Positions 1-64,000 of a DNA stretch of 64,000 bases are shown here, piece after piece. The stretch is from a virus (taxonomy: Duplodnaviria; Heunggongvirae; Uroviricota; Caudoviricetes). The stretch is from the IMG/VR virus record IMGVR_UViG_3300028591_000077; one strand, 5' to 3'. The notes beneath the pieces were generated by a model, which did no database searches, had not been told where the DNA came from, and worked only from the letters and a program-made list of their open reading frames with translations. Both the position numbers and the translations under genes were made by a program. How positions within the stretch are numbered: the first letter of the stretch is position 1; the number at the start of each line of letters is the position of its first letter.

Positions 1-123
1 CAAAAAGCCGAAGTTCAACAAAACTATAATAAAATTGCTAATGCCATGTATGAAGTCGCTGATTGCATCGTGCGTTCTATGGAAACTGATGTAGAAAAAC
101 CAGCTGAAAATTGGATTTATTAA
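1..123 (+). CDS. 3' end of an upstream hypothetical protein (partial)
   Basis: Open frame QKAEVQQNY...ENWIY ending TAA at 123. Confidence 0.6.
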   Translation, partial: QKAEVQQNYNKIANAMYEVADCIVRSMETDVEKPAENWIY

Positions 124-133
124 AAAAATTATT

Positions 134-200
134 GAGCCTGTGCTTATTTCATTACCCGCTAGTTACGGGTGCCAAAATCTTCGCCACAACTAGCCAGGCC
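134..200 (+). ncRNA. Bulged-stem element 1, enclosing an anticodon-like hairpin (loop CT AGT TA)
   Basis: GA GCCTG T GCT TATTTC ... AGC CAGGC C; inner ACCCG/CGGGT stem with 7-nt loop. Confidence 0.75.
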
Positions 201-224
201 TCAAAAAGGCTATAACATAATTTA

Positions 225-279
225 GAGACCATACTTACTTCAAAGAACAAACCTTGAAATTTGTAAAAACAGTTGGTCC
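225..279 (+). ncRNA. Bulged-stem element 2
   Basis: GA GACCA T ACT TACTTC ... AGT TGGTC C; inner ACAAA/TTTGT hairpin, loop CCTTGAAA. Confidence 0.75.
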
Positions 280-365
280 AAAATTATGTTTTTTTATTTT
301 ATGTAAAAAAATTAAAAAATAACTGTATAATATAATGTGCAAAGATAAAGCACACAAAAACTCGA

Positions 366-416
366 GAGCCTATACTTATTTCTTCAGAAATATGGTATTC
401 TAAAAACAGTTAGGCC
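366..416 (+). ncRNA. Bulged-stem element 3
   Basis: GA GCCTA T ACT TATTTC ... AGT TAGGC C. Confidence 0.75.
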
Positions 417-520
417 AATTACTTATTAAATAATGTAGGCGCTTGAGGTAGATCTGGATTCAGTTATACTTCGGCGCCTTTATTTAATAAAAATCTTGGG
501 TAAACAGAAAAGGAGATTTT

Positions 521-2476
521 ATGGGAAAACCAACAATCAAATCAATCTTAGCCGCTCGTCATTATTTAATTGTCGATAAGGCCCCAGAAGACAAGAACAT
601 GTCTGCCTATTACAATGCATTTTTGCTTGCTAATTTTGGCGTCATCGTTGATCGTCCTCACATGTTAACTCGTGAAGCAGTTAACGTTATCGCTGATACT
701 TTTAAGCTTAACGTTCCAGCAAGCTTCTACGATAACCCTCAACACATGGCTTATTTTTCTAAGTCAGAATTGCTTATCGAGCAACTCGTTTCCTATTTCT
801 TAGTTGAAACCGGAACTGGAATCTATAGCCGTCCTGAAATCTTTGAAAAGGATTTACCTGAGTATAAAGTCGGCAACGAAATCAAACTTCGTGAATTCAG
901 AATCGTCAATGCAGAGGAAGCAGTTGAAATCCTTAAAGGCATCTGCGATGCTTTCTGTGATTACACTCGTCCATTCTCTATCGATGAATTAGCTGAGTTC
1001 GAATATCTTTTCGTCAACGGTTATTACACCGGAAAAGAAATCAAATGCCGCGATAACATCTTTACTCTTTTGAAGCACGATGCAAGCTTTGCGCGCTTCT
1101 TGGATAAGAAAGATATGGTTAAGCTTTCTATCGCTTTCTTCGGGGAGCACAGAGAGTTTAGACCTGCAGATGAGGAAAAACTCGCTCTTATCAGAACTTG
1201 CTTACCTTACGTCCGTAATTGCCCAATGAGCAAAAAGCAAGCTAAATACTACAATAAGCTTCTTTCATACTGCAAAGTCAAAGGCGATGCTGCAGACAAT
1301 GCACGTTCTCCTTATAGACTTGCAAAAGTTGAACTTGACAAGGGTAATGTTTTAGGCGCCGCCGAAATCTTCGCCCGTAATGGTTCTTTACTTGAAAGAA
1401 ACATCAAGTTCTTGCTTTCAAGAGCTAACCCTGTCGAAGCCGTTAAGATCATCGAAATGCTTCCAGCAAAGAATCCAATGGTTCTTTATCAGATGATTTC
1501 AGCTATGTCTGAAGACAAGACAGATGGACGTGTATTCTCCTTTACTAAAAATAATAAGGTAAAACGTCATGTTGAAACCGATTATGAAGCTAAATGGAGA
1601 AAGTCCAAGCTCAACGACGCTACTAAGACTTTACTTCACGATATCGCTATCGAGAAGATCAAAGACTCTTATAGAGCAATGGGTTCTTTAGGTAAAGTTT
1701 ACGTCTCCGACGCATTTAACTTACTTGGAATCCCATCCAATACATCTGCTGGTGGAAAGGGCATCGATGTTCTTCCAACCGGTTCTCGTATCGTCTGCCC
1801 ATTCAACAAAATCCGCACTTTCGTTTACTGGGACGGAATCCGCGACGTTGACGCTTCCTTGGTTTTAGTCAAGAAAGACGGTAGACAAGATACCATTTAC
1901 TATGGTAACTACTCCAGCAAGCCATTTGGCACCAGCATTCTCTTCTCTGGAGACTGCCGTGATGTCAAGGGTTCTGAATACTACGATTTAGACTTAGACG
2001 AACTTCGTGCTAAGGGCTACGTCTCAGTTCTTTACACCCTTAATGGCTTCGGTGGAAAATTCACTCAAGGCGAAACCTTCTGTGGATACCAAAACAAAGA
2101 AGACCTTAAGACTCGTGCTTGGGATCCTAAAAACATCGCAATGCAGTTCAGAGTCGCTGGTGATTCTTCTCAAGTCCTTGCCTTCGGTATCGATTTAGAG
2201 ACAAATGCAGTGGTCGTCTTGAACCTTGTTCGTGATGCTTACAACAGAACTGTCAACTCCAGTGAAACAGATTCTGTCGCTAAGTACATGAAAGCAAGCT
2301 TCTTAGAGCTTAACATGGGCTTAGTTGCTTCATGCAGAGGCGAAGTCGTAACTGACCCAGCCGAAGCTGATATCGTCTTTGACGACAGCTATATGCCTCT
2401 TGAAGGTCAAAAGGTCGTAAGAACTTATGATCTTGAAAAGCTCGTTGCTATCGCAAATGGAGGGGAGGTAAAATAA
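521..2476 (+). CDS. Large protein with C-terminal TerD-like domain and helical N-terminal region (possibly TROVE/Ro-like)
   Basis: 651 aa, AGGAG RBS; C-terminal ...VYWDGIRDVDAS...FSGD...GSEYYDLDLDEL... resembles TerD fold; the N-terminal assignment is inference. Confidence 0.6.
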   Translation: MGKPTIKSILAARHYLIVDKAPEDKNMSAYYNAFLLANFGVIVDRPHMLTREAVNVIADTFKLNVPASFYDNPQHMAYFSKSELLIEQLVSYFLVETGTGIYSRPEIFEKDLPEYKVGNEIKLREFRIVNAEEAVEILKGICDAFCDYTRPFSIDELAEFEYLFVNGYYTGKEIKCRDNIFTLLKHDASFARFLDKKDMVKLSIAFFGEHREFRPADEEKLALIRTCLPYVRNCPMSKKQAKYYNKLLSYCKVKGDAADNARSPYRLAKVELDKGNVLGAAEIFARNGSLLERNIKFLLSRANPVEAVKIIEMLPAKNPMVLYQMISAMSEDKTDGRVFSFTKNNKVKRHVETDYEAKWRKSKLNDATKTLLHDIAIEKIKDSYRAMGSLGKVYVSDAFNLLGIPSNTSAGGKGIDVLPTGSRIVCPFNKIRTFVYWDGIRDVDASLVLVKKDGRQDTIYYGNYSSKPFGTSILFSGDCRDVKGSEYYDLDLDELRAKGYVSVLYTLNGFGGKFTQGETFCGYQNKEDLKTRAWDPKNIAMQFRVAGDSSQVLAFGIDLETNAVVVLNLVRDAYNRTVNSSETDSVAKYMKASFLELNMGLVASCRGEVVTDPAEADIVFDDSYMPLEGQKVVRTYDLEKLVAIANGGEVK

Positions 2477-2670
2477 TGCCTGCTACTCCAACCGATGCTG
2501 AAACATTACGTCTTCTTGCTAGGCGCGTTGAACGCCTAGCAGAAGAGTATGAACACAATGCTCCGACATTAATCAAAACCACAGAGCTTAGATTAATCAA
2601 TGAAGCATGTCAATCATTGCTTGATAGCTTAGAAGCTGAATTAGATGCAAAACAAGGGCAAGAAAATTAA
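2476..2670 (+). CDS. Hypothetical protein
   Basis: 64 aa, overlaps upstream stop (TAATG), GGAGG RBS. Confidence 0.7.
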   Translation: MPATPTDAETLRLLARRVERLAEEYEHNAPTLIKTTELRLINEACQSLLDSLEAELDAKQGQEN

Positions 2671-2740
2671 TCTTGCCCTTTAATTTTTAAAAAATTTATT
2701 GTATTATAAAATATAAGGAAAAACATTCGCTAAATTAAGT

Positions 2741-2848
2741 ATGAGACATTCAGTTATTACATTACAACGCACAGCAACAACCGTAGCGACATTAGATATA
2801 GCCGCTGCGATTTTAGACGTGCAAGATTCTGGAGGAATCCACAAGTAA
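2741..2848 (+). CDS. Leader peptide 1 (35 aa, MRHSVITLQRTATTVATLDIAAAILDVQDSGGIHK)
   Basis: Follows GCTAAATT motif; codons 5-29 are only V/I/T/L/Q/R/A/D, matching the downstream tRNAs. Confidence 0.8.
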   Translation: MRHSVITLQRTATTVATLDIAAAILDVQDSGGIHK

Positions 2849-2932
2849 TTAAAACTGGTTGTTAAAACTCTTAATAAACTATCGTATAATATAATGCAGC
2901 AAACCTGCATGGTACGATAGGCTAAATCGGTA

Positions 2933-2968
2933 ACTTGTGGGTTCGCGAATAGCGAACCCTATTTATTT
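2933..2968 (+). terminator. Attenuator terminator 1
   Basis: GGGTTCGC-GAATA-GCGAACCC then T-rich tail; 2933-2944 also pairs with leader 1 end 2835-2846. Confidence 0.75.
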
Positions 2969-2980
2969 GGAAAAAAAGTG

Positions 2981-3009
2981 TTTACAAAAGATTAATTCTA
3001 TTGTATAAT
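2981..3009 (+). promoter_or_regulatory. sigmaA-type promoter (same architecture at 5221, 7678, 18624)
   Basis: TTTACA-17 nt-TATAAT, with TG just upstream of the -10. Confidence 0.8.
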
Positions 3010-3029
3010 AATACTGGAGCTGCTGAAAT

Positions 3030-3105
3030 GGTTCCTTACGTCAATTGGGAGACTATCATCCTTACAAGATGAAGGTTGCAGGTCCGAGTCCTGCAGGGAC
3101 CACCA
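3030..3105 (+). tRNA. tRNA-Val(TAC)
   Basis: Cloverleaf, CCA, T-loop TCCGAGT. Confidence 0.9.
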
Positions 3106-3110
3106 ATTAT

Positions 3111-3186
3111 GCTGGTTTAGCTCAGTTGATAGAGCAGCTCCCTCGTAAAGAGCAGGTCGGGAGTTTGAGCCTCTCAACCAGCACCA
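3111..3186 (+). tRNA. tRNA-Thr(CGT)
   Basis: Cloverleaf, CCA, T-loop TTTGAGC. Confidence 0.85.
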
Positions 3187-3190
3187 ACAT

Positions 3191-3265
3191 TGGGATGTAG
3201 CCAAGCGGTAAGGCAGGAGGCTTTGAACCTCCGATGCGCTGGTTCGAACCCAGCCATCCCAGCCA
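3191..3265 (+). tRNA. tRNA-Gln(TTG)
   Basis: Cloverleaf, CCA. Confidence 0.95.
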
Positions 3266-3499
3266 ATTAGAATATGACAGCCGAAAAGATCGCCACTTAG
3301 TAAGCTTGAATAGAGTAGGACTGATAGCTTCCGAATAAGCTATCATGTATAACATGCTGAGACAAGATTCTCAGAAGGGTTGACTTGACGCCATAGGTTC
3401 AAGCAGAGGGTACAGCGCAATTTCTACGTAGTTGTTGCCGAGGCCAAATAGTGCAGGCATGGGAAGAAAGCACTCTAAAAAATGTGCAACACCAGATAT

Positions 3500-3574
3500 T
3501 GAGAAGTCGTCAAGCGGTAAGACGCCTGTCTCTGAAACAGGTCATCGATGGTCCGAATCCATCCTTCTCAGCCA
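3500..3574 (+). tRNA. tRNA-Gln(CTG)
   Basis: Cloverleaf, CCA, T-loop TCCGAAT. Confidence 0.9.
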
Positions 3575-3665
3575 TTACCTATTTGCTCATACTAGTTGAG
3601 AGCAGACAAAAAAGAACGCTAGGTGAAACAAATTTTTAAAGGTTTAGGTTTGGAGTAGCCAATTT

Positions 3666-3750
3666 GCGGGTGTGGTGAAACAGGTAGACGCAAGGGACTT
3701 AAAATCCCTCGGCTTCGGCCGTGTCGGTTCGAGTCCGACCACCCGCACCA
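3666..3750 (+). tRNA. tRNA-Leu(TAA)
   Basis: Long variable arm, CCA. Confidence 0.95.
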
Positions 3751-3753
3751 TAT

Positions 3754-3814
3754 GGGTTTATAGTAAGCTCTGGTGAGCAAGCGCGCAAGTTCGGTTCGAT
3801 TCCGGAATAAACCC
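3754..3814 (+). ncRNA. tRNA-like RNA lacking an anticodon arm
   Basis: GGGTTTAT/ATAAACCC acceptor, GCTC-TGGT-GAGC D-like arm, TTCGG-TTCGATT-CCGGA T arm. Confidence 0.55.
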
Positions 3815-3920
3815 TAAACCAAGAATGGATTCTGGTGAATCCGAGTAGGTGAAGAAGAGTTCGAGTCTCTGAACTGTCTGGTTCGATTCCTGGCAGTGCA
3901 GGTGCAAATCCTACAACATT

Positions 3921-3995
3921 GGTCGTATAGCTCAATGGCAGAGCGGGCTCCTTATAAGGGCTAGGTTCCTGGTTCGAATCCAGGTGCGACCACCA
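3921..3995 (+). tRNA. tRNA-Ile(TAT)
   Basis: Cloverleaf, loop CT TAT AA, CCA. Confidence 0.9.
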
Positions 3996-3999
3996 ATAT

Positions 4000-4074
4000 G
4001 GGCCGATAGTTTAATTGGGAAAACACCCGCCCTGCAAGCGGGAGTTACGGGTTCAATTCCCGCCGTGTCCACCA
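4000..4074 (+). tRNA. tRNA-Ala(TGC), irregular acceptor stem
   Basis: Loop CC TGC AA, G3:U70 present, bulged acceptor. Confidence 0.6.
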
Positions 4075-4079
4075 AATAT

Positions 4080-4155
4080 GGGGCTGTAACTCAGCTGGGA
4101 GAGTGCCTGCTTTGCAAGCAGGATGTCGAGGGTTCGATCCCCTTCAGTTCCACCA
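4080..4155 (+). tRNA. tRNA-Ala(TGC)
   Basis: Canonical cloverleaf, CCA. Confidence 0.95.
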
Positions 4156-4364
4156 AGGCGAAGGACAACGCTTAATAACCAGTCTCATAAGCGAGAGTAT
4201 GGGTAACCAGTCCCAGAGGGTAGTGAAAGAGACAAGAATATAAGGAAAGAACCGGGATTACGCCTTATCGCGAATGGGCGCCCAATGAACCCCTAGAGAC
4301 GGTGAAGCTGCAGACTAGATAACGAGCTAAGGGGAAGTGTGGAGTAAATACCTTATATTATCAT

Positions 4365-4440
4365 GCCGCCATAGCTCAACTGGCAGAGCAATCGCCTTGT
4401 AAGCGATAGGTTGATGGTTCGATTCCGTCTGGCGGCACCA
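4365..4440 (+). tRNA. tRNA-Thr(TGT)
   Basis: Canonical cloverleaf, CCA. Confidence 0.95.
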
Positions 4441-4568
4441 GTTCAGATATTTCTGAATCGTGAGCTGACACGTATAAATCCGACACAAAGCCGCAAGAAA
4501 TGGGCGGCAACACTAATTAGTCGTAGGTGACGGACACCAGAACAAAATCAGCATCATATAACTAAATT

Positions 4569-4642
4569 GCCTCTTTAGTTAAATGGTATAACGAATCCAT
4601 GGTAAGGATTAATCGGCGGTCCGATTCCGTCAAGAGGCACCA
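4569..4642 (+). tRNA. tRNA-Thr(GGT)
   Basis: Cloverleaf, CCA, T-loop TCCGATT. Confidence 0.9.
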
Positions 4643-4650
4643 TTAAATTT

Positions 4651-4725
4651 GGGTCAGTAGGCTAACGGTTAAACTGTCGCACTGTCACTGCGATGTCGAG
4701 GGTTCGACTCCCTCTTGGCCCGCCA
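4651..4725 (+). tRNA. tRNA-Asp(GTC)
   Basis: Cloverleaf, GCCA end. Confidence 0.9.
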
Positions 4726-4730
4726 TATAT

Positions 4731-4826
4731 GCAGTTGTGATGCAACTTAGAAGACATCCTTGGTGATGAGCCGAGGTCAACGCAAATCGAAATAATTTGT
4801 TGAAGGTGCAAATCCTTCCATCCGCA
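4731..4826 (+). pseudogene. Degenerate class II (Leu-like) tRNA
   Basis: T arm GAAGG-TGCAAAT-CCTTC, mismatched acceptor, non-canonical anticodon loop TGATGAG, no CCA. Confidence 0.5.
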
Positions 4827-4833
4827 ACAATTT

Positions 4834-4908
4834 GGAGTCATAGTACAGCGGTTAGTATACCTGACTGTCACTCAGGAGATGAGGGTTCAACTCCCTCTGG
4901 CTCCGCCA
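4834..4908 (+). tRNA. tRNA-Asp(GTC)
   Basis: Cloverleaf, GCCA end. Confidence 0.95.
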
Positions 4909-4911
4909 TTA

Positions 4912-5036
4912 GAACCAGTACTTATTTCTTTTTCGCCTTACATGCGAGAGGTCGTTGGTTCGAGTCCAACCGTCGCGGCACGGGTGACGTGTAGCGACGT
5001 AGCTCAGTTGGGAGAGCGCTTATTACTAGTCTGGTC
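4912..5036 (+). ncRNA. Bulged-stem element 4: circularly permuted tRNA-Val(TAC) body with closed acceptor hairpin
   Basis: 3' half (anticodon, T arm, CGTCGC) at 4934-4976 precedes 5' half (GCGACG, D arm) at 4994-5020; ACCAG/CTGGT stem. Confidence 0.85.
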
Positions 5037-5043
5037 AAAATTT

Positions 5044-5119
5044 GGGGTTGTAGCTCAATTGGGAGAGCACTTGTCTGGCAGACAAGAGGTTGCGGGTTCA
5101 ATCCCCGTCGATTCCACCA
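5044..5119 (+). tRNA. tRNA-Ala(GGC)
   Basis: Cloverleaf, CCA. Confidence 0.9.
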
Positions 5120-5123
5120 ATAT

Positions 5124-5201
5124 ACCCTGTTAGCTCAGCTGGATTAGAGCGTGTGGCTACGAACCACAAGGTCGTGGGTTCGAATCCTACACAGGGTGCC
5201 A
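5124..5201 (+). tRNA. tRNA-Arg(ACG)
   Basis: Cloverleaf, CCA. Confidence 0.9.
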
Positions 5202-5313
5202 AAAAAATTATACAATACTATTTACTTTTTAGAAAAAATATTGTATAATATAATAAGCGAGCAAAAAAGATTCGCTAAATTAAGTAGTCGCAAGACAGAA
5301 AGGTAGTTAACGT

Positions 5314-5403
5314 ATGAAAAACTTGAACATGCATGCTTATCATTACGGATTTGAAGGCTATGAAGGCTTCGGTTTTTTGATGCGCTCTGACCACCGATAT
5401 TAA
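5314..5403 (+). CDS. Leader peptide 2 (29 aa, MKNLNMHAYHYGFEGYEGFGFLMRSDHRY)
   Basis: GAAAGG RBS; codons 9-23 are only Y/H/G/F/E/L(TTG)/M, matching the downstream tRNAs. Confidence 0.85.
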   Translation: MKNLNMHAYHYGFEGYEGFGFLMRSDHRY

Positions 5404-5437
5404 TTAGTAAATTCGTCGCATTGAAAATATAAAACAA

Positions 5438-5469
5438 GGGTGGTCAGATAATGATCACCCTTTAATTTT
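5438..5469 (+). terminator. Attenuator terminator 2
   Basis: GGGTGGTCA-GATAA-TGATCACCC-TTTAATTTT; 5439-5448 is the exact complement of 5386-5395. Confidence 0.85.
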
Positions 5470-5471
5470 AT

Positions 5472-5556
5472 GGGTAGGTAGGTAAGTGGCTAAAACCAGC
5501 TGTCTGTAAAACAGCCGCCTTCGGCTTCGTGTGTTCGAATCACACCCTGCCCACCA
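5472..5556 (+). tRNA. tRNA-Tyr(GTA)
   Basis: Long variable arm, CCA. Confidence 0.9.
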
Positions 5557-5560
5557 CTAT

Positions 5561-5646
5561 GGGAGCGTATTCCGTTAAGGACACGGGGCAGTCTGTAAAA
5601 CTGTTGCCATTCGGCTGGCTGAGTTCGATACTCAGAGCTCCCACCA
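5561..5646 (+). tRNA. tRNA-Tyr(GTA)
   Basis: Long variable arm, CCA. Confidence 0.85.
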
Positions 5647-5650
5647 ATAT

Positions 5651-5727
5651 GGTGTATGGAATCCGACGGTTTTGGATGCTAGTCTGTGAAACTAGATCAT
5701 TGGGTTCAACTCCCAGCATGCACCCCA
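5651..5727 (+). tRNA. tRNA-His(GTG)
   Basis: G-1:C73 pair, CCA. Confidence 0.85.
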
Positions 5728-5732
5728 GTCAT

Positions 5733-5808
<76 letters not shown>

Positions 5809-5812
5809 TTAT

Positions 5813-5889
5813 GCTCCTCTAGCCCAACTGGTAGAGGCAATGAGCTCAAACCTCATTCAGTGTCGGTCCGAATCCGACGGGGAGTACCA
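5813..5889 (+). tRNA. tRNA-Leu(CAA), short variable loop
   Basis: Loop CT CAA AC, 5-nt variable region, T-loop TCCGAAT. Confidence 0.85.
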
Positions 5890-6030
5890 AAAAGATTATA
5901 AAATACTTACCAAAGTATTGTATAATATAATAGCTTCAAAGTGCTGGAAGTTGTGGCACGCGTATTGAGAGGTTGCAAACTCGAAAATATGAGGGGTTAG
6001 GTAGGGTCTGACTGAAGCTTCCATTTACAT

Positions 6031-6116
6031 TGCGGTAGAGTGGAACGGACAATTATAAACCATCCGCGGCTCATAACCGATGGGATACCGGGTTCGACTC
6101 CCGAGTACCGCAACCA
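6031..6116 (+). tRNA. tRNA-fMet(CAT)-like, enlarged D loop
   Basis: Ends CCGCAACCA as initiator tRNAs do; loop CT CAT AA. Confidence 0.7.
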
Positions 6117-6210
6117 GAGGCGTGTTGTTTGTCAATTTAAACCTTACCTCGCGCACAAGGCGTAAAAATTGAAGGCTTAAGATGTTGTGCCAGAACAAAG
6201 CATCATCCAT

Positions 6211-6286
6211 GGCCGAGTAGCTCAGCGGTTAGAGCAGGGAGCTCATACCTCCAAGATCGGTGGTCCGAATCCACTCTCGGCTACCA
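6211..6286 (+). tRNA. tRNA-Met(CAT), probably elongator
   Basis: Loop CT CAT AC, ends GGCTACCA, T-loop TCCGAAT. Confidence 0.85.
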
Positions 6287-6363
6287 GGATATATATTCAA
6301 TTTCGCCAAGACTAGAGCACAGCCATTCATAAGGGCTGTGTAGGAGAATCCCTTGGCAACCAT

Positions 6364-6437
6364 GCAGACGTAATTCAATGGTAGAATGCCACCTTGCCAT
6401 GGTGGCTACACGGGTCCGATTCCCGCCATCTGCTCCA
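6364..6437 (+). tRNA. tRNA-Gly(GCC)
   Basis: U73 CCA, T-loop TCCGATT. Confidence 0.85.
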
Positions 6438-6557
6438 TCAATAGAATTAACAAAGGCCACGTTAATTTCAGTGAAACTCTGATAGTGGAAGACAGAATCT
6501 AAAAAGTAGCCGTCGAGCAAGCAGGCTCCACAATAAATAAACATCGCTTGCCACCAT

Positions 6558-6632
6558 GCGGGTATCGTCCAACGGTCAGGGCCTCTGCCTTCCAAGCAGA
6601 AGATACCGGTTCGATTCCGGCTACCCGCTCCA
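6558..6632 (+). tRNA. tRNA-Gly(TCC)
   Basis: Cloverleaf, TCCA end. Confidence 0.95.
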
Positions 6633-6704
6633 CCAGGACAGACAGAGATTAGGTTCTCTGTGAGGTTCTACGGCTGGACAAATCGATAAAACCAGCCAAT
6701 ACTT

Positions 6705-6778
6705 GCGGGAATAGGACAGTGGTAGTCCATCTGCTTGCCATGCAGACTACGCGGGTTCGATTCCCGTTTCCTGCTCCA
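6705..6778 (+). tRNA. tRNA-Gly(GCC)
   Basis: Cloverleaf, TCCA end. Confidence 0.9.
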
Positions 6779-6784
6779 TTAAAT

Positions 6785-6862
6785 CGTCCCGTAGACGAAC
6801 TGGTTAAAGTCATCACCCTTTCAAGGTGAAATCTGGGGGTTCGAGTCCCCTCGGGATGACCA
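6785..6862 (+). tRNA. tRNA-Glu(TTC)
   Basis: Cloverleaf, CCA. Confidence 0.9.
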
Positions 6863-6874
6863 TTTAAAATTTTA

Positions 6875-7101
6875 GAGCCTATACTTATTTCTAGGACTGA
6901 AAATCCCCGTGTCCCTAGTTCGAATCTAGGCTCTCCCACCATAGGAGCCAATACTTATTTCGGATTCCGCGGTAGCTTAAAAGGTAAAGCCCCCGATCTA
7001 TAATCGGGAGATTGTCGGTTCAAGTCCGACCCATGGCATTGTGAGTTTGGCCACTTTGGGAGAGTAGCTCAGTTGGTAGAGCAGGAGTTAATAGTTAGGC
7101 C
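6875..7101 (+). ncRNA. Bulged-stem element 5: circularly permuted tRNA-Phe(GAA) with a nested element
   Basis: 3' half with CCA at 6894-6941, 5' half GGGAGAG+D arm at 7058-7085; outer GCCTA/TAGGC stem. Confidence 0.9.
6945..7052 (+). ncRNA. Nested bulged-stem element 5b enclosing a tRNA-Ile(TAT)-like cloverleaf (about 6966-7038)
   Basis: GA GCCAA T ACT TATTTC ... AGT TTGGC C; CCCGA-TC TAT AA-TCGGG anticodon arm, T arm, no CCA. Confidence 0.8.
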
Positions 7102-7243
7102 TTTTTTATTAAAAAATATCGTATTATATAAAGAAACGAAAAATATTCGCTAAATTATTTGGTACTTGTCTTCCTTAGCGGTACGACTTAATCCAGGGAT
7201 ATTCAGGAGATATTACCGATACAAAGATTAAGCAAGAAAGATT

Positions 7244-7323
7244 TAGACTAAACTTATTTCAAAGCCTTAGTCCCACAGGGACTATATAAAAATGAAGATC
7301 AAAATTGGCCGCACAGTTAGTCA
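7244..7323 (+). ncRNA. Bulged-stem element 6
   Basis: GACTA A ACT TATTTC ... AGT TAGTC. Confidence 0.7.
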
Positions 7324-7456
7324 AAGTATTGTTCTAAAATTGTTTATAATACGCCTGAGTGGTACGACTTGTTGGAACTTATAATTAAAACCTCGTTCGC
7401 GATGCAGCTAACAAAGAGCGTCAATTAATTATAAGGAAAGATAAGCAAAAAGGGCA

Positions 7457-7529
7457 GAAACTACACTTATTTCAAATTTTTCTAATCTACACTTACCATA
7501 GAAAAATTGGCCACGACAATAGTTAGTTC
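7457..7529 (+). ncRNA. Bulged-stem element 7
   Basis: GA AACTA C ACT TATTTC ... AGT TAGTT C. Confidence 0.7.
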
Positions 7530-7562
7530 GTATTTCATAAAAAATATCGTATAATATTTATA

Positions 7563-7645
7563 GAGCTTATGCTTATTTCAAATGGTTATAGAAGGTTCGA
7601 TTCCTTCACCGTCCGCCAATCCCGGACAGTGATATTAGCTAGGCC
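7563..7645 (+). ncRNA. Bulged-stem element 8: permuted T-arm/acceptor mini-helix with GCCA
   Basis: GAAGG-TTCGATT-CCTTC-ACCGTCC-G-CCA then GGACAGT; GCTTA/TAGGC stem. Confidence 0.75.
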
Positions 7646-7735
7646 AAAAAAATATTTGTAAAAAAATTAAAAAAATATTTACAAAACAAAAAAAGTATTG
7701 TATAATATTTATGTAAGCAAGTTAAGCAAGCTTGC

Positions 7736-8342
7736 TTCGAGTGTTCTTTGAGAAAGGATTTATGTTGAACCATGTGCAGAGGGATTACCTCCTTGCATGG
7801 AAGTTGGCTAAATAACGCGATAAATTGTGGGATACTGCAATGTAAGCTAAGACCTGTATTGAAAGATACGGGTATTCCTGTCAAAACGTGATCATTGACA
7901 GGCTAAGCTGATTGTGCAACATGTTATGGTACACAAAGCAATTCTGTCTAGGCTCGTCCGATAAGAGGCTCTGGGAGCAATCTCATCCCGCCTGTGGAAT
8001 TAAGCCTGAGAAACTTAGTTCCCGGCATCTCAACCTAAGGATAGTGACGTTTTGAAGCGGCGAAAGCCGTGTATAAGAGCTGACAGAAGTACGAGTAGCC
8101 GTATGACGTCGTTCGATCAAGTATAAAATTGAAGAATGTGATTAATTTCTTCCTTGCTGAAGTTCGGTGAAAGTTGGGGGACATCAATTCCCTCTATTGT
8201 TCGGTGCTAGTCACCAATTTGTGAAGACCAAGGTCGCGCCTTGGCTCTCAGCCACAAGTTAATATGTGCGAATATGTGGAATAATAAGTGTTGTAAGATG
8301 AATAAAAGTCTCGCTTAGATCATTTCTCAAAGAATACTCGAA
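7736..8342 (+). ncRNA. About 600-nt structured ncRNA (ROOL-like candidate)
   Basis: 20-bp terminal helix 7736-7755/8323-8342, promoter immediately upstream, many internal hairpins, no ORF. Confidence 0.65.
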
Positions 8343-8393
8343 AAATAAAATGCTAAATTAATTAGACAAATGTGTCAGAAGGAGAGCAAAAGT

Positions 8394-8480
8394 ATGTTAA
8401 GATTAGCTTCTATCAACGTTAAGCCTATTAGCATTCTCAAACCAGTTTGGGAAAATTTTGACATGCTTGTAGCTCAGTAA
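8394..8480 (+). CDS. Leader peptide 3 (28 aa, MLRLASINVKPISILKPVWENFDMLVAQ)
   Basis: AAGGAG RBS after GCTAAATT; I/V/K/P/W-rich core matches the downstream tRNAs. Confidence 0.8.
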   Translation: MLRLASINVKPISILKPVWENFDMLVAQ

Positions 8481-8518
8481 AGACCGTAAGTCCGATTAAA
8501 TCAATTAGACAAAAGATC

Positions 8519-8553
8519 CCCGCAGAGACTACAAGCTCTGCGGGTTTTATTTT
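8519..8553 (+). terminator. Attenuator terminator 3
   Basis: CCCGCAGAG-ACTACAAG-CTCTGCGGG-TTTTATTTT; 8525-8536 pairs with leader 3 end 8465-8475. Confidence 0.85.
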
Positions 8554-8631
8554 CGGGAAGTAGCGTAGCTTGGTTATCGCGCCTGATTTGGGATCAGGAG
8601 ATCAAGGGTTCGAATCCCTTCTTCCCGACCA
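8554..8631 (+). tRNA. tRNA-Pro(TGG)
   Basis: Canonical cloverleaf. Confidence 0.95.
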
Positions 8632-8632
8632 A

Positions 8633-8747
8633 GAGCTCATACTTATTTCTAGCATTGGGAGCCGGTGTTTGCAGGTTCGAGTCCTGCCTCCCCGACCATT
8701 ATCGGGGAGTAGGCAAATTGGTAAAGCCGCTGTTTAATAGTTGAGCC
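8633..8747 (+). ncRNA. Bulged-stem element 9: circularly permuted tRNA-Pro(TGG)
   Basis: 3' half with CCA at 8652-8698, 5' half CGGGGAG+D arm at 8703-8732; GCTCA/TGAGC stem. Confidence 0.9.
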
Positions 8748-8767
8748 TTAAAAAATCTATTATTATA

Positions 8768-8829
8768 GAGCCTATACTTATTTCCGCCAAGAGGCAATTT
8801 CCTTTTAAGAAATCTATGATAGTTAGGCC
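8768..8829 (+). ncRNA. Bulged-stem element 10 with a Lys(TTT) anticodon stem-loop
   Basis: ATTTC-CT TTT AA-GAAAT at 8797-8813. Confidence 0.8.
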
Positions 8830-8835
8830 ATTAAT

Positions 8836-8911
8836 GGGCTCTTAGCTCAGTTGGGAGAGCATCTCCTTGACGTGGAGAGGGTCGTCAGTTCGAGCCTGGC
8901 AGAGCCCACCA
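8836..8911 (+). tRNA. tRNA-Val(GAC)
   Basis: Cloverleaf, CCA. Confidence 0.95.
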
Positions 8912-9011
8912 TTAATAGAGAATATTAGGAGAAGGAAAACTCCATAAACCCTTATAGCTTCGTTCTTAGCCAGACGTAGACTAAGATAGAGTTAAACTAA
9001 TGATACAATAT

Positions 9012-9088
9012 CCGGAGTTAGTTCAGTTTGGTAGAACACTTGATTTGGGATCAAGGGGTCGTGAGTTCGAATCTCACATTTCGGACCA
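9012..9088 (+). tRNA. tRNA-Pro(TGG)
   Basis: Cloverleaf, CCA. Confidence 0.9.
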
Positions 9089-9092
9089 ATAT

Positions 9093-9169
9093 TGGAGCGT
9101 AGCTCAGTCGGTCAGAGCGCTGTGCTGATAACGCAGAGGTCGCCGGTTCGATCCCGGCCGCTCCAACCA
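9093..9169 (+). tRNA. tRNA-Ile(GAT)
   Basis: Cloverleaf, CCA. Confidence 0.95.
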
Positions 9170-9173
9170 ATAT

Positions 9174-9247
9174 AGGGGCTTGGTATAGTGGCCGTGCCTT
9201 GGTCTCCAAAACCAATGAGGTGAGTTCGATTCTTACAGCCCCTGCCA
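9174..9247 (+). tRNA. tRNA-Trp(CCA)
   Basis: A1:U72, G73, loop CT CCA AA. Confidence 0.9.
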
Positions 9248-9252
9248 AACAT

Positions 9253-9329
9253 ACTCCCTTAGCTCAGCTGGCCAGAGCAACTGACTCTTAATCAGTGGGT
9301 CCAGGGTTCGAATCCCTGAGGGAGTACCA
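9253..9329 (+). tRNA. tRNA-Lys(CTT)
   Basis: Cloverleaf, CCA. Confidence 0.95.
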
Positions 9330-9351
9330 ATTTATGAGGAGGTCGATATTA

Positions 9352-9555
9352 ATGAGATTCAATTGTAGAGTAATCTGGGTTGATCCTGTTAAGAATCGTC
9401 GTCAGTTCACAGACGTCGGTCCAAGTTATGCAATCTTCATCGCCAAAAAGAAAGTTAGCGAAGGAATGCAAGACGTAACGATTCAAGTAACTGGCGAAGA
9501 CGGCGACGACCCTTCTGACTGTAGTTGGCCACCAATTGATGCTGAGGTGGCGTAA
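9352..9555 (+). CDS. Hypothetical protein (start revised from the track)
   Basis: AGGAGG RBS before ATG 9352; the longer ORF start overlaps a tRNA. Confidence 0.6.
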   Translation: MRFNCRVIWVDPVKNRRQFTDVGPSYAIFIAKKKVSEGMQDVTIQVTGEDGDDPSDCSWPPIDAEVA

Positions 9556-9589
9556 ATAAACAATAAGCATTAGAAATGGAGAAAAAGCT

Positions 9590-9658
9590 ATGATGAAAAT
9601 GACACTAAAACTCAAATCCAAAAAACTCAAACGTTTTCGTTGTGGCTTAATTGCTTAG
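9590..9658 (+). CDS. Leader peptide 4 (22 aa, MMKMTLKLKSKKLKRFRCGLIA)
   Basis: GGAG RBS; six AAA codons plus CTA, CTC x2, TCC. Confidence 0.8.
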   Translation: MMKMTLKLKSKKLKRFRCGLIA

Positions 9659-9692
9659 GATTCAACGTCATCTTGATTATGAATGTATTGAC

Positions 9693-9728
9693 TGCCGAGG
9701 TAATTAAGCTTATCTCGGCATTTATTAT
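9693..9728 (+). terminator. Attenuator terminator 4
   Basis: TGCCGAG...CTCGGCA-TTTATT; 9698-9709 pairs with leader 4 end 9645-9656. Confidence 0.75.
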
Positions 9729-9803
9729 GCGTCCATAGCCAAGCGGTATGGCAATCGGCTTTTAACCGATGTACCGGGGGTTCGAATCCTCCTGGGCGCA
9801 CCA
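9729..9803 (+). tRNA. tRNA-Lys(TTT)
   Basis: Cloverleaf, CCA. Confidence 0.9.
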
Positions 9804-9807
9804 TAAT

Positions 9808-9886
9808 GCGCGCTTAGCTCAGTTGGTTTTAGAGCATACGACTTTTAATCGTAGGGTCCGGAGTTCGAATCTCCGAGCGCGCACCA
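9808..9886 (+). tRNA. tRNA-Lys(TTT)
   Basis: Cloverleaf, CCA. Confidence 0.95.
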
Positions 9887-10003
9887 ATTAGCTATCTCAT
9901 CTTACAATTACGATACACGTGGCGGACAGGAATCACAAAAAGCGGGTTCTTTTGTAAGATTGGATATATTAATACTGTATAATATATAGAAGGAGTTGCT
10001 AAA

Positions 10004-10183
10004 ATGGAAAAAGAAAAAGTAAATTATTGTTTACCAATTGATTTCCCGATGTATGACATGTGTCATTGTTGTGCTGATTGCGCTACGCTGTGCGCTCGTA
10101 AAAATGCGCCTGTAGAACGTATCTGTACTATGAGTGATTTCAGCTCTATATGCTCTAGTTATACAGCAAAAGAAGAAAAGTAG
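10004..10183 (+). CDS. Small Cys-rich protein (59 aa)
   Basis: AAGGAG RBS, promoter upstream, CHCCADC..C motif; not in the ORF track. Confidence 0.6.
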   Translation: MEKEKVNYCLPIDFPMYDMCHCCADCATLCARKNAPVERICTMSDFSSICSSYTAKEEK

Positions 10184-10184
10184 T

Positions 10185-10529
10185 ATGTTTGACAACGATT
10201 TTGATGATGATTTAGATGAGTTATTGCTTAATGCAAAACCTAAATTGCCTGACCCTTACTTTGACCCAAAATATCCTGAGATTAAAGAGGGTGTTAAGTT
10301 TACACCAATTGAACGCAGTATAGAATATTCTGTCTATACAATCAAAGACGCTCATGCAGTAGACAACAAAGTTAAGGTAAGCGAAGTTATCTATACTTGG
10401 GGCACAGGCTATTATTCAAGGCTAAATAAAACGCCATTTGAATGCGAGCTAGACAGAGACGATTTGTGCAGTTCGCATAGCCCTGCTTGCCAAGGCAAAA
10501 AGAAAACATTTAATTGGAGACAGAACTAG
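10185..10529 (+). CDS. Hypothetical protein
   Basis: ATG directly after the previous stop; 3' end overlaps tRNA-Ser(CGA). Confidence 0.55.
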   Translation: MFDNDFDDDLDELLLNAKPKLPDPYFDPKYPEIKEGVKFTPIERSIEYSVYTIKDAHAVDNKVKVSEVIYTWGTGYYSRLNKTPFECELDRDDLCSSHSPACQGKKKTFNWRQN

Positions 10530-10603
10530 GAGCGGCCTCCTAGCCTGCCTCGAAAGCAGAGTGTTCAGAAATGAATGGGGATCGACACCTCCTGTCTCCG
10601 CCA
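10516..10603 (+). tRNA. tRNA-Ser(CGA), 8/4 acceptor/T-stem type
   Basis: GGAGACAG/CTGTCTCC 8 bp, 4-bp T stem, G73 CCA, long variable arm. Confidence 0.75.
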
Positions 10604-10637
10604 TCATCGAAAACGTCATTGAAGAAAACTTGACGAT

Positions 10638-10725
10638 GGAGGGTAATCCTGGACAGTCTGGGGCACGCCTGGAAAGCGTTGCGTAGGAGTAATCCTATCT
10701 GAGGCGGCATCAGTGCCCTCCGCCA
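10638..10725 (+). tRNA. tRNA-Ser(GGA), 8/4 type
   Basis: GGAGGGTA/TGCCCTCC 8 bp, CTGA/TCAG T stem, G73 CCA. Confidence 0.75.
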
Positions 10726-10734
10726 AATAATTAT

Positions 10735-10818
10735 GCCCGAGTGGTGGAATGGTAGACACGCTGCGCTTAGAACGCAGTGCCGCAAGGTGTGCAGGTTCAA
10801 GTCCTGTCTCGGGTACCA
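10735..10818 (+). tRNA. tRNA-Leu(TAG)
   Basis: Long variable arm, CCA. Confidence 0.95.
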
Positions 10819-10870
10819 TAACCAAATTGGATACTGTTTGTCGAAAGGTAACCAAATTGGATACATATAT

Positions 10871-11261
10871 GGGCTCGTACTGGTTTCGATTGGTATTTGA
10901 TGTTTATAACTACAGCAAGCTGATAACTTACTATCAAACAAAAACAAACGACAAAACTTTAAACCCTGCATTTATTGCCTCCAACAGATTCGTTGGTGCT
11001 CGCGCCTAATTTAAGGCCATAGTAGTCGAGAAGTAAAACTGAGTTAGATTGGTCGAGTTTAACTCTTTATAATCAGACCTCGGTCAAGAGAACATTAGCT
11101 TTATTAGATATCTTGATTTAAATCAATAAATAAGCTATCTGCGCGCCCCGTTGTGTTTGAAAAGGAGCGGACAGAGAAATATTCATGAACACATAAAGCT
11201 GTAATTGACGTTATAGGGGTTTGGTATCAAGACCGGGGTTCGACTCCCCGCGGGTCCACCA
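10871..11261 (+). ncRNA. ssrA: tmRNA
   Basis: GGGCTCG...GGTTTCGA 5' end, G3:U acceptor, T arm and CCA 3' end, tag frame ...KTNDKTLNPAFIASNRFVGARA*. Confidence 0.9.
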
Positions 11262-11266
11262 TATAT

Positions 11267-11353
11267 GCGCGAGTGGCGGAACTGGTAGACGCGCCAGCCT
11301 AAGGAGCTGGTGCCCGAAAGGGCGTGTGGGTTCGAGTCCCACCTTGCGCACCA
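11267..11353 (+). tRNA. tRNA-Leu(AAG)
   Basis: Loop CT AAG GA, long variable arm. Confidence 0.9.
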
Positions 11354-11369
11354 TTATTAGGAGAAAACT

Positions 11370-11672
11370 ATGAATCTTCAAGAATTAATCGAACATGGCT
11401 ATGTAGAAAAAGTTGAAACTGAATCAACTTATTTGGGCGCTGGCTATAAAGTTTATGTAAAATTGCATAATTATTCTATTGGTAGAATTACCATTGACAT
11501 CGGTATTGATGAAAATCTTTCTGATGCGATTACTTTAATTAATAAAATGATTGAAGTTGATGAAGAAATTGGTAAGAATAAAAAGCCAAAAGAAAAGCAT
11601 ACAATCAGAAAAGCAACTGATGAAGAAATAAAAAAACTTCTTGATGATTCAAAACAAGTTTTTAAAGATTAA
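11370..11672 (+). CDS. Hypothetical protein
   Basis: AGGAG RBS, 100 aa. Confidence 0.75.
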   Translation: MNLQELIEHGYVEKVETESTYLGAGYKVYVKLHNYSIGRITIDIGIDENLSDAITLINKMIEVDEEIGKNKKPKEKHTIRKATDEEIKKLLDDSKQVFKD

Positions 11673-11690
11673 TATCGTATATTATTACAT

Positions 11691-11787
11691 AGGGGATTAC
11701 GATAATTGGCAAGTCCGTCGGTCTTCAAAACCGATCAATCCGGCTCCAACCCGGAGAGCGCGGGTTCGATTCCTGCATCCCCTGCCA
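11691..11787 (+). tRNA. UGA-decoding tRNA (anticodon TCA), Trp-like acceptor with long variable arm
   Basis: AGGGGAT/ATCCCCT-G-CCA, TCGGT-CT TCA AA-ACCGA, TCCGG/CCGGA variable stem. Confidence 0.85.
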
Positions 11788-11790
11788 GTA

Positions 11791-11847
11791 GAGCCTATGC
11801 TTATTTCAAAAACATCAGACTGCAACTCCGATTAATGAAGCTAGGCC
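11791..11847 (+). ncRNA. Bulged-stem element 11 with a Cys(GCA) anticodon stem-loop
   Basis: ATCAGA-CT GCA AC-TCCGAT; loop identical to that of tRNA-Cys at 19780. Confidence 0.8.
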
Positions 11848-11872
11848 ATTATTTTTAGAAAGGCGATAATAT

Positions 11873-12541
11873 ATGAATAAAAGAGTAAAAACGTTTCTAT
11901 TTGCAATTTTTGCCGGTATTGCCATTGGCGTCGGCGGATTGCTTTTTATTTTATCAAAAACATATATTCCAGGTAATTGGGGTAATATTGTCGGTTCGTT
12001 GTTATTCCCGGTTGGATTAATTACAATTTGCTATTGTAAATTTAATTTATATACTGGAAAAATTGGCATTGCTCCAAATAAAGGTGTAAATACTAATGAT
12101 TTGAATGTATTTGAGTGGCTAGCTTGGATTCTATTAGGCAATATTGTCGGAGCGTTTGCCTTTGGATTGTTAGTTTATCCATTCACTTTGCTTGGAGGAA
12201 GCTTCGCCGATACCGTCCATGCTATTGGGTTAGCAAGGGAAACCATGGATCCGATTTCAATGGCTGGAACATCTGTCTTATGCGGAATCTTAGTTTATAT
12301 TGCGGTTTATTTCTTCAATAAGTCTGATGAGTACTTCGGCAAAGTCGTCGGTGTCTTGGTTCCTATTGCGTTCTTCGTATTAGCCGGATTTCAGCACTGC
12401 GTTGCCAATATGTTCTATATGGCGGCTTCTGGTAGTTGGACATTGGCGTCTACTCAAGCACTAGTAGGTTGTATCTTAGGTAATTCTTTCGGTGGATTGC
12501 TTGCCAATTTGCCGGTTGTATATTTTAAAGGAGCTAAATAA
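11873..12541 (+). CDS. Formate/nitrite transporter (FNT, FocA/NirC family)
   Basis: FPVGL...LYTG and AGFQHCVANMFY motifs, multiple TM helices. Confidence 0.9.
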   Translation: MNKRVKTFLFAIFAGIAIGVGGLLFILSKTYIPGNWGNIVGSLLFPVGLITICYCKFNLYTGKIGIAPNKGVNTNDLNVFEWLAWILLGNIVGAFAFGLLVYPFTLLGGSFADTVHAIGLARETMDPISMAGTSVLCGILVYIAVYFFNKSDEYFGKVVGVLVPIAFFVLAGFQHCVANMFYMAASGSWTLASTQALVGCILGNSFGGLLANLPVVYFKGAK

Positions 12542-12789
12542 TGCAAAGATTACAAGTAAAGTATTGCAAAGGCGAAAAAGAGCTTAATGACTTCTTAATG
12601 ACCCTTGAGTTAGGTGCTGGAGAAATTAGTAAGCCACGTTTGCAAGCCATCAATTACGTTGCTGAAGTGCAGGGCAGCGGCCAAGAGTATGAAACAGAAA
12701 ATGGCACAAAGTCAACAATCAGCATGGGAAGCACAGTAATTGCAGCAGTTCAATATTTCATCAGTATTCCAGAAGAATCACACGAATAA
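12541..12789 (+). CDS. Hypothetical protein
   Basis: TAATG coupling to the upstream gene. Confidence 0.7.
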   Translation: MQRLQVKYCKGEKELNDFLMTLELGAGEISKPRLQAINYVAEVQGSGQEYETENGTKSTISMGSTVIAAVQYFISIPEESHE

Positions 12790-12827
12790 TGTGTGATTTT
12801 TTTATTTTTAATGTATAATATATAGAT

Positions 12828-13037
12828 ATGCACGAACTATTGGTTGAGATGTTGATTGTCGGTATTATTGGAATAATCAGCATAGGTGCTGGTTTATGGA
12901 TATTACTTAGAAATTGGCATGAGAAAGATTGGGAAAAACTTAGGATATTCTTTGTAGCCGGAGTAATATTCATGACATTTATGACATCGATATTCGAAAT
13001 CATATGGTTTTGTATGTATATCGGCTTACCAGTTTAA
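12828..13037 (+). CDS. Small two-TM membrane protein
   Basis: Two hydrophobic segments, promoter upstream. Confidence 0.6.
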   Translation: MHELLVEMLIVGIIGIISIGAGLWILLRNWHEKDWEKLRIFFVAGVIFMTFMTSIFEIIWFCMYIGLPV

Positions 13038-13051
13038 AGGAGAATGGAATT

Positions 13052-13168
13052 ATGATAACTATATTGGCAGTTTATGGTATCGGACTAGGGATTTTGAACA
13101 TTTTAACCCTTGGAATTCTATTCTATTTGAAATTTGGTCAAAAATTATTGGCTAAATTAAAACGGTAA
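13052..13168 (+). CDS. Small membrane peptide (38 aa)
   Basis: AAGGAG RBS, hydrophobic. Confidence 0.5.
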   Translation: MITILAVYGIGLGILNILTLGILFYLKFGQKLLAKLKR

Positions 13169-13182
13169 AATATTTACCATTA

Positions 13183-13263
13183 CATAGAAAAAAAGCACAA
13201 CCACAGTGATGTGGCGTCGCAAAGCTATAGGGCCTTGGAGGAAGGCAGCCAGTTGCTTCTGTG
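13183..13263 (+). promoter_or_regulatory. c-di-GMP-I (GEMM) riboswitch
   Basis: GCACAA-CCACA GTGA TGTGG-CGTCGCAAAGCTATAGGGCC...GGCAGCCAGTTGC matches the GEMM core; lies in the 5' UTR of the operon. Confidence 0.8.
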
Positions 13264-13305
13264 AGTTAATCATGGAAGTTTTTTATTTATAAGAAGGAGA
13301 AAACT

Positions 13306-13923
13306 ATGAAATTAAGAAACAAATTAGCAGCTATCACAGCTGCAGCAATGTTAGCATTTACTGGCGTTGGTTTTGCTGCATGGACATTTGCTAATGAAAA
13401 ATCAGCTAATGTTGGTGGAGACAATGTTGTTACTTGTGCAGTTGAAACAAAGAACTTAGTTATTGATGAAGGTTATACTAAATTATATTTAATTTTTGAT
13501 GCGCCAGCAGCTGGAACTACTGGTTCATTAAAGGCTGGTGAAGGTATTTTCTTTGCAACAGATAAAGAGCCAGATGCTGAAACCGGATTATATACTAAAG
13601 TTACATCTCTTACATTAACTGGTTCATTTGAACATACAGATAATGATGCTCATTACAACCATGCAGTAAGTTATACTTTTGATTGCACACCTACTAATAC
13701 TTTAAGTGCTACTTATGTAACACAAACAGCTGCTGGAAGCTTCGATGCAAATGTAACAGGAGCAACTTCAACTTTTACAGATGTTTCAACTGTTTACACA
13801 CTTCCAACATTTGATTATACTGCTGCGGTTAAAGCTTACAATCATGCGTCAGAAATGTCTGCTATGATTACTTCTTTAAATGACTCAGAAGTATCATTTG
13901 CATTTACGTTTAATATTGACTAA
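13306..13923 (+). CDS. Secreted protein with SipW-type signal peptide (TasA/camelysin-like)
   Basis: MKLRNK...GVGFAAWTF N-terminus; adjacent to signal peptidase. Confidence 0.6.
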   Translation: MKLRNKLAAITAAAMLAFTGVGFAAWTFANEKSANVGGDNVVTCAVETKNLVIDEGYTKLYLIFDAPAAGTTGSLKAGEGIFFATDKEPDAETGLYTKVTSLTLTGSFEHTDNDAHYNHAVSYTFDCTPTNTLSATYVTQTAAGSFDANVTGATSTFTDVSTVYTLPTFDYTAAVKAYNHASEMSAMITSLNDSEVSFAFTFNID

Positions 13924-13938
13924 TTAAGAGGTTAGTTT

Positions 13939-14757
13939 ATGAATTCAATTACGATTATAACAATAGTCGTAGTTGCACTCTTAACTGTAGTTATCTTTGG
14001 ATTAGCTTGGCTAGGTTATAGCTCTTGTTTAAAAAGCTATAAGATGGAAGTTGACCAAGGAAAGCATGATGCTGAAATATTCAAAGAGTATCATTCAAAA
14101 AAGAAAAACAAAGGAGGACTAATTGGACTTATTGGTTCATACTTAGCCCTCCTTGCTTTATCTGGGCTATTCATAACTGGAATAGTTTATAAAGCTAACG
14201 GTGAAAACTTCACCATCAATAATCAAACTGCCCTTGTGATTAAATCAGGCTCTATGTCTGAATTCTATGATGATGAACTTGCCGAACAATATCAATTACT
14301 ACATTATGATCCATCACTTCAATTTAGTGTAGGAGATATCTGTGTTTTTGAAAAAGTATCAGATGATACTAAGTTAGCTAAGGGTGACGTCTACGGCTAT
14401 AAATATAAAGATATTATTATCACACACAGATTAATAGATGAAACAGAAGACGGATTCTATAGATTTAGGGGCGATAATAATCCAGTTGCAGATCAATTAC
14501 TAATAAAACGAGAAAATATTGTTTATCATTATACTGGTAATAAGGTTCCTGGACTTGGTGCTTTTGTTTTATATGCTCAATCATATTTTGGTATGTGGTC
14601 AATGGCTGGCATTGTAGGCATAACTATTAGCTCTGAAGTGGTCTATCATAAAATAGATAAAATCAATAAAGAGCGTAATGAGCTTCTTGATCCTGGGTTC
14701 AAGTTAGAGCCTCCAAAACAAAAAGAAAGAAAGCGAGGTAAGAAGCATGAAAAGTAA
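13939..14757 (+). CDS. Signal peptidase I, SipW-like (S26)
   Basis: VIKSGSMS, GDI, ITHR, FRGDNN motifs, TM segments. Confidence 0.85.
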   Translation: MNSITIITIVVVALLTVVIFGLAWLGYSSCLKSYKMEVDQGKHDAEIFKEYHSKKKNKGGLIGLIGSYLALLALSGLFITGIVYKANGENFTINNQTALVIKSGSMSEFYDDELAEQYQLLHYDPSLQFSVGDICVFEKVSDDTKLAKGDVYGYKYKDIIITHRLIDETEDGFYRFRGDNNPVADQLLIKRENIVYHYTGNKVPGLGAFVLYAQSYFGMWSMAGIVGITISSEVVYHKIDKINKERNELLDPGFKLEPPKQKERKRGKKHEK

Positions 14758-15685
14758 ATTTTTATTGTTTCTAGCCGGTTTATTCGCTATTACTGCTTTA
14801 TTTGGGACGACTTATTCTGCTTGGGCTTTTACAAATACTACTGATGTAACCAATAATGTTCAAGTTGAAGTTCCTACTTGGACATTTGGTGACCAAGGTC
14901 TTGCCAAAATCGAAAATATTTCTGGTTTAAGCTATTTAACAGCTGAAAAAGAAGAAACTATTACGCAGGGAAGCACTGAGGCAGTTAGATTCACAAATAC
15001 CGGTGGAACTCATGCAAGAGACCATATCTTCTATGTCGATTTAGACCAAGATTATGATTTATACGATATAGCTACTTGTAAGATTGAATTTGATTACTAT
15101 CATACTTATAAGAGAGAACAAAAAGATAAAGGTTTCCCAAAACTTCAATTATTCCATGATAGTATTGGCAGAGGAGCGGCTCAAGGCGGCGATGATACAA
15201 TAACTGAAATCGCACCTTATGTTGTTACAAACATCGATGAAGATTGGTGGCATTTGGAATATTATATCACTTCTATGTGCCCAACAATTGCCGACCATCA
15301 AGATAAGCCACAAAATAACTATAAAGTAAATCGTATTAAATTTGCTGATAGAGGAGTTTATGACTACGCTGATGTAACTGGCTGGTTTGTTATGGACAAT
15401 TTAATGATTACAAATGAACCAGGGGCTAGATTAGGTCTATTTAATAGAACTGCCGGCGATACAGTTGGAAAATTCTTCTGGTTTAAGGTTGCTTGGTCTG
15501 GTGATCTACATTCTTGTATTCTTACAACAAGTGACCCAAGTTTGGCTGTTTGGGATGATGAATCTACAAAGAGCCCATTCTATGTTAAACTATTAGCAAA
15601 AGGTCAAGTTGTTATTACAGCTACCCTTGAAATTGGAAGCAATCACGAGATATTCACAATTTCTAATACAATTACAATAAATTAG
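14747..15685 (+). CDS. Secreted protein with SipW-type signal peptide
   Basis: MKSK...GTTYSAWAF N-terminus. Confidence 0.6.
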   Translation: MKSKFLLFLAGLFAITALFGTTYSAWAFTNTTDVTNNVQVEVPTWTFGDQGLAKIENISGLSYLTAEKEETITQGSTEAVRFTNTGGTHARDHIFYVDLDQDYDLYDIATCKIEFDYYHTYKREQKDKGFPKLQLFHDSIGRGAAQGGDDTITEIAPYVVTNIDEDWWHLEYYITSMCPTIADHQDKPQNNYKVNRIKFADRGVYDYADVTGWFVMDNLMITNEPGARLGLFNRTAGDTVGKFFWFKVAWSGDLHSCILTTSDPSLAVWDDESTKSPFYVKLLAKGQVVITATLEIGSNHEIFTISNTITIN

Positions 15686-15699
15686 TTGTATAATATAAT

Positions 15700-15869
15700 G
15701 TAACAGCCACACATTGCCGCCGTGGTCGGAGGAGCGGATTGATCCCCGCTTAGTACTGGATAAGGGCGGGTCTAGCCAACCTGTGCACGAAATTCTGGAA
15801 ATACAAAAGGCGATCCATAATGCAAATGTTACAAATAAAAAGAGCTTATTAAGCTCTTTTTTAATTTTT
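15700..15869 (+). ncRNA. Unidentified structured small RNA plus terminator
   Basis: Own promoter, GTAACA/TGTTAC end pairing, GC-rich hairpins, AAAAAGAGC-TTATTAA-GCTCTTTTT terminator. Confidence 0.45.
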
Positions 15870-15888
15870 TTACTGTATAATAATATAG

Positions 15889-16160
15889 TTCCCCTGTGTC
15901 GGGGGTCCTGGTGTTAAAAAGTGGTCGTCATTGCCGGCCCGGCTGCCTCAGTAAGTCGCGGTTACTGATATAACCCGGTGTCCTTGCGGACTGTTTCCAG
16001 GAATAACGAGCGCGAGCCCACCTAGTCGGAGAGTCAGACTGCAACACCTGACGTTAAATCAATGTTCCTCCGTGAATAGGCAGTGGGAGAAGAGTAGGAT
16101 ACAAATGACAGCGTGCCCGCAGAAGAAACTAAGCCTTAAAAACGTCGAAAGACGTTTTTT
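15889..16160 (+). ncRNA. Unidentified GC-rich structured RNA plus terminator
   Basis: Own -10 TATAAT, non-coding, ends in AAAAACGTC-GAAA-GACGTTTTT. Confidence 0.45.
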
Positions 16161-16362
16161 ATAAACTGGCTAAAAATATTGGCTAAATTTAAGATGCAGA
16201 ATAATTTAATAAAAAAATCTGCTAAATTATGTGTACAATATGAAAAATATATTGTATAATATGTAAAGCAAGTGAGAACTTGCGAATTAATCTTTGAAAT
16301 GATCGCCTTCATGGCCGCTTCCTGTCCTAAGTATGACGTTAAACTGCTAGATAATTTAGGAG

Positions 16363-16584
16363 GTGCCTATGAAGTATTACGTGTTAGATGGCGAAGTCAA
16401 TCGCCAGCCTATCAAGGAGAAGATGTTTGCTACTAGGGCTGCTGCTGAAAAAGCAATGGAAGGTATTCTCTACAGAGAAAATCTCCAAGTCCAAGAAGAC
16501 AGATTCCCTTCTAAGCACACCGAAGAATTCGTGTGTGACAGATGCTCTAGATTCTTTGTTCGCAGAGTTGTCTACGGTGAATAA
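16363..16584 (+). CDS. Hypothetical protein
   Basis: AGGAGG RBS. Confidence 0.7.
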   Translation: MPMKYYVLDGEVNRQPIKEKMFATRAAAEKAMEGILYRENLQVQEDRFPSKHTEEFVCDRCSRFFVRRVVYGE

Positions 16585-16589
16585 TCTAT

Positions 16590-18300
16590 AGCAAAAGTCA
16601 AGGCACAAACTAATTGGCCCGGAAACGGGAAAATGGAACTTCCGAAATCGTGGAGGATACAGAGACTAGCGATCAAAGTTAGTTAGAAAGTCTTGACATT
16701 CTTAGGTAGTTTCGCGTAAGCGTTTCTATATTTAGAGCTTAAAAAGCACTCACAGAGGAAAACACCGAAATGTTCCAAAGGAGCTGACGAAATCCTAAGC
16801 GTCTATAAACAAAGTTTAGTGGAGCTTTATGAGCGAGTGGTTGATTACCCGACGTTCTACTCTATGGAGTATTAAGAGGTTGGTAGGGGTTAAAGTTGTC
16901 TACCTATAATCACAAAACAACTGCTTCCTTGGCTAATTTAGTCCGGTAGGAAGATTATCAAAAGAGAGGTTAAGCATTCCTCCCCACATTGTGGTATTCC
17001 TTAATTGGATTCCTTCGATAATTTATTATCACTTATTGCTTGGCGGGCTAGGCAACCGCCCTCCTTCTGTAACCTAGCTTATGCAGAACGGTATTTTCTT
17101 GGGATATACTTTAGGTATGTCCTCTGATGTGGCCGACCCAACGGGCAGTTTGAGGTGCGACTCCTCAATTGGTCTCAAAAAGCCCACGCAGCAGTAACCA
17201 GGGCTAATACTAAGACGTCAAAACGTGAAAGAGCCTGCTGCACATATAATTTAAATAAGCTTACGGGGGCTTGTCCGGAACGGGCGACGAGATGGTTAGA
17301 ACTACAGGTCAGGGAAGCAGCTGTAACACCATACGTTCCGCTAAGGTTTGTGAAAATATTAACCCAGGTGCTTGCTTGCAAGATGCTGACTAACACAAAC
17401 TATATGACCATGATTTAAATTATATCATTGACTGGGGAATTATTCCGAGCCCCTATGAATCAAAAAAGATCGGCGTCGAAGCAACGAAAGCCGCCATGTT
17501 GTCCGTGCACGGCGAGAGAAGGAACGGTCTAACGCAGCTGTCTACGGGATTGATTCGCCCGTATAGATGCCACTGAATACCCAAAGCTGGGGCTGCTGAT
17601 AAAGTAAAGGTCGACGACGTGGTTTGCGGTAGCTGACTTAGACTCAGCCTTAGACCAAGTATCGTGATCAGTCGACGGAAGCACGACAAAAACCGCATAT
17701 ATTGATATTATCTATAGCAATATAGTTAATATATCAACTTCCTGGCTTGAATAGGTGAGATGTTTGACTAGGAATTATTTGAACAGTTAGCAACTGGATA
17801 AAATTGCTCAATCTCACAAATAATCTTTTGAAAAGGAAGCTTAATTGCACCTATGGTTAGTCTTTCCATCCTTAAAAGGCATTAGTTCCACCATACACGG
17901 TACTGAATGTTGTTTGATTAGTAGTTACATATAAGGTTTGTTATAGACTACTTTGCGAGTTTCAATTAAAGGTGCCAACCACTAAGGTTGACAATAACCG
18001 CCTTATCATATGAAAATCAAGTCAGTGGACTACCTCCGCCTTATTAAGGTAATTAACCGAACTTAGTATTTGGTATAGATGAGTGACAAAGCCAGTAGAA
18101 CTCCAGGATGGGTTGATAAGTGTATATGAAAGAATGTGGCTAAGCACTTCCCGCTTATTGTAAAACTGACCCAAGTAAATCTAAGAACCTGCTAGTGAGG
18201 TTGTGCTCACATTTACTGTTTTATAAGCGATTGGCATTTAGTCTCTGTTGACATCGCTTACAGCAAGGGAACAAATCCGCAAAAACCCTAGCCACATATT
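16590..18300 (+). ncRNA. 1.7-kb non-coding structured region, probably several large ncRNAs
   Basis: No RBS-led ORF, GC higher than background, many hairpins. Confidence 0.5.
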
Positions 18301-18367
18301 TAGTTAAAAATTGGTAGAAATACCGTATAATATAATATAGAATAAAGCAAAGGAGCTTAAAAGTTAT

Positions 18368-18550
18368 ATGTTTGATATCTTAGTTAATGGTCAATTAGTC
18401 GCAATTGCAGCAGAAGGTGTTACAAAGATTTTTTGTAATGCTCTTATTAATGCACTTCCAAGTGAGATTTCAATTACCTCAAGAAGACATGTTGAACCTG
18501 CCCCACAAGCGCCTGAAACACCAGAAACTGAAGAAAGTTCTGCCAAGTAA
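18368..18550 (+). CDS. 60-aa protein, probable leader peptide 5
   Basis: AAGGAG RBS; TGT/AAT/AGT/GAG/TCA/AGA codons followed by a strand complementary to the downstream terminator. Confidence 0.65.
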   Translation: MFDILVNGQLVAIAAEGVTKIFCNALINALPSEISITSRRHVEPAPQAPETPETEESSAK

Positions 18551-18576
18551 TTAAATAAGTTAATAAGGCAAATTAA

Positions 18577-18612
18577 GGGTAGGTTCAATATAAAGAATCT
18601 ACCCTTTTATTT
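18577..18612 (+). terminator. Terminator 5 (possible attenuator)
   Basis: GGGTAGGTTC-AATATAAA-GAATCTACCC-TTTTATTT; 5' arm pairs with 18494-18503. Confidence 0.75.
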
Positions 18613-18675
18613 TAAGAAAACCATTTACAAATAATTATAAATATCGTATAATAGTAGTGTGAGAAATCACGAACT

Positions 18676-18752
18676 GCCCTGGTAGCTCAACTGGATAGAG
18701 CAACGGTCTTCTAAACCGTAGGTTACAGGTTCGAGTCCTGTCCAGGGCGCCA
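18676..18752 (+). tRNA. tRNA-Arg(TCT)
   Basis: Canonical cloverleaf. Confidence 0.95.
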
Positions 18753-18757
18753 TAATG

Positions 18758-18844
18758 GAGAGTTGGCCGAGCGGTCGAAGGCGTCTGTCTTGAAAACAGA
18801 AGTAGGGCAACCTACCTGGGGTTCGAATCCCTAACTCTCCGCCA
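18758..18844 (+). tRNA. tRNA-Ser(TGA)
   Basis: Long variable arm, GCCA end. Confidence 0.95.
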
Positions 18845-19042
18845 TCGTCTGTTCATCGAAAAAGAAAGGGAATCGCATCACCCAGACGTTAAATAACATC
18901 GATGACGTTACAGCGTTCGGATAAGCTGCGAAGAGAGCGAAGGAGCTTGTAGGTCGATAGCCGCTTAATGAGCGAATGCGGAATCGGGTAACATACTAGG
19001 TGTGGAAATTCGCAGAATCACCGAAGACCTACGATTATATAT

Positions 19043-19117
19043 GGGGCTATAGTCCAAAGGTTAGAACTCCCGACTGTTAATCGGAGAATCTGTGTTCGAG
19101 TCACAGTAGCCCCGCCA
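19043..19117 (+). tRNA. tRNA-Asn(GTT)
   Basis: Cloverleaf, GCCA end. Confidence 0.85.
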
Positions 19118-19120
19118 GAA

Positions 19121-19187
19121 GAACCTATGCTTATTTCTAGCTCATTGTGAGCGTCAAACTGGTAATTTGAAGGTATTTAGCTAGGTC
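19121..19187 (+). ncRNA. Bulged-stem element 12 with a Thr(GGT) anticodon stem-loop
   Basis: ACCTA/TAGGT stem; TCAAA-CT GGT AA-TTTGA at 19154-19170. Confidence 0.8.
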
Positions 19188-19193
19188 AAATAT

Positions 19194-19267
19194 GGGGTGT
19201 TAGCTCAGCGGGAGAGCAACCGGCTGTTAACCGGTTGGTCGTGGGTTCGAATCCCTCACGCCCCGCC
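19194..19267 (+). tRNA. tRNA-Asn(GTT)
   Basis: Cloverleaf, GCCA end. Confidence 0.95.
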
Positions 19268-19525
19268 AATTGATTATTTCACCTATAGGTGTAATAATAT
19301 ATCTGGGTAAAGTCGGCCAGAAAAGGAGCCATCTCTGACGGCTGCAGCAAAAGACAGATTTCCGGGGGAAATCGTCTGGATATGTCGGAGAGTGCGTAAA
19401 AAACAATGGAAGTGGAGGTCGACCGAAGAAGATGTTTCAGAAAAACGCACGGTTTTGGGATTTTGCATCTTTATTGAAAAATTAAGGAGATTAAGCTTAT
19501 GTAATGTTAAAGGAGGGTTGTAAAG

Positions 19526-19774
19526 ATGAGTTACAATCGTAAACAATTTGACAAGAAAAAGCTTAAAAAGCTCGCAGACGAGCATGCGAACTGGTTTGGC
19601 GGCAGCTATTATGACGAGGATAAGAAGCGTTATGTTCGTATCTGGAAGAGTGGCGGCAAGAAATCTTTTTGGGCACAAGCAAAAAGAACTGCTAGAAGAC
19701 GTATTCGCCTGTATTTAAAAAGACACGGCATTTATACCAAAAAGGCAGACGACCTTTGGTGGAATGTGTGGTAA
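19526..19774 (+). CDS. Basic hypothetical protein
   Basis: AGGAGG RBS, 82 aa. Confidence 0.75.
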   Translation: MSYNRKQFDKKKLKKLADEHANWFGGSYYDEDKKRYVRIWKSGGKKSFWAQAKRTARRRIRLYLKRHGIYTKKADDLWWNVW

Positions 19775-19779
19775 ACATA

Positions 19780-19854
19780 GGATAGGTAGCCAAGTGGCTA
19801 AGGCAGTGGACTGCAACTCCACGATCGTGGGTCCGAATCCCATCCTATCCTCCA
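19780..19854 (+). tRNA. tRNA-Cys(GCA)
   Basis: U73 CCA, T-loop TCCGAAT. Confidence 0.9.
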
Positions 19855-19877
19855 ATTTGTAGAAAGGAGAGCTTGTT

Positions 19878-20399
19878 ATGATTGGAAAGCACCTCAAAGA
19901 TTATAAGAAAGCTTATATTAAAGCTCGTAAAGCAGAGCCTCGTAAAGTCAGGATTAAGAAAAATTCTGATTGGAAAAAGCGCTGGATGCCATTTATCAAG
20001 TATGACCATGATTTCGATGGAGCGTTCTTCATTGAGTTAATGGTGCATAAGCTTCATATCATGCTCGATTATTACGATCATGGCAAGTATTGCATGCAAG
20101 TAGACGAAAGTAGACTTGAAATCGTTGAAAGCTTGAAAGAAGCCTGCAGACTCGGAGATATGATTCTTGCCGACGAGTTTGAAGACCCTGCCTACGAAAT
20201 CATGATGAAGCATCATCGTATGTGGACCATTCCTGACGAAAACTGCAAAGGCTGCGGAAAAATCGAAATGGAATGGGACAGTCCAGAAAATGAGGCTTTA
20301 TATGAAAAGGCAAGAAAAGCCGGCGATGAATTCAGAGAAAGAACAATTGATGAATTCTTCAACTATATTAGAAAACACTACCGTGAGTGGTGGGACTAA
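19878..20399 (+). CDS. Hypothetical protein
   Basis: AGGAG RBS, 173 aa. Confidence 0.8.
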   Translation: MIGKHLKDYKKAYIKARKAEPRKVRIKKNSDWKKRWMPFIKYDHDFDGAFFIELMVHKLHIMLDYYDHGKYCMQVDESRLEIVESLKEACRLGDMILADEFEDPAYEIMMKHHRMWTIPDENCKGCGKIEMEWDSPENEALYEKARKAGDEFRERTIDEFFNYIRKHYREWWD

Positions 20400-20410
20400 T
20401 ATAAACCCCT

Positions 20411-20498
20411 GGAGGCGTGGAGTAATGGTATCTCAACACCCTGCTAAGGTGTCCATCGGGCAACTGATGTGCGCGTTCGAGCCGCGCCGCCTCCGCCA
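20411..20498 (+). tRNA. tRNA-Ser(GCT)
   Basis: Long variable arm, GCCA end. Confidence 0.9.
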
Positions 20499-20523
20499 TA
20501 ATTTATAAGCAAGGGGATTAACT

Positions 20524-20916
20524 ATGGATGCACAAAAAGTATTAGAAATCGCTGAAAGCAACAAAGCTTGGATACTTCGCTGCAAAGATGAATTTGACGA
20601 TAAAGCAATTTATAGAATGCTGTATATCAATTTCAGATGGCTATTAGATTTACTAGATGGAGATGAACTTGATAAAGTAGACCCCATTAAAGTAAAGATA
20701 TACAAAAGCAAAGCAGGCAAAGTTGTTGGTAATGAAAAAGCCTATGCAAAATTAACGTATAGAGGAAAAGATTATTATCTTGCGGACGATGACTACGGTC
20801 AATGTGTAGCGCTCTATATCGATAATACGTGGATGGGACTTGGAACATATAATTTCAATTATATGGAAGACGCCAAATATCTGATAAGATCTAAATACTT
20901 CAATTGTGCAGAATAG
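20524..20916 (+). CDS. Hypothetical protein
   Basis: 130 aa with RBS. Confidence 0.75.
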   Translation: MDAQKVLEIAESNKAWILRCKDEFDDKAIYRMLYINFRWLLDLLDGDELDKVDPIKVKIYKSKAGKVVGNEKAYAKLTYRGKDYYLADDDYGQCVALYIDNTWMGLGTYNFNYMEDAKYLIRSKYFNCAE

Positions 20917-20968
20917 TTGATTCTATTCTGCATTTTTATTGTATAATATATAGAAAGGAACTTTAATT

Positions 20969-21709
20969 ATGATTGAATTATATCCAAATTTCGAACATTT
21001 AAAACAATTCAACAATATCTGGATATATAGCGACCCACATTTCGCCGATCCTGAAATGTCTTTTTTAAGACAAAACTATATTGGCGATGAAGAGCAAGTC
21101 AAAAGAATCAATTCTAAAGTTGGCAGAAAAGACGTTATTATTATTCTCGGTGATGTTGGTAGCACTGAATTTGTCAAAAGAATTAGAGGCTATAAAATCT
21201 TGATTATGGGCAATCATGACCAAGGTAAATCCAATTTTGAAAGAAAAATAAATGAAGTTGAGCAATTTAGCTCTGCCGATATGTCTGAGGCCGATGCTAC
21301 TTTGATGAGAAAGAACGGCGTTGCTATGATTAGCGATCCATTACATGCTGCCTCTTACGTCGCCGCAAATGACGTCTTAGTTAAGAAATATACTAAGATA
21401 GTCAGAGAGGACAATCATTTGTTCGATGAGGTTTACGACGGTATTGTTGCGTTAAACTCTAAAATCATCTTATCCCACGAACCAGTCAATATTCCATTTA
21501 TGTTCAACATTCATGGCCATGACCATTCTAATTGGGAAGGTGCTAATGATGATTTGCACTTGAACGTTTGCGCAGAGCATATCAACTATACTCCAATTAA
21601 CTTAAATACCTTGCTAAAACAAGGCAAATTCAAAAACGTTCCAAGCATTCATCGTATCACCATCGATAAGGCGACTGCCAGAAAAGCAAAAAGAAACGCC
21701 GGTCAATAA
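20969..21709 (+). CDS. Calcineurin-like metallophosphoesterase
   Basis: SDPHF, LGDV, GNHD, LSHEP, IHGHDH motifs. Confidence 0.9.
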   Translation: MIELYPNFEHLKQFNNIWIYSDPHFADPEMSFLRQNYIGDEEQVKRINSKVGRKDVIIILGDVGSTEFVKRIRGYKILIMGNHDQGKSNFERKINEVEQFSSADMSEADATLMRKNGVAMISDPLHAASYVAANDVLVKKYTKIVREDNHLFDEVYDGIVALNSKIILSHEPVNIPFMFNIHGHDHSNWEGANDDLHLNVCAEHINYTPINLNTLLKQGKFKNVPSIHRITIDKATARKAKRNAGQ

Positions 21710-21722
21710 TCGGCGTTGATAT

Positions 21723-21799
21723 GGCGCCATGGAGAAGCGGTTTAACTCGCCAGACTCTCAATCTGGTATACACGGGTTCGAATCCCGTTGGCGTCGCCA
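21723..21799 (+). tRNA. tRNA-Glu(CTC)
   Basis: Cloverleaf, GCCA end. Confidence 0.9.
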
Positions 21800-21819
21800 T
21801 AATTTTGAAAGGAGAAAAT

Positions 21820-22482
21820 ATGAGTACATATTTTTGTAGCGATTTACATTTAGGGCATAGAAACATTCTTAAGTATGAACCGATTCGTATTGATGGAATC
21901 TGGGAAATGTTCTTCAATGATGACCCAAGATACCCAACTGCGGAATCATTCAGAGAATACGTTTTGCCATTAGTCGATGATTTCTCCGAAGAAGGAAAAG
22001 ATAAGTTTAGATACATTCTTTCGCTTCATGATAAAATGCTTATTAATCATTGGAATAGCGTCGTCTCTAATGAAGACACGGTTTGGTTCTTAGGCGATTT
22101 CTGTCTTGGCGGAAACGAAAATATCAAAAAGTATTTAGACCAGCTAAATGGACATAAAATGCTTATCCGTGGAAACCATGACAAGAAGACGGATTCGGCA
22201 TACAGAGAAGCTGGTTTTGAGTACGTTTCAAGATACCCAGTCATCTTAAAGAAATTCTTTATTTTAAGCCATGCGCCATTCGAGTACATGCAGTCGACTG
22301 CTCCATATTTCTACATCTATGGACACGTTCACAGTTCTCCTGCATACCAGACTTGGACTCCAATCTCTTGCTGCGCTTGTGTAGAACGACATGGATTTAA
22401 GCCTATTCAGATTCATGGCTTTGATGAAGCCGATGATTCTATCGAAAAGTATCATCCAAGTTTAGAAAACAAAAGAGGCTAA
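21820..22482 (+). CDS. Calcineurin-like metallophosphoesterase
   Basis: SDLHLGH, LGDF, GNHD, LSHAP, YGHVH motifs; start revised to the RBS-led ATG. Confidence 0.9.
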   Translation: MSTYFCSDLHLGHRNILKYEPIRIDGIWEMFFNDDPRYPTAESFREYVLPLVDDFSEEGKDKFRYILSLHDKMLINHWNSVVSNEDTVWFLGDFCLGGNENIKKYLDQLNGHKMLIRGNHDKKTDSAYREAGFEYVSRYPVILKKFFILSHAPFEYMQSTAPYFYIYGHVHSSPAYQTWTPISCCACVERHGFKPIQIHGFDEADDSIEKYHPSLENKRG

Positions 22483-22520
22483 TGCCTCTTTTTATATTAA
22501 TTTATTGTATAATAAAAAGT

Positions 22521-23936
22521 ATGGAAAAGTATAATACTATTATTGTCGGCGCAGGCCCTTGCGGCTATTTTTGCGCTTATGAATTAATCAAGAAAAATCC
22601 TGATTGGAAAGTGCTTTTGATTGATAAAGGTCATTCTATCATGCAAAGGCATTGTCCTGTTTTAGAACATAAAATTGACCATTGTCCAAGGAATCCAAAC
22701 GGACACAACGAATGCTTTCCAGCATGTTCAATTACCAATGGTTTTGGTGGGGCTGGAGCTTTCTCTGACGGTAAGTTTATTATTTCGACAGAGTATGGCG
22801 GTTGGCTCGGCGATTATATCGGAGAAGATAAACTTATTGAGCTTATTGACTACGAAGATAATATAAATCTTTCTTATGGTGCGACTGCCGAAACCACTGA
22901 TCCATATACCGAAAAAGTCAAGCAAATCGAACAAAGAGCCATGGGCGCAGGACTTAAATTACTACATAGCAAGGTAAGACATTTAGGCACTGAAGAGAAT
23001 ATCAAAATCTTAAAGTTAATTTATGAAGATTTAGAAAAATCTATCGAAATGCGCTTCAAAACTACAGTAAAAGACCTGATAATTGAAGCAGACTGCGTAA
23101 AAGGCGTTATTCTTGAAGATGGCGAAAAACTCTATGCCGACAGCGTTGTGTTAGGAGTAGGACGTCAGGGTTCTAAATGGTTGAACGAGCTTTTTGGAAA
23201 ATATAATATCTCGATGAAACAAAACCGCGTAGACTTGGGCGTGCGTGTTGAATGCCCTAACGTCGTTATGGATGAAATCAATGAGAATCTCTATGAAGGA
23301 AAGTTTATTTTCAGGGCTTCTAATGACTTATTGGTGAGAACATTCTGCTCTAATCCTGGTGGACAGGTGGTTATGGAGAACTACGAAGGCGTCGTAAACG
23401 TCAATGGACATGCTTACAAAGATCCAAGACTACATAGCAATAATACAAATTTTGCATTATTGGTAACCCATCACTTCAGAGAACCGTTCAATAAGCCAGA
23501 CGAATATGCAAAACGAATCTCAGAATTAGCGAATCAGCTTGCTTGTGGTTCGGTATTAGTCCAATCTTATGGCGATTTAAAGAAGGGCAGACGAAGCACT
23601 GAAAAACGAATTAAAGAATGTTTTACGACCCCAACGCTTAAAGAAGCGGTTCCTGGCGATTTAAGCCTTTGCTTGCCATATAGAACATTACAATGCATTA
23701 TCGAAATGATAGAAGCATTGGACCACATTACTCCAGGCATTGCTACGGACCATACGCTATTATATGGCGTTGAAGCAAAATATTATTCAGCGCATCCAGA
23801 AATCACCGAAAAGCTAGAAGTTATTGGATTAAATAACCTTTATGTCGGTGGTGACGGCGCTGGGATTACCAGAGGTTTGGCACAAGCTGGAGCTTCTGGA
23901 ATCCATATCGCAAGGAACATATTAGATAAGGAGTAG
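22521..23936 (+). CDS. NAD(P)/FAD-dependent oxidoreductase (COG2509-like)
   Basis: GAGPCG Rossmann motif, GGAGAFSDGK, GDGAGITRGLAQA; ATG lies 7 nt after TATAAT (probably leaderless). Confidence 0.85.
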   Translation: MEKYNTIIVGAGPCGYFCAYELIKKNPDWKVLLIDKGHSIMQRHCPVLEHKIDHCPRNPNGHNECFPACSITNGFGGAGAFSDGKFIISTEYGGWLGDYIGEDKLIELIDYEDNINLSYGATAETTDPYTEKVKQIEQRAMGAGLKLLHSKVRHLGTEENIKILKLIYEDLEKSIEMRFKTTVKDLIIEADCVKGVILEDGEKLYADSVVLGVGRQGSKWLNELFGKYNISMKQNRVDLGVRVECPNVVMDEINENLYEGKFIFRASNDLLVRTFCSNPGGQVVMENYEGVVNVNGHAYKDPRLHSNNTNFALLVTHHFREPFNKPDEYAKRISELANQLACGSVLVQSYGDLKKGRRSTEKRIKECFTTPTLKEAVPGDLSLCLPYRTLQCIIEMIEALDHITPGIATDHTLLYGVEAKYYSAHPEITEKLEVIGLNNLYVGGDGAGITRGLAQAGASGIHIARNILDKE

Positions 23937-23939
23937 CTT

Positions 23940-24263
23940 ATGAAAATAAATATATTTGAAAAAGGTGCCCATGCATTATTAGAAGATGCGTTATTAAGAA
24001 CGCTAAGACAAGTTTATGCTGGCGATGGGCTTTATGCAGAAATAGAGCAAATATCATTGGATTACGTATCTGACGATGAAAATGACGATACTCCGATAAT
24101 CACGGCCAGAATTAGATTCGGCAGATATGCAGAAGGAAGTGAGCATAATTTTCAAGAAGTACTAGACATAGATGATATTGGCGAAGACTTAGATCTTAGC
24201 TTTTTCACCGGAAGATTCTTCCAACACCTAGCAACTACAGAACCAAATTTTATAAAGGAATAA
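23940..24263 (+). CDS. Hypothetical protein
   Basis: GGAG RBS. Confidence 0.7.
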   Translation: MKINIFEKGAHALLEDALLRTLRQVYAGDGLYAEIEQISLDYVSDDENDDTPIITARIRFGRYAEGSEHNFQEVLDIDDIGEDLDLSFFTGRFFQHLATTEPNFIKE

Positions 24264-24265
24264 AG

Positions 24266-25456
24266 ATGAAATACACTGGAACAAAATCAATCGGCATTAA
24301 GTTGCCTATTCTCAAAGAGGGAGATGACCTTGCTACTGAGGTGGTAAATTCTGTCATCAAAGCTTCAAAGAAGGAGCATTTTAAACTAAGGGACAGAGAC
24401 GTCATTGCAATTACAGAGTCAATCGTCGCTAGAACTTCTGGCGATTATATTACGGTAACAGATATAGCAGAGGATATTGAAAATAAAATCGGTAAAAATA
24501 AGTCTATTGGCTTGGTATTTCCAATTTTATCAAGAAACAGATTTTCGAATATCTTAAAGGGAATCGCACAAGGCGTAAAAAAGATTTATCTCGTTCTATC
24601 ATATCCTGCCGATGAAGTCGGCAACCATCTTATATCCGACGAAGCTTTATATAATAGCGGCGTTTCTCCAGTCAGCACCTTAACCGAAAAAGAATTCAAG
24701 TCAAAGTTCGGCGAACCAAAACATGAATTTACCGGCGTTAATTATGTAGAATACTATAAGGAAATTGCTGCGAGCAGAGATTGCAAATTAGAAGTTATAT
24801 TTTCTAATGACCCGACTGTTGTATTAAAATACGTAAAAACAGTTATCGCCGCGGACATTCACACCAGATACTTAACCAAAGCCAGATTAATGCGTGCCGG
24901 CGCGAATAAAGTCATTCTATTAAGTGATATTTGTTCAACTCCGATTGAAGGTAAACATTATAATTCAAAATATGGTTTACTTGGAACAAATAAGGTTTCT
25001 GAGTCTTCTTTAAAGCTTTTCCCAGAGCATGGTGAAGAATTAGTAAAGAAAGTTCAGGCAGAGATTCTAAGAAGAACCAAAAAGCATGTTGAAGTCATGG
25101 TCTATGGTGACGGTGCCTTCAAAGATCCACAAGGAAAGATTTGGGAACTTGCTGACCCAGTGGTCTCGCCGTTCCATACGGAAGGATTAAACGGAACACC
25201 TAATGAAATCAAATTAAAATACTTCGCCGACAACAAATTCAAAGAATTAAAAGGCAAAGAACTTACAAAGGCAATTAAAGAAGAAATTATCAAGAAAGAC
25301 AAAAACTTAAAAGGCACAATGGCTTCAGAAGGAACTACTCCAAGACAGCTAACAGACCTTCTTGGCTCGCTTGCCGACCTTACGTCAGGCTCTGGTGATA
25401 AAGGCACACCAGTAGTATTAATTCAAGGTTACTTTGATAATTATTCTAGTAAATAA
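24266..25456 (+). CDS. Coenzyme F420-0:gamma-glutamyl ligase (CofE)-family protein
   Basis: IKLPILKEGDDL, ITESIVAR, DGAFKD...ELADP, SLADLTSGSGDKGTPVV motifs. Confidence 0.8.
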   Translation: MKYTGTKSIGIKLPILKEGDDLATEVVNSVIKASKKEHFKLRDRDVIAITESIVARTSGDYITVTDIAEDIENKIGKNKSIGLVFPILSRNRFSNILKGIAQGVKKIYLVLSYPADEVGNHLISDEALYNSGVSPVSTLTEKEFKSKFGEPKHEFTGVNYVEYYKEIAASRDCKLEVIFSNDPTVVLKYVKTVIAADIHTRYLTKARLMRAGANKVILLSDICSTPIEGKHYNSKYGLLGTNKVSESSLKLFPEHGEELVKKVQAEILRRTKKHVEVMVYGDGAFKDPQGKIWELADPVVSPFHTEGLNGTPNEIKLKYFADNKFKELKGKELTKAIKEEIIKKDKNLKGTMASEGTTPRQLTDLLGSLADLTSGSGDKGTPVVLIQGYFDNYSSK

Positions 25457-25467
25457 AGGAGACTTCT

Positions 25468-26001
25468 ATGGGTTATAGAGAAGATTATGTAGACTATATC
25501 GATACTCATGTGGCCAACGTTAGGGCCGCATACGATTGGTTAATTCAGCACAGCATTGATGAAAAGGTTGATTTTGGTGATTTAGGAAAGTTAGAAACTC
25601 TTCTAAAAAACCACGACAAGTCAAAATGGGATGATGAAGAATTCGAGGCTTATGCCAAATATTTCTATCAAGGCAAAAAGAACAAGGCAGAGTTCGATAA
25701 GGCTTGGAATCATCATCAAAAAGCAAATCCCCACCATTGGCAATATTGGGTTTTATTAAAAGACAATCCAGATAAGCCATTCTACTGCATTCCAATGGAA
25801 CAAGAATACATTGTCGAAATGGTTTGTGACTGGTGGTCCTTTAGTTTTAAAACAGGCAATCTTTATGAAATCTTTGATTGGTATGATGAAAACAAGCCAA
25901 ATCAATTAATGCATGTTGATACAAGAAAAACAGTCGAACAGCTATTAAAGGAGATTAAAAAAGCTCTTGAAGCTGAAGAAAAAGAACAAGAATCTGAGTA
26001 A
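25468..26001 (+). CDS. HD-like protein (DUF5662-like)
   Basis: HDKSK ... AWNHHQKANPHHWQYW ... EMVCDW. Confidence 0.65.
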   Translation: MGYREDYVDYIDTHVANVRAAYDWLIQHSIDEKVDFGDLGKLETLLKNHDKSKWDDEEFEAYAKYFYQGKKNKAEFDKAWNHHQKANPHHWQYWVLLKDNPDKPFYCIPMEQEYIVEMVCDWWSFSFKTGNLYEIFDWYDENKPNQLMHVDTRKTVEQLLKEIKKALEAEEKEQESE

Positions 26002-26176
26002 TCAGGTTCTTTTTTTATTACCTTTTTATTGCTAAATTATAAGATATGGGTAGTATTATTTATTAATACACTCAAAAACGTGCTATATGGCGCACTTTAA
26101 AGGCTTATAGCAATTTTGTATTACTAGCAAAATAAAGTGTCCCAAATGGCTTAAAAATGAGTTTTAGGAGCATAAT

Positions 26177-26707
26177 ATGGAGAACGAAATCATTGCACAA
26201 TACAAACATGGAAAATATGGCACTTTTATGTTTAATTTATGTGCCAAATGGACTAAGTTTTTAGTCAAACACAGAATACTTTACTATTTCTTGGCATGCA
26301 CCTGGGGATTACTTGCAACCTTAATGGGCTGGATTTTAACTTTAATTCTTGGAATAGCTTGGCTATTTACTAAAAACATTTCATTCAAAAAATATATGTG
26401 GATTTATTCTATCTCAGTTGGTCCAGAATACTGGGGAGGCTTTGAAACAGGATTAATGTTTGTCAGAGACCAAAAATCTTGGGAAGCTCTTGATTGGCAT
26501 GAATGAGGACATACGTTCCAAAATTGTTTATTTGGTCCATTTATGTTCTTTTTAGTGTCAATTCCATCAGCAATTCGTTGGTGATATCAATGGTTTAGAG
26601 AAAAAGCCAGTAAAGAAAATAAGGCATATGATTCTATCTGGTTTGAAGACAGCGCTTCTATGTGCGGTAAATATGCAAAAGACTTTGTTAACAATAAATC
26701 AAGATAG
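26177..26707 (+). CDS. Membrane protein with HExxH motif (two TGA=Trp)
   Basis: Reads HE(TGA)GHTFQN and continues to TAG 26707. Confidence 0.8.
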
Positions 26708-26767
26708 AAATATTCGCTAAATTAATTGAGATATGGAGTCTCATGACTAAATGGAGGACAGAGCGAC

Positions 26768-27352
26768 ATGATTAATTTACCTGCTTTATTAATGGTTCTA
26801 AACTCTGCAGCTGATGCCAGCTCTGGTAGTTTAGAAGCATGAGCAATCGGCTTAATCACTCTTGCAATCAGCACTGCTGTAACGACTGCTGTTGGATTAA
26901 TTATTACAAGAGTAGTAAAAAAGCATTATAAAAAGAAAGACGAAGAAGCCGAAAGAGTAGCCGCAGAGCTCGCAGAATTAAAACAAAGACGAGAAAACGA
27001 AACTCGTGAAGCTATAAAACAAGACATGCAGCAAATAGTTGATAAAGCAATGGCCCCTGTAAATAAAAAGATCGATGTTTTGATGGATAAAGTATCAAAA
27101 ACTGAAGAGGGCACATTGTCTAGCTTAAGAAACGATATATTAACTTGTTATTATAGATGCGTTGAAAAAGGCTATAGAGGTGATTGAGATTATGAAAATA
27201 TTCACCACTTATTTGAGGCCTATGATGATTTACATGGTAACTCATTTGTCAAAGACGTTATGAAAAGATTTGATGATTTACCAACAAAAGAAGAATATTT
27301 AAAGCAGGAGGCTGAAGAGCTTACTGTTATGAATATTAAACCTAAAAAGTAA
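26768..27352 (+). CDS. Holin-like/phage membrane-anchored protein (two TGA=Trp)
   Basis: GGAGG RBS, single TM, LRNDI...KGY..D(TGA)DYEN...YDDLHGNS; absent from the track because of TGA. Confidence 0.75.
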
Positions 27353-27363
27353 AGGAGATAGTC

Positions 27364-27708
27364 ATGACATTAGAACAAATTTACTTGCTAGTCGAACTAA
27401 TTACAGCTTTAGTCGGCTTAATTGGAACAGGAATCGGCGCTTTCTTCGCAATTAAAGGTTTCATCAAAGCCTTTAAGGAAAAAGACGCAAAGCAAAAATG
27501 GGCTATGATCATGGAAATGGCTGACGCCGCAATCAAAGAAGCTGAGAAAACTGGTGCTTCCGGTGCAGACAAAAAGACCATGGTTATTGAATCTGTTAAG
27601 GCCGGTTGCAAAGCCGCTGGTTTAGAACTTGATGCATTTATTGAGCAACTCAGTGATTACATCGACCAAACCATTTCATTCGTTAACTCTTTTAACGGAA
27701 AGAAATAA
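27364..27708 (+). CDS. Holin-like protein
   Basis: N-terminal TM then AAIKEAEKTGASGADKK, as in LL-H-type holins. Confidence 0.6.
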   Translation: MTLEQIYLLVELITALVGLIGTGIGAFFAIKGFIKAFKEKDAKQKWAMIMEMADAAIKEAEKTGASGADKKTMVIESVKAGCKAAGLELDAFIEQLSDYIDQTISFVNSFNGKK

Positions 27709-27909
27709 TTAGCATAAAAACTTAAAAACTAAGCAAAAGCTTAGTTTTTTTATTTAAATTAAAATCGTATAATATAATACATAACGTATATATCTTTTAA
27801 ATATATATCTTATTTGCTAAATTAAAATGATAACTTCTTATGTTATTTAGGGTATGATATACTAATCTGACATTTTAGGTTAAATAAAATAAGGAGAGAA
27901 ATTTTTATT

Positions 27910-28818
27910 ATGGATGACATCTATACTGGATGGAAAAAATGGAGCCCAAACTCCGAAGAATGACTAGAACTTTATAATAATGGAACAGTTCCATTTAAGC
28001 TTAAGGAAAACCAATATTTAATAGTAAAAGTAGATGGCGGAAGCTCAACATTCTATTGTAATGAAGACGGTAAGTTAAGAAAATTTACTGGTGGTTCAAT
28101 TAAGACAATTAAAGACACTACTCCAGTATTATTAGAAGAGCAAAAACAAAAGCAAGAAGAAAATAGAAAACCTTCTGCTAAAAAATATTCCAAAGGTAAA
28201 AACATAGTCATTACCCCACGAAATGAAGAACAAGTTTGCGCCTTTGACCTCATGAAAGATCCTACGAAAACTGTTAAATTATTGACAGGAACTTGGGGCA
28301 CTGGCAAAACATTAATCCTTGTTTCAGCGGCCTTAGAAGCATTAAAGCAAGGAAGGTTCGAAAGAATCGTTTGGATTAGAAATAACGTCGACGTAAAAGA
28401 TACAAAAGATTTAGGCGCTTTACCTGGTGAGGTAATTGATAAATTATTACCATTTTTAGGACCTTTTATCGACCACGCCGGTGAGAATAGCGTTAGAACA
28501 ATGCTTAATAAAGGCTCACTAGTTGTCGAACCTCTTCAATCTCTTAGAGGTAGAAATTTTAGCAATACACTTATTATGTGTTCAGAAGCAGAGAACTTAA
28601 CGAAAGAGCATATTCAGTTGATTATCGCTCGTGCCGCAGAAGGCAGTGAGGTTTGATTCGATGCAGATAATAGACAAAGAGATAAAGCCTCATTCGAAAA
28701 GTCGCGAGGCATCGAGACTTTAATAGAAAGATTCGCAGGCCAAAAGCTTTTCGGTTACGTTCACTTAGTTAAGTCGGAGCGTTCTGAAACAGCTGCTATG
28801 GCGGATTTATTAAATTAA
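27910..28818 (+). CDS. phoH: PhoH-family ATPase (two TGA=Trp)
   Basis: GTWGTGKT P-loop, RGRNF, SEAENLT; C-terminal ERSETA motif appears only after TGA read-through. Confidence 0.9.
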
Positions 28819-28830
28819 GGAGATGATACT

Positions 28831-29505
28831 ATGAGTTTAGTCGTGGCGGTCAAGCATAAAAATAGAATAGTGTTAGGTGCCGATAAGCAATCAAGCACTG
28901 GCGGAAACAAAAACCATACCAGCACTAAAATTTGGGAAGTTCCCGGATTGCCTGGTGCAATTATGGGAAGCGTTGGTTCATTAAGGGCTTCACAGGTCAT
29001 TCAATATTCTAATATAATCGATAAGAATTGTATAGATAAAGAAATAGATACTGATTTTGTTATTTGTTCATTAGGCCCAGTTATTGCGGCTACTTTAAAA
29101 GAAGCTGGAATTAAATTTGAGTTAGAAGATGAAGGAAATTGTCCTTTAATGCCAAACTCATTCATATTTGCTTATAAAGATAGGGCTTGGATGATTTGGT
29201 GTGATCTTAGCGTCTCTGAAATTGATGATTATCTGGCTATCGGCTCTGGCTCTGATGTTGCTAAGGGTGTTTTATTTGCAACGCCTACTAAGAATCCGTT
29301 TGAACGAATTGTGACTAGCATTGAAGCTGCTGCAGAAAATACGCTATTCGTAGATGATGGAATTGACTTATTAATGACAGAAACAAGGGCAGCAGATAAA
29401 AAGCAAATAGTTAAAGCTTTACAGCTAGAAGACGAGATTAAAAAACTCGAAGATGAGCTAAAAGGTAAAGCTGAGGATACAGTAGAAGAAACTACTGCAG
29501 AGTAA
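28831..29505 (+). CDS. Ntn-hydrolase, HslV/proteasome-beta-like protease
   Basis: N-terminal (M)SLVVA..LGADK..., AIGSGS..A.G. Confidence 0.7.
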   Translation: MSLVVAVKHKNRIVLGADKQSSTGGNKNHTSTKIWEVPGLPGAIMGSVGSLRASQVIQYSNIIDKNCIDKEIDTDFVICSLGPVIAATLKEAGIKFELEDEGNCPLMPNSFIFAYKDRAWMIWCDLSVSEIDDYLAIGSGSDVAKGVLFATPTKNPFERIVTSIEAAAENTLFVDDGIDLLMTETRAADKKQIVKALQLEDEIKKLEDELKGKAEDTVEETTAE

Positions 29506-29608
29506 CTAAATAAAAAAATGGCTACAACTATTTGTAGCCATTTTTATTTTAATAAAAATATGCTAAATTATATGACCTGCTGTTAAAGCGGTAAATAAAA
29601 AAGGAGAA

Positions 29609-30085
29609 TTGGGATCAATGAAAGACATGTTTTATAACTATGATCATAATATAAAGCAAGAAATTTATCCTATGCCACCACTAGATACAGCTAATAGACT
29701 AAATAATTGCAGCGCTGCAAAAATTCTTACTAACGTTAAGGGTGATGAGTTAGGCATTGCTGCAAAAATCAATTCAAAGTTTTACTTATATTTTAGCGTT
29801 TGGGGAGAAGTAATAGACGATGATAGCCCATTTGCTTCCGAAACCTTAAGAGAAGTATTAGAAAATGCAGTTCTTCATTTTGATGTTTTAGATTCAAAAC
29901 GTGAAGTAGTTGCTTCTTTTGAGCCAGAACTTTGTGAGTATGCCAATGAAATTAGGGTAAAGGTTTATACTTCTGAAGAAGGTCCATTAAAGTATGGTGT
30001 ATATAGAATGCATTTATATTTTGAAAATGAAGAAGGAATCTATACACTTTTTTCAGAAGAAGATGGAATATTAAGTATAGAATAG
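29609..30085 (+). CDS. Hypothetical virion-module protein
   Basis: First gene after a GCTAAATT motif, AGGAG RBS. Confidence 0.65.
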   Translation: MGSMKDMFYNYDHNIKQEIYPMPPLDTANRLNNCSAAKILTNVKGDELGIAAKINSKFYLYFSVWGEVIDDDSPFASETLREVLENAVLHFDVLDSKREVVASFEPELCEYANEIRVKVYTSEEGPLKYGVYRMHLYFENEEGIYTLFSEEDGILSIE

Positions 30086-30094
30086 GAGAATAAT

Positions 30095-30628
30095 ATGGGC
30101 AATAATTATCATATACACACTACATTAAAGTTAACACCTGCGGATTTTGGACATGTTCATTGTTATTCAACTGTAATGCGCGGAGCGTCTGCAGAATTCC
30201 TTTTTGACTTTGCTAAATATTCTTATTTAAAGTCTAGTTTAGGTGAACCTTGGTATCAATATATTGAACAAATGACATTTATCTTTAAACATAAAGATGA
30301 AGCACCAATTTATTTTAAGCTATTTAAAGATAGAAAATCAGAGTGGACTGAGCCTGTTGAAGATGAATTAGAGGATCATTTCGCTTATGATGCTGAGCGT
30401 GATTGCATTAGTTTATTACTTAGTGGCACAGAAACCGCTTCTTGGGAATTAGCCACAAGAGATGAACCTGTAGAATTTGAGATTGCAATTGATGCAGATA
30501 CATATATGGCACAAATTCATCATAAGATCTTAAAACAGGGAGCAGATGCGATTATAATTGAAAAACAAGATCCTATTATAGTAGTTGATAGCCTTTATAG
30601 AGAAATACTTCCACAAGGAGATAACTAA
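30095..30628 (+). CDS. Hypothetical virion-module protein
   Basis: RBS, operon context. Confidence 0.7.
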   Translation: MGNNYHIHTTLKLTPADFGHVHCYSTVMRGASAEFLFDFAKYSYLKSSLGEPWYQYIEQMTFIFKHKDEAPIYFKLFKDRKSEWTEPVEDELEDHFAYDAERDCISLLLSGTETASWELATRDEPVEFEIAIDADTYMAQIHHKILKQGADAIIIEKQDPIIVVDSLYREILPQGDN

Positions 30629-30978
30629 TGGTCGGGCGCGTAGTCAATGTAACCAGAGGTGATTCGTGCTATATTACTGCACAGATATTGGACGAGACAA
30701 GTAATGAGATTTATTATTTGTCCGATGAGGATGTTGCTTACTTTGGGGTCATGGATGCAAATCAAAAATTTGAAGATGCATTAATTAAAAAAAGATTGAC
30801 AAAAGAAAATATGGCAGAAGATGGCACATTATTAATATATTTTACGCCATCAGATACTGTAGAGTTAATTCCAGGAGTATATTGGTATTCGCTGAAGTTA
30901 CATAAAATAAAAAAAGATGCTAAAATAGATAGAGTAGAAACTATCGTAGCAAATACAAAATTTATTATTAATGATTAA
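30628..30978 (+). CDS. Baseplate-associated (BppU-N-like) protein
   Basis: VTRGDS...F.PSDT..L.PG.YWY pattern typical of tail adaptor domains. Confidence 0.45.
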
Positions 30979-30992
30979 AAAAGGAGAACATT

Positions 30993-33074
30993 ATGGGAGC
31001 TGATAGTATTGATAATATTAAGCTTAAAATTCTTGAGGATAAATTAAGAACTGATTTAGCCCCAAAACCACACCTTTTAGAAGAAATTGAAAACATTCCA
31101 GAAGGTTCATTGATGTATATCGGCACAGAAGACGGCGGGTTGTATAAAGCAGCCGTAGATGAATTTTGTGCAAAATGGATGTTAAGTCCTACTGGAACTT
31201 TTAGTATTTACATCGATGAAGCTACTCATACTTGGCATATTCGAGATACTGAAACCGGCGAAGTTCATGATACTGGCGTTGTAGCCATTGGTCGTCAAGG
31301 ACCAATTGGTGCACAAGGTCCACAAGGACTTTCTGGTTTATCTGCTTATGAAATTGCTGTTTCAGAAGGTTATGAAGGAACAGAGGAAGAATGGATTGCC
31401 TCATTAAAAGGTGAAGTTGGACTAACCGGTGCAATGGGACCTACAGGTCCTAGAGGCGAGACCGGACGTCCAGGCTTTACTGGTCAACAAGGACCTACTG
31501 GTCCTCAAGGCGATATTGGACCAACAGGTCCACAAGGTCTTAAAGGTGACCAAGGTGCTAGAGGCGCAACAGGTGCTACCGGTGAAAGAGGTGCTGATGG
31601 AGATATTGGACCAACCGGTCCACAAGGTGAACGTGGTATTCAAGGCCCACAAGGTAAGGTCGGACCTACTGGCCCACAAGGCTTGCAAGGTATCCAAGGC
31701 CCAACAGGTCCAATAGGACCTACTGGTTTGCAAGGTGAGCCTGGTTCAGCTGGTTTAAATGGTAGTTCTTTGATTTTAGACTGGAATGAGCCATACAGTG
31801 AATTAGGAACAGACGATGATTCCTATATCGATGCAAGAACATATAATTTATATAAAAAGCAAAACGGTTCATGGGGTGAGCCTATCGGTAATATAAGAGG
31901 TCCTGAAGGCCCTACAGGCACAACAGGTCCTACAGGTGAACGTGGCGCTACCGGTCCAGCCGGTGCTAATGGTACAGATGGACAAAACGGTACAGACGGC
32001 AAATCAGCCTATGAAATCGCTAAAGAACATGATCCAAGCATTGGAACTGAAGACGAATGGCTAGCCTCATTAAAAGGCACAGATGGTCTTGACGGCCAAG
32101 ACGGTGCTCCTGGCGAAATTGGACCTACTGGTCCTCGCGGTACTTCAATGGTATCAGGAGACAGAGTTCCATATGAAATCGATGGTAACGTCGGTGATAC
32201 ATGGTTAGACACAACTACTGGTGATTTATATTATAAACGTGATAATACCACATGGATAAAACAAAACGGAAACCTAAAGGGCCCTACAGGAGAAGCTGGT
32301 ACTCCAGGTAATGTCGGACCTACCGGTGCAAATGGTATTACTCCAGCAATTGGCTATAATGGAAACTGGTGGTTTGATGGTGTAGATACTGGAGTTTCTG
32401 CTACTGGACCTACTGGAGAAGCTGGTCCTGTCGGAGCAAAAGGTGATAAAGGTGATAAAGGTGACCGTGGTGACCAAGGCGAAGCAGGCCAAAACGGTAA
32501 AGATGGTGTAGATGGCACTAATGGAACTAACTTTATTGCTGGAACCGGTGAACCAAGCAAAGACGTTGGTGGTATCGGTGATACATATTTAGATAAAGAA
32601 ACTGGTATTTTATATACTAAGAGCAATGGCGTTGCTGGTTGGTATGCAAATGGTTCACTTGGTACTGTTAGAATGCTTTATTCAGGTGGCAGAGAAAATA
32701 TTATTCCATTTAGCGCATTACCAACAGATTGTAATAGTGCAGTAAAATTATTGCAATATAAAACTATAATTCTTACATTCTGGCATAAAGATGCTTCACC
32801 TCAAAGAATTTTCTCTGTATCTGTCCCAACAAGTGTATTATTTGGATTATCCTCGTCTGTAAGAGCGGTTCATTGTGCTGTTACTGCCCACTATACTAAT
32901 ATGTCAAGCCAAGAAGAGCTTCAAGTTGGTGATGCTATTGTATATGCTGTTGATAATGATGGTGGTATTGGTATTTCATTCTATCCATTCTATTGCACAA
33001 ATTACAGTGGCATGCACTGGAGCTCTGGTGGATTTACAGCTACATGGATTCAAGAAGTTTTAGGAGTTAGATAA
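30993..33074 (+). CDS. Collagen-like tail fibre
   Basis: Long Gly-X-Y (GPTG) runs, SAYEIA motif. Confidence 0.85.
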
Positions 33075-33075
33075 T

Positions 33076-33450
33076 ATGAAAGTAAATTATATCTTAGAAA
33101 ATGGCTATATTGTAGCTTATACCGCAGTGCCATTTAATTCTGCAAAACCAAGTATTGAAATTAGTGAAGAAGATATTAAATATCTTATGACTAAGAAATG
33201 CAAAGTATTAAAAGGCCATTTAGACAGAAAAGAAGCCGAAGAATATCTAGCCGAAAAAGAAAAAGTTAGTAGTTATAAAGCCGAACTTCTTGGATTAGAA
33301 GCCTGGTTTAAGTGCTATGACGAAAAAACAGCTCAATACACTAGACATATTAGATTATATGGTACTTCTGATATTGATATCGCTGAGTTAGATAAGCAAG
33401 CAGAAGTAAATGCAGCCAGAATTAAAGAGCTTAAGGGCTTGTTAAAATAA
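33076..33450 (+). CDS. Tail-fibre assembly-like protein
   Basis: Follows a fibre gene; resembles 45785 and 47691. Confidence 0.55.
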   Translation: MKVNYILENGYIVAYTAVPFNSAKPSIEISEEDIKYLMTKKCKVLKGHLDRKEAEEYLAEKEKVSSYKAELLGLEAWFKCYDEKTAQYTRHIRLYGTSDIDIAELDKQAEVNAARIKELKGLLK

Positions 33451-33575
33451 GATTATTTAATTAAAAAAATAAAATAGCAAAATATTATTATGGTATTTTG
33501 CTTTTTTATTTGCTAAATTATATGATAAAATTGCGATTGTTGTTAGCTAATTTTTAATAAAGGAGATTGTTGGAT

Positions 33576-36500
33576 ATGCCAAAAATGCCATGAAGAAATA
33601 ATAATTTTGCGCCAAATGTGGTTCAAAGTACTAGCGAAAGCATTAAGTTTAAAGTTTTAGAGGATAGACTTAAAGCTGAATTAGCACCAAGAGATTTAGA
33701 AAATAATTTAATTTTAATTGATGCTATTACTGATGGTGCTTATATTTATATTTATGACAATACTGAACAGAATGTCAAAAATAAATTAAAAAAGATTAAA
33801 ATTGATGATGTAACAGAATCTGTTAGAGAAACCATAGAGAAAAAAATCGATGAATTTGCTCTAAGATTTAAAATTGTTACGTCTTTACCAACCCCAGCTA
33901 AAGTTGAAAAAAATGTAGTCTATTTATTAAGAGTAGCTAATCCAAGTGCCGAAGTCGACAAAGACGGTTTTAATAATTATGATGAATATCTCTGGGTTAA
34001 TAATGATTGGGAAAGATTTGGCTCTGCAAAAATTGACCTTTCAGCTTACAGAAAAGCCGCAGACCAAGATGTAATCGACAATCAGCTTAAAGCAAGAGTA
34101 ACACATCTCGAAGCTAATTATATTGATAAAAGTAAAATTGCTGACAATACAACAACAGACGATGGCTCTAAAGTTTTATCTGCAAGACAAGGCAAAAACC
34201 TTAATTCTGCAATTAATTCTGAAATTAATAGAGCTAGCTTAGAAGAAACTAATATTAAAACAACAATTTCAAACGAAGTCACAAGAGCAACAAATAAAGA
34301 AGCTTTATTAGAAACAGCTATTTCTGATGAGGCCCGCGCAAGAGAAGCCGCTGATGTTGATTTACAACAACAAATTGACGCTCTTACATCAAAGTCAGAC
34401 GTTGTTGATGTTGTTGCTACTAAAGCCGCTCTTGAAGCCTATGATACAACTGGTTTAAATGATAAAGATATTATCAAAGTTTTAGCCGATGAGTCTATTG
34501 AGGGACATCCAACTGCTTATTATAGATGGAGAATCTTATTAGGCGGAGAAAATCATTGGGAATTCATCGGTTCTATTGAATCTTATTATACAGTTGGTGA
34601 AACTGATGCTTTATTAGCACAAAAACAAGATGTACTTATTGGTAAGCTTGGTGTTGTTGGACAAAATATTAAAACCATTAACGGCTATAGTATTTTAGGT
34701 TCAGGAAACATTGAAACTGCCGAAGGTGCACGAGGTCCTCAAGGTCCAAGAGGAAAAATTTATACTACAACAAGTACAGCCCAACCATCATGGGAAAATG
34801 TTTGGGTTTATTATTCAGATATTATCAACTATCATCCGGAAGATGGTGATGTAATTGCTATTGGTGATGTAGTTTTATTTAGTAATGCCGTCTATGCATT
34901 TGTTAAGGAAGCTATGCCTACTTACGTTGTGTTAGACGTTATTCACACATTATCTGGTCCTGTCGGTCCAACAGGAGCTACCGGTGCTACTGGTGCTCAA
35001 GGTGACATTGGTCCAACAGGAGCTAAAGGAGACATTGGAGCAATAGGTCCTACTGGTGATATCGGTCCTACCGGTGCACGTGGTGCTGTAGGTCCTACCG
35101 GTGAGATTGGTCCTACCGGTGCAGCTCTTACATATGAAGATCTTACTCCAGAACAAAAAGCAGAATTAGTTGGTCCTACAGGCGCAACCGGTAATATTGG
35201 TCCAACTGGTTTAACTGGTGCAATAGGCCCAACAGGCCCTCAAGGCCCTATAGGTCCTGCAGGTAAAAACGCTAAACAATACTCAACTACTGATACTACC
35301 GTAGAAGGCTATGAAAATGTTTGGGTATATTTTGCTAATATTATAAATTATGATACATCTATTGCTGTAGGTGACGTGATTGTATTTAGTAACGCTAATT
35401 ATGGCATTATTTCAAGTATAGCCGAAGATCATGTTGTAATCTCTATAGCAATTTCAATGAGAGGCCCAACAGGCCCTCAAGGCCCACAAGGTATACAAGG
35501 TCCTACTGGTGACACCGGTATTCAAGGTCCTACAGGTATTTCTATTATATCTGTAACTAAGGTTGGAACTGCTGATTTAATTGATACTTATAGAATTACG
35601 TTCTCAAATGACAGTACTTTTGATTATACGGTAACCAATGGTGCTGCAGGTAATGTTGGCCCAATTGGTCCTACAGGACAAACAGGTGCCACAGGCACTA
35701 CACCTCATATCGGGGCAAATGGTACTTGGTGGATTGGATCTACCGACACTGGTGTTAAAGCACAAGGTCCTGCCGGTTCAAATGGTGCTAAAGGTGATAC
35801 AGGCCCAACCGGTCCTACCGGGGATGCAGGCGCAGACGGTAAAGAAGGTCCTACAGGTCCACAAGGTTTAGTAGGCCCAACCGGTGCGACTGGTATTCAA
35901 GGTCCTACTGGTCCTACAGGTGAGTCTGGAAAAGTTGGTCCTACTGGCCCAACTGGACCACAAGGAATTGAGGGTAAAGAAGGTCCTACCGGAGCTAAAG
36001 GCGATGCTGGTGAGGCTGGTCCTACAGGTCCAACAGGCTCTGTCGGTCCACAAGGTGAAATCGGGCCTACAGGCGCTAAAGGCGATAAAGGTGATGCTGG
36101 TCCAATTGGTCCTACAGGTATTCAAGGTGACTTAGGTCCTACAGGACCACAAGGCATTCAAGGTCCAACAGGTGCTCCAGGCTTAACAACTTCCATCAAG
36201 CTTGGCGAAGCTGGTTCAACTTATACTCAAGTTAATGGATTAATTACTTTACCAGCATATCCAGATATTTCTGGAAAACAAAACATAAGCTCATTAGAAG
36301 CTGATGTTCTTGCTTTACACTTTACTCAAAATGCTGTAACTGAGATTCTTATGAACAATCAGACGGTTAGCGTTATAAATGGTATTGCAAATCTCGGCAC
36401 AGTCATTACTGCTCATCAAGACTTATCTTCAAAACAAGATAAAATTGATGCAACACACAAGCTTTCGTATACATTATTATCAGATACGCCTACAATTCCA

Positions 36501-37136
36501 GAAGCACCAGTTCAAGCTGACTGGAATGAAACTGATAGCAGCGAATTAAGCTATATTAAAAATAAACCAACTATTCCAGCTGCACAAATTCAAAGTGACT
36601 GGAATCAATCAGACAATACTAAATTAGATTATATTAAAAATAAACCAACAATTCCAGTAACTGATGTTCAAGTTAATGGTGTCTCTGTTGTAACAAGCAC
36701 AGTAGCTAATGTCGATCTTTCTGGCAAGCAAAATAACTTAACCACAAGCTCTGTAACTTCTGGCACACCTACTTCTGTAATCGGTTTTGACAGCCAAGGC
36801 GGTTTAGTAAGAGGCGAATTTGCAGTAAATCCAGTGCAAGATTTAACAAGCGTTGATTTGTTTACTGTCGTTAGCTCTGACTGGGAAACTTTAAAAACTA
36901 CCCACTACAAAGTTATTGAAAACGTAGTATTAACTGGTTTGGATTCTACAAAGGAATTTGTAAATACAAGCTGCACTATTAATGCTGCAACTCATAACTT
37001 TAAGTTGAATAAAAATACAACAAATAAATACACTGGTTTATTCTTCGTGCCAGACAGTACACATTTATATGAATTAGCTGTTTACTTTGACGCAGCTACG
37101 AATACAGTTGTAGTAAGAAGCGCAACAATTTATTAA
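33576..37136 (+). CDS. Large collagen-like tail fibre (TGA=Trp at codon 6)
   Basis: AAGGAG RBS precedes ATG 33576, in frame with the 1172-aa ORF; GPTG repeats, QADWN..D..YIKNKP motifs. Confidence 0.85.
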
Positions 37137-37156
37137 TAGGTAGGAGGTAATAAAAT

Positions 37157-37834
37157 ATGCCTAACTATTATGTCGTTGGAACAATAAATAACTGAACGAT
37201 CTATGAAAACTATCAGTTAACTCAAGATCCAACTGAGACTAATAAATACACTCTTTCAGGATTGTATTTAGACGCTAATGCAAAAATTAAGGTAAGAAGT
37301 AGCGAAAACGCTTGGTATGGTAATGAAACTACTTGGCAAGGCTGTGGATTTACCCTCGATGCCGATCATAATGTCTGTATTATAGAATCGGCTGCATATA
37401 ATATTTCATTTTATTTGAATTCTGCTGAGGGTAACCACATTGTTATCGGCAAAGCGACTCCGCCAGAGCACATCGAGATTAATCCATCCTCCTTCCATGG
37501 CCTTGTTGTAACCGACCATGGAGATTATTATACCTTAGCATTCGGTAGTGAAAGTTTTGATGTTGAAAAAGGTGCAGCCCCAAAGTCGACTTTTACATTT
37601 ACAATCAATTATAAAGACGCAGGATCAACTACACAGTATCAGGCAGAAGAAGGAATGACTTGGGCTGATTTCATAGCATCTAGCTATAATACTAACAATG
37701 ATGTTAGAGCAGATATGTGCTATAAAAATGCTGGAGCATGTATTTACTCTGATAGTGCAACATATGTGCTTTGTTCTGCAGAAGATACGCTTATTGCTGA
37801 TCATATTTATTATGCAACAACAGGCGGCAATTAA
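37157..37834 (+). CDS. Virion accessory protein with SusE/F-like carbohydrate-binding N-domain (TGA=Trp)
   Basis: YYVVGTINN(TGA) matches the YxxGxxNxW motif; AGGAGG RBS. Confidence 0.7.
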
Positions 37835-37873
37835 TTATTAGATATACAATAATTTATTAAGGAGAATTTACTT

Positions 37874-38269
37874 ATGAGCGTTACAAAATCCTATGACTTA
37901 GACAGAGTATTGGGTGGAGAAGATAAGTATGTTTATGCTAAACAAGGTGAATATTCCAGTAACATTTTATTATCAAAGGTTACTAGCTATTCATTAAGCA
38001 TTAACGGAACAACTTACTCTTCATTAGCAGAGCCAACCAGTGAGGCAAAATTTTCAGTAGGAGATTCTATTCTTTTGTATGAAGATGGCACCAATAATTC
38101 TACTGCTTATTTGACATCACAGGGAATTTTAAAAGAAATTACAACTCATAATTGCACTTCAATGACTATAAGCTCTATTACTATTAATAGTGCCAGTGTT
38201 GATTCAGTTGTTGAAAAAGATATCGCAGATGAAGATATAATTTCTTTAACTTTAGTATCGGAGGAATAA
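37874..38269 (+). CDS. Hypothetical protein
   Basis: AGGAG RBS. Confidence 0.7.
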   Translation: MSVTKSYDLDRVLGGEDKYVYAKQGEYSSNILLSKVTSYSLSINGTTYSSLAEPTSEAKFSVGDSILLYEDGTNNSTAYLTSQGILKEITTHNCTSMTISSITINSASVDSVVEKDIADEDIISLTLVSEE

Positions 38270-38272
38270 AAT

Positions 38273-38719
38273 ATGATTCAATTAAGAAAAGTTGGAGCTA
38301 ATTTATTATTAGAAACTACAGAAGATACCCTAATTGGTACTGAAATTTATGTTAACGACTATTTGAAATTTACAGTTCAAAATGATGGTTTGATATCAAA
38401 TAGATTAGAATTTGGCGCCGATGGCAGTGAAGTTGCTTTTGTCATTGCCAAATTTAATAACAGACTCTTCATGATTAATAGAATTAAATTTAATGAAGAG
38501 TATGGCAATTATTTCTCAAATGACTCCGGAGACGGAGTACAAGAATCTCAAGTTGTTTGGTTTACTGAAGATAAAACTACTCATGAGCTAACACAACTTA
38601 GCACCGGATTTTATTATACGAATGAAAATGCTGAATCGATGTCTATCTGGGATTTATATTGTAAGTTAGTGCTTAAGGAAGATGGGAACTTTTATATTTA
38701 TTGTTACCTTGTAATTTAA
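38273..38719 (+). CDS. Hypothetical protein
   Basis: GGAGG RBS. Confidence 0.7.
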   Translation: MIQLRKVGANLLLETTEDTLIGTEIYVNDYLKFTVQNDGLISNRLEFGADGSEVAFVIAKFNNRLFMINRIKFNEEYGNYFSNDSGDGVQESQVVWFTEDKTTHELTQLSTGFYYTNENAESMSIWDLYCKLVLKEDGNFYIYCYLVI

Positions 38720-38736
38720 TAAGGAGACAATCTAAT

Positions 38737-40950
38737 ATGAGTGCAAGCAAGACATTTAATTTTGAAAAAATAATTGGAGGGTTTGAAAACAAAGCCTCTG
38801 TTTTTGCTGTTCAAAATGGAGCTAAAAGTAATACTGTCGATAGCATCACAGATTTAACCGGAACTTTATGGCTAATGGATAACGCTGTAGATGTTTACAT
38901 GCAAAACTATGAATACGATTTAAGTTTTACATCAAATAATACTTCGTTTATAAAATTTGGCTTAGTATATGATATTGGCTCTGACATAGGTGGTGGAAGT
39001 GGGCCGGATAATCAAGGACTCGACTATTATTATGATGAATTAAATAGTGATAGAGTTTATGATTCAAGAAATGATACTTGGTCTAACAATGCTTATAAAA
39101 TTATTAAAATAACTGGTGGAGAAGATGCAACTAATTCTGATTTAATTGCATGGTTAGAAGCCAATGCTACTCAGTTACCATCAACACTAATAGGCACTAA
39201 ATGGAAATATACTTGCACTAACATTATTAGTGTAGGTAGAGTGCCTTCCCATGAGTCTGACTACTCTATTAATGGAACCATTAATGATGAAGCTTTTACT
39301 GGTATTACTGAAGTTTTATTTAGCGGAACAGGCAATTATTTCTATGATATTGGATATAATTACTTTAGCACGACAACGCCTGGTGGTATGGCTAATGGAG
39401 CTGTTGGTGATGAATACATAATAGAAATCACAGATGGTGATGATGCAGCAAATACTGATCTAATCGCTTGGTTTTATCAAAACGCTACGCAAATTATTGA
39501 GCCTACAAAAGAGCTCATAAGCATAGCAGTTTCTGGACAAAAAACAAATTTTACAGTCGGAGACACTTTTGTGTTTGGTGGAACAGTAACTGCGCTTTAT
39601 AGTGATTCTACCTCAGAAGACGTAACTGCAAGCGCGACCTTTAGTGGCTATAATATGTTAGCTACTGGTTCTCAAACAGTAACAGCCACCTATAATGATA
39701 AAACAACTACATATACAATTACAGTATCATCAGCGTCAAATGGTTGGTTTTTAAAAGGCACAATGAACGACTGGCAGCCAGTCGCTGCATATAATTTTAA
39801 ATTAAACAATTATGGAAAGCCTAGCGAAGCGCTTAATCAATACTTATTAACTGTAAATCTTAATGTAAACGATGAAATTAAATTACATCTTGTTGGTACA
39901 GACACTTGGCTTGGTTATTCCTTTATAGAAGAAGGCGGAGCAAAAGCCAATTTTGAGTATAACTCCGACACTACGAATATTAAAGTATTAGCCAGTGGAA
40001 AATACAGATTCTATCTAAAAGATTATGGCAATAGCTATCAAATTTATGTAGAGCTTATTCCACAGCCTGCAACGAAAATCAGCGGTTTTAATATTATTAA
40101 ATTAAAAGATAACGTTTTAACGGTAGACGGCACAGAGTATTATTTAAGCGCGCTTGCCTCCGGCACTGATGATGGCGAACGCTCATATAAAGATCTATCT
40201 ATCAAAATAAATTCTATCGGCAATATTGTATTGACTGTCGGCACTGCAAGCGTTGAGATGGAAGACTATAATAATGCTTCAAATTTCGTTTTAGCGGACT
40301 CAAATTATTTAGAAACAAAAAACGGTTTATTCTTCTGCGTCAAGGACAGCACTGAAGAAACCTATAATATTATGGCAGATATCACAAATGGTTCTTCCAG
40401 TGGTGACTTAACTATTGAAAGCGGAAAAACAGCTGAAGTTACTATTTCTGCTAGCCAAGGCTATGCTCTCCCAGAAACAATAACTGTTACAAATGCAAGC
40501 TACGCTTATAGTAGCAGCACAGGCATTGTAACGTTAAGCAACCCAACAGGCGATGTCACAATTACCGCTACTTGCTTAGAGCAATTACAAGCCCCATATA
40601 TTGAGATTGTAGATGCACCAACGGTCGGTTATAGCGGAAATATTACTGCCGAGCAGGTTTCTGGTATATTAACTGTTGCAACTTATATTAAATTTGAAAG
40701 TGCACCTGAAAATGAGAATGATTATGATTCATATTGTGACAAAGATGGTGTAATTACAGGATTAACCTCATATTCTGGTAAAACTAAAATTTATGTATGA
40801 GGAACAAATAGTGGAGTAATTATCAACAATAATACTACACCAGCTGGTACTCATACTTATAACAATGCTACTGAAGTTATATTAGATGGAAATTATGATA
40901 TTTTATTAGCATATAATCCATCAAATAATAGTGGTGGCAGCAATGACTAG
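38737..40950 (+). CDS. Multidomain surface/tail protein with Ig-like (Big_3-like) and SusE-like domains (TGA=Trp)
   Basis: LISIAVSGQKTNFTVGDTF and FLKGTMNDW domains; frame stays open past TGA 40798 to TAG 40950. Confidence 0.75.
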
Positions 40951-40964
40951 GAGGAGACTAGATT

Positions 40965-41840
40965 ATGGCAATTACAAATTTAACCAATTCCAAATGGTTG
41001 ATTAAAAAACCAAGTGAAATATCAAAATTACCTGGAATAACCTCTGAAAGTAATTTTTATGTATCTACAAAAATAACATATAGTAATTATGTTTCAAATA
41101 TTTCTACTTATTTGAACTTTACTCCCTCTTCTTCAACAAACGGAATTATAGTAAGTCAATATCCATCTAAGTCTTCTGGAATTTATCCACGTTTTACGAT
41201 AGTTAGTTTAGGAGGAACTAACTATTATGTTTCATATATACCATCTTATACTGGAACTCCTACTACTTTAGGTGATGTTGAATGCACACTTGAAATCACC
41301 GGTGGCACTGATCAAGCAGTAACTAATGCTAATTTAATTGCTTGGTTAGAAGAAAATGCTACACTAATTGAATCATCTAATTCATATAAATTAAGTCACT
41401 CTTTAACTAATCTAACTAAAGGAAATATTACTTTTACAATAACACCAGATACGGGATATGCTTTGCCTTCAACTAGTGCAGGTATAACAGTAACAAATGG
41501 CACATTAGTTTCTTATGATAATACAACTGGTGTTATAGTCGTTTCTGGGGATGATACCACAACTATATCGGTTACTTGTGTAGATACTCAAATTAGTTTC
41601 ACTGTAGATAATGTTCAATTCCAGGCTGAAAGCGGTATGACTTGGGCGGATTGGTGTAGTAGTGATTATAACACAGGAGAATGGGTAGCCGAGTATGGCA
41701 GTGTGCATTATTTAGCAGGAAGATATGATTATTTCGTGCAATTAAATGGCACAAATGTAAAACCAACCGATGCAATAATAAACGGAACAACATATACAAT
41801 TTATACAGTAAATGCAGGTGGAGGAGGTGCTAGCAATTAA
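40965..41840 (+). CDS. Paralogous virion accessory protein
   Basis: Shares LEITGG..N..LIAWLE.NAT and QAE.GMTW modules with neighbours. Confidence 0.75.
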   Translation: MAITNLTNSKWLIKKPSEISKLPGITSESNFYVSTKITYSNYVSNISTYLNFTPSSSTNGIIVSQYPSKSSGIYPRFTIVSLGGTNYYVSYIPSYTGTPTTLGDVECTLEITGGTDQAVTNANLIAWLEENATLIESSNSYKLSHSLTNLTKGNITFTITPDTGYALPSTSAGITVTNGTLVSYDNTTGVIVVSGDDTTTISVTCVDTQISFTVDNVQFQAESGMTWADWCSSDYNTGEWVAEYGSVHYLAGRYDYFVQLNGTNVKPTDAIINGTTYTIYTVNAGGGGASN

Positions 41841-41899
41841 TGAAAATCAATTATGGAAACATATCAAACTGGCTTATAACGGATAGGAGGTAAATAACT

Positions 41900-43315
41900 A
41901 TGCAATTTACAATAACTCATGGAAAATTATCATCAATATCTGAAACATTATCTCCATCACATGAATATTTTATTCTACCGGAAACAATTACTGTTACAGG
42001 TTCTACTTCATCGTATTCAAGCGCTACAGGAGAAGTTGTTTTGACAGAGCTTGGATTTCCAACAAGTGTTACAGCTTCAGCACAGTTAAAACCTATTGAT
42101 CCACAAGATTTAACAAACACTAAATGGCAGATTAAGAAACCTAGTGAGTGGGTTAGCCCTTTTGGTACTGCCGCTACTGCATTAAACCTTAGTATCAACA
42201 ATAAAATTACCTGCGGTTCATATGAAAGTATGAACAGTAACCATATTAGCGGTATGTTTAGATATTATGGTAGCACATTAGTAATGTATATTAGTAATTC
42301 GGATAATACTAATTATCCAGTCATTGCGATTACAAGTTATGGAGATACAGTTGGTGTCTTCTACAGTGCAAGTAGTAGTGAATCTACTAACTTAGGAGAT
42401 GTGGAATCTATTTTAGAAATAACTACAGGTGATGACACAACTAATCAAAATCTTGTTACTTTTTTAAAAGTTAATGCTACTCAAATCATAGAACCAAGTG
42501 GTCCTACAATTACAATAGATGGTGTAGCTTATTCTGTGGACGAAGGCGATTCATTGGTAATAAATCAAACTGGATTATATAATTCAACAAAATCATCACA
42601 GATATATACGTTTACAAGTACTGGCGGAAGATTTTTTGGATTCAATTTAAGTTCAGGACAAATAAGCCCAAGTACTGGATATGAAATTACAGATACATTT
42701 TTAGCTTCTGCTAACTTGACTTTATACTCAGTTGAGCAATTCCCATCAAAGACATTCGATTTATCTTCATTAAGCTTAGCTGCTGGAAGCCATACAATTA
42801 CGGTTAAATTGGCTGCAGAAGGCTATGGAAAATCAGGTTCAAGCAATGAGATAACTTACAATACGAGTGGCGCCTCAGTGCTTAGAATCTACAATGTAGA
42901 TGCCAATGCTGCAGAATTTGAAGTTTATGCAGATGGAACATTAGCAGCAACGATAGACTTAGCACCAGATAACGCTATATTAGATAGCGACGATAATTAT
43001 ATAAAGGCAAGCGATGGATATTTGACTACAAGCGAGTCAAGTATTAGCGTAATATCATTTACGATCAGCGATACCTCTTATCAAGCCAATGAAGGTATGA
43101 CCTGGCGTGAATGGATTGCCAGTGAATATAATACTGGTGGATTTGGTGAATCAGCATATGACTCCAAGCACGTCGGAATCGGAAGATATGAAGTCAGTTT
43201 TGATGGAAGCAGCGTAAATATAGATTCTGAAATCGTGGCTGACCGCAGTTATCAAATGGTTAGTGGAAGTACCAACAGTGGCAGTACCCACAGCGGTGGC
43301 AGTACAGAACCTTAA
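41900..43315 (+). CDS. Paralogous virion accessory protein
   Basis: Same modules as 40965. Confidence 0.75.
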   Translation: MQFTITHGKLSSISETLSPSHEYFILPETITVTGSTSSYSSATGEVVLTELGFPTSVTASAQLKPIDPQDLTNTKWQIKKPSEWVSPFGTAATALNLSINNKITCGSYESMNSNHISGMFRYYGSTLVMYISNSDNTNYPVIAITSYGDTVGVFYSASSSESTNLGDVESILEITTGDDTTNQNLVTFLKVNATQIIEPSGPTITIDGVAYSVDEGDSLVINQTGLYNSTKSSQIYTFTSTGGRFFGFNLSSGQISPSTGYEITDTFLASANLTLYSVEQFPSKTFDLSSLSLAAGSHTITVKLAAEGYGKSGSSNEITYNTSGASVLRIYNVDANAAEFEVYADGTLAATIDLAPDNAILDSDDNYIKASDGYLTTSESSISVISFTISDTSYQANEGMTWREWIASEYNTGGFGESAYDSKHVGIGRYEVSFDGSSVNIDSEIVADRSYQMVSGSTNSGSTHSGGSTEP

Positions 43316-43336
43316 TATAAAAGGAGCAGTTAATTT

Positions 43337-43768
43337 ATGGCAAACACAACATTAACCCAAACAGGAGCACAAGTTCAAGCAGATTTAGACAAAGTAGAGG
43401 GACTTGCAAATATTAAAACTATAAGCAGCGGCTTATCTTTAAGTAATGCAGGAGAACTAAGTGCAAGTGATATTGCTTATAGTGGCGATGGCACAAACTA
43501 TAGTAGCATGCACGGTAATATATTTATGCTTAATTTAACAAAAATACGTAATGAATTGGGCGTTACAAATGCAGGCCCCTATACTGCTATTTTATTAATT
43601 AACGATAAAAGTAAAGGTTACGACGACCCACACTTGGTAATGGGGGCTTATTATTCAAGAAGCGATGCACAACCAATTAATGAAAGTACAAACATATATA
43701 TGGTTATATTTGCCTGCGGTATTATTATTTGTAGTGCTGAAGTAAATTATGCACAAACTACCAATTAG
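43337..43768 (+). CDS. Short fibre-like protein
   Basis: MANTTLTQTGAQVQADL N-terminal motif. Confidence 0.65.
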   Translation: MANTTLTQTGAQVQADLDKVEGLANIKTISSGLSLSNAGELSASDIAYSGDGTNYSSMHGNIFMLNLTKIRNELGVTNAGPYTAILLINDKSKGYDDPHLVMGAYYSRSDAQPINESTNIYMVIFACGIIICSAEVNYAQTTN

Positions 43769-43849
43769 AAAGATAATTTAATATAAATATGGAATTATTA
43801 GAACAAATATTTAAGTACATTTATAATTAATTAAAGGAGAAAATAAATT

Positions 43850-44302
43850 ATGGCAGATACAACATTAACACAAACAGGCGCTGAAGTCCAAGCAGCGATT
43901 AACAAAGCAGAAAAATTACCAACCGTTACAGGTAGTGATAATGGCAAAACGTTACAAGTAGATAGTAATGGTAATTTTGTTGCTAATATAGTAAATGGTG
44001 GATTCAATTTAACGTTACACGGTAGCGGCGCAAACGGTGACTGTAATGTTTACTTTAAGGACGGCACAAGCACATTAAATGTTTATACAGGTACTTTTCA
44101 AAACGTTGTTGCTATCGAATGTAACTACCATATGGCTTCTATGTATAGCGGTTATGGTTATGGTACAATGGTTACTTACTATAATGGCGACCTTGTACTA
44201 GTTAATGATGACAATGTTGCTAGTTTGACTGGTAAATTATGCATCTTACTTACCGACGTCGAAATCACTGGTTTATCAATGGGTGGTGGCAATAATAAAT
44301 AA
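43850..44302 (+). CDS. Short fibre-like protein
   Basis: MADTTLTQTGAEVQAAI N-terminal motif. Confidence 0.65.
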   Translation: MADTTLTQTGAEVQAAINKAEKLPTVTGSDNGKTLQVDSNGNFVANIVNGGFNLTLHGSGANGDCNVYFKDGTSTLNVYTGTFQNVVAIECNYHMASMYSGYGYGTMVTYYNGDLVLVNDDNVASLTGKLCILLTDVEITGLSMGGGNNK

Positions 44303-44453
44303 TTATAAACATACAATTAATTGAACAAATTATTAAATATACTTCTATTAATCATAATTAAAAATATAAAAAAGAAGTTATTATTATATATAACTTCTTT
44401 TTATTTGCTAAATTATATGATCTTAAAATTATAAAAAGGAGAATAGACTATTT

Positions 44454-45773
<1,320 letters not shown>

Positions 45774-45784
45774 GGAGATAATTT

Positions 45785-46099
45785 ATGAGACATAATTATA
45801 AAATAGATAAAAATAATGTCATTATCGAATGTCATGAAATTCCATTCGATGAAACAAAGCCTTATATTGAGACAGATGAAGTAGTCAGACTCGGCATTGA
45901 TAAAGTAGTTGAAGGCAAATTTGTTAAGGTCGCCGATGAAACAAAAATTAATAGAATAGCTGAATTAAAACAACTTTTAGCAGCCTCAGATTATCAATGT
46001 TTAAAGCACGCTGATGGTGAATTAACCGATGAGGAATATGCTGATATTAAGGCGCAACGTCATGCTTGGCGTATAGAAATAAACGAATTAGAAAAATAA
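45785..46099 (+). CDS. Tail-fibre assembly-like protein
   Basis: ELKQLLAASDY...QRHAWR.EINELE. Confidence 0.65.
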   Translation: MRHNYKIDKNNVIIECHEIPFDETKPYIETDEVVRLGIDKVVEGKFVKVADETKINRIAELKQLLAASDYQCLKHADGELTDEEYADIKAQRHAWRIEINELEK

Positions 46100-46118
46100 T
46101 AACTAGGCGGTTAATTAT

Positions 46119-46550
46119 ATGGCGAGTGTAAGAGTCGATTTAAGAACTTTATCATTAAAGCCTGGCCGTTATAAAATTCAAGCAAAAGCCTCAGGTATTG
46201 GTCACCGCTCAAGTGAATTTTCTAATATAGTTGAATATAAAGTTGGCTATGAAATCATAGTCAATTATTCAACAGGAACTTATAAAGGTAGTACTTTTAT
46301 GAGTGAAAATGGTGAGGGTGAAATAAAATTAATAGCTGCAGAAGGTTATGATTTGCCTGATGCAAGAGCACTTTCTGTAACAGGTGCTGATTTTACATAT
46401 AACGCTGGCACTATTTATCTATTTAATCCTATAAGTGATATTACTATAAATGCTGATGGCTTTGAAGCCGATAGCGTGGTTTCTTACGATCTAAAAAGAT
46501 TAGTATCACAAGACAATAAAAAGCTTAAATATGCAAAGGAGAACGACTAA
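46119..46550 (+). CDS. Hypothetical virion accessory protein
   Basis: Shares DL.TLSL..G.Y.I..KA...G...SE.SN module with 41900. Confidence 0.7.
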   Translation: MASVRVDLRTLSLKPGRYKIQAKASGIGHRSSEFSNIVEYKVGYEIIVNYSTGTYKGSTFMSENGEGEIKLIAAEGYDLPDARALSVTGADFTYNAGTIYLFNPISDITINADGFEADSVVSYDLKRLVSQDNKKLKYAKEND

Positions 46551-47665
46551 TGGAAGATTTTGTATTAACGCAAACTGCGGCACAAGTGCAAAAAGACCTA
46601 AATTTGATTGAAGGTATTGAAGTCAATTTTAGTGCTGAAAAACTATTTTATGCAGGAGATTTAGCCATCTATGAAGGTAAGCTTTATCAATGTATTAGTG
46701 ATACTACATTTGGTCCTGCGGCTTTTGACCCAAAATATTGGCAAGAGGCAAAACTTTCAGAGTGGCTTTTAAAGCGTATTGGCTGAACTATTACAGACCA
46801 TGCCTATAATGAAGAATGGCATTATGACAAAGGTGATACAGTTTATTTTAGAGGCTATTTGTATACAGCAAATAAAGATAGCGCTGACCCTGCTGGTCAA
46901 TTTAACTTTTCTGATTGGGACAAAACATCTGTTGAAAGTCTTATTTGAAAAAAACAAGACATTATTGATGCTAATAATAAATTGGATTATTCATTATTGT
47001 CAAATACACCAAGACTAGCCACTGTCGCCACTACTGGAGCTTATAGTGACCTAATAGGCCTTCCAACTATTCCAACAGTAAATAACGCAACATTAACAAT
47101 TCAAAAAAATAATACTACACTTGATACATTTACCGCCAATGCTTCTGCTGATAAGGTAATAAATATTACTGTTCCAACAAAGACGAGTGATATTGAAAAT
47201 GATAGCTGGTATGTTACCAGCACAGACGTGGCAGGTTCAGTTGAGCAGAAAACGAGTTTATATCTACATGCAATAAATGTAACGTCTAGTAATAAACTCT
47301 ATATTAAGCACTATGATACTGGCACAACTACGGAGTCAACAGACTATTATACCACAATTATTATTTATTTGGTTTCTACTAAATCGGAGAAATATACAAA
47401 GTTTAGCCAAATAAAAAACGATTGAGACAGCAGCAAAATTATATCTGGTAAACTTTATACTTGAGCAGCGGGGTCTGGCTCCAGTTCTGCCTTAGCTTTA
47501 ATAACGATTGGTGGAGGAGTCTTCAATGTTACAACTTGTGGTAATGTTCGTGCTTTCTCTATGACAAACAGAGATGTTCTGAATACGGAATGGCGATTCT
47601 CAATAGGCCACAGTTCAGAGCCAAATATTCCTAGCGAATATACATATACTGTTACAAAATTATAA
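46550..47665 (+). CDS. Fibre/carbohydrate-binding protein (four TGA=Trp; merges three track ORFs)
   Basis: One frame from ATG 46550 to TAA 47665; two CBM5/12-like Y..GD.V.Y.G.LY repeats. Confidence 0.8.
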
Positions 47666-47690
47666 TAAATAAATAAGGAGGAATATATTT

Positions 47691-48071
47691 ATGAAAAAAG
47701 CTAATTATAGACTGAATGAGGATGGAACTATAATGGAATATTGTATTGACCCTTTTCATGAAGGTGAACCTTATATTGAAGTATCAGAGGATACTATTAT
47801 TCATCCAGGATTTGACAAAGTTATAAATGGTGAATATATTCCTGATCCGGCTCTTTTTGAGGCTGATCGACTAAGAAGAGAGCAAAAAGCGAATGTCTTT
47901 ACTAAAATTTCAAGATTAAAATCTTATTTGACAAGAACAGACGCTGAAATAATAAAATATGTTGAAGGTTTATTGACTGAAGAAGATTTTGAAGCTGTTA
48001 AAAAACAAAGACAGACCTGAAGAGAAGAGATAGAAAAATTAGAATCTGATTTGCATTTGCCTGAAAACTAA
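47691..48071 (+). CDS. Tail-fibre assembly-like protein (TGA=Trp)
   Basis: QRQT(TGA)REEI aligns with QRHAWRIEI of paralog 45785. Confidence 0.8.
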
Positions 48072-48242
48072 AGTAAATATACGATAGTATATTTACTAAT
48101 ATAATGTATATATATGCATTATAAAGAAAAGAACATATAAGAAAAGAACAACTGAGCTTGCGAAAGTTCAGTTTTTTCTTTTTATTTTAGAATAAGATAC
48201 ATTGTATAATATAGTGATGATGTTTCCAAAGGAGGCGATTTA

Positions 48243-50099
48243 ATGGCTTATTCAGCAGACAATATTAAAGTATTAGATGACGTAAGTCACATTAGATTAC
48301 GTAGAGGCATGTATATTGGCGATGCGACTGACGCTCGCCAACTTTTATCTGAAATTTTTGATAACGCTATCGATGAAGTTCAAGCCGGTTATAGCAAAGA
48401 GCTTTTAGTCACGATTGATTCATCAACTAATACATACAAAGTCAGAGACTGGGGCCGTGGCATTCCGCATGGCAAGAAGACATTAGAGAATGGGGAAAAG
48501 AAAGAAGTTCTCGAAATCTTAATGACGAAAGCCAACTCTGGCGGTAAATTCGATAACTCTTCTTATAATTATTCTTCAGGTCTTAATGGTCTTGGTTTGA
48601 CGATTACCAATGCGCTTTCCAAATATATGAAGATTATTTCTTATCGCAGTGGAAAGTATGTCCAAGTCGAAGCCCATGGCGCAACTGACGTCACTTTGAC
48701 AAAAGGACAAACCAAAGAGCCAGACGGCACTGAAGTTACATTTATTCCTGACAAACAATATTTCAAAGTCGAAGCCATTCCTACCGACTTCATTTTAAAT
48801 CGCTGTAAGATCGCTTCTGCTTTAGGATTCAGGGCAAGGCTTATCATTGACGGGCACGAAGTCGACACCAATAGTAAGATTTTTGATTTAATCGTTGAGG
48901 ATGACGACAAAATCGTAACTTATGTCGACATTCCTGAAATCGACGTTACGAATAAAGAACAGGAAGCGATGAAAGTCGCTCTAAGATACACTTCTGATAC
49001 CAAAGACAGATATTTTGGTTATACTAACCTCTTATCTAACTATTTAGGTGGCACACATGTGCAAGTTCTTTCTAAAGTAATCATGTCTGCCTGGGAAGCA
49101 TTCTTAGCAAAACATAAGAATATTCGTCCGACCGTTGAACTTAAACCTTCTGATTATTTAGTAGGTCTCAGAGGAATCATCGCGGTATTCATTTCACATC
49201 CAGAATTCTCTTCGCAAACCAAAGAAAAATTAGTCGTCAATAAAAACTATTTTAACGACCTTATGGAAGCGTTTTCTAAGAGTTTGATAAAATACCTAGA
49301 CGACAATATTTTGGTTGCCCAGCAGCTCATTAAACGCTTTGAAGAGTATAGAATTTCACAGAACGCTCTCTTGTCCAGAAAAGAAATCAGCAGCTTGATT
49401 AAAATCAATGATGATTCTTCAGACAATATCCGTAGACGTTCTGTTGTCAGTAAATTGGTTGAGTGCACTTCAAGAAAACGTGATAATACTGAATTGTTTA
49501 TCGTCGAAGGAGACTCCGCCATGGGCCCTTATCTCTATGTCAGAGACAAAGAAACGCAAGCGGTGCTTCCTATCAGAGGCAAGATTCTCAATACGACCTA
49601 CAAAGACATCAAAGAAGTCATACAAAATAAGGAAATCTGTGACATCGCTAACAGTATCGGCTGTGGAATCGGCGCCCAATGTGACGCAAGCAAGTCTCGT
49701 TATGATAAAATCATTATTTCAGCTGACGCCGACCCAGATGGTTTGCAGATTAACTGTTTGGTTCTTGCTGTATTCGTCAATCTTTTCCCGGATATGATTA
49801 AGCAAGGCCGAGTTTATATCTCTCTTCCTCCATTATATTGCTGGGGAACAAGCGTCAAGAACTACGGCTGGTGCAACAATGTAGACGAAATTCCGGCAAA
49901 TGCAGTCAATGTGCACCGTTTTAAAGGATTGGGCGAGATGAACAACGACCAATTAGAATACTTTTTGGTTAACAGAGCAACAAGAAACGTCATGCAAATC
50001 GAATATCCGTCAGATATTGATGAATTCAATAGAATCTTAGGCACTTCTGAAGGCAAAGGAAGCTTATTAAAGGATTTGGGGGTAGTTATCAATGGCTAA
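48243..50099 (+). CDS. Type IIA topoisomerase B subunit (GyrB/ParE-like)
   Basis: EIFDNAIDE, GRGIP, NSGGKF, SGLNGLG, EGDSA, PIRGKILN, DADPDG. Confidence 0.95.
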   Translation: MAYSADNIKVLDDVSHIRLRRGMYIGDATDARQLLSEIFDNAIDEVQAGYSKELLVTIDSSTNTYKVRDWGRGIPHGKKTLENGEKKEVLEILMTKANSGGKFDNSSYNYSSGLNGLGLTITNALSKYMKIISYRSGKYVQVEAHGATDVTLTKGQTKEPDGTEVTFIPDKQYFKVEAIPTDFILNRCKIASALGFRARLIIDGHEVDTNSKIFDLIVEDDDKIVTYVDIPEIDVTNKEQEAMKVALRYTSDTKDRYFGYTNLLSNYLGGTHVQVLSKVIMSAWEAFLAKHKNIRPTVELKPSDYLVGLRGIIAVFISHPEFSSQTKEKLVVNKNYFNDLMEAFSKSLIKYLDDNILVAQQLIKRFEEYRISQNALLSRKEISSLIKINDDSSDNIRRRSVVSKLVECTSRKRDNTELFIVEGDSAMGPYLYVRDKETQAVLPIRGKILNTTYKDIKEVIQNKEICDIANSIGCGIGAQCDASKSRYDKIIISADADPDGLQINCLVLAVFVNLFPDMIKQGRVYISLPPLYCWGTSVKNYGWCNNVDEIPANAVNVHRFKGLGEMNNDQLEYFLVNRATRNVMQIEYPSDIDEFNRILGTSEGKGSLLKDLGVVING

Positions 50100-51648
50100 A
50101 AAGATGAAACAAGAAGACATGAATTACTCTTTTAACCTCTTCGTTGAGGAACAAGATGGCACTTTAACCGACACTGGAGTCAAATTAAAGCCTGCAACGA
50201 TGCCAAATTTCAACGAAAAACCTAAGAATTCTCGGGTTAAAACTAAAAAATCACCCGAAAATAATGGTGAAATCATTAAAAAAGACGCATTAGAGCTTGC
50301 AAGAGACAATTACCGTGAATACGGTATCTACGTTGGCTCTGGCCGTGCCTATCCAGGACTATTAGATGGCGCGAAATCTTCATATAAACGTGCTATTTAC
50401 GGCATGTGGAAAGATTCGCCAAGAAGTATCGTCAAAGTCGCTGAGTTAGCCGCTGCTGCATTACCTTATCACCCTCACCCAACGTCTATTTCAGGCGTTA
50501 TCGTTCAATTAGGTGAGAACGGCAATAAATTCAAATTCATGAAGACACAAGGTAACTGGGGTGATTCAAGCAAAGGTATTCAAGCTTCCGCCGACCGTTA
50601 TATCGGCGGTATGCTGTCTGATTTATCATTAGAGTTGTTATGCGATGGCATGGAATATTGCAATTACGTAACTGGTGAAATCGATAAGCCAGAACCTGAG
50701 GCTTTGCCTGCTTTGATTCCTCTTTGCTTCATCAATGGACAATCCGGCATTCCTTCTGGCCTTCCAAAATTGAATATCCCTTGCTTAGATATCGGCGGAA
50801 TGTTTGATTATTACATCGATATCTTAAAACATAAAGATTTGAATTATACCCCAAAGCATGCTCCTATTCCGAATTTAGGCGTTAATATCCTATCTACACA
50901 AAAAGAGTGGGAAGAAGTTATCCAAAAAGGCAATGGCTCAATTAAGGTCGCGTCTAAAATGGAAATCGACAAGAAAGGCGTCATCGTTATTTCAGCTCTT
51001 CCTTCATCAAAGACCGTAGAGCATGTCAGAAAGATTATCGAAAAAGAAATCCTTCAAGACAAGCTTGATCTTAGAGACGAATCTACTTATGAAACTAGAA
51101 TCGTAATTGAGAAAGTCCCTAAGAAACAATGTGACATGAAGGAAATCTTTGATAGATTGGATAAGAAACTTCAAACGACCGAATCTTATAATATGGCTTT
51201 CTTCGATAAAGACCATATCTATGTTCCTGCCGGATTCGACTTCGTTGTGAAAGCCAACTTGAATTACCTGATTCAAACTCATACAAACAGATTGACCCAT
51301 CAAATTCAAGACAACAAAGCCAAGTTAGAAGTCTTGCAGATTATCGAAAAACTTAAAAGCACGAACAACTGGAAAAGCATATTCGACTTATCCTATGAAG
51401 ATGCTATTAAGTTCTTGGTTAGCAAGTTCAAGTGCTCTGAAGACGTCGCCACTAACGTTCTTAGAAAGCCAATCTCTTATTTGACCAAGGCACATCAGCA
51501 AGAAATCGATGATTTAGTCAAATTGATTGCTGATTTAGAAGCAGATAAATCTGATATTTATGAGATGCTTCTAAAGAAGTATAGAACCGTAAAATCAAAG
51601 ATTTTAAAAGAAATTAATGAAAATACAACCGTGTTTCTAACCAAATAA
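50092..51648 (+). CDS. Type IIA topoisomerase A subunit (GyrA/ParC-like, no C-terminal pinwheel)
   Basis: RAYPGLLDG, YHPH, QGNWG, ASADRY catalytic Tyr; 518 aa. Confidence 0.9.
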   Translation: MAKKMKQEDMNYSFNLFVEEQDGTLTDTGVKLKPATMPNFNEKPKNSRVKTKKSPENNGEIIKKDALELARDNYREYGIYVGSGRAYPGLLDGAKSSYKRAIYGMWKDSPRSIVKVAELAAAALPYHPHPTSISGVIVQLGENGNKFKFMKTQGNWGDSSKGIQASADRYIGGMLSDLSLELLCDGMEYCNYVTGEIDKPEPEALPALIPLCFINGQSGIPSGLPKLNIPCLDIGGMFDYYIDILKHKDLNYTPKHAPIPNLGVNILSTQKEWEEVIQKGNGSIKVASKMEIDKKGVIVISALPSSKTVEHVRKIIEKEILQDKLDLRDESTYETRIVIEKVPKKQCDMKEIFDRLDKKLQTTESYNMAFFDKDHIYVPAGFDFVVKANLNYLIQTHTNRLTHQIQDNKAKLEVLQIIEKLKSTNNWKSIFDLSYEDAIKFLVSKFKCSEDVATNVLRKPISYLTKAHQQEIDDLVKLIADLEADKSDIYEMLLKKYRTVKSKILKEINENTTVFLTK

Positions 51649-51697
51649 GCACGGTTTTATTGTATAATATTATAGGTGTACTCACGGAGGAACTTTT

Positions 51698-52012
51698 ATG
51701 ACACATGCAGAATTTGAAACCGTCGTCAATGAAATGATGAGCGAAATCAAACAAACTTTAGTTGCAAAAACAGCAGAATATAGTGTTGAAAGTGATAGAT
51801 TAAGCATTTTCAAGCATATTGCAGCTTTAACTCAAGGCACCCCGGCTCAAGCTTTGACTGGATTAGTCGCAAAACAAATTACTTCTTTATATGAAATGGT
51901 CAACAGCAAACAAGCTTATGATGATAGCGTATGGAATGAAAAGCTTAAAGATATAATTATTTACATGCTTTTACTTAAAGCCACCGTTAAAGACACAGGA
52001 TTGGTTAAATAA
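51698..52012 (+). CDS. DUF1599/Nmad1-like nucleotide-modification-associated protein
   Basis: K.AEYS..DRL..FK...KL.DII.Y pattern. Confidence 0.55.
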   Translation: MTHAEFETVVNEMMSEIKQTLVAKTAEYSVESDRLSIFKHIAALTQGTPAQALTGLVAKQITSLYEMVNSKQAYDDSVWNEKLKDIIIYMLLLKATVKDTGLVK

Positions 52013-52866
52013 TGAAAACTTATTTTGTTGTAAGTGACATACATTCATTCTATACTCCGCTTAAAAAAGCCTTATGACAAGCTGGTTTTAGAAGAACCAA
52101 TAAAGACCATATATTGATTGTTTGTGGAGACTTGTTTGATAGGGGTGAGGAAACATTAGAAGTTTATAACTATATTAAATCCTTACCAAGATCAAGAAGA
52201 ATCCTTGTCAGAGGTAATCATGAGGCTTTGTATTTAGACCTTTTAAAGAAAAGAGTACCCGATTCATATGATTTTTCGAATGGCACAGTAAGAACATTCT
52301 GCGCTATTGCTGGAATGTCAGAAGAAGTCTTAACTGCTGCTCATTGGTATAAGACAGGTATTAGTGGTTATGAAATCTATGATAGAATATCTGAAACATG
52401 GAGAACCATTGTCGATGAAGTTAAAGAGTCTTCAGTAACAAAATTTATTAAATCTAAAGCTGATTGGATTAATTATTATGAATTAGGTAAATATATATTC
52501 GTTCATAGCTTTATTCCATTAAAAGATAATTATCCTGGTGGCTATTATTCAATTTATGATGACCCTAAAAAGCGTTATGAATATACGTCTAATTGGAGAA
52601 ATGCTTCTGACCATGACTGGGAAGAAGCTACTTGGGGTTGTCCATATGACTTATACGATAATGGCTTATTCCAGCCAGAAGAAGATAAAGGTAAGATTCT
52701 AGTTTGTGGACATTGGCATGCAGCAGCATTTCATGAACGCTATGAAGATGCTGATTATATGGCAAACCATAACATATATATCGGAGAGCATTTAATAGCT
52801 TTAGATGCTTGCACGGTATTGTCTAATCAAATAAATGTATTAGTTATCAACGAAAATGACGTTTAA
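52012..52866 (+). CDS. Metallophosphoesterase (TGA=Trp at codon 22)
   Basis: First motif SDIH lies upstream of TGA 52075; then GDLFDRG, GNHE, FVH, GHWH. Confidence 0.9.
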
Positions 52867-52969
52867 TGCGTCATTTTTATTAATTATAAAAATATTGTAT
52901 AATATAACAGAAGAAAATTCAAAGGCCCAAAAGGCCGATTTGTAGCTCAAAAGGCGAAGGAGAATTAAT

Positions 52970-53890
52970 ATGTCAGTATTTTCAGGCAAATGCGATTTAT
53001 ATGATCACATTGGCGGTTGTGCCGGTTGATATGACCGTGAAGGAAATCCTGTTAAATTCGGAGAAGGCCATGGTGCATATTATGGCGACGAATATAGAGA
53101 TTTCTTAGAATTCAAAAGAAGAACCGGTGGTGTTATGCATCAACACCAAAAAGTAAAAGTTACCGAATGGAACCAAGATGAAGTTGCTAAAAAGCTTCCA
53201 GGTCAATTTGAAGTAATTAAACATGAACATCTTATTGAAGATAAAAGATGCAAAGAAGGCCACAAAACAAAAGTAACTTATACTTATAAGTATTGGGGTA
53301 GAGAATATTTGAATTTAAAAGATTTGAATAAGCATGGAGTTTATGTCACTATTGATATTCACTTCGATTCAATCTTAGATTTGATTCCTTATTATCCTTA
53401 TATTGTTTCTGCTTGCTGCAGCAATAATGGAAAAGAGACTGTGTTTATTTCTAAAGAAAGCTTTGTTATTTCTGAACGAGATGAATTATATGAAAGAGGC
53501 CATTTCTCAGACAGTTGGCAATGGTATACTAAGAAATTACAAGAGCATTACTTTGAAATTTGCAGAGATATCCTCTGCTATAAGCTTGAAGAAAGAACAA
53601 AGACAGTTGCGATAACTTCAGATAGATTGCTTTGCCCAGTAGAACCAGAAGATGGTGACTATGTAATTCCAGTCGATGATGAAATCGACTGCAATCATAG
53701 ACTTGAGTTTGTTTGGGATGATGGAACAATCCATACTCATTGGACTTCACCAAAAAGAGACGGATTGCATGATATTGTAATTTCCCGTCAAGATGTCGAA
53801 GGATTCTTAAAGGAAGATATTAAAAACGGAACAGTAAAAGTTAAGTATGTTGCGGTTCCAGAAGGAGGTTTCCCACTTTATTTGGGATAG
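52970..53890 (+). CDS. Hypothetical protein (TGA=Trp)
   Basis: AAGGAG RBS at ATG 52970, in frame with the track ORF 53135. Confidence 0.7.
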
Positions 53891-53893
53891 ACT

Positions 53894-54274
53894 ATGAATT
53901 TACAGTATTTTAGTAAAGAAGACATTAAGAATGGAACATTCACCAGTTTCGTTAAAACATTAGTAGATTTCGGAAATACTTCTGAAAATCATTATAATGA
54001 TATTAGAATTGCGCCGCTTGATTGTGGAGCAGTTCAAGTTGAATGAGAAGAAATAAACTTCAAGCATAAGAATGAAGAGGGTGAATTCGTCTTTGTTGAT
54101 TCAGATCATGTTGTCCTAAAGGAGCTAATTTTGCCGGACGAATCGATTCATTATATCTTCGACGAAGAGGATGAAAACCAAATAATCAAAGATTGGTTAA
54201 AAGAGCACCCAACGTGGAAAAGAAGTAAAACAACTGGCAGATATTATGATGCCGGAGAAGAAAAAGCCGAATAA
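53894..54274 (+). CDS. Hypothetical protein (TGA=Trp)
   Basis: Fills the gap between genes, one internal TGA. Confidence 0.65.
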
Positions 54275-54334
54275 AATCGGCTTCTTTTCTTGTTATTTAT
54301 TGTATAATATATTAGGTATACTTGGAGGTAGGAC

Positions 54335-55180
54335 ATGAGTCAAGCCGATAAATATTTTAAAGAAGAAGTTAATAAACTATTAACAGAAGGTTTTAATGAT
54401 AAGGATTTTGAAGTCAGACCACATTGGCCAGATGGAACTCCTGCTCATACAATTAAAACATTTTGTGCTATCCGTAGATATGATTTAAGCAAAGAATTTC
54501 CAGCATTAACACTTAGAACTCAAGCATTCAAAGGAGTTGTTAGAGAATTACTTTGGATGTGGCAAAAGAAGTCTAATATTGTTGATGAATTAGGTAAATC
54601 AGCAGGAATTTGGAGAGCTTGGGAAAGACCTGATGGAACCATCGGTAAAACATATGGTTATCAATTAGGTAAAGTTTCTCATTACTCTTATGGTGATTTC
54701 GATCAAGTTGATAATCTTATCTATTTATTGAAGAATAAACCAATGGACCGCAGAATGATTGTTACAATGTGGTGCCCAGGTGATTTATGGGATATGGCGC
54801 TTCCGCCATGCGTCTATGAATCTATTTGGGATGTTACTGATGGAAAGCTTAACTGCACATTGATTCAACGTTCTGGTGACTTACTTGCTGCTGCTTGTTC
54901 AGGAGGTTGGGATACCATGGAATATGCTGTCCTTCAACATATGCTTGCGCAAGTCTGTGGTTACAAAGTCGGTGAATTAGTGCATATCGTTAATAATTTA
55001 CATATTTATGACAGACATATTGAAGCCGTCAAAAAAGTTTGTGAAAACCCAGAATATGACGCTCCAACCTTATGGATTAATCCTGAAGTTAAAGACTTCT
55101 ATGCATTTACAGAAGATGACTTCAGATTAGATAACTACCAATCAACTAAACTTACTGAAAAATTTGAGGTCGCTGAATAA
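54335..55180 (+). CDS. thyA: Thymidylate synthase
   Basis: ELLW, GKTYGYQ, RRMIV, MALPPC, QRSGD, NLHIYDRH. Confidence 0.97.
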   Translation: MSQADKYFKEEVNKLLTEGFNDKDFEVRPHWPDGTPAHTIKTFCAIRRYDLSKEFPALTLRTQAFKGVVRELLWMWQKKSNIVDELGKSAGIWRAWERPDGTIGKTYGYQLGKVSHYSYGDFDQVDNLIYLLKNKPMDRRMIVTMWCPGDLWDMALPPCVYESIWDVTDGKLNCTLIQRSGDLLAAACSGGWDTMEYAVLQHMLAQVCGYKVGELVHIVNNLHIYDRHIEAVKKVCENPEYDAPTLWINPEVKDFYAFTEDDFRLDNYQSTKLTEKFEVAE

Positions 55181-55650
55181 TGGCGAGCACTGCTCACGAC
55201 AGGATTTATACTCCTGAAGAAACAGCGAAAACTATTATCGGTAAGTTCAATCTTTCTGGAAAAGTATTAGACCCTTTCAGAGGTAAAGGAGCCTTCTATG
55301 ATAATTATCCAGAAGGGATTGAAAAAGATTGGTGTGAAATTGATGAAGGAAGAGATTTCTTCGATTATAAAGAAAAGGTCGATTGGATAGTTTCAAATCC
55401 TCCGTATTCAATCTTTGGTGAAGTGTTAAAGCACTCAATGGAATTGGCGGATAATATCGTCTATTTGATTCCATTAAACAAATTAACAAGCTCTTTTACA
55501 AGAGTTAAGGAACTCCACGATTTTGGTGGAATTCCATATATCTATCTCCTTAGTCCAAAAGCCTGCAATTTCCCATTTGGATTCTGCACATGCGCTGTGT
55601 GGATTAAAAAAGGATATAGAGGTGATACGAAAATGGAGGTCGCTGAATAA
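55180..55650 (+). CDS. Small SAM-dependent N6-adenine/N4-cytosine DNA methyltransferase-like protein
   Basis: LDPFRGKGAF and VSNPPY motifs. Confidence 0.75.
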   Translation: MASTAHDRIYTPEETAKTIIGKFNLSGKVLDPFRGKGAFYDNYPEGIEKDWCEIDEGRDFFDYKEKVDWIVSNPPYSIFGEVLKHSMELADNIVYLIPLNKLTSSFTRVKELHDFGGIPYIYLLSPKACNFPFGFCTCAVWIKKGYRGDTKMEVAE

Positions 55651-56078
55651 TGAAAGAAAATGATTTTGAATTAAAAATGGAACATAATGATATTATGGGT
55701 CAAAAAGCAGTTAACACAATTTATTATGGACAGCCAGAAGAGCATGTTGTTTGTCCTAAATGTGGAGAAGCTGCAAATTTAGATCCAGAAGTTTTAACTT
55801 CTATGCCACCTCAAAGACGTATTAGATGTCCACATTGTGGCTATGTCGGTTCTGATTTTTGTCATAATCTTCAAATATTTTATGATACTCCAAATAAGCC
55901 ATGGACATTTGATGGTACTATTAAAAGTGAAAACTTAAAGAGCTACACTAAATGTATTATTTGTGGTGATTTAGTTGCATTTAACATGGCAGCTCAGGAG
56001 CCAAGCGCACATGTCTGTGAAAATTGTAAAAGAGCTATTTTAAAACTTCGTAAAATGTTGGAGGAAGACAATGATTAA
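55650..56078 (+). CDS. Zinc-ribbon protein
   Basis: Four CxxC pairs. Confidence 0.7.
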   Translation: MKENDFELKMEHNDIMGQKAVNTIYYGQPEEHVVCPKCGEAANLDPEVLTSMPPQRRIRCPHCGYVGSDFCHNLQIFYDTPNKPWTFDGTIKSENLKSYTKCIICGDLVAFNMAAQEPSAHVCENCKRAILKLRKMLEEDND

Positions 56079-56610
56079 GGCAATCGTTTGCTGTGCTAAA
56101 GACTATGGAATTGGAAAAGCAAATGGCTTGCTTTTTGCTATTCCGGCAGATATGAAGCATTTTAGAGAAACTACAAAAGGAAATGTCTGCATTTTTGGCT
56201 ATAATACCTATATGAGCTTACAAAAGCGCCCATTGCCAAAAAGACTTAATTTAGTTCTTTGGGATAAAGCCAGTGGTGAATTTAATGATCTTGAAGGTGC
56301 TATTACATATAATAATTTAAACCAATTAATCCATTTCATTAATACTATTTCAAAAGTTATGGATGTATATATTTGTGGTGGAGCGATGCTTTATAAATAC
56401 TTTATTGAGCATCAATTAGTCGATGAAGTTGATATTACTTTTGTAGATGCTATTGACCCAGAAACAACTGCCTTCTTTCCAAAATTAGAGAAGTATGGAT
56501 ATCAAGTTAAAGATAAAGAATCTTATCATAAAGATGAAACTACAAATGGTTATTCTATTAGCAAACAAATTTGGGTTAAAGCTTCAAAAGAAAGTGAGTT
56601 TAGTAGATAA
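56071..56610 (+). CDS. folA: Dihydrofolate reductase
   Basis: GIG..NGL...IPADMKHF, GYNTY, RPLPKRLN, ICGGA.LY. Confidence 0.92.
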   Translation: MIKAIVCCAKDYGIGKANGLLFAIPADMKHFRETTKGNVCIFGYNTYMSLQKRPLPKRLNLVLWDKASGEFNDLEGAITYNNLNQLIHFINTISKVMDVYICGGAMLYKYFIEHQLVDEVDITFVDAIDPETTAFFPKLEKYGYQVKDKESYHKDETTNGYSISKQIWVKASKESEFSR

Positions 56611-57362
56611 TGGAAAATTTTACAGATAAGCTAGTTGTAGACTATGAGCACTCTGATTTATATAAGCAATTAGTAGCTTTGAATGAAGCTTTTAAAAATA
56701 CTACTAAACAAATAAATGGTGAAATTTTTATTTTACACAGTTTAGAAGCTCAATATTTTGATTTATTATATAGAAATCGTGTAGAGTTGTTATCAGAAGA
56801 ATGTTTACCAATTACTAAAGAAATAAATGATTTAGTTTATTATGTTTTAACACATGTTATTGCCGGTGGTGAATCTGGATTAGAAGTTGGGCAAACAACT
56901 TATAATGCTTCAGTAACAGAATATGGAATGCATAAAAATTATGGCTGGTCCTATGGTGGCAAAGGTGATTTAGATCATTTATATCATCATACAGGCACAG
57001 GATTTTCTGGCACAGACTTTGAATTAACAGATGCTTTTGAATTTACAACTTATGATAAAATATTAGCAAAACCTAGCCAATTTATTATTTCTGCTGGGTC
57101 TAAAGTTGATGCAAAAGACTTTATGACTAGAGAAACTATGGATACAAAATTAGCTAAGAATATTAATGGAAGTTTTGGACATTTTGGAGATTTTTTATTT
57201 ATTCATATAATTTCAGATAACAGTTATTATATTACTAAAAATATTGCAGGTGCAGAAGTTATTCCTGTTTTTGGTATATCGTCAAAAACTGCAGAATATC
57301 ACCAAGTAAAGCTTTCAGTTGATACAAATGGTTTTTTAGCTATAGATAAATATTATAATTAA
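56610..57362 (+). CDS. Hypothetical protein
   Basis: TAATG coupling, 250 aa. Confidence 0.75.
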   Translation: MENFTDKLVVDYEHSDLYKQLVALNEAFKNTTKQINGEIFILHSLEAQYFDLLYRNRVELLSEECLPITKEINDLVYYVLTHVIAGGESGLEVGQTTYNASVTEYGMHKNYGWSYGGKGDLDHLYHHTGTGFSGTDFELTDAFEFTTYDKILAKPSQFIISAGSKVDAKDFMTRETMDTKLAKNINGSFGHFGDFLFIHIISDNSYYITKNIAGAEVIPVFGISSKTAEYHQVKLSVDTNGFLAIDKYYN

Positions 57363-57363
57363 G

Positions 57364-57858
57364 ATGCAATTTTATATAGGATACTTTCAAGAATTAAAAT
57401 GGTTTGATAAAACACACGTAGTTATTGATACTTCGTTATGGTCTCCCAAATGGTTAGATCCATCAAATGGTAAGCGTCAATATGTCAATGAAAACGGTGT
57501 TGTAATTGGAATCAAAGAAGAAAGCTTTTTAATGACAGAAGATGAGATTCCAGAAGAGATGTGCTCTGGAAAACCTTGTCCTTATATTGATAAATGGCCA
57601 CATTGTCAGTTCTTAGATGCTTATTGGAAGCATTTACAGAAAATAGACTTTGAAGGTTATTTACTTCCTGAGTTAAACAGGATTGCAGAAGACGTTAGAA
57701 AAATAACACATTATGAAGGTGAACCAAAGATTGTCTTGATGGTTCATGAAAAACCTGAGAATCAATGCTCTGAAAGGTTAGGCTTAATTAGACTATTCAA
57801 AGAACATGGAATTGAATTAAAAGAATGGACAAAAGAATTAATAGGTGAGGTATTTTAG
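57364..57858 (+). CDS. Hypothetical protein (weak DUF488-like LxxHEK..CSER)
   Basis: 164 aa, operon context. Confidence 0.6.
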   Translation: MQFYIGYFQELKWFDKTHVVIDTSLWSPKWLDPSNGKRQYVNENGVVIGIKEESFLMTEDEIPEEMCSGKPCPYIDKWPHCQFLDAYWKHLQKIDFEGYLLPELNRIAEDVRKITHYEGEPKIVLMVHEKPENQCSERLGLIRLFKEHGIELKEWTKELIGEVF

Positions 57859-58122
57859 ATGTTTATATTTATGATTATTATCGGAGCCATTATGTCCTTC
57901 TTTGGAGGAGTAATATTTTTCTCATCTTATACAGCAATTAAGAACGAAGCTAATTGGAATGACTTTATTGAACATGTCCAAAAAGAAAATAGTCCAATTG
58001 CTAACTATCCAGAAGACGTTGTGTATAATTTAGTTTGTAAAATCAATAGATTTTCTTGTATAATATTAATAATAGGGCTTTTATGTTTAGGCAGCGGTGT
58101 TGCTTTGACGGCCATAAGATAG
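57859..58122 (+). CDS. Two-TM membrane protein
   Basis: Two hydrophobic segments. Confidence 0.7.
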   Translation: MFIFMIIIGAIMSFFGGVIFFSSYTAIKNEANWNDFIEHVQKENSPIANYPEDVVYNLVCKINRFSCIILIIGLLCLGSGVALTAIR

Positions 58123-58133
58123 GAGATAGCATA

Positions 58134-58277
58134 ATGGGAACTCGTGAAGAATATGTTCACAGAAGACTAATGGAATTAGCATTTATTGCTGAGACCAGAG
58201 AACTTGATGAAGTTGAAAAAGAAGAAGAAAGACGATTATCAGAAGAGGTTGAATCATTTAAAAAAGAGGAAAAGTAA
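58134..58277 (+). CDS. Small hypothetical protein
   Basis: AGGAG RBS. Confidence 0.55.
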   Translation: MGTREEYVHRRLMELAFIAETRELDEVEKEEERRLSEEVESFKKEEK

Positions 58278-59899
58278 TGAAGAATATTTTAGAAATAACC
58301 AAAGGTCTTGGTATTCCCGAACAATATGTTATACCTATTGGTTGGGATAAAGCTAAGATCGATTTGAAATACAAAGAAGTTTTAAAAAATAAAAAAGATG
58401 GTAAATTAGTTTTAGTTACCGCCATTACTCCAACGAAAGCTGGAGAAGGCAAAACCACAACCACAATTGGTTTACACGATGGTTTACGAAAAATCGGTAT
58501 AAATTCATTAGCTTGTTTACGTGAACCTTCTTTAGGTCCTGTTTGGGGAATTAAAGGTGGTGCTGTTGGTGCCTTAAAATCAACTATTGTCCCAAGTGAT
58601 GATATCAATCTTCATTTTACTGGTGACTATCATGCTTTAACTGCAACTATTAACCTTATTTCTGCAGTTATTGATAATCATATTTATCAAGGTAATGAAC
58701 TTGATTTAGACCCAGAAAATATCGTTTGGAAACGCGCTCTTGACGTTAATGACCGCGCACTTAGAAGTGTCACTGTTGCCCAAGATGACAAGAAAGCTAC
58801 TCCAAGACATGATGAATTCACGATTACAGTCGCATCAGAGTTAATGACTATTTATGTTCTTTCTGAGACTGAAGAAGAATTCATGGAAAGAGTTAACAAC
58901 GTTCTTATTGCCTATAATAGAAAAGGTGAACCTGTCTATCTCAAAGACCTTCATATCTCTAAAGCATTATTAAAGATGATGAAGACTGCAATGAGCCCAA
59001 ATGTTGTTCAAACCTTAGAAGAGAATCCTGTTCTTGTTCACGGCGGACCATTCGCTAATATCTCTATCGGCGTTAACTCTGTTAATGCTACAAAAATGGC
59101 TCTTAAAATGGCTGATGTTGTAGTCACTGAAGCAGGATTCGGTTCTGACCTCGGTGCTGAAAAATTCCTTGACATCAAATGTCAAAAAGCAGGAATTCAT
59201 CCAAATGCAATCGTTTTAGTTGCTACTGCCAGAGCTCTTAAACTTCATGGTGGTGTTAAATTTGAAGACCTTGAAAAAGAGAATATCGAGGCCATTAAAG
59301 CTGGTATCTGTAACTTAAAAAAGCATGCGGAAAATGCCGTTAAATATGGTGTTCCAGTTGTAATCTCCATCAATAGATTCCCAAGTGATACTGATGCTGA
59401 AGTTGACACTATTATGAACTGGTGTGATGAAAATGGTTTCTTAGCCGCTGTTAATACTGCTGCATTAGAAGGTGGTATCGGAGGCGAAGCTCTTGCCAAT
59501 TTAGTTATGTTCGTTTTAGCTGGACAAGAAGCTGAAATTGAATTTTATAAAGATAACTTTAAGCCACTTTATAAATGGGATGAGCCTATTTTAGATAAAA
59601 TATCTAAGATTTGCACAGAAATTTATGGTGCTGGCAATGTTGAGTATACGGATGAAGCCAAAGAACAAATTGCTAAATATGAAGCAATGGGTTATGGCAA
59701 ATTACCTGTTTGTGTATCTAAGACCCCTAATTCATTAACAGATGATGCAAAGATTTTAGGCGCTCCAACCGGATTCACCATTCACATCAGAGAGGTTAGA
59801 TTATACTCTGGTGCAGGCTTAATTGTTCCTCTCTCAGGAAGCTTACTATTAATGCCAGGTCTTCCAAAAGAGCCACGTTGCTTAGATAAATTTAATTAG
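58277..59899 (+). CDS. fhs: Formate--tetrahydrofolate ligase
   Basis: TPTKAGEGKTTT, GIKGGA, INLHFTGD, HGGPFANI, VTEAGFG.DLGAEKF, MPGLPK. Confidence 0.97.
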   Translation: MKNILEITKGLGIPEQYVIPIGWDKAKIDLKYKEVLKNKKDGKLVLVTAITPTKAGEGKTTTTIGLHDGLRKIGINSLACLREPSLGPVWGIKGGAVGALKSTIVPSDDINLHFTGDYHALTATINLISAVIDNHIYQGNELDLDPENIVWKRALDVNDRALRSVTVAQDDKKATPRHDEFTITVASELMTIYVLSETEEEFMERVNNVLIAYNRKGEPVYLKDLHISKALLKMMKTAMSPNVVQTLEENPVLVHGGPFANISIGVNSVNATKMALKMADVVVTEAGFGSDLGAEKFLDIKCQKAGIHPNAIVLVATARALKLHGGVKFEDLEKENIEAIKAGICNLKKHAENAVKYGVPVVISINRFPSDTDAEVDTIMNWCDENGFLAAVNTAALEGGIGGEALANLVMFVLAGQEAEIEFYKDNFKPLYKWDEPILDKISKICTEIYGAGNVEYTDEAKEQIAKYEAMGYGKLPVCVSKTPNSLTDDAKILGAPTGFTIHIREVRLYSGAGLIVPLSGSLLLMPGLPKEPRCLDKFN

Positions 59900-59908
59900 G
59901 AGACACGC

Positions 59909-60361
59909 ATGATTATTAGTGCATTTCAAGGAATTGGAAAAACAACCTTAGCAAAATCAAGATTAGATATCATTGATTTTGAGTCATCAAGTTTTGATAA
60001 ATCAAATCCAAATTGGTATGTAGACTATTGTAAAGCTGCTTTGGATTTAGACAAACAAGGCTATATTGTGTTCGTATCATCTCATAAAGTAGTCAGAGAT
60101 TACTTAATTAATTCTGGTGTAAAATACTTTATGATTATGTATAGCAAAGACTTAAAGGATTTTGCAGTTGATAAAGTCAAAGTTAGATATGAACAAGATC
60201 CAAGCGATAAAAATAAAAGAGCTATGGACAAAGCAGCAGGCATGTTTGATGCTATTTATGATGAAGTAATTACTGATACTGCCACTGGTTTACAGATTTA
60301 TTTAATCGATGATAAAAATTATAATTTAGGAGCTATTGTTGATAAACTCAATAGAGAATAA
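59909..60361 (+). CDS. P-loop kinase-like protein
   Basis: IISAFQGIGKTT Walker A, DFESS. Confidence 0.7.
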   Translation: MIISAFQGIGKTTLAKSRLDIIDFESSSFDKSNPNWYVDYCKAALDLDKQGYIVFVSSHKVVRDYLINSGVKYFMIMYSKDLKDFAVDKVKVRYEQDPSDKNKRAMDKAAGMFDAIYDEVITDTATGLQIYLIDDKNYNLGAIVDKLNRE

Positions 60362-60521
60362 TTATGGGAAAACAATATACTAAATGCGATTTCTGCAGTT
60401 TCCACACAGCATCTGGCTGTAGTGCTAGACCAGATTCTCATTATTGCAAAGAGGCTCTTGATGAGTTCTATGCATGGCTAAGAGAACAAAGAGGCAATAA
60501 AAATAAAGGACGAAGATAACT

Positions 60522-61319
60522 ATGCAAATAATTAAAGAATACGTTGAAGAAAAGAAAGAAAAACTTAAGCACACTATCTCTGAGGCTGATAATATTAAAA
60601 TGGTCATCATTCAGGTAGGCCATGTCCCAGCTTCCGATAGATATGTAAGAAATAAAATAAAAGATGCTGAATCTGTTGGTATCTTATGCGAATTGAACAA
60701 TCTTCCAGAAGATATTACCGAAGAAGCATTATTAAAGTTAATGGAAGGCTTAAATCACGATGATGCCGTTACTGGTTATCTCGTTCAACTTCCACTCCCA
60801 AAGCATATCAGTGAAGAAAAAGTTAAGTTAGCCATTGCTCCTGAAAAAGATATTGATGGCTTCCATCCATTATCAAAAACAGTTCCGGCAACGCCATTAG
60901 GAATCTATAATTACCTTAAAGATATGAATTATGAATTCCTTGGAAAAAACGCAGTTGTTATTGGCCGTTCAAATATCGTTGGTAAACCTATGGCACAATT
61001 GCTTTTAAAAGAAAGCATGAACGTAACGGTTCTTCATTCAAAGACCAAATATGAGGATAAGCTTTATTACCTTAGAAATGCAGATTTAATTGTTGTGGCT
61101 ACTGGCCATATGAAAACATTAACTGTTGAAGAGGTTAGCTTAAATGTCAAGCCTGATGCCATCGTATTTGATGTTGGAATCAATGTTAAAGAAGATGGTA
61201 AGTTAGCAGGAGACTGCGAAAAAGACTTACCAGTTGCATTCCAAAGTCCAGTCCCTGGTGGTGTCGGTCTATTGACGAGAATCGCAGTTATCGATAATCT
61301 ATTAGAGCTTAGAAAATAA
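60522..61319 (+). CDS. folD: Methylene-THF dehydrogenase/cyclohydrolase
   Basis: YVRNK, VQLPLP, KDIDGFHP, GRSNIVGKP, SPVPGGVG. Confidence 0.95.
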   Translation: MQIIKEYVEEKKEKLKHTISEADNIKMVIIQVGHVPASDRYVRNKIKDAESVGILCELNNLPEDITEEALLKLMEGLNHDDAVTGYLVQLPLPKHISEEKVKLAIAPEKDIDGFHPLSKTVPATPLGIYNYLKDMNYEFLGKNAVVIGRSNIVGKPMAQLLLKESMNVTVLHSKTKYEDKLYYLRNADLIVVATGHMKTLTVEEVSLNVKPDAIVFDVGINVKEDGKLAGDCEKDLPVAFQSPVPGGVGLLTRIAVIDNLLELRK

Positions 61320-61365
61320 GCTCTTTTTATTTTATTTGCTAAATTATAAGATGAGGTGTTAGATT

Positions 61366-61752
61366 ATGAACTTATTTGACTTACCTGGTTTTGAAGATTT
61401 TATCGGTGGCTTAGAAGGCCAAATAATTGATGGAGACTGCTTTGGTGTTTTTGACGCAGATCATAAAAGAAAAGTCATGGAGTTGACTAACAAAGACCCA
61501 GGATATTTTGAACTTATTCAAAGACGCTGTGGAATTAGCGAAGCTGATGGCGATGAATATTATGGACCTGACAAAAATGTTAGAATTATTAATATAGACC
61601 ATTTTGCTATTAAAGCAGAATTAAAAGATAAACTTGAAGAATACAGACAAAAAATTTATAAAGTCATCGATGATATTTATGAGCATCAAGATGAAATTGA
61701 TGTAGAATTCAAGCTTGAAGAATACGGATATGAAGGATGTGAGGATTTCTAA
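61366..61752 (+). CDS. Hypothetical protein
   Basis: GAGG RBS. Confidence 0.7.
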   Translation: MNLFDLPGFEDFIGGLEGQIIDGDCFGVFDADHKRKVMELTNKDPGYFELIQRRCGISEADGDEYYGPDKNVRIINIDHFAIKAELKDKLEEYRQKIYKVIDDIYEHQDEIDVEFKLEEYGYEGCEDF

Positions 61753-62534
61753 TGGATAGATTAATTGAGAGTACGCCAAGAATAGCAGATGAAAAAGGGG
61801 CTGAAATCTTTTGGGATTGCGTCTCTAAATTAGCAAGTCTTGGAGAAGAATTTATTCTTACTTCAGAAGATTTTGAATTAGGTCCTTTTTATAATGCAAC
61901 AGGTCATCAAGGAACAACCGGTTTAGGTGTTAAAAATGATAAATTTTTTCAAGTAATTACTTTCAATAGAAACATGCTTAGAGAAGGTTTAGAGGACCTT
62001 TACCTTAATACAGTCTATCATGAACTTTGCCATGCTGTTGTAAATAAATATATGATTCTCCATAATATTATTAGTATGGATGAAAAGAAGGATATGGTTA
62101 TCAATGACCAAGAATTCTTCAATAAGATACACGATAATGACGGTCATGGCGGCATGTGGTTAGAGCTTGCTGAAAAAGTTACAAAGGCTTTCAATCTTGT
62201 TATTCCTATTACTGCTCATTGCTCTGATTCAGAAGTAGAATCTTTATTAACCGCTAATGATGATATTGAGCCAGTCATGGAAATTGCTTGTAGAAATTGT
62301 GATACACATATGAAATTCTTAGCTTTTGATAAAGCAGAGCTTCCAGAAATTCCTTTTTTAATTTTCCTTTATGCAAGCACAAGAGACGAGTTTCCAAACC
62401 ATTTTTGTAAAAAATGTAATGGAACATTGTATATTATAATAAGGGATGAAAGATTTAAAGCACTCTTAGAAGAGGGCGTTAAAGCAATGGCTATTCCTAT
62501 TATGTTTATGCGAATCACAGGAGGTATGATGTAA
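61752..62534 (+). CDS. SprT-like zinc metalloprotease
   Basis: HELCH, HGGMW, two CxxC pairs. Confidence 0.7.
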   Translation: MDRLIESTPRIADEKGAEIFWDCVSKLASLGEEFILTSEDFELGPFYNATGHQGTTGLGVKNDKFFQVITFNRNMLREGLEDLYLNTVYHELCHAVVNKYMILHNIISMDEKKDMVINDQEFFNKIHDNDGHGGMWLELAEKVTKAFNLVIPITAHCSDSEVESLLTANDDIEPVMEIACRNCDTHMKFLAFDKAELPEIPFLIFLYASTRDEFPNHFCKKCNGTLYIIIRDERFKALLEEGVKAMAIPIMFMRITGGMM

Positions 62535-62842
62535 TGGATAAAATCTTTATTGAACATACAGATTATCTTCCAGAAGGCTGGACTTTTGAGAGAATTAATG
62601 AGATTCTTGATAAAAAAGGCTTACCACTTACTAAAGAAAATCTTGCTAAAATCGTGTCAGAAGAAGCACTTAATTTAACTGAAGAAGATATAATTAAGTA
62701 TTTGGCCAATCAACCTGAATTTAAAAATGCACAAGTTCATATTCCACAAACAATGGGACAACCAAGAATGTCTTATGGTGAAGGCTTAAACGAAGATGAT
62801 GAGCTCAACCAAGACTTCCCAGAAGTAGATGGTGATGAATAA
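62534..62842 (+). CDS. Hypothetical protein
   Basis: TAATG coupling. Confidence 0.7.
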   Translation: MDKIFIEHTDYLPEGWTFERINEILDKKGLPLTKENLAKIVSEEALNLTEEDIIKYLANQPEFKNAQVHIPQTMGQPRMSYGEGLNEDDELNQDFPEVDGDE

Positions 62843-63156
62843 TGACATTAAAAGTTCATGTATATAATATTAAATATTCGAAAAGAACATCTGTAATTAG
62901 CGTCACCGGTCCAGATGCTTTAAGAAACTGGATGGAACCTAAATATATAAATGCTTATGGCAAGCATTATGCAGATGTATCAAATGCTGAAAATACAGCT
63001 GATGAAGTATTGCTAGAATTTGATGTAAACTTCTCATTTATGGAAGATATATTCAATAGATTAGACCAGGTTGAATATAGAATTAAGCTTGAGCTTAAAG
63101 AAAAAACAGGTCTTGATATTGAAAAATTCAATTATAAAATACTCAATATTGCCTAA
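62842..63156 (+). CDS. Hypothetical protein
   Basis: TAATG coupling. Confidence 0.7.
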   Translation: MTLKVHVYNIKYSKRTSVISVTGPDALRNWMEPKYINAYGKHYADVSNAENTADEVLLEFDVNFSFMEDIFNRLDQVEYRIKLELKEKTGLDIEKFNYKILNIA

Positions 63157-63388
63157 AAAAATAACCAAAAAAATTGGCTAAATTAAATAGAAAGCCGTAA
63201 GGTTTTCGACTCCGATACCGTATAATAAAATACCAGACGATAGTCAAAAAAGATACCTAAAAGATAATGATCTATACTTATCACTATGACTATCGTTCGG
63301 AGAAATTCGAACGATTTTTATTTTTATAGTAAAATTAGGTCGCTGGTTATTGTATAATAAAATGAACGATAGGAAAGGACGATACTCT

Positions 63389-63940
63389 ATGCAATTTATT
63401 AAAACTAGAAATGTGAAAGACCCTGTTAGGGTCGTTGAAGAGAATGCTGGCATTGACCTTTACATTCCTGAAAATGAGTTAAGCTTTCGCACTGATTTAC
63501 TCAGTAAGAATCCTAAACTTGTTATCGCGAATAATGGTTTTGCAGCATTTTTTAGTAGACTTTTTCACAAAACTTACTTTAGAAATGGTGTAATTCATGT
63601 CGCTCCTCATAAGGACATTATTATTCCATCAGGCATTAAGAGCAAATTCGACAAGAGTCTTGCTTTAATTGCCAACAATAAATCTGGTATTGCTACTAAG
63701 AAGAAATTCGTTTTCGGTGCTTCTGTTATTGATACTTCGTATCAAGGTGAATGGCACTTACATATGATTAATACTTCTGGTAGATATCAAGTTTTAGAAT
63801 GCGGCCAAAAGGCAATTCAATTTATTCCGCATGTTATTTCAGTTGAACCAGTTGAAGTTTTAAATGTGCCAGAAGGTGAATTCTATACAGAAAAGACCGC
63901 ACGTGGCTCCGGTTGGCAAGGAAGCACAGGCGTTAAATAG
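63389..63940 (+). CDS. dut: Trimeric dUTPase
   Basis: AGIDL, KSGIA, VIDTSYQGE, RGSGWQGSTG. Confidence 0.92.
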   Translation: MQFIKTRNVKDPVRVVEENAGIDLYIPENELSFRTDLLSKNPKLVIANNGFAAFFSRLFHKTYFRNGVIHVAPHKDIIIPSGIKSKFDKSLALIANNKSGIATKKKFVFGASVIDTSYQGEWHLHMINTSGRYQVLECGQKAIQFIPHVISVEPVEVLNVPEGEFYTEKTARGSGWQGSTGVK

Positions 63941-64000
63941 GAGAATAGCCCATGTCAAGATGTCCATTATATGATAAATGTAATCATAAAGACTGTGACA

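What the first reader, a model, noticed from the sequence alone, without database searches (positions are those of the whole stretch)
8768..19187. Elements reduced to bare anticodon stem-loops: Lys(UUU), Cys(GCA), Thr(GGU)
Element 10 holds ATTTC-CTTTTAA-GAAAT, element 11 ATCAGA-CTGCAAC-TCCGAT and element 12 TCAAA-CTGGTAA-TTTGA. All are 7-nt C32-U33 loops; the first two equal the loops of this phage's own tRNA-Lys and tRNA-Cys. Element 1 has a similar CTAGTTA loop. Retaining only the anticodon arm points to the anticodon as the functional part, for example a nuclease decoy or bait.
Basis: partly seen in the sequence, partly recalled or inferred. Interest (0 to 1): 0.72.

Follow-up and report, generated by a model that had tools for sequence, protein, structure and literature searches.

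The report
Phage RNAs displaying tRNA anticodon arms
Three small RNA genes in the tRNA cluster of a sheep-rumen giant phage mount copies of the anticodon half of tRNAs on a shared RNA "handle", which may let the phage soak up proteins that read or cut anticodons, though this is untested.

Summary
Two loops equal those of the phage's own tRNA-Lys(UUU) and tRNA-Cys(GCA).

"Bare anticodon stem-loops" is only partly right:
- Each hairpin is the cargo of one member of a 13-copy RNA family. All members share a handle: an 8-bp helix with a bulged U, then invariant UUAUUUC.
- Elements 10 and 12 also keep a trimmed D-arm hairpin and linkers at the tRNA 8-9, 26 and variable-loop positions, so they are tRNA lower halves.
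- Only element 11 is an anticodon arm alone, and its stem has an A·C mismatch.

Across 129 unique family members from related phage contigs:
- 25 of 48 short-cargo hairpins carry a loop identical to a real anticodon loop, against 1% of background hairpins.
- CUUUUAA (Lys) sits on at least 7 different covarying stems.
- Close homologs of elements 10 and 12 keep the stem but change anticodon positions 33-35.

The family matches nothing in Rfam 15 or in the papers I could search. It lacks the Ro-binding motif, and complete relatives have no Ro60 gene. A TerD-fold protein gene is always adjacent.

A decoy for anticodon-reading host factors fits best but is untested. Earlier scan notes report similar tRNA-Lys arm mimics on other handles in other phages.

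The parts
8767..8829 (+). Element 10.
- 5' handle: 8767-8784 (AGAGCCUAUACUUAUUUC)
- D-arm-like hairpin: 8786-8795 (GCC AAGA GGC), then A8796
- Anticodon-arm mimic: 8797-8813, loop CUUUUAA at 8802-8808
- Linker: 8814-8820
- 3' handle: 8821-8829 (AGUUAGGCC)
   Evidence: Sequence read. Exact match. Handle model R1 scores 52.7 bits, E 4e-10. The loop equals the tRNA-Lys(UUU) loops.
11790..11847 (+). Element 11.
- 5' handle: 11790-11807
- A-rich linker: 11808-11813, with no D hairpin
- Anticodon-arm mimic: 11814-11832, loop CUGCAAC at 11820-11826, A·C mismatch in the stem
- Linker: 11833-11838
- 3' handle: 11839-11847
It lies 2 nt after the tRNA-SeC(UCA)-like gene and just before the ribosome-binding site of a formate/nitrite-transporter gene.
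   Evidence: R1 scores 52.7 bits. An identical cargo is in rumen metagenome contig L350.
19120..19187 (+). Element 12.
- 5' handle: 19120-19137
- UA: 19138-19139
- Trimmed D arm: 19140-19152, then G19153
- Anticodon-arm mimic: 19154-19170, loop CUGGUAA at 19159-19165
- Variable-loop-like AGGUAUUU: 19171-19178
- 3' handle: 19179-19187
It lies between two tRNA-Asn genes, 2 nt after the first and 6 nt before the second.
   Evidence: R1 scores 47.8 bits. The tRNA model aligns to positions 1-56. Homologs are L149:4872 and L434:806.
133..200 (+). Element 1. Handle with stem GCCUG/CAGGC. The cargo hairpin is UACCCG-CUAGUUA-CGGGUG (153-171). Its loop is not a canonical anticodon loop because position 37 is U.
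   Evidence: (36.1 bits).
223..8746 (+). The nine other family members in the window (R1 match spans; 3' ends of elements 3 and 4 from the handle-complement scan):
- 223-281
- 364-418 (element 2)
- 4910-5035 (element 3): permuted tRNA-like, Val UAC loop
- 6873-7100 (element 4): permuted tRNA-Phe-like
- 6943-7054 (element 5): nested in element 4
- 7244-7324
- 7455-7531
- 7561-7647 (element 8): T-arm/acceptor minihelix, U·G wobble in the handle
- 8631-8746 (element 9): permuted tRNA-like
   Evidence: A sub-threshold YrlA match lies at 8663-8733.
521..2476 (+). A 651-aa protein gene that is always preceded by one to four handle elements in relatives. It has an N-terminal helical part with no clear match and a C-terminal TerD-fold domain. 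It is a candidate handle partner by synteny only.
   Evidence: synteny; fold.

Best explanation
Elements 10, 11 and 12 are members of an undescribed family of phage small RNAs built from two modules.

Module 1 is a constant handle. It is the helix GCCUA-[U]-RCU / AGY-UAGGC, flanked by invariant GA at the 5' side and C at the 3' side, and followed by the invariant single strand UUAUUUC.

Module 2 is an exchangeable tRNA part. In these three elements it is the lower limb of a tRNA:
- Element 10: trimmed D arm plus anticodon arm.
- Element 12: trimmed D arm plus anticodon arm plus variable-loop linker.
- Element 11: anticodon arm only.
They have no T arm, acceptor stem or CCA, so they cannot be charged.

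Shown here:
- The RNA-level, strand-specific structure of the handle.
- Selection on anticodon-like loops across covarying stems.
- Descent of elements 10 and 12 from a tRNA-Lys(UUU)-type arm. Element 12 has switched positions 34-35 to GG.

Inferred:
- The RNAs are cut out of the tRNA transcripts, or made from their own promoters.
- They act as non-chargeable competitors for a factor that recognises the anticodon arm. The most likely target is a host anticodon nuclease or other tRNA-targeting defence enzyme, with tRNA-Lys(UUU) as the commonest bait.
- The handle gives stability or processing, or docks a protein, possibly the adjacent TerD-fold protein.
For: Handle:
- The covariance model finds exactly 13 copies, all on the + strand and all within the tRNA region.
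- The R:Y pair was left free by the search pattern and is complementary in 41/41 IMG/VR matches.
- An 8-nt complementary tail follows 192 of 501 occurrences of the 5' motif. The control tail follows 10, of which 8 are cases where it equals the true tail.
- Handles with one non-Watson-Crick pair have 8 G·U, 0 A·C and 2 others; one of those two (window element 8) is, read by hand, a U·G handle. This indicates RNA pairing on this strand.

Cargo:
- Exact anticodon loops are in 25/48 hairpins against 1.0% of background.
- CUUUUAA sits on at least 7 stems, and all 5 stem pairs covary.
- Across the Lys-lineage elements (17 by my hand tally), the 6 loop substitutions all fall at positions 33-35. None falls at 32 or 36-38.
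- UA, a D hairpin, position 26 and a GGUA-type linker are retained.
- 7 Lys-type elements abut tRNA-Lys gene clusters.

Context:
- Elements start 1-4 nt after tRNA CCA ends.
- AriB of the PARIS defence system recognises the tRNA-Lys anticodon stem-loop, and phage T5 counters it with a tRNA (PMC11464382).
- No matching family in Rfam 15.
- Four full-text searches found no paper describing such RNAs.
Against: - There is no direct evidence that the small RNAs accumulate. The only RNA data are metatranscriptome contigs, which cannot show ends or levels.
- Predicted folding energies are not better than shuffled sequence (z -0.3 to -1.2).
- The phage's own tRNA-Lys genes keep the canonical loop, so a nuclease that binds the decoy would also see them.
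- 26 of 74 short cargos have no hairpin with a 7-nt loop, and 13 of 48 hairpins are not anticodon-like. So the family is not only about anticodons.
- At the syntenic site before the TerD-fold gene, the cargo differs from phage to phage. That could mean the cargo matters little.
- No host or host defence system is known for this uncultured phage.
Confidence: 0.45

Rival explanations
1. Adaptor RNA of the Y-RNA type. The handle binds a dedicated protein, with the adjacent 651-aa TerD-fold protein as the candidate. The tRNA part recruits a tRNA-binding enzyme or substrate to that protein. The RNA would be a tether rather than a passive decoy.
For: - Every relative has handle elements directly upstream of the protein gene on the same strand. 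This holds in 16 distinct handle-seeded loci and in 8/8 loci found through the protein alone.
- The layout mirrors rsr-yrlA (PMC4201824).
- Permuted family members give sub-threshold YrlA matches.
Against: - The protein has no recognisable RNA-binding domain. It has only a TerD-fold C-terminal domain and an unmatched helical N-terminal part.
- The synteny may be plain conserved gene order.
- Most elements, including 10-12, lie kilobases from the gene.
Confidence: 0.2
2. Decaying tRNA remnants. The handle is the functional unit, for example a processing or stability module or a selfish repeat. The anticodon arms are leftovers of tRNA genes that shrink step by step, from whole permuted tRNA to lower half to arm to nothing.
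For: - A full reduction series exists within one family.
- Element 11 has lost the D hairpin that its homolog L148:9849 keeps, and it has a mismatched stem.
- Anticodon triplets differ between close homologs.
- Many cargos have no tRNA feature.
Against: - Loops stay identical to real anticodon loops on many diverged, compensated stems.
- Loop changes avoid positions 32 and 36-38.
- D loops are trimmed in a uniform way while the linkers are kept.
Confidence: 0.15
3. Elements that act in cis or on translation. They could be punctuation or RNase entry sites for maturing the tRNA operon, or leader elements. Alternatively, the anticodon arms could bind ribosomal sites or codon-like sequences to tune expression.
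For: - Elements sit 1-10 nt from tRNA ends.
- Element 11 lies in the leader of a transporter gene.
- Element 2 types lie ahead of the TerD-fold gene, with a terminator-like hairpin in between.
Against: - Punctuation needs neither exact anticodon loops nor an invariant UUAUUUC.
- Some elements appear to have their own -10 box, for example TATAAT 6 nt before element 8.
- No complement to the invariant strand occurs in ROOL, tmRNA or elsewhere in the window.
Confidence: 0.1
4. True YrlA/Y RNA family members that bind host or phage Ro60 (Rsr).
For: Modular stem plus tRNA-like design. YrlA model matches of 26 bits at 8663-8733 and 20 bits at 7012-7082.
Against: - The handle lacks GNCGAAN0-1G (PMC4201824; read from the sequence).
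- No TROVE gene in four complete relatives.
- Scores are far below the 69-bit cut-off.
- Elements 10-12 lack the T/D/acceptor head that defines YrlA.
Confidence: 0.05

Closest known systems
YrlA-type Y RNAs of bacteria and phages (Rfam RF02553; Chen et al. 2014, PMC4201824)
   Same: - A modular small RNA: a terminal stem made from the 5' and 3' ends, plus a tRNA-derived module.
- Often several copies beside one protein gene.
- Permuted family members (elements 3, 4, 9) have the YrlA topology and give weak YrlA matches.
   Different: - The handle sequence and shape differ, and the GNCGAAN0-1G Ro motif is absent.
- Complete relatives have no Ro60/TROVE gene.
- YrlA has no anticodon arm. Elements 10-12 carry exactly that arm and lack YrlA's T/D/acceptor head.
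Phage tRNAs that counter anticodon nucleases (T5 tRNA-Lys against PARIS AriB, PMC11464382; anticodon-loop variants, PMC10264068)
   Same: - Encoded in phage tRNA arrays.
- tRNA-Lys(UUU) is the commonest identity.
- The anticodon stem-loop is the part the nuclease recognises.
   Different: Those are complete, chargeable tRNAs that replace cleaved host tRNA. These elements cannot be charged and could act only by binding. No such RNA decoy has been reported in the papers I could search.
Ordinary tRNA genes (Rfam RF00005)
   Same: - The anticodon loop is identical.
- The 5-bp anticodon stem is present.
- In elements 10 and 12, the D stem and the linkers at positions 8-9, 26 and 44-48 are present.
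   Different: - No T arm, acceptor stem or CCA.
- The D loop is cut to 3-5 nt.
- ARAGORN calls nothing here, and the tRNA model scores 15 bits or nothing.
Small stable RNAs of the phage T4 tRNA cluster (species 1 and 2; from my own knowledge, not checked here)
   Same: Non-tRNA small RNAs that are co-encoded and co-processed with phage tRNAs and have no known function.

Membership tests
tRNA (RF00005) | Complete cloverleaf with acceptor stem, T arm and a score above the gathering cut-off | tested here: not met
   ARAGORN calls no gene at the three sites. The tRNA model scores 15.2 bits against a 29-bit cut-off for element 12 and gives no match for element 10.
YrlA / Y RNA (RF02553) | tRNA-like head made of T arm, D arm and closed acceptor stem | tested here: not met
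   Elements 10-12 have no T-loop motif. Only elements 4 and 9 give 20-26 bits against a 69-bit cut-off.
YrlA / Y RNA (RF02553) | Ro/Rsr-binding motif GNCGAAN0-1G in the 5' strand of the stem | tested here: not met
   The motif is quoted in PMC4201824. The handle 5' strand is AGAGCCUAURCUUAUUUC in all 45 aligned members.
YrlA / Y RNA (RF02553) | Encoded near a Ro60/TROVE protein gene | tested here: not met
   PF05731 is absent from 5 related phage records, 4 of them at least 96% complete, and the control genomes were detected. The 30 window ORFs I scanned have none. The window's own whole genome is not held.
Handle RNA family defined here (model R1) | 8-bp helix with one bulged nucleotide and compensatory changes, invariant GA...CUUAUUUC...AG...C, cargo inserted between the strands | tested here: met
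   - Elements 10, 11 and 12 score 47.8-52.7 bits.
- The free R:Y pair is complementary in 41/41 matches.
- There are 8 G·U and no A·C.
- The pair counts are complementary by construction, because selection required it.
Anticodon stem-loop mimic | 5-bp stem, 7-nt loop with U33 and purine 37, loop identical to a real tRNA of the same phages | tested here: met
   Elements 10 and 11 are identical to the phage's Lys and Cys loops. Element 12 has the signature but matches none of the 91 distinct loops collected. Element 11's stem has one A·C mismatch.
Anticodon-nuclease decoy or inhibitor | Binds or blocks PrrC, RloC, AriB, VapC or a similar enzyme | not testable with these tools
   This needs binding, cleavage and infection assays. 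No host or defence system is known for this phage.
Split or permuted tRNA genes spliced at a bulge-helix-bulge motif (archaea, red algae; PMC3978253) | 3-nt bulges flanking a 4-bp helix at the junction, and a product that is a complete tRNA | tested here: not met
   The handle has a single 1-nt bulge in an 8-bp helix. Elements 10-12 contain no upper half to join.

The most novel reading that the evidence does not exclude
The phage clade carries a toolkit of programmable baits. One handle, perhaps read by the TerD-fold protein, presents interchangeable anticodon arms (Lys UUU, Pro UGG, Cys GCA, and switched forms such as GGU and GCU) that bind and neutralise host anticodon nucleases or other anticodon-reading defence enzymes. 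Changes at positions 34-35 would track an arms race. This would be the first RNA-decoy counter-defence aimed at tRNA-cutting immunity.
Probability: 0.25. Interest if true: 0.88.

Novelty: new variant of a known kind. Interest (0 to 1): 0.72.

Why it matters
Phage tRNA arrays are now thought to answer host enzymes that cut tRNAs, but only whole replacement tRNAs are known as the answer. A conserved RNA family that shows isolated anticodon arms, most often that of tRNA-Lys(UUU), the classic nuclease target, points to a second strategy: binding competitors.

The family also gives a compact, natural scaffold for presenting tRNA parts. The hypothesis is directly testable with 55-70-nt RNAs in laboratory strains. 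In addition, it explains several odd "tRNA" calls in such phage genomes.

Tried and rejected
- **Expression.** Four public runs (three rumen metatranscriptomes, one DNA) were laid on 1-20000, but only as contigs. They show the region is present in RNA libraries. They show nothing about ends, levels or joints of the small elements.
- **Folding energy.** It is no better than shuffled sequence for any element.
- **Trans partner for the invariant UUAUUUC.** No complement occurs on the + strand of the window, in ROOL, in tmRNA or in the 16.6-18.7 kb RNA-rich stretch.
- **Ro60 link.** No TROVE gene in relatives. RtcB is in only 1 of 5.
- **Cellular homes.** The scan of bacterial and archaeal genomes gave chance matches, apart from one 19.8-kb contig of a Bacteroidales MAG that looks like phage DNA.
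- **Integron attC-like DNA site.** Rejected. The GTT of the attC core is not conserved because that position covaries A:U/G:C. Wobble pairs are G·U only, which fits RNA on this strand.
- **K-turn.** Rejected because the pair next to the bulge is Watson-Crick and covaries.
- **Bulge-helix-bulge splicing.** Rejected because of the bulge size.
- **Adjacent protein.** Pfam, PHROGs and PDB sequence searches, single-sequence and profile, gave nothing beyond a TerD-fold C-terminal domain.
- **RNA-repair genes.** None among the 30 window ORFs I scanned.


Full report
**Setting.** The window is part of an uncultured giant phage found in sheep and cattle gut samples. Its first 22 kb hold:
- 42 tRNA calls and a tmRNA
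- a ROOL RNA
- a c-di-GMP-I riboswitch

A covariance model of the repeat (R1, built from alignment A1) finds exactly 13 copies. All are on the + strand and all lie between 132 and 19189. Elements 10, 11 and 12 are the copies at 8767-8829, 11790-11847 and 19120-19187.

**The observation.** The three quoted strings are present once each, at the stated places. The loops CTTTTAA and CTGCAAC are identical to those of the phage's two tRNA-Lys(UUU) genes and its tRNA-Cys(GCA) gene. CTGGTAA differs at position 32 from the phage's tRNA-Thr(GGU) loop, ATGGTAA.

The word "bare" does not hold for two of the three:
- Element 10 reads C-GCC-AAGA-GGC-A before the arm.
- Element 12 reads UA-GCUCA-UUG-UGAGC-G before the arm and AGGUA after it.

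These pieces correspond to tRNA positions 8-9, a D arm with a shortened loop, position 26 and the variable loop. Rfam's tRNA model aligns element 12 to its positions 1-56 at a sub-threshold 15.2 bits. The invariant UUAUUUC lies where the acceptor 5' strand would be. Element 11 has only an A-rich linker before the arm, and its stem has an A·C mismatch. Its homolog in a related phage (L148:9849) keeps a small hairpin before the arm and has a perfect stem. Element 1's loop, CUAGUUA, lacks a purine at position 37 and matches no tRNA loop.

**The handle.** All copies share this layout:
- 5' (U)AGA
- a 5-bp stem strand
- one bulged base, mostly U
- R-C-U
- UAUUUC
- the cargo
- A-G-Y
- the complementary 5 nt
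- C

Evidence that this is a real RNA structure:
- The R:Y pair was left free by the search pattern and is complementary in 41 of 41 matches in viral contigs.
- Of 501 occurrences of the 5' motif in fetched loci, 192 are followed within 330 nt by the exact 8-nt complementary tail. Only 10 are followed by a control tail, and 8 of those are cases where the control equals the true tail.
- The stem takes many forms, including GCCUA, GCCAA, ACCAA, GCUCA, GCUUG and ACCUG, each with its complement.
- Handles with one non-Watson-Crick pair show 8 G·U, no A·C and 2 others. One of those two (window element 8) is, read by hand, a U·G handle whose true tail the script overwrote. This fits RNA pairing on this strand and argues against a DNA hairpin.

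The pair counts are complementary by construction, because my selection required it, so I do not lean on them.

**The cargos.** In the window and in relatives the handle carries four kinds of cargo:
- whole circularly permuted tRNA-like bodies (elements 3, 4, 9)
- T-arm plus acceptor minihelices (element 8)
- tRNA lower halves
- plain hairpins

Element 5 is nested in the acceptor loop of element 4. The same nesting recurs in L076.

**Are the loops selected?** I gathered 129 unique family members from IMG/VR and metagenome contigs.
- 74 have cargos of 46 nt or less.
- 48 of these have a hairpin with at least 4 bp and a 7-nt loop.
- 25 of the 48 loops are identical to an anticodon loop of one of 594 tRNAs predicted in the same loci. 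The figure for 22,469 background hairpins in those loci is 1.0%.
- The U33/purine-37 signature is present in 35/48, against 17.7% of background.

The commonest loops are:

| Loop | tRNA type | Unique elements | Different stems |
|---|---|---|---|
| CUUUUAA | Lys UUU | 12 | at least 7 |
| UUUGGGA / UUUGGGU | Pro UGG type | 9 | 6 |
| CUGCAAA / CUGCAAC | Cys GCA | 5, plus element 11 | 4 |

In an alignment of 14 lower-half elements (A2), all five anticodon-stem pairs show changes on both sides and 94% of cells are paired.

**What the direct homologs show.**
- Element 12 shares its D arm, its stem TCAAA/UUUGA and its AGGUA linker with L434:806, whose loop is CUUUUAA, and with L149:4872, whose loop is CAUUUAA. 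Element 12 is therefore a Lys-type arm whose positions 34-35 changed from UU to GG.
- Element 10 shares its hairpin and stem with L054:2312, whose loop is CUGCUAA.
- L192:1994 shares the stem of two Lys-type elements but reads CUUGUAA.

Across the Lys-lineage elements (17 by my hand tally), the six loop substitutions all lie at positions 33-35. None lies at 32, 36, 37 or 38. By my own arithmetic, (3/7)^6 is about 0.006 if changes fell evenly. Each switched loop is again a plausible anticodon loop of a tRNA that reads ANN codons. This looks like switching within a constrained frame rather than free drift, but the numbers are small.

**Position.** Elements start 1-4 nt after the CCA of the preceding tRNA, or after a -10-like box. 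Several end 6-10 nt before the next tRNA. So RNase P and the 3'-end trimming enzymes could release them; this is inference. Seven Lys-type elements flank tRNA-Lys clusters in relatives. In this window the Lys cluster (9253-9886) has no such neighbour. Element 12, now sitting between two tRNA-Asn genes, is the copy that has changed its triplet.

**Partner protein.**
- Homologs of the 651-aa protein at 521-2476 lie directly downstream of one to four handle elements in 16 distinct handle-seeded loci.
- The same holds in all 8 loci that I fetched through the protein alone.
- The cargo at that syntenic site differs from phage to phage. It can be a Pro-, Cys-, Ser- or Lys-like arm, a minihelix or a whole permuted tRNA.
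- The protein has no Pfam family.
- An AlphaFold model (pLDDT 77) matches TerD structures over its C-terminal ~200 residues, for example 2kxt at E 3e-5 and TM 0.60. The helical N-terminal part matches nothing clear.

This is association only. Nothing shows that the protein binds RNA.

**Comparison with known families.**
- Rfam 15 has no family for the elements.
- The nearest is YrlA. Permuted family members score 20-26 bits against a 69-bit cut-off.
- The handle lacks the Rsr motif GNCGAAN0-1G.
- Four complete relatives have no TROVE gene.
- YrlA has no anticodon arm.
- Full-text searches found phage tRNAs that replace nuclease-cut host tRNAs, for example T5 tRNA-Lys against PARIS, where AriB recognises the anticodon stem-loop. 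They found no report of anticodon-arm decoy RNAs or of this handle.
- Earlier notes of this scan describe the same family on this genome. They also describe tRNA-Lys arm mimics on different handles in other phages. I did not test the notes on other phages.

**Verdict.** The structure and the selection on anticodon-like loops are well supported. The function is inferred. I favour non-chargeable competitors for anticodon-arm-reading host factors, with tRNA-cutting defence enzymes as the most likely targets. The handle would then serve processing, stability or protein docking.

The main rivals are:
- a Y-RNA-like tether that works with the TerD-fold protein
- decaying tRNA remnants inside a handle that matters for its own sake
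- a role in cis in tRNA-operon maturation

Noticed in passing
window 7746-8331: A full-length ROOL RNA (210 bits) sits inside the element and tRNA cluster. It is strongly represented in rumen RNA libraries: contig depth 116-255, against about 42 in the DNA run.
   Followed up: partly
window 16676-18676: About 2 kb with no ORF over 90 aa. Summed contig depth is 160-290 in RNA libraries, against 7-27 in the DNA run. No Rfam family matches. This is a candidate large or abundant non-coding RNA.
   Followed up: partly
window 13184-13260: A c-di-GMP-I riboswitch aptamer (46.8 bits) lies in a phage, just upstream of the ORF at 13306-13923, which has no Pfam family.
   Followed up: no
window 10871-11261 and 11691-11787: A phage-encoded tmRNA, and a long-armed tRNA with anticodon UCA that ARAGORN calls tRNA-SeC.
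   Followed up: no
window 4904-4979 and 6965-7039: ARAGORN's tRNA-Val(UAC) and second tRNA-Ile(UAU) are not ordinary tRNA genes. They are cargos of handle elements 3 and 5. Annotation pipelines will miscall such loci.
   Followed up: partly
window 521-2476; L438-L445 at 3001-4980: A 651-aa protein with a TerD-fold C-terminal domain is preceded by one to four handle elements in every relative examined. The cargo of the nearest element differs from phage to phage.
   Followed up: partly
G001:C1:2925-4013 (record of L012/L054): One complete relative has an RtcB RNA ligase gene between handle elements. The other four records have none.
   Followed up: no
window 11873-12541, 24266-25456, 54335-55180, 58277-59899, 60522-61319: Metabolic genes in the phage: a formate/nitrite transporter, an F420-0:gamma-glutamyl-ligase-like protein, thymidylate synthase, formate-tetrahydrofolate ligase and FolD. 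Together they form a one-carbon/folate set.
   Followed up: no
L253 (CALCHR010000198.1, 19.8 kb): A contig binned into a Bacteroidales MAG carries three handle elements in a row. It is probably phage DNA, and it may hint at the host.
   Followed up: no

Follow-up and report, generated by a model that had tools for sequence, protein, structure and literature searches.

Two tRNA-Lys(UUU) genes of an uncultured giant rumen phage are preceded by a short leader that is probably a ribosome-mediated transcription attenuator, sensing the decoding of AAA codons and gating the two genes behind it. The case is built on a short ORF, its enrichment in AAA codons, three helices with their conservation and covariation, and the link to tRNA-Lys genes, all of them obtained by computation. 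This reading had been put forward in a first-pass annotation of the DNA; it draws support from shuffle statistics, folding and conservation with compensatory changes in four lineages, whereas its extension to serine and leucine tRNAs further downstream fared poorly. Leader-peptide attenuation is a known mechanism that appears to be new on tRNA genes, for which we found no published case: a full-text literature search for tRNA genes attenuated by a leader peptide returned no precedent, either bacterial or phage-borne.

Genomic setting and relatives

The window, i.e. the whole stretch of 64,000 nucleotides that was analysed, is part of a large uncultured phage with a GC content of ~36% and all its genes on the + strand. 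DNA identical or near-identical to it is carried by gut samples of sheep, goat and bovine origin. ARAGORN detects 43 tRNA-type genes in the window, one of them a tmRNA, and the locus of interest lies within this tRNA island in the order tRNA cluster, gene of 67 codons' worth of protein (67 aa), leader ORF, hairpin and two tRNA-Lys(UUU) genes. The elements of the locus are the following.

8554-9329, + strand: tRNA cluster (Pro ... Trp, Lys-CUU), from ARAGORN.
9352-9555, + strand: 67-aa gene, its ORF and Shine-Dalgarno sequence read from the sequence.
9578-9581, + strand: Shine-Dalgarno sequence GGAG, 8 nt 5' of the leader ATG, read from the sequence.
9585-9601, + strand: 5' strand of stem P1, holding the start codons and pairing with 9632-9648 in the MFE fold.
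9590-9658, + strand: leader ORF of 22 codons including six AAA, with its ATG at 9590 and TAG at 9656-9658.
9602-9631, + strand: loop of P1, 30 nt, unpaired and A/C-rich, covering codons 5-14 with five AAA; proposed stalling zone.
9632-9648, + strand: 3' strand of P1, covering codons 15-20 and sharing 4 nt with the antiterminator 5' strand.
9645-9656, + strand: antiterminator 5' strand, ending with the T that opens the TAG stop codon.
9660-9684, + strand: spacer hairpin P2 of the MFE fold, between ORF and terminator and inside the antiterminator helix.
9693-9720, + strand: predicted intrinsic terminator hairpin from a consensus scan, 11 pairs, loop TTAAGC, −15.2 kcal/mol.
9698-9709, + strand: antiterminator 3' strand, formed by the terminator loop together with the distal portion of the 5' arm.
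9721-9728, + strand: U-tract TTTATTAT, abutting the tRNA gene that starts at 9729.
9729-9803, + strand: tRNA-Lys(UUU) gene 1 (ARAGORN; Rfam tRNA, 66.7 bits).
9808-9886, + strand: tRNA-Lys(UUU) gene 2 (ARAGORN; Rfam tRNA, 69.8 bits).

Within its transcription unit, the 67-aa gene is the final protein-coding gene ahead of the leader, with its stop 35 nt short of the leader ATG; no Pfam family matched its protein. On the 3' side of the tRNA-Lys pair, an extended −10 promoter-like site is found near 9975, followed by two small protein genes.

Relatives of the locus were fetched from ENA, JGI and Logan assemblies with homologues of the 67-aa protein (P0001-P0012) as anchors. The resulting comparison set comprises eight leader-region sequences from rumen metagenomes in four lineages, three of which are close to each other, and the covariation described below comes mainly from the distant lineage D.

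Lineage A: the window, L007, L006, L011 and L012.
Lineage B: L004 (L005 partial).
Lineage C: L008 and L009 (L010 partial).
Lineage D: L001-L003, with ~84% protein identity in the anchor gene.

Other searches did not enlarge this set. No relative of the stretch beyond tRNA similarity was present in the phage collection, and none was recovered from IMG/VR, either by scanning its proteins with the neighbours of 67 and 114 aa or by DNA pattern scans with tRNA-Lys gene 2 and the leader. Similarly, JGI metagenome scans by protein alignment and leader pattern gave no further relatives, and homologues of the downstream 114-aa protein led to no new long contigs. A match in Agrilactobacillus from a GTDB genome scan was discarded as a chance hit, as it falls inside a coding gene with no tRNA nearby.

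An AAA-rich leader ORF

The leader ORF encodes the peptide MMKMTLKLKSKKLKRFRCGLIA. Its codons 3-14 include, as the first-pass annotation had it, six AAA together with CTA, CTC, TCC and CTC. Six AAA among 22 codons compare with a genome rate of 48 per 1000 (binomial P ~5e-4), a background calculated from 11,605 codons in long ORFs, where AAA represents 70% of Lys codons. Given this share, the lack of AAG among the six Lys codons of the leader (0/6; P ~0.12) is weak evidence when taken alone. Since the codon AAA is decoded solely by the UUU isoacceptor, the proposed sensor would be specific for that isoacceptor.

The alternative that survives best, although we regard it as rather unlikely, is that the hairpin acts as a constitutive leaky terminator or as a processing or stability structure (the end of the upstream unit or an RNase site in the pre-tRNA), with a fraction of polymerases always continuing into tRNA-Lys, and that the ORF is incidental. 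An A-rich sequence does make AAA triplets likely. However, when the ATG ORFs of 15-45 codons on the + strand of the window are ordered by their share of AAA, the leader comes first of 235.

Terminator and antiterminator

The pairing that had been claimed between 9645-9656 and 9698-9709 is indeed present and extends over 12 positions, including two G-U pairs. The best duplex that the 91 nt upstream can form with the 5' half of the terminator reaches −16.1 kcal/mol versus −8.5 ± 2.1 kcal/mol in dinucleotide shuffles, and this energy is matched by only 2/2000 shuffles and 37/3000 random windows of the same DNA. The whole element also folds better than its shuffles (z = −3.85). When the 5' part is masked, as it would be by a ribosome on the AAA codons, and the terminator 3' arm is absent, the MFE structure of 9632-9709 is the antiterminator closed around P2 (−17.2 kcal/mol), and the antiterminator is likewise the MFE structure in such folds in all lineages; with a ribosome placed at the stop codon, the terminator alone can form. 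In the full transcript, the terminator hairpin (−15.2 kcal/mol) is more stable than the antiterminator duplex (−12.3 kcal/mol), so that the choice between the two would be kinetic, as in trp.

The spacing of the elements is compatible with such a choice being made by a ribosome. The front edge of a ribosome lies ~12-13 nt past its A-site codon, and the last AAA of the leader ends 14 nt 5' of the antiterminator strand. A ribosome positioned on any AAA of the loop would thus have its front edge at ~9633-9642 and leave 9645-9656 free, and a ribosome at the TAG covers this strand.

A leaky terminator would fit the frequency of terminator-like hairpins in the tRNA island, of which the consensus scan found 16 versus 9.2 expected. 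It does not account for an antiterminator pairing that is unusual in two lineages and that is kept through six changed pairs: besides the window, the antiterminator duplex of L001 reaches −18.4 kcal/mol versus −10.4 ± 2.1 kcal/mol in shuffles, a value attained by 6/2000 of them.

No sigma-70-type promoter was matched between the terminator and tRNA-Lys, where there would be no room for one. A separate promoter for tRNA-Lys past the terminator is therefore ruled out, and the tRNA-Lys(UUU) genes must be expressed by read-through. Contigs from two RNA libraries of different studies that span the terminator and extend into tRNA-Lys (9605-9796 and 9649-9799) give a weak hint of such read-through, contaminating DNA being a possible source; since these libraries consist of contigs, their depth, gaps and contig ends (e.g., 9603/9605) are uninformative on RNA ends or levels.

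Stems P1 and P2

Besides the terminator and antiterminator, the MFE fold has a stem of 17 bp, P1, which buries the leader start codon and had escaped the first-pass annotation. The energy of the P1 region is −16.6 kcal/mol versus −8.6 ± 2.5 kcal/mol in shuffles, a level reached by 5/1000 of them. Two features of P1 speak for the alternative introduced above: its 17-bp duplex could be a target of RNase III type, and it buries the start codon. A stem of this stability over the start codon could also block translation altogether.

In the window without a ribosome, P1 can coexist with a shortened antiterminator of 9 bp (−5.4 kcal/mol), and in lineage D (L001) it can do so with the full antiterminator. 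As the overlap between the two is small and coexistence is possible, P1 is not a clean anti-antiterminator, and the classical three-state logic is not fully reproduced. P1, whose conserved feature is the burial of the start codon, may confine translation to ribosomes that load co-transcriptionally or that are handed over from the gene ending 35 nt upstream, and in lineages A-C it may weaken the antiterminator when the leader is untranslated.

Conservation of the leader region

The translation signals of the leader are conserved. GGAG and ATGATG are kept in 4/4 lineages, and the ORF, of 22 codons in A-C, is lengthened to 26 in D by an in-frame insertion of 12 nt. Lys codons number six per leader in lineages A and B and five in C and D, all of them AAA and none AAG; K3 of the peptide varies, and in one strain (L010) an AAA has become ACA. 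Synonymous changes are found between lineages at the Leu (CTA/CTC/CTT), Ser (TCC/TCT), Ala and Gly codons. In every sequence, the antiterminator 5' strand ends on the first base of the stop codon, in spite of different endings (GCT TAG, GCC TAG and ATT TAA). The conservation of frame, Shine-Dalgarno sequence and stop position relative to the antiterminator across the 12-nt indel is hardly expected from an incidental ORF.

At the RNA level, the antiterminator keeps 12/12 pairs in 8/8 sequences. Lineages A-C display single pairing-neutral changes (C-G to U-G, U-G to C-G and G-C to G-U), and lineage D differs at six pairs, with one double change from U-A to C-G. The 3'-side base of this double change lies in the terminator 5' arm and its partner in the terminator 3' arm has changed too, so that one position is compensated in both competing helices. 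The two terminator arms also covary in L001. These pair counts were obtained with a structure-anchored script, the MAFFT alignment setting the L001 terminator off by one base.

P1 is maintained in a comparable way. In L004, 4/4 substitutions in its 3' strand keep or improve pairing, yet they replace Arg-Cys by Tyr-His; lineage C has one mismatch, and lineage D possesses a 15-bp version with compensatory changes (e.g., AAAA/UUUU replaced by GGCU/AGCU). The position of P2 is occupied in each lineage by a hairpin of differing sequence. The upstream gene has lost its stop in lineages B and C and continues there for 22 codons in another frame, across the leader Shine-Dalgarno sequence and start, to end within the P1 loop, an arrangement that complicates the attenuator model.

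These comparisons also bear on the possibility, which we find quite improbable, that the ORF is a genuine gene for a small basic peptide with a function of its own (an amphipathic cation of the LKLKSKKLKRF type) and that the terminator merely ends this gene. The peptide core MM-x-M-x-LKLKS...KK...K-L is common to all lineages and would agree with such a gene, as would the conserved Shine-Dalgarno sequence and frame. In contrast, the C-terminal third varies freely (RC, CC, YH, HR, and SYFGLGLTI in L001) while the RNA pairing is kept, which indicates that this third is constrained as RNA and not as protein. A peptide gene would also leave both the antiterminator and the conserved stop position unexplained.

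Finally, Rfam matched tRNAs alone over 9300-10050 at E up to 1, which rules out a T-box (RF00230) or a lysine riboswitch. The least probable alternative is an RNA-only switch whose P1 loop would be bound without translation, either by the UUU anticodon of tRNA-Lys, in the manner of a T-box, or by a protein recognising CU[ACU]AAA repeats: P1 presents the A-rich stretch as a hairpin loop that is 30 nt long, unpaired and, in lineages A-C, G-free with CUNAAA-like repeats, and UAAAA is complementary to positions 33-37 of the tRNA-Lys anticodon loop, but no T-box or other Rfam family is recognised at this threshold, a bulged antiterminator with a UGGN box for the ACCA end is missing, the marginal overlap of P1 and antiterminator offers no obvious route from loop binding to a switch, and the conserved Shine-Dalgarno sequence, frame and stop position would have no explanation.

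tRNA genes downstream of the leader

The two tRNA-Lys(TTT) genes reported in the first-pass annotation directly follow the leader and are the only tRNA-Lys(UUU) genes in the window according to ARAGORN. Lys tRNA genes still follow the leader in relatives, gene 2 being nearly identical in L001. There, three Lys genes come after the leader, namely Lys(UUU), Lys(UUU) and Lys(CUU), and in the window Lys(CUU) is located upstream of the leader. The position of Lys(CUU) behind the leader in lineage D thus points to a rearrangement that kept, and even tightened, the link between the Lys leader and Lys tRNAs.

A connection of the leader to tRNAs Ser-GGA, Leu-TAG and Leu-AAG, suggested from its CTA, CTC and TCC codons, is doubtful. 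Neither ARAGORN nor Rfam detects a tRNA-Ser(GGA) between 9886 and 10735. The genes for Leu-TAG (10735) and Leu-AAG (11267) do exist, but they are located 1.0-1.5 kb on, with two protein genes and a separate promoter intervening, and the CTA, CTC and TCC codons of the leader are exchanged for synonymous ones from lineage to lineage. The sole trace of Ser-GGA is an anticodon-like stem-loop carrying GGA near 10663-10679.

Proposed mechanism

We infer that the leader is translated, that ribosomes stall on it, that the terminator functions in the host and that regulation runs in the direction described here. Transcription would come through the 67-aa gene and the tRNA cluster ahead of it, and a ribosome would load at GGAG/ATG (9578-9590) and translate the 22-codon leader. 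If AAA is decoded quickly, this ribosome would reach the TAG (9656) and cover 9645-9656; the terminator (9693-9720) would then form and the polymerase would halt at the U-tract, one base before tRNA-Lys. If tRNA-Lys(UUU) is scarce, uncharged or damaged, the ribosome would linger on the AAA codons in 9602-9631 and leave 9645-9656 free to pair with 9698-9709 before the terminator 3' arm is made. With the antiterminator formed, the polymerase would read into the tRNA-Lys(UUU) genes, which would close a negative feedback loop on AAA-decoding capacity.

Discussion

The control of tRNA genes is usually thought to reside in their promoters, through growth rate and the stringent response, and phage tRNA arrays are usually treated as constitutive cargo for codon usage or anti-defence. 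To our knowledge, all leader-peptide attenuators described so far regulate amino-acid biosynthesis or synthetase proteins. The phage leader shares many features with trpL, hisL, pheL, leuL and thrL. As in these systems, a short ORF led by a Shine-Dalgarno sequence is rich in codons cognate to the regulated product, an intrinsic terminator precedes the regulated genes and a strand at the end of the ORF competes for the terminator 5' arm. The similarity extends to the presence of an additional upstream hairpin, to regulatory codons placed ~14 nt from the antiterminator strand and to a terminator more stable than the antiterminator. On the other hand, the phage element gates tRNA genes instead of biosynthetic enzymes, so its product acts directly on the sensed step, and it is phage-borne and embedded in a tRNA operon. 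Its upstream hairpin also buries the start codon of the leader itself and shares just a few bases with the antiterminator strand (none in L001), and the leader displays neither sequence similarity to the trpL-type leaders nor an Rfam match.

Among characterised systems, pheM of Escherichia coli pheST (phenylalanyl-tRNA synthetase) is also a leader-peptide attenuator that adjusts a translation component to the level of one charged tRNA; it differs in controlling a synthetase protein, whereas the phage leader would control the tRNA genes themselves. At the E. coli tRNA-Phe gene pheV, no Phe-rich leader is present upstream. T-boxes of Gram-positive bacteria similarly use a terminator/antiterminator switch to read the state of one tRNA ahead of translation-related genes. 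However, they sense the tRNA directly, without a ribosome, by means of a specifier codon and the T-box bulge, in contrast to the phage element with its conserved Shine-Dalgarno sequence, frame and stop.

Closer counterparts are found in the same window. Two further leaders, leader 2 (5314-5469) and leader 3 (8394-8553), show in our own folds the same layout as the one described here (leader 4), with a stem hiding the start, an antiterminator over the end of the ORF, a spacer hairpin and a terminator with its U-tract directly against a tRNA. Leaders 2 and 3 are multivalent, with codons for several amino acids and many tRNAs behind them, whereas leader 4 is monovalent (AAA, one isoacceptor) and constitutes an internal gate within the operon. 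As the three leaders are unrelated in sequence, their common design argues for a functional class, and it is difficult to reconcile with a constitutive leaky terminator.

The choice of tRNA-Lys(UUU) as the gated product invites a comparison with host defence. This tRNA is an established target of AriB in the PARIS system, and phage T5 counters the attack with its own tRNA-Lys (PMC11464382, PMC12409363). The giant rumen phage likewise supplies its own tRNA-Lys(UUU), a tRNA attacked by several host nucleases; the work on T5 and PARIS deals with resistance to tRNA cleavage and not with a control of synthesis by codon sensing (PMC11464382, PMC12409363). As a conjecture, it is plausible that the leader serves as a dedicated sensor of anticodon nucleases (PrrC, RloC, AriB). 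In its fullest form, which we consider unlikely, the leader would be an inducible counter-defence switch: a cut of tRNA-Lys(UUU) by a PrrC-, RloC- or AriB-like enzyme would stall ribosomes on AAA and bring about two sequence-divergent replacement tRNAs within seconds, and, together with its sibling leaders, it would exert a codon-by-codon surveillance of decoding capacity. The data are accounted for just as well by plain homeostasis of AAA decoding in an AT-rich phage as by the sensing of a defence.

To conclude, an attenuator placed on tRNA genes would amount to a direct feedback loop, in which the ribosome gauges the reading speed of one codon and the product is the tRNA for that codon. Leader 4, with one codon, one isoacceptor and two genes, is the cleanest, simplest and most testable case in this genome. 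If confirmed, it would reveal how giant phages manage tRNA arrays of very large size and would provide synthetic biology with a natural codon-specific sensor. It would also make testable the idea that phages sense and answer host defences that target tRNAs.

Overlap of the upstream gene with leader 4

In lineages B and C, both downstream stops of the 67-aa gene that precedes leader 4, the AAA-rich putative attenuator of the window, are gone. The lengthened gene encodes 89 aa, crosses the Shine–Dalgarno sequence and start codon of leader 4 in a different frame, and terminates at a TAA within the loop of P1, the stem that buries this start codon. Translation of the upstream gene must open P1 in strains of these two lineages. 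The regions concerned here and below are the following:

L004:2180-2290 and L008:690-800 (corresponding to 9540-9620 in the window): extension of the 67-aa gene over the leader
L001:445-759: insert and Lys tRNA region
Window 9955-10003 and L001:800-850: promoter-like site with extended -10 TGTATAATAT, ahead of a 59-aa Cys-rich gene

In the most distant lineage (D, L001-L003), the ENA gene calls give the upstream gene as an 88-aa product entering the leader, with TAG taken as Gln; read with table 11, the same gene stops at this TAG after ...NNE. No need for a recoded stop was seen in the window.

Layout of the leaders and their surroundings

Leaders 2 and 3 of the window (5299-5470 and 8379-8552) share the fold layout of leader 4 with unrelated sequences: a long stem burying the start codon, an antiterminator overlapping the end of the ORF, a spacer hairpin and, finally, a terminator adjoining a tRNA. 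In L001, the terminator is separated from the first tRNA-Lys by a structured insert of ~70 nt that folds as a long hairpin (-26 kcal/mol, z = -2.3). In the same genome, tRNA-Lys(CUU) comes after the tRNA-Lys(UUU) pair, and all three Lys tRNAs are therefore downstream of the Lys leader. The promoter-like site past the pair is kept between the window and this distant lineage, and marks where the following transcription unit begins.

Further downstream, the first-pass annotation had placed a Ser-GGA tRNA. At 10530-10730, a GC-rich non-coding stretch of the window between a 114-aa gene and tRNA-Leu(TAG), ARAGORN and Rfam both give no tRNA, and all that was found of it is a GGA-bearing anticodon-like stem-loop near 10663-10679. 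Because of this absence of calls, the element may instead be a tRNA-like RNA of non-canonical or permuted form.

Divergence of the two tRNA-Lys(UUU) genes

In the window, tRNA-Lys(UUU) gene 1 (9729-9803) and gene 2 (9808-9886) are strongly divergent in sequence. Gene 2 is nearly unchanged between lineages A (that of the window) and D and altered at its 5′ end in lineage B; gene 1 has been replaced in lineage D, where the first tRNA-Lys(UUU) of L001 has a different sequence. Maintaining two divergent genes for a single isoacceptor might play a role in escaping tRNA-targeting nucleases.
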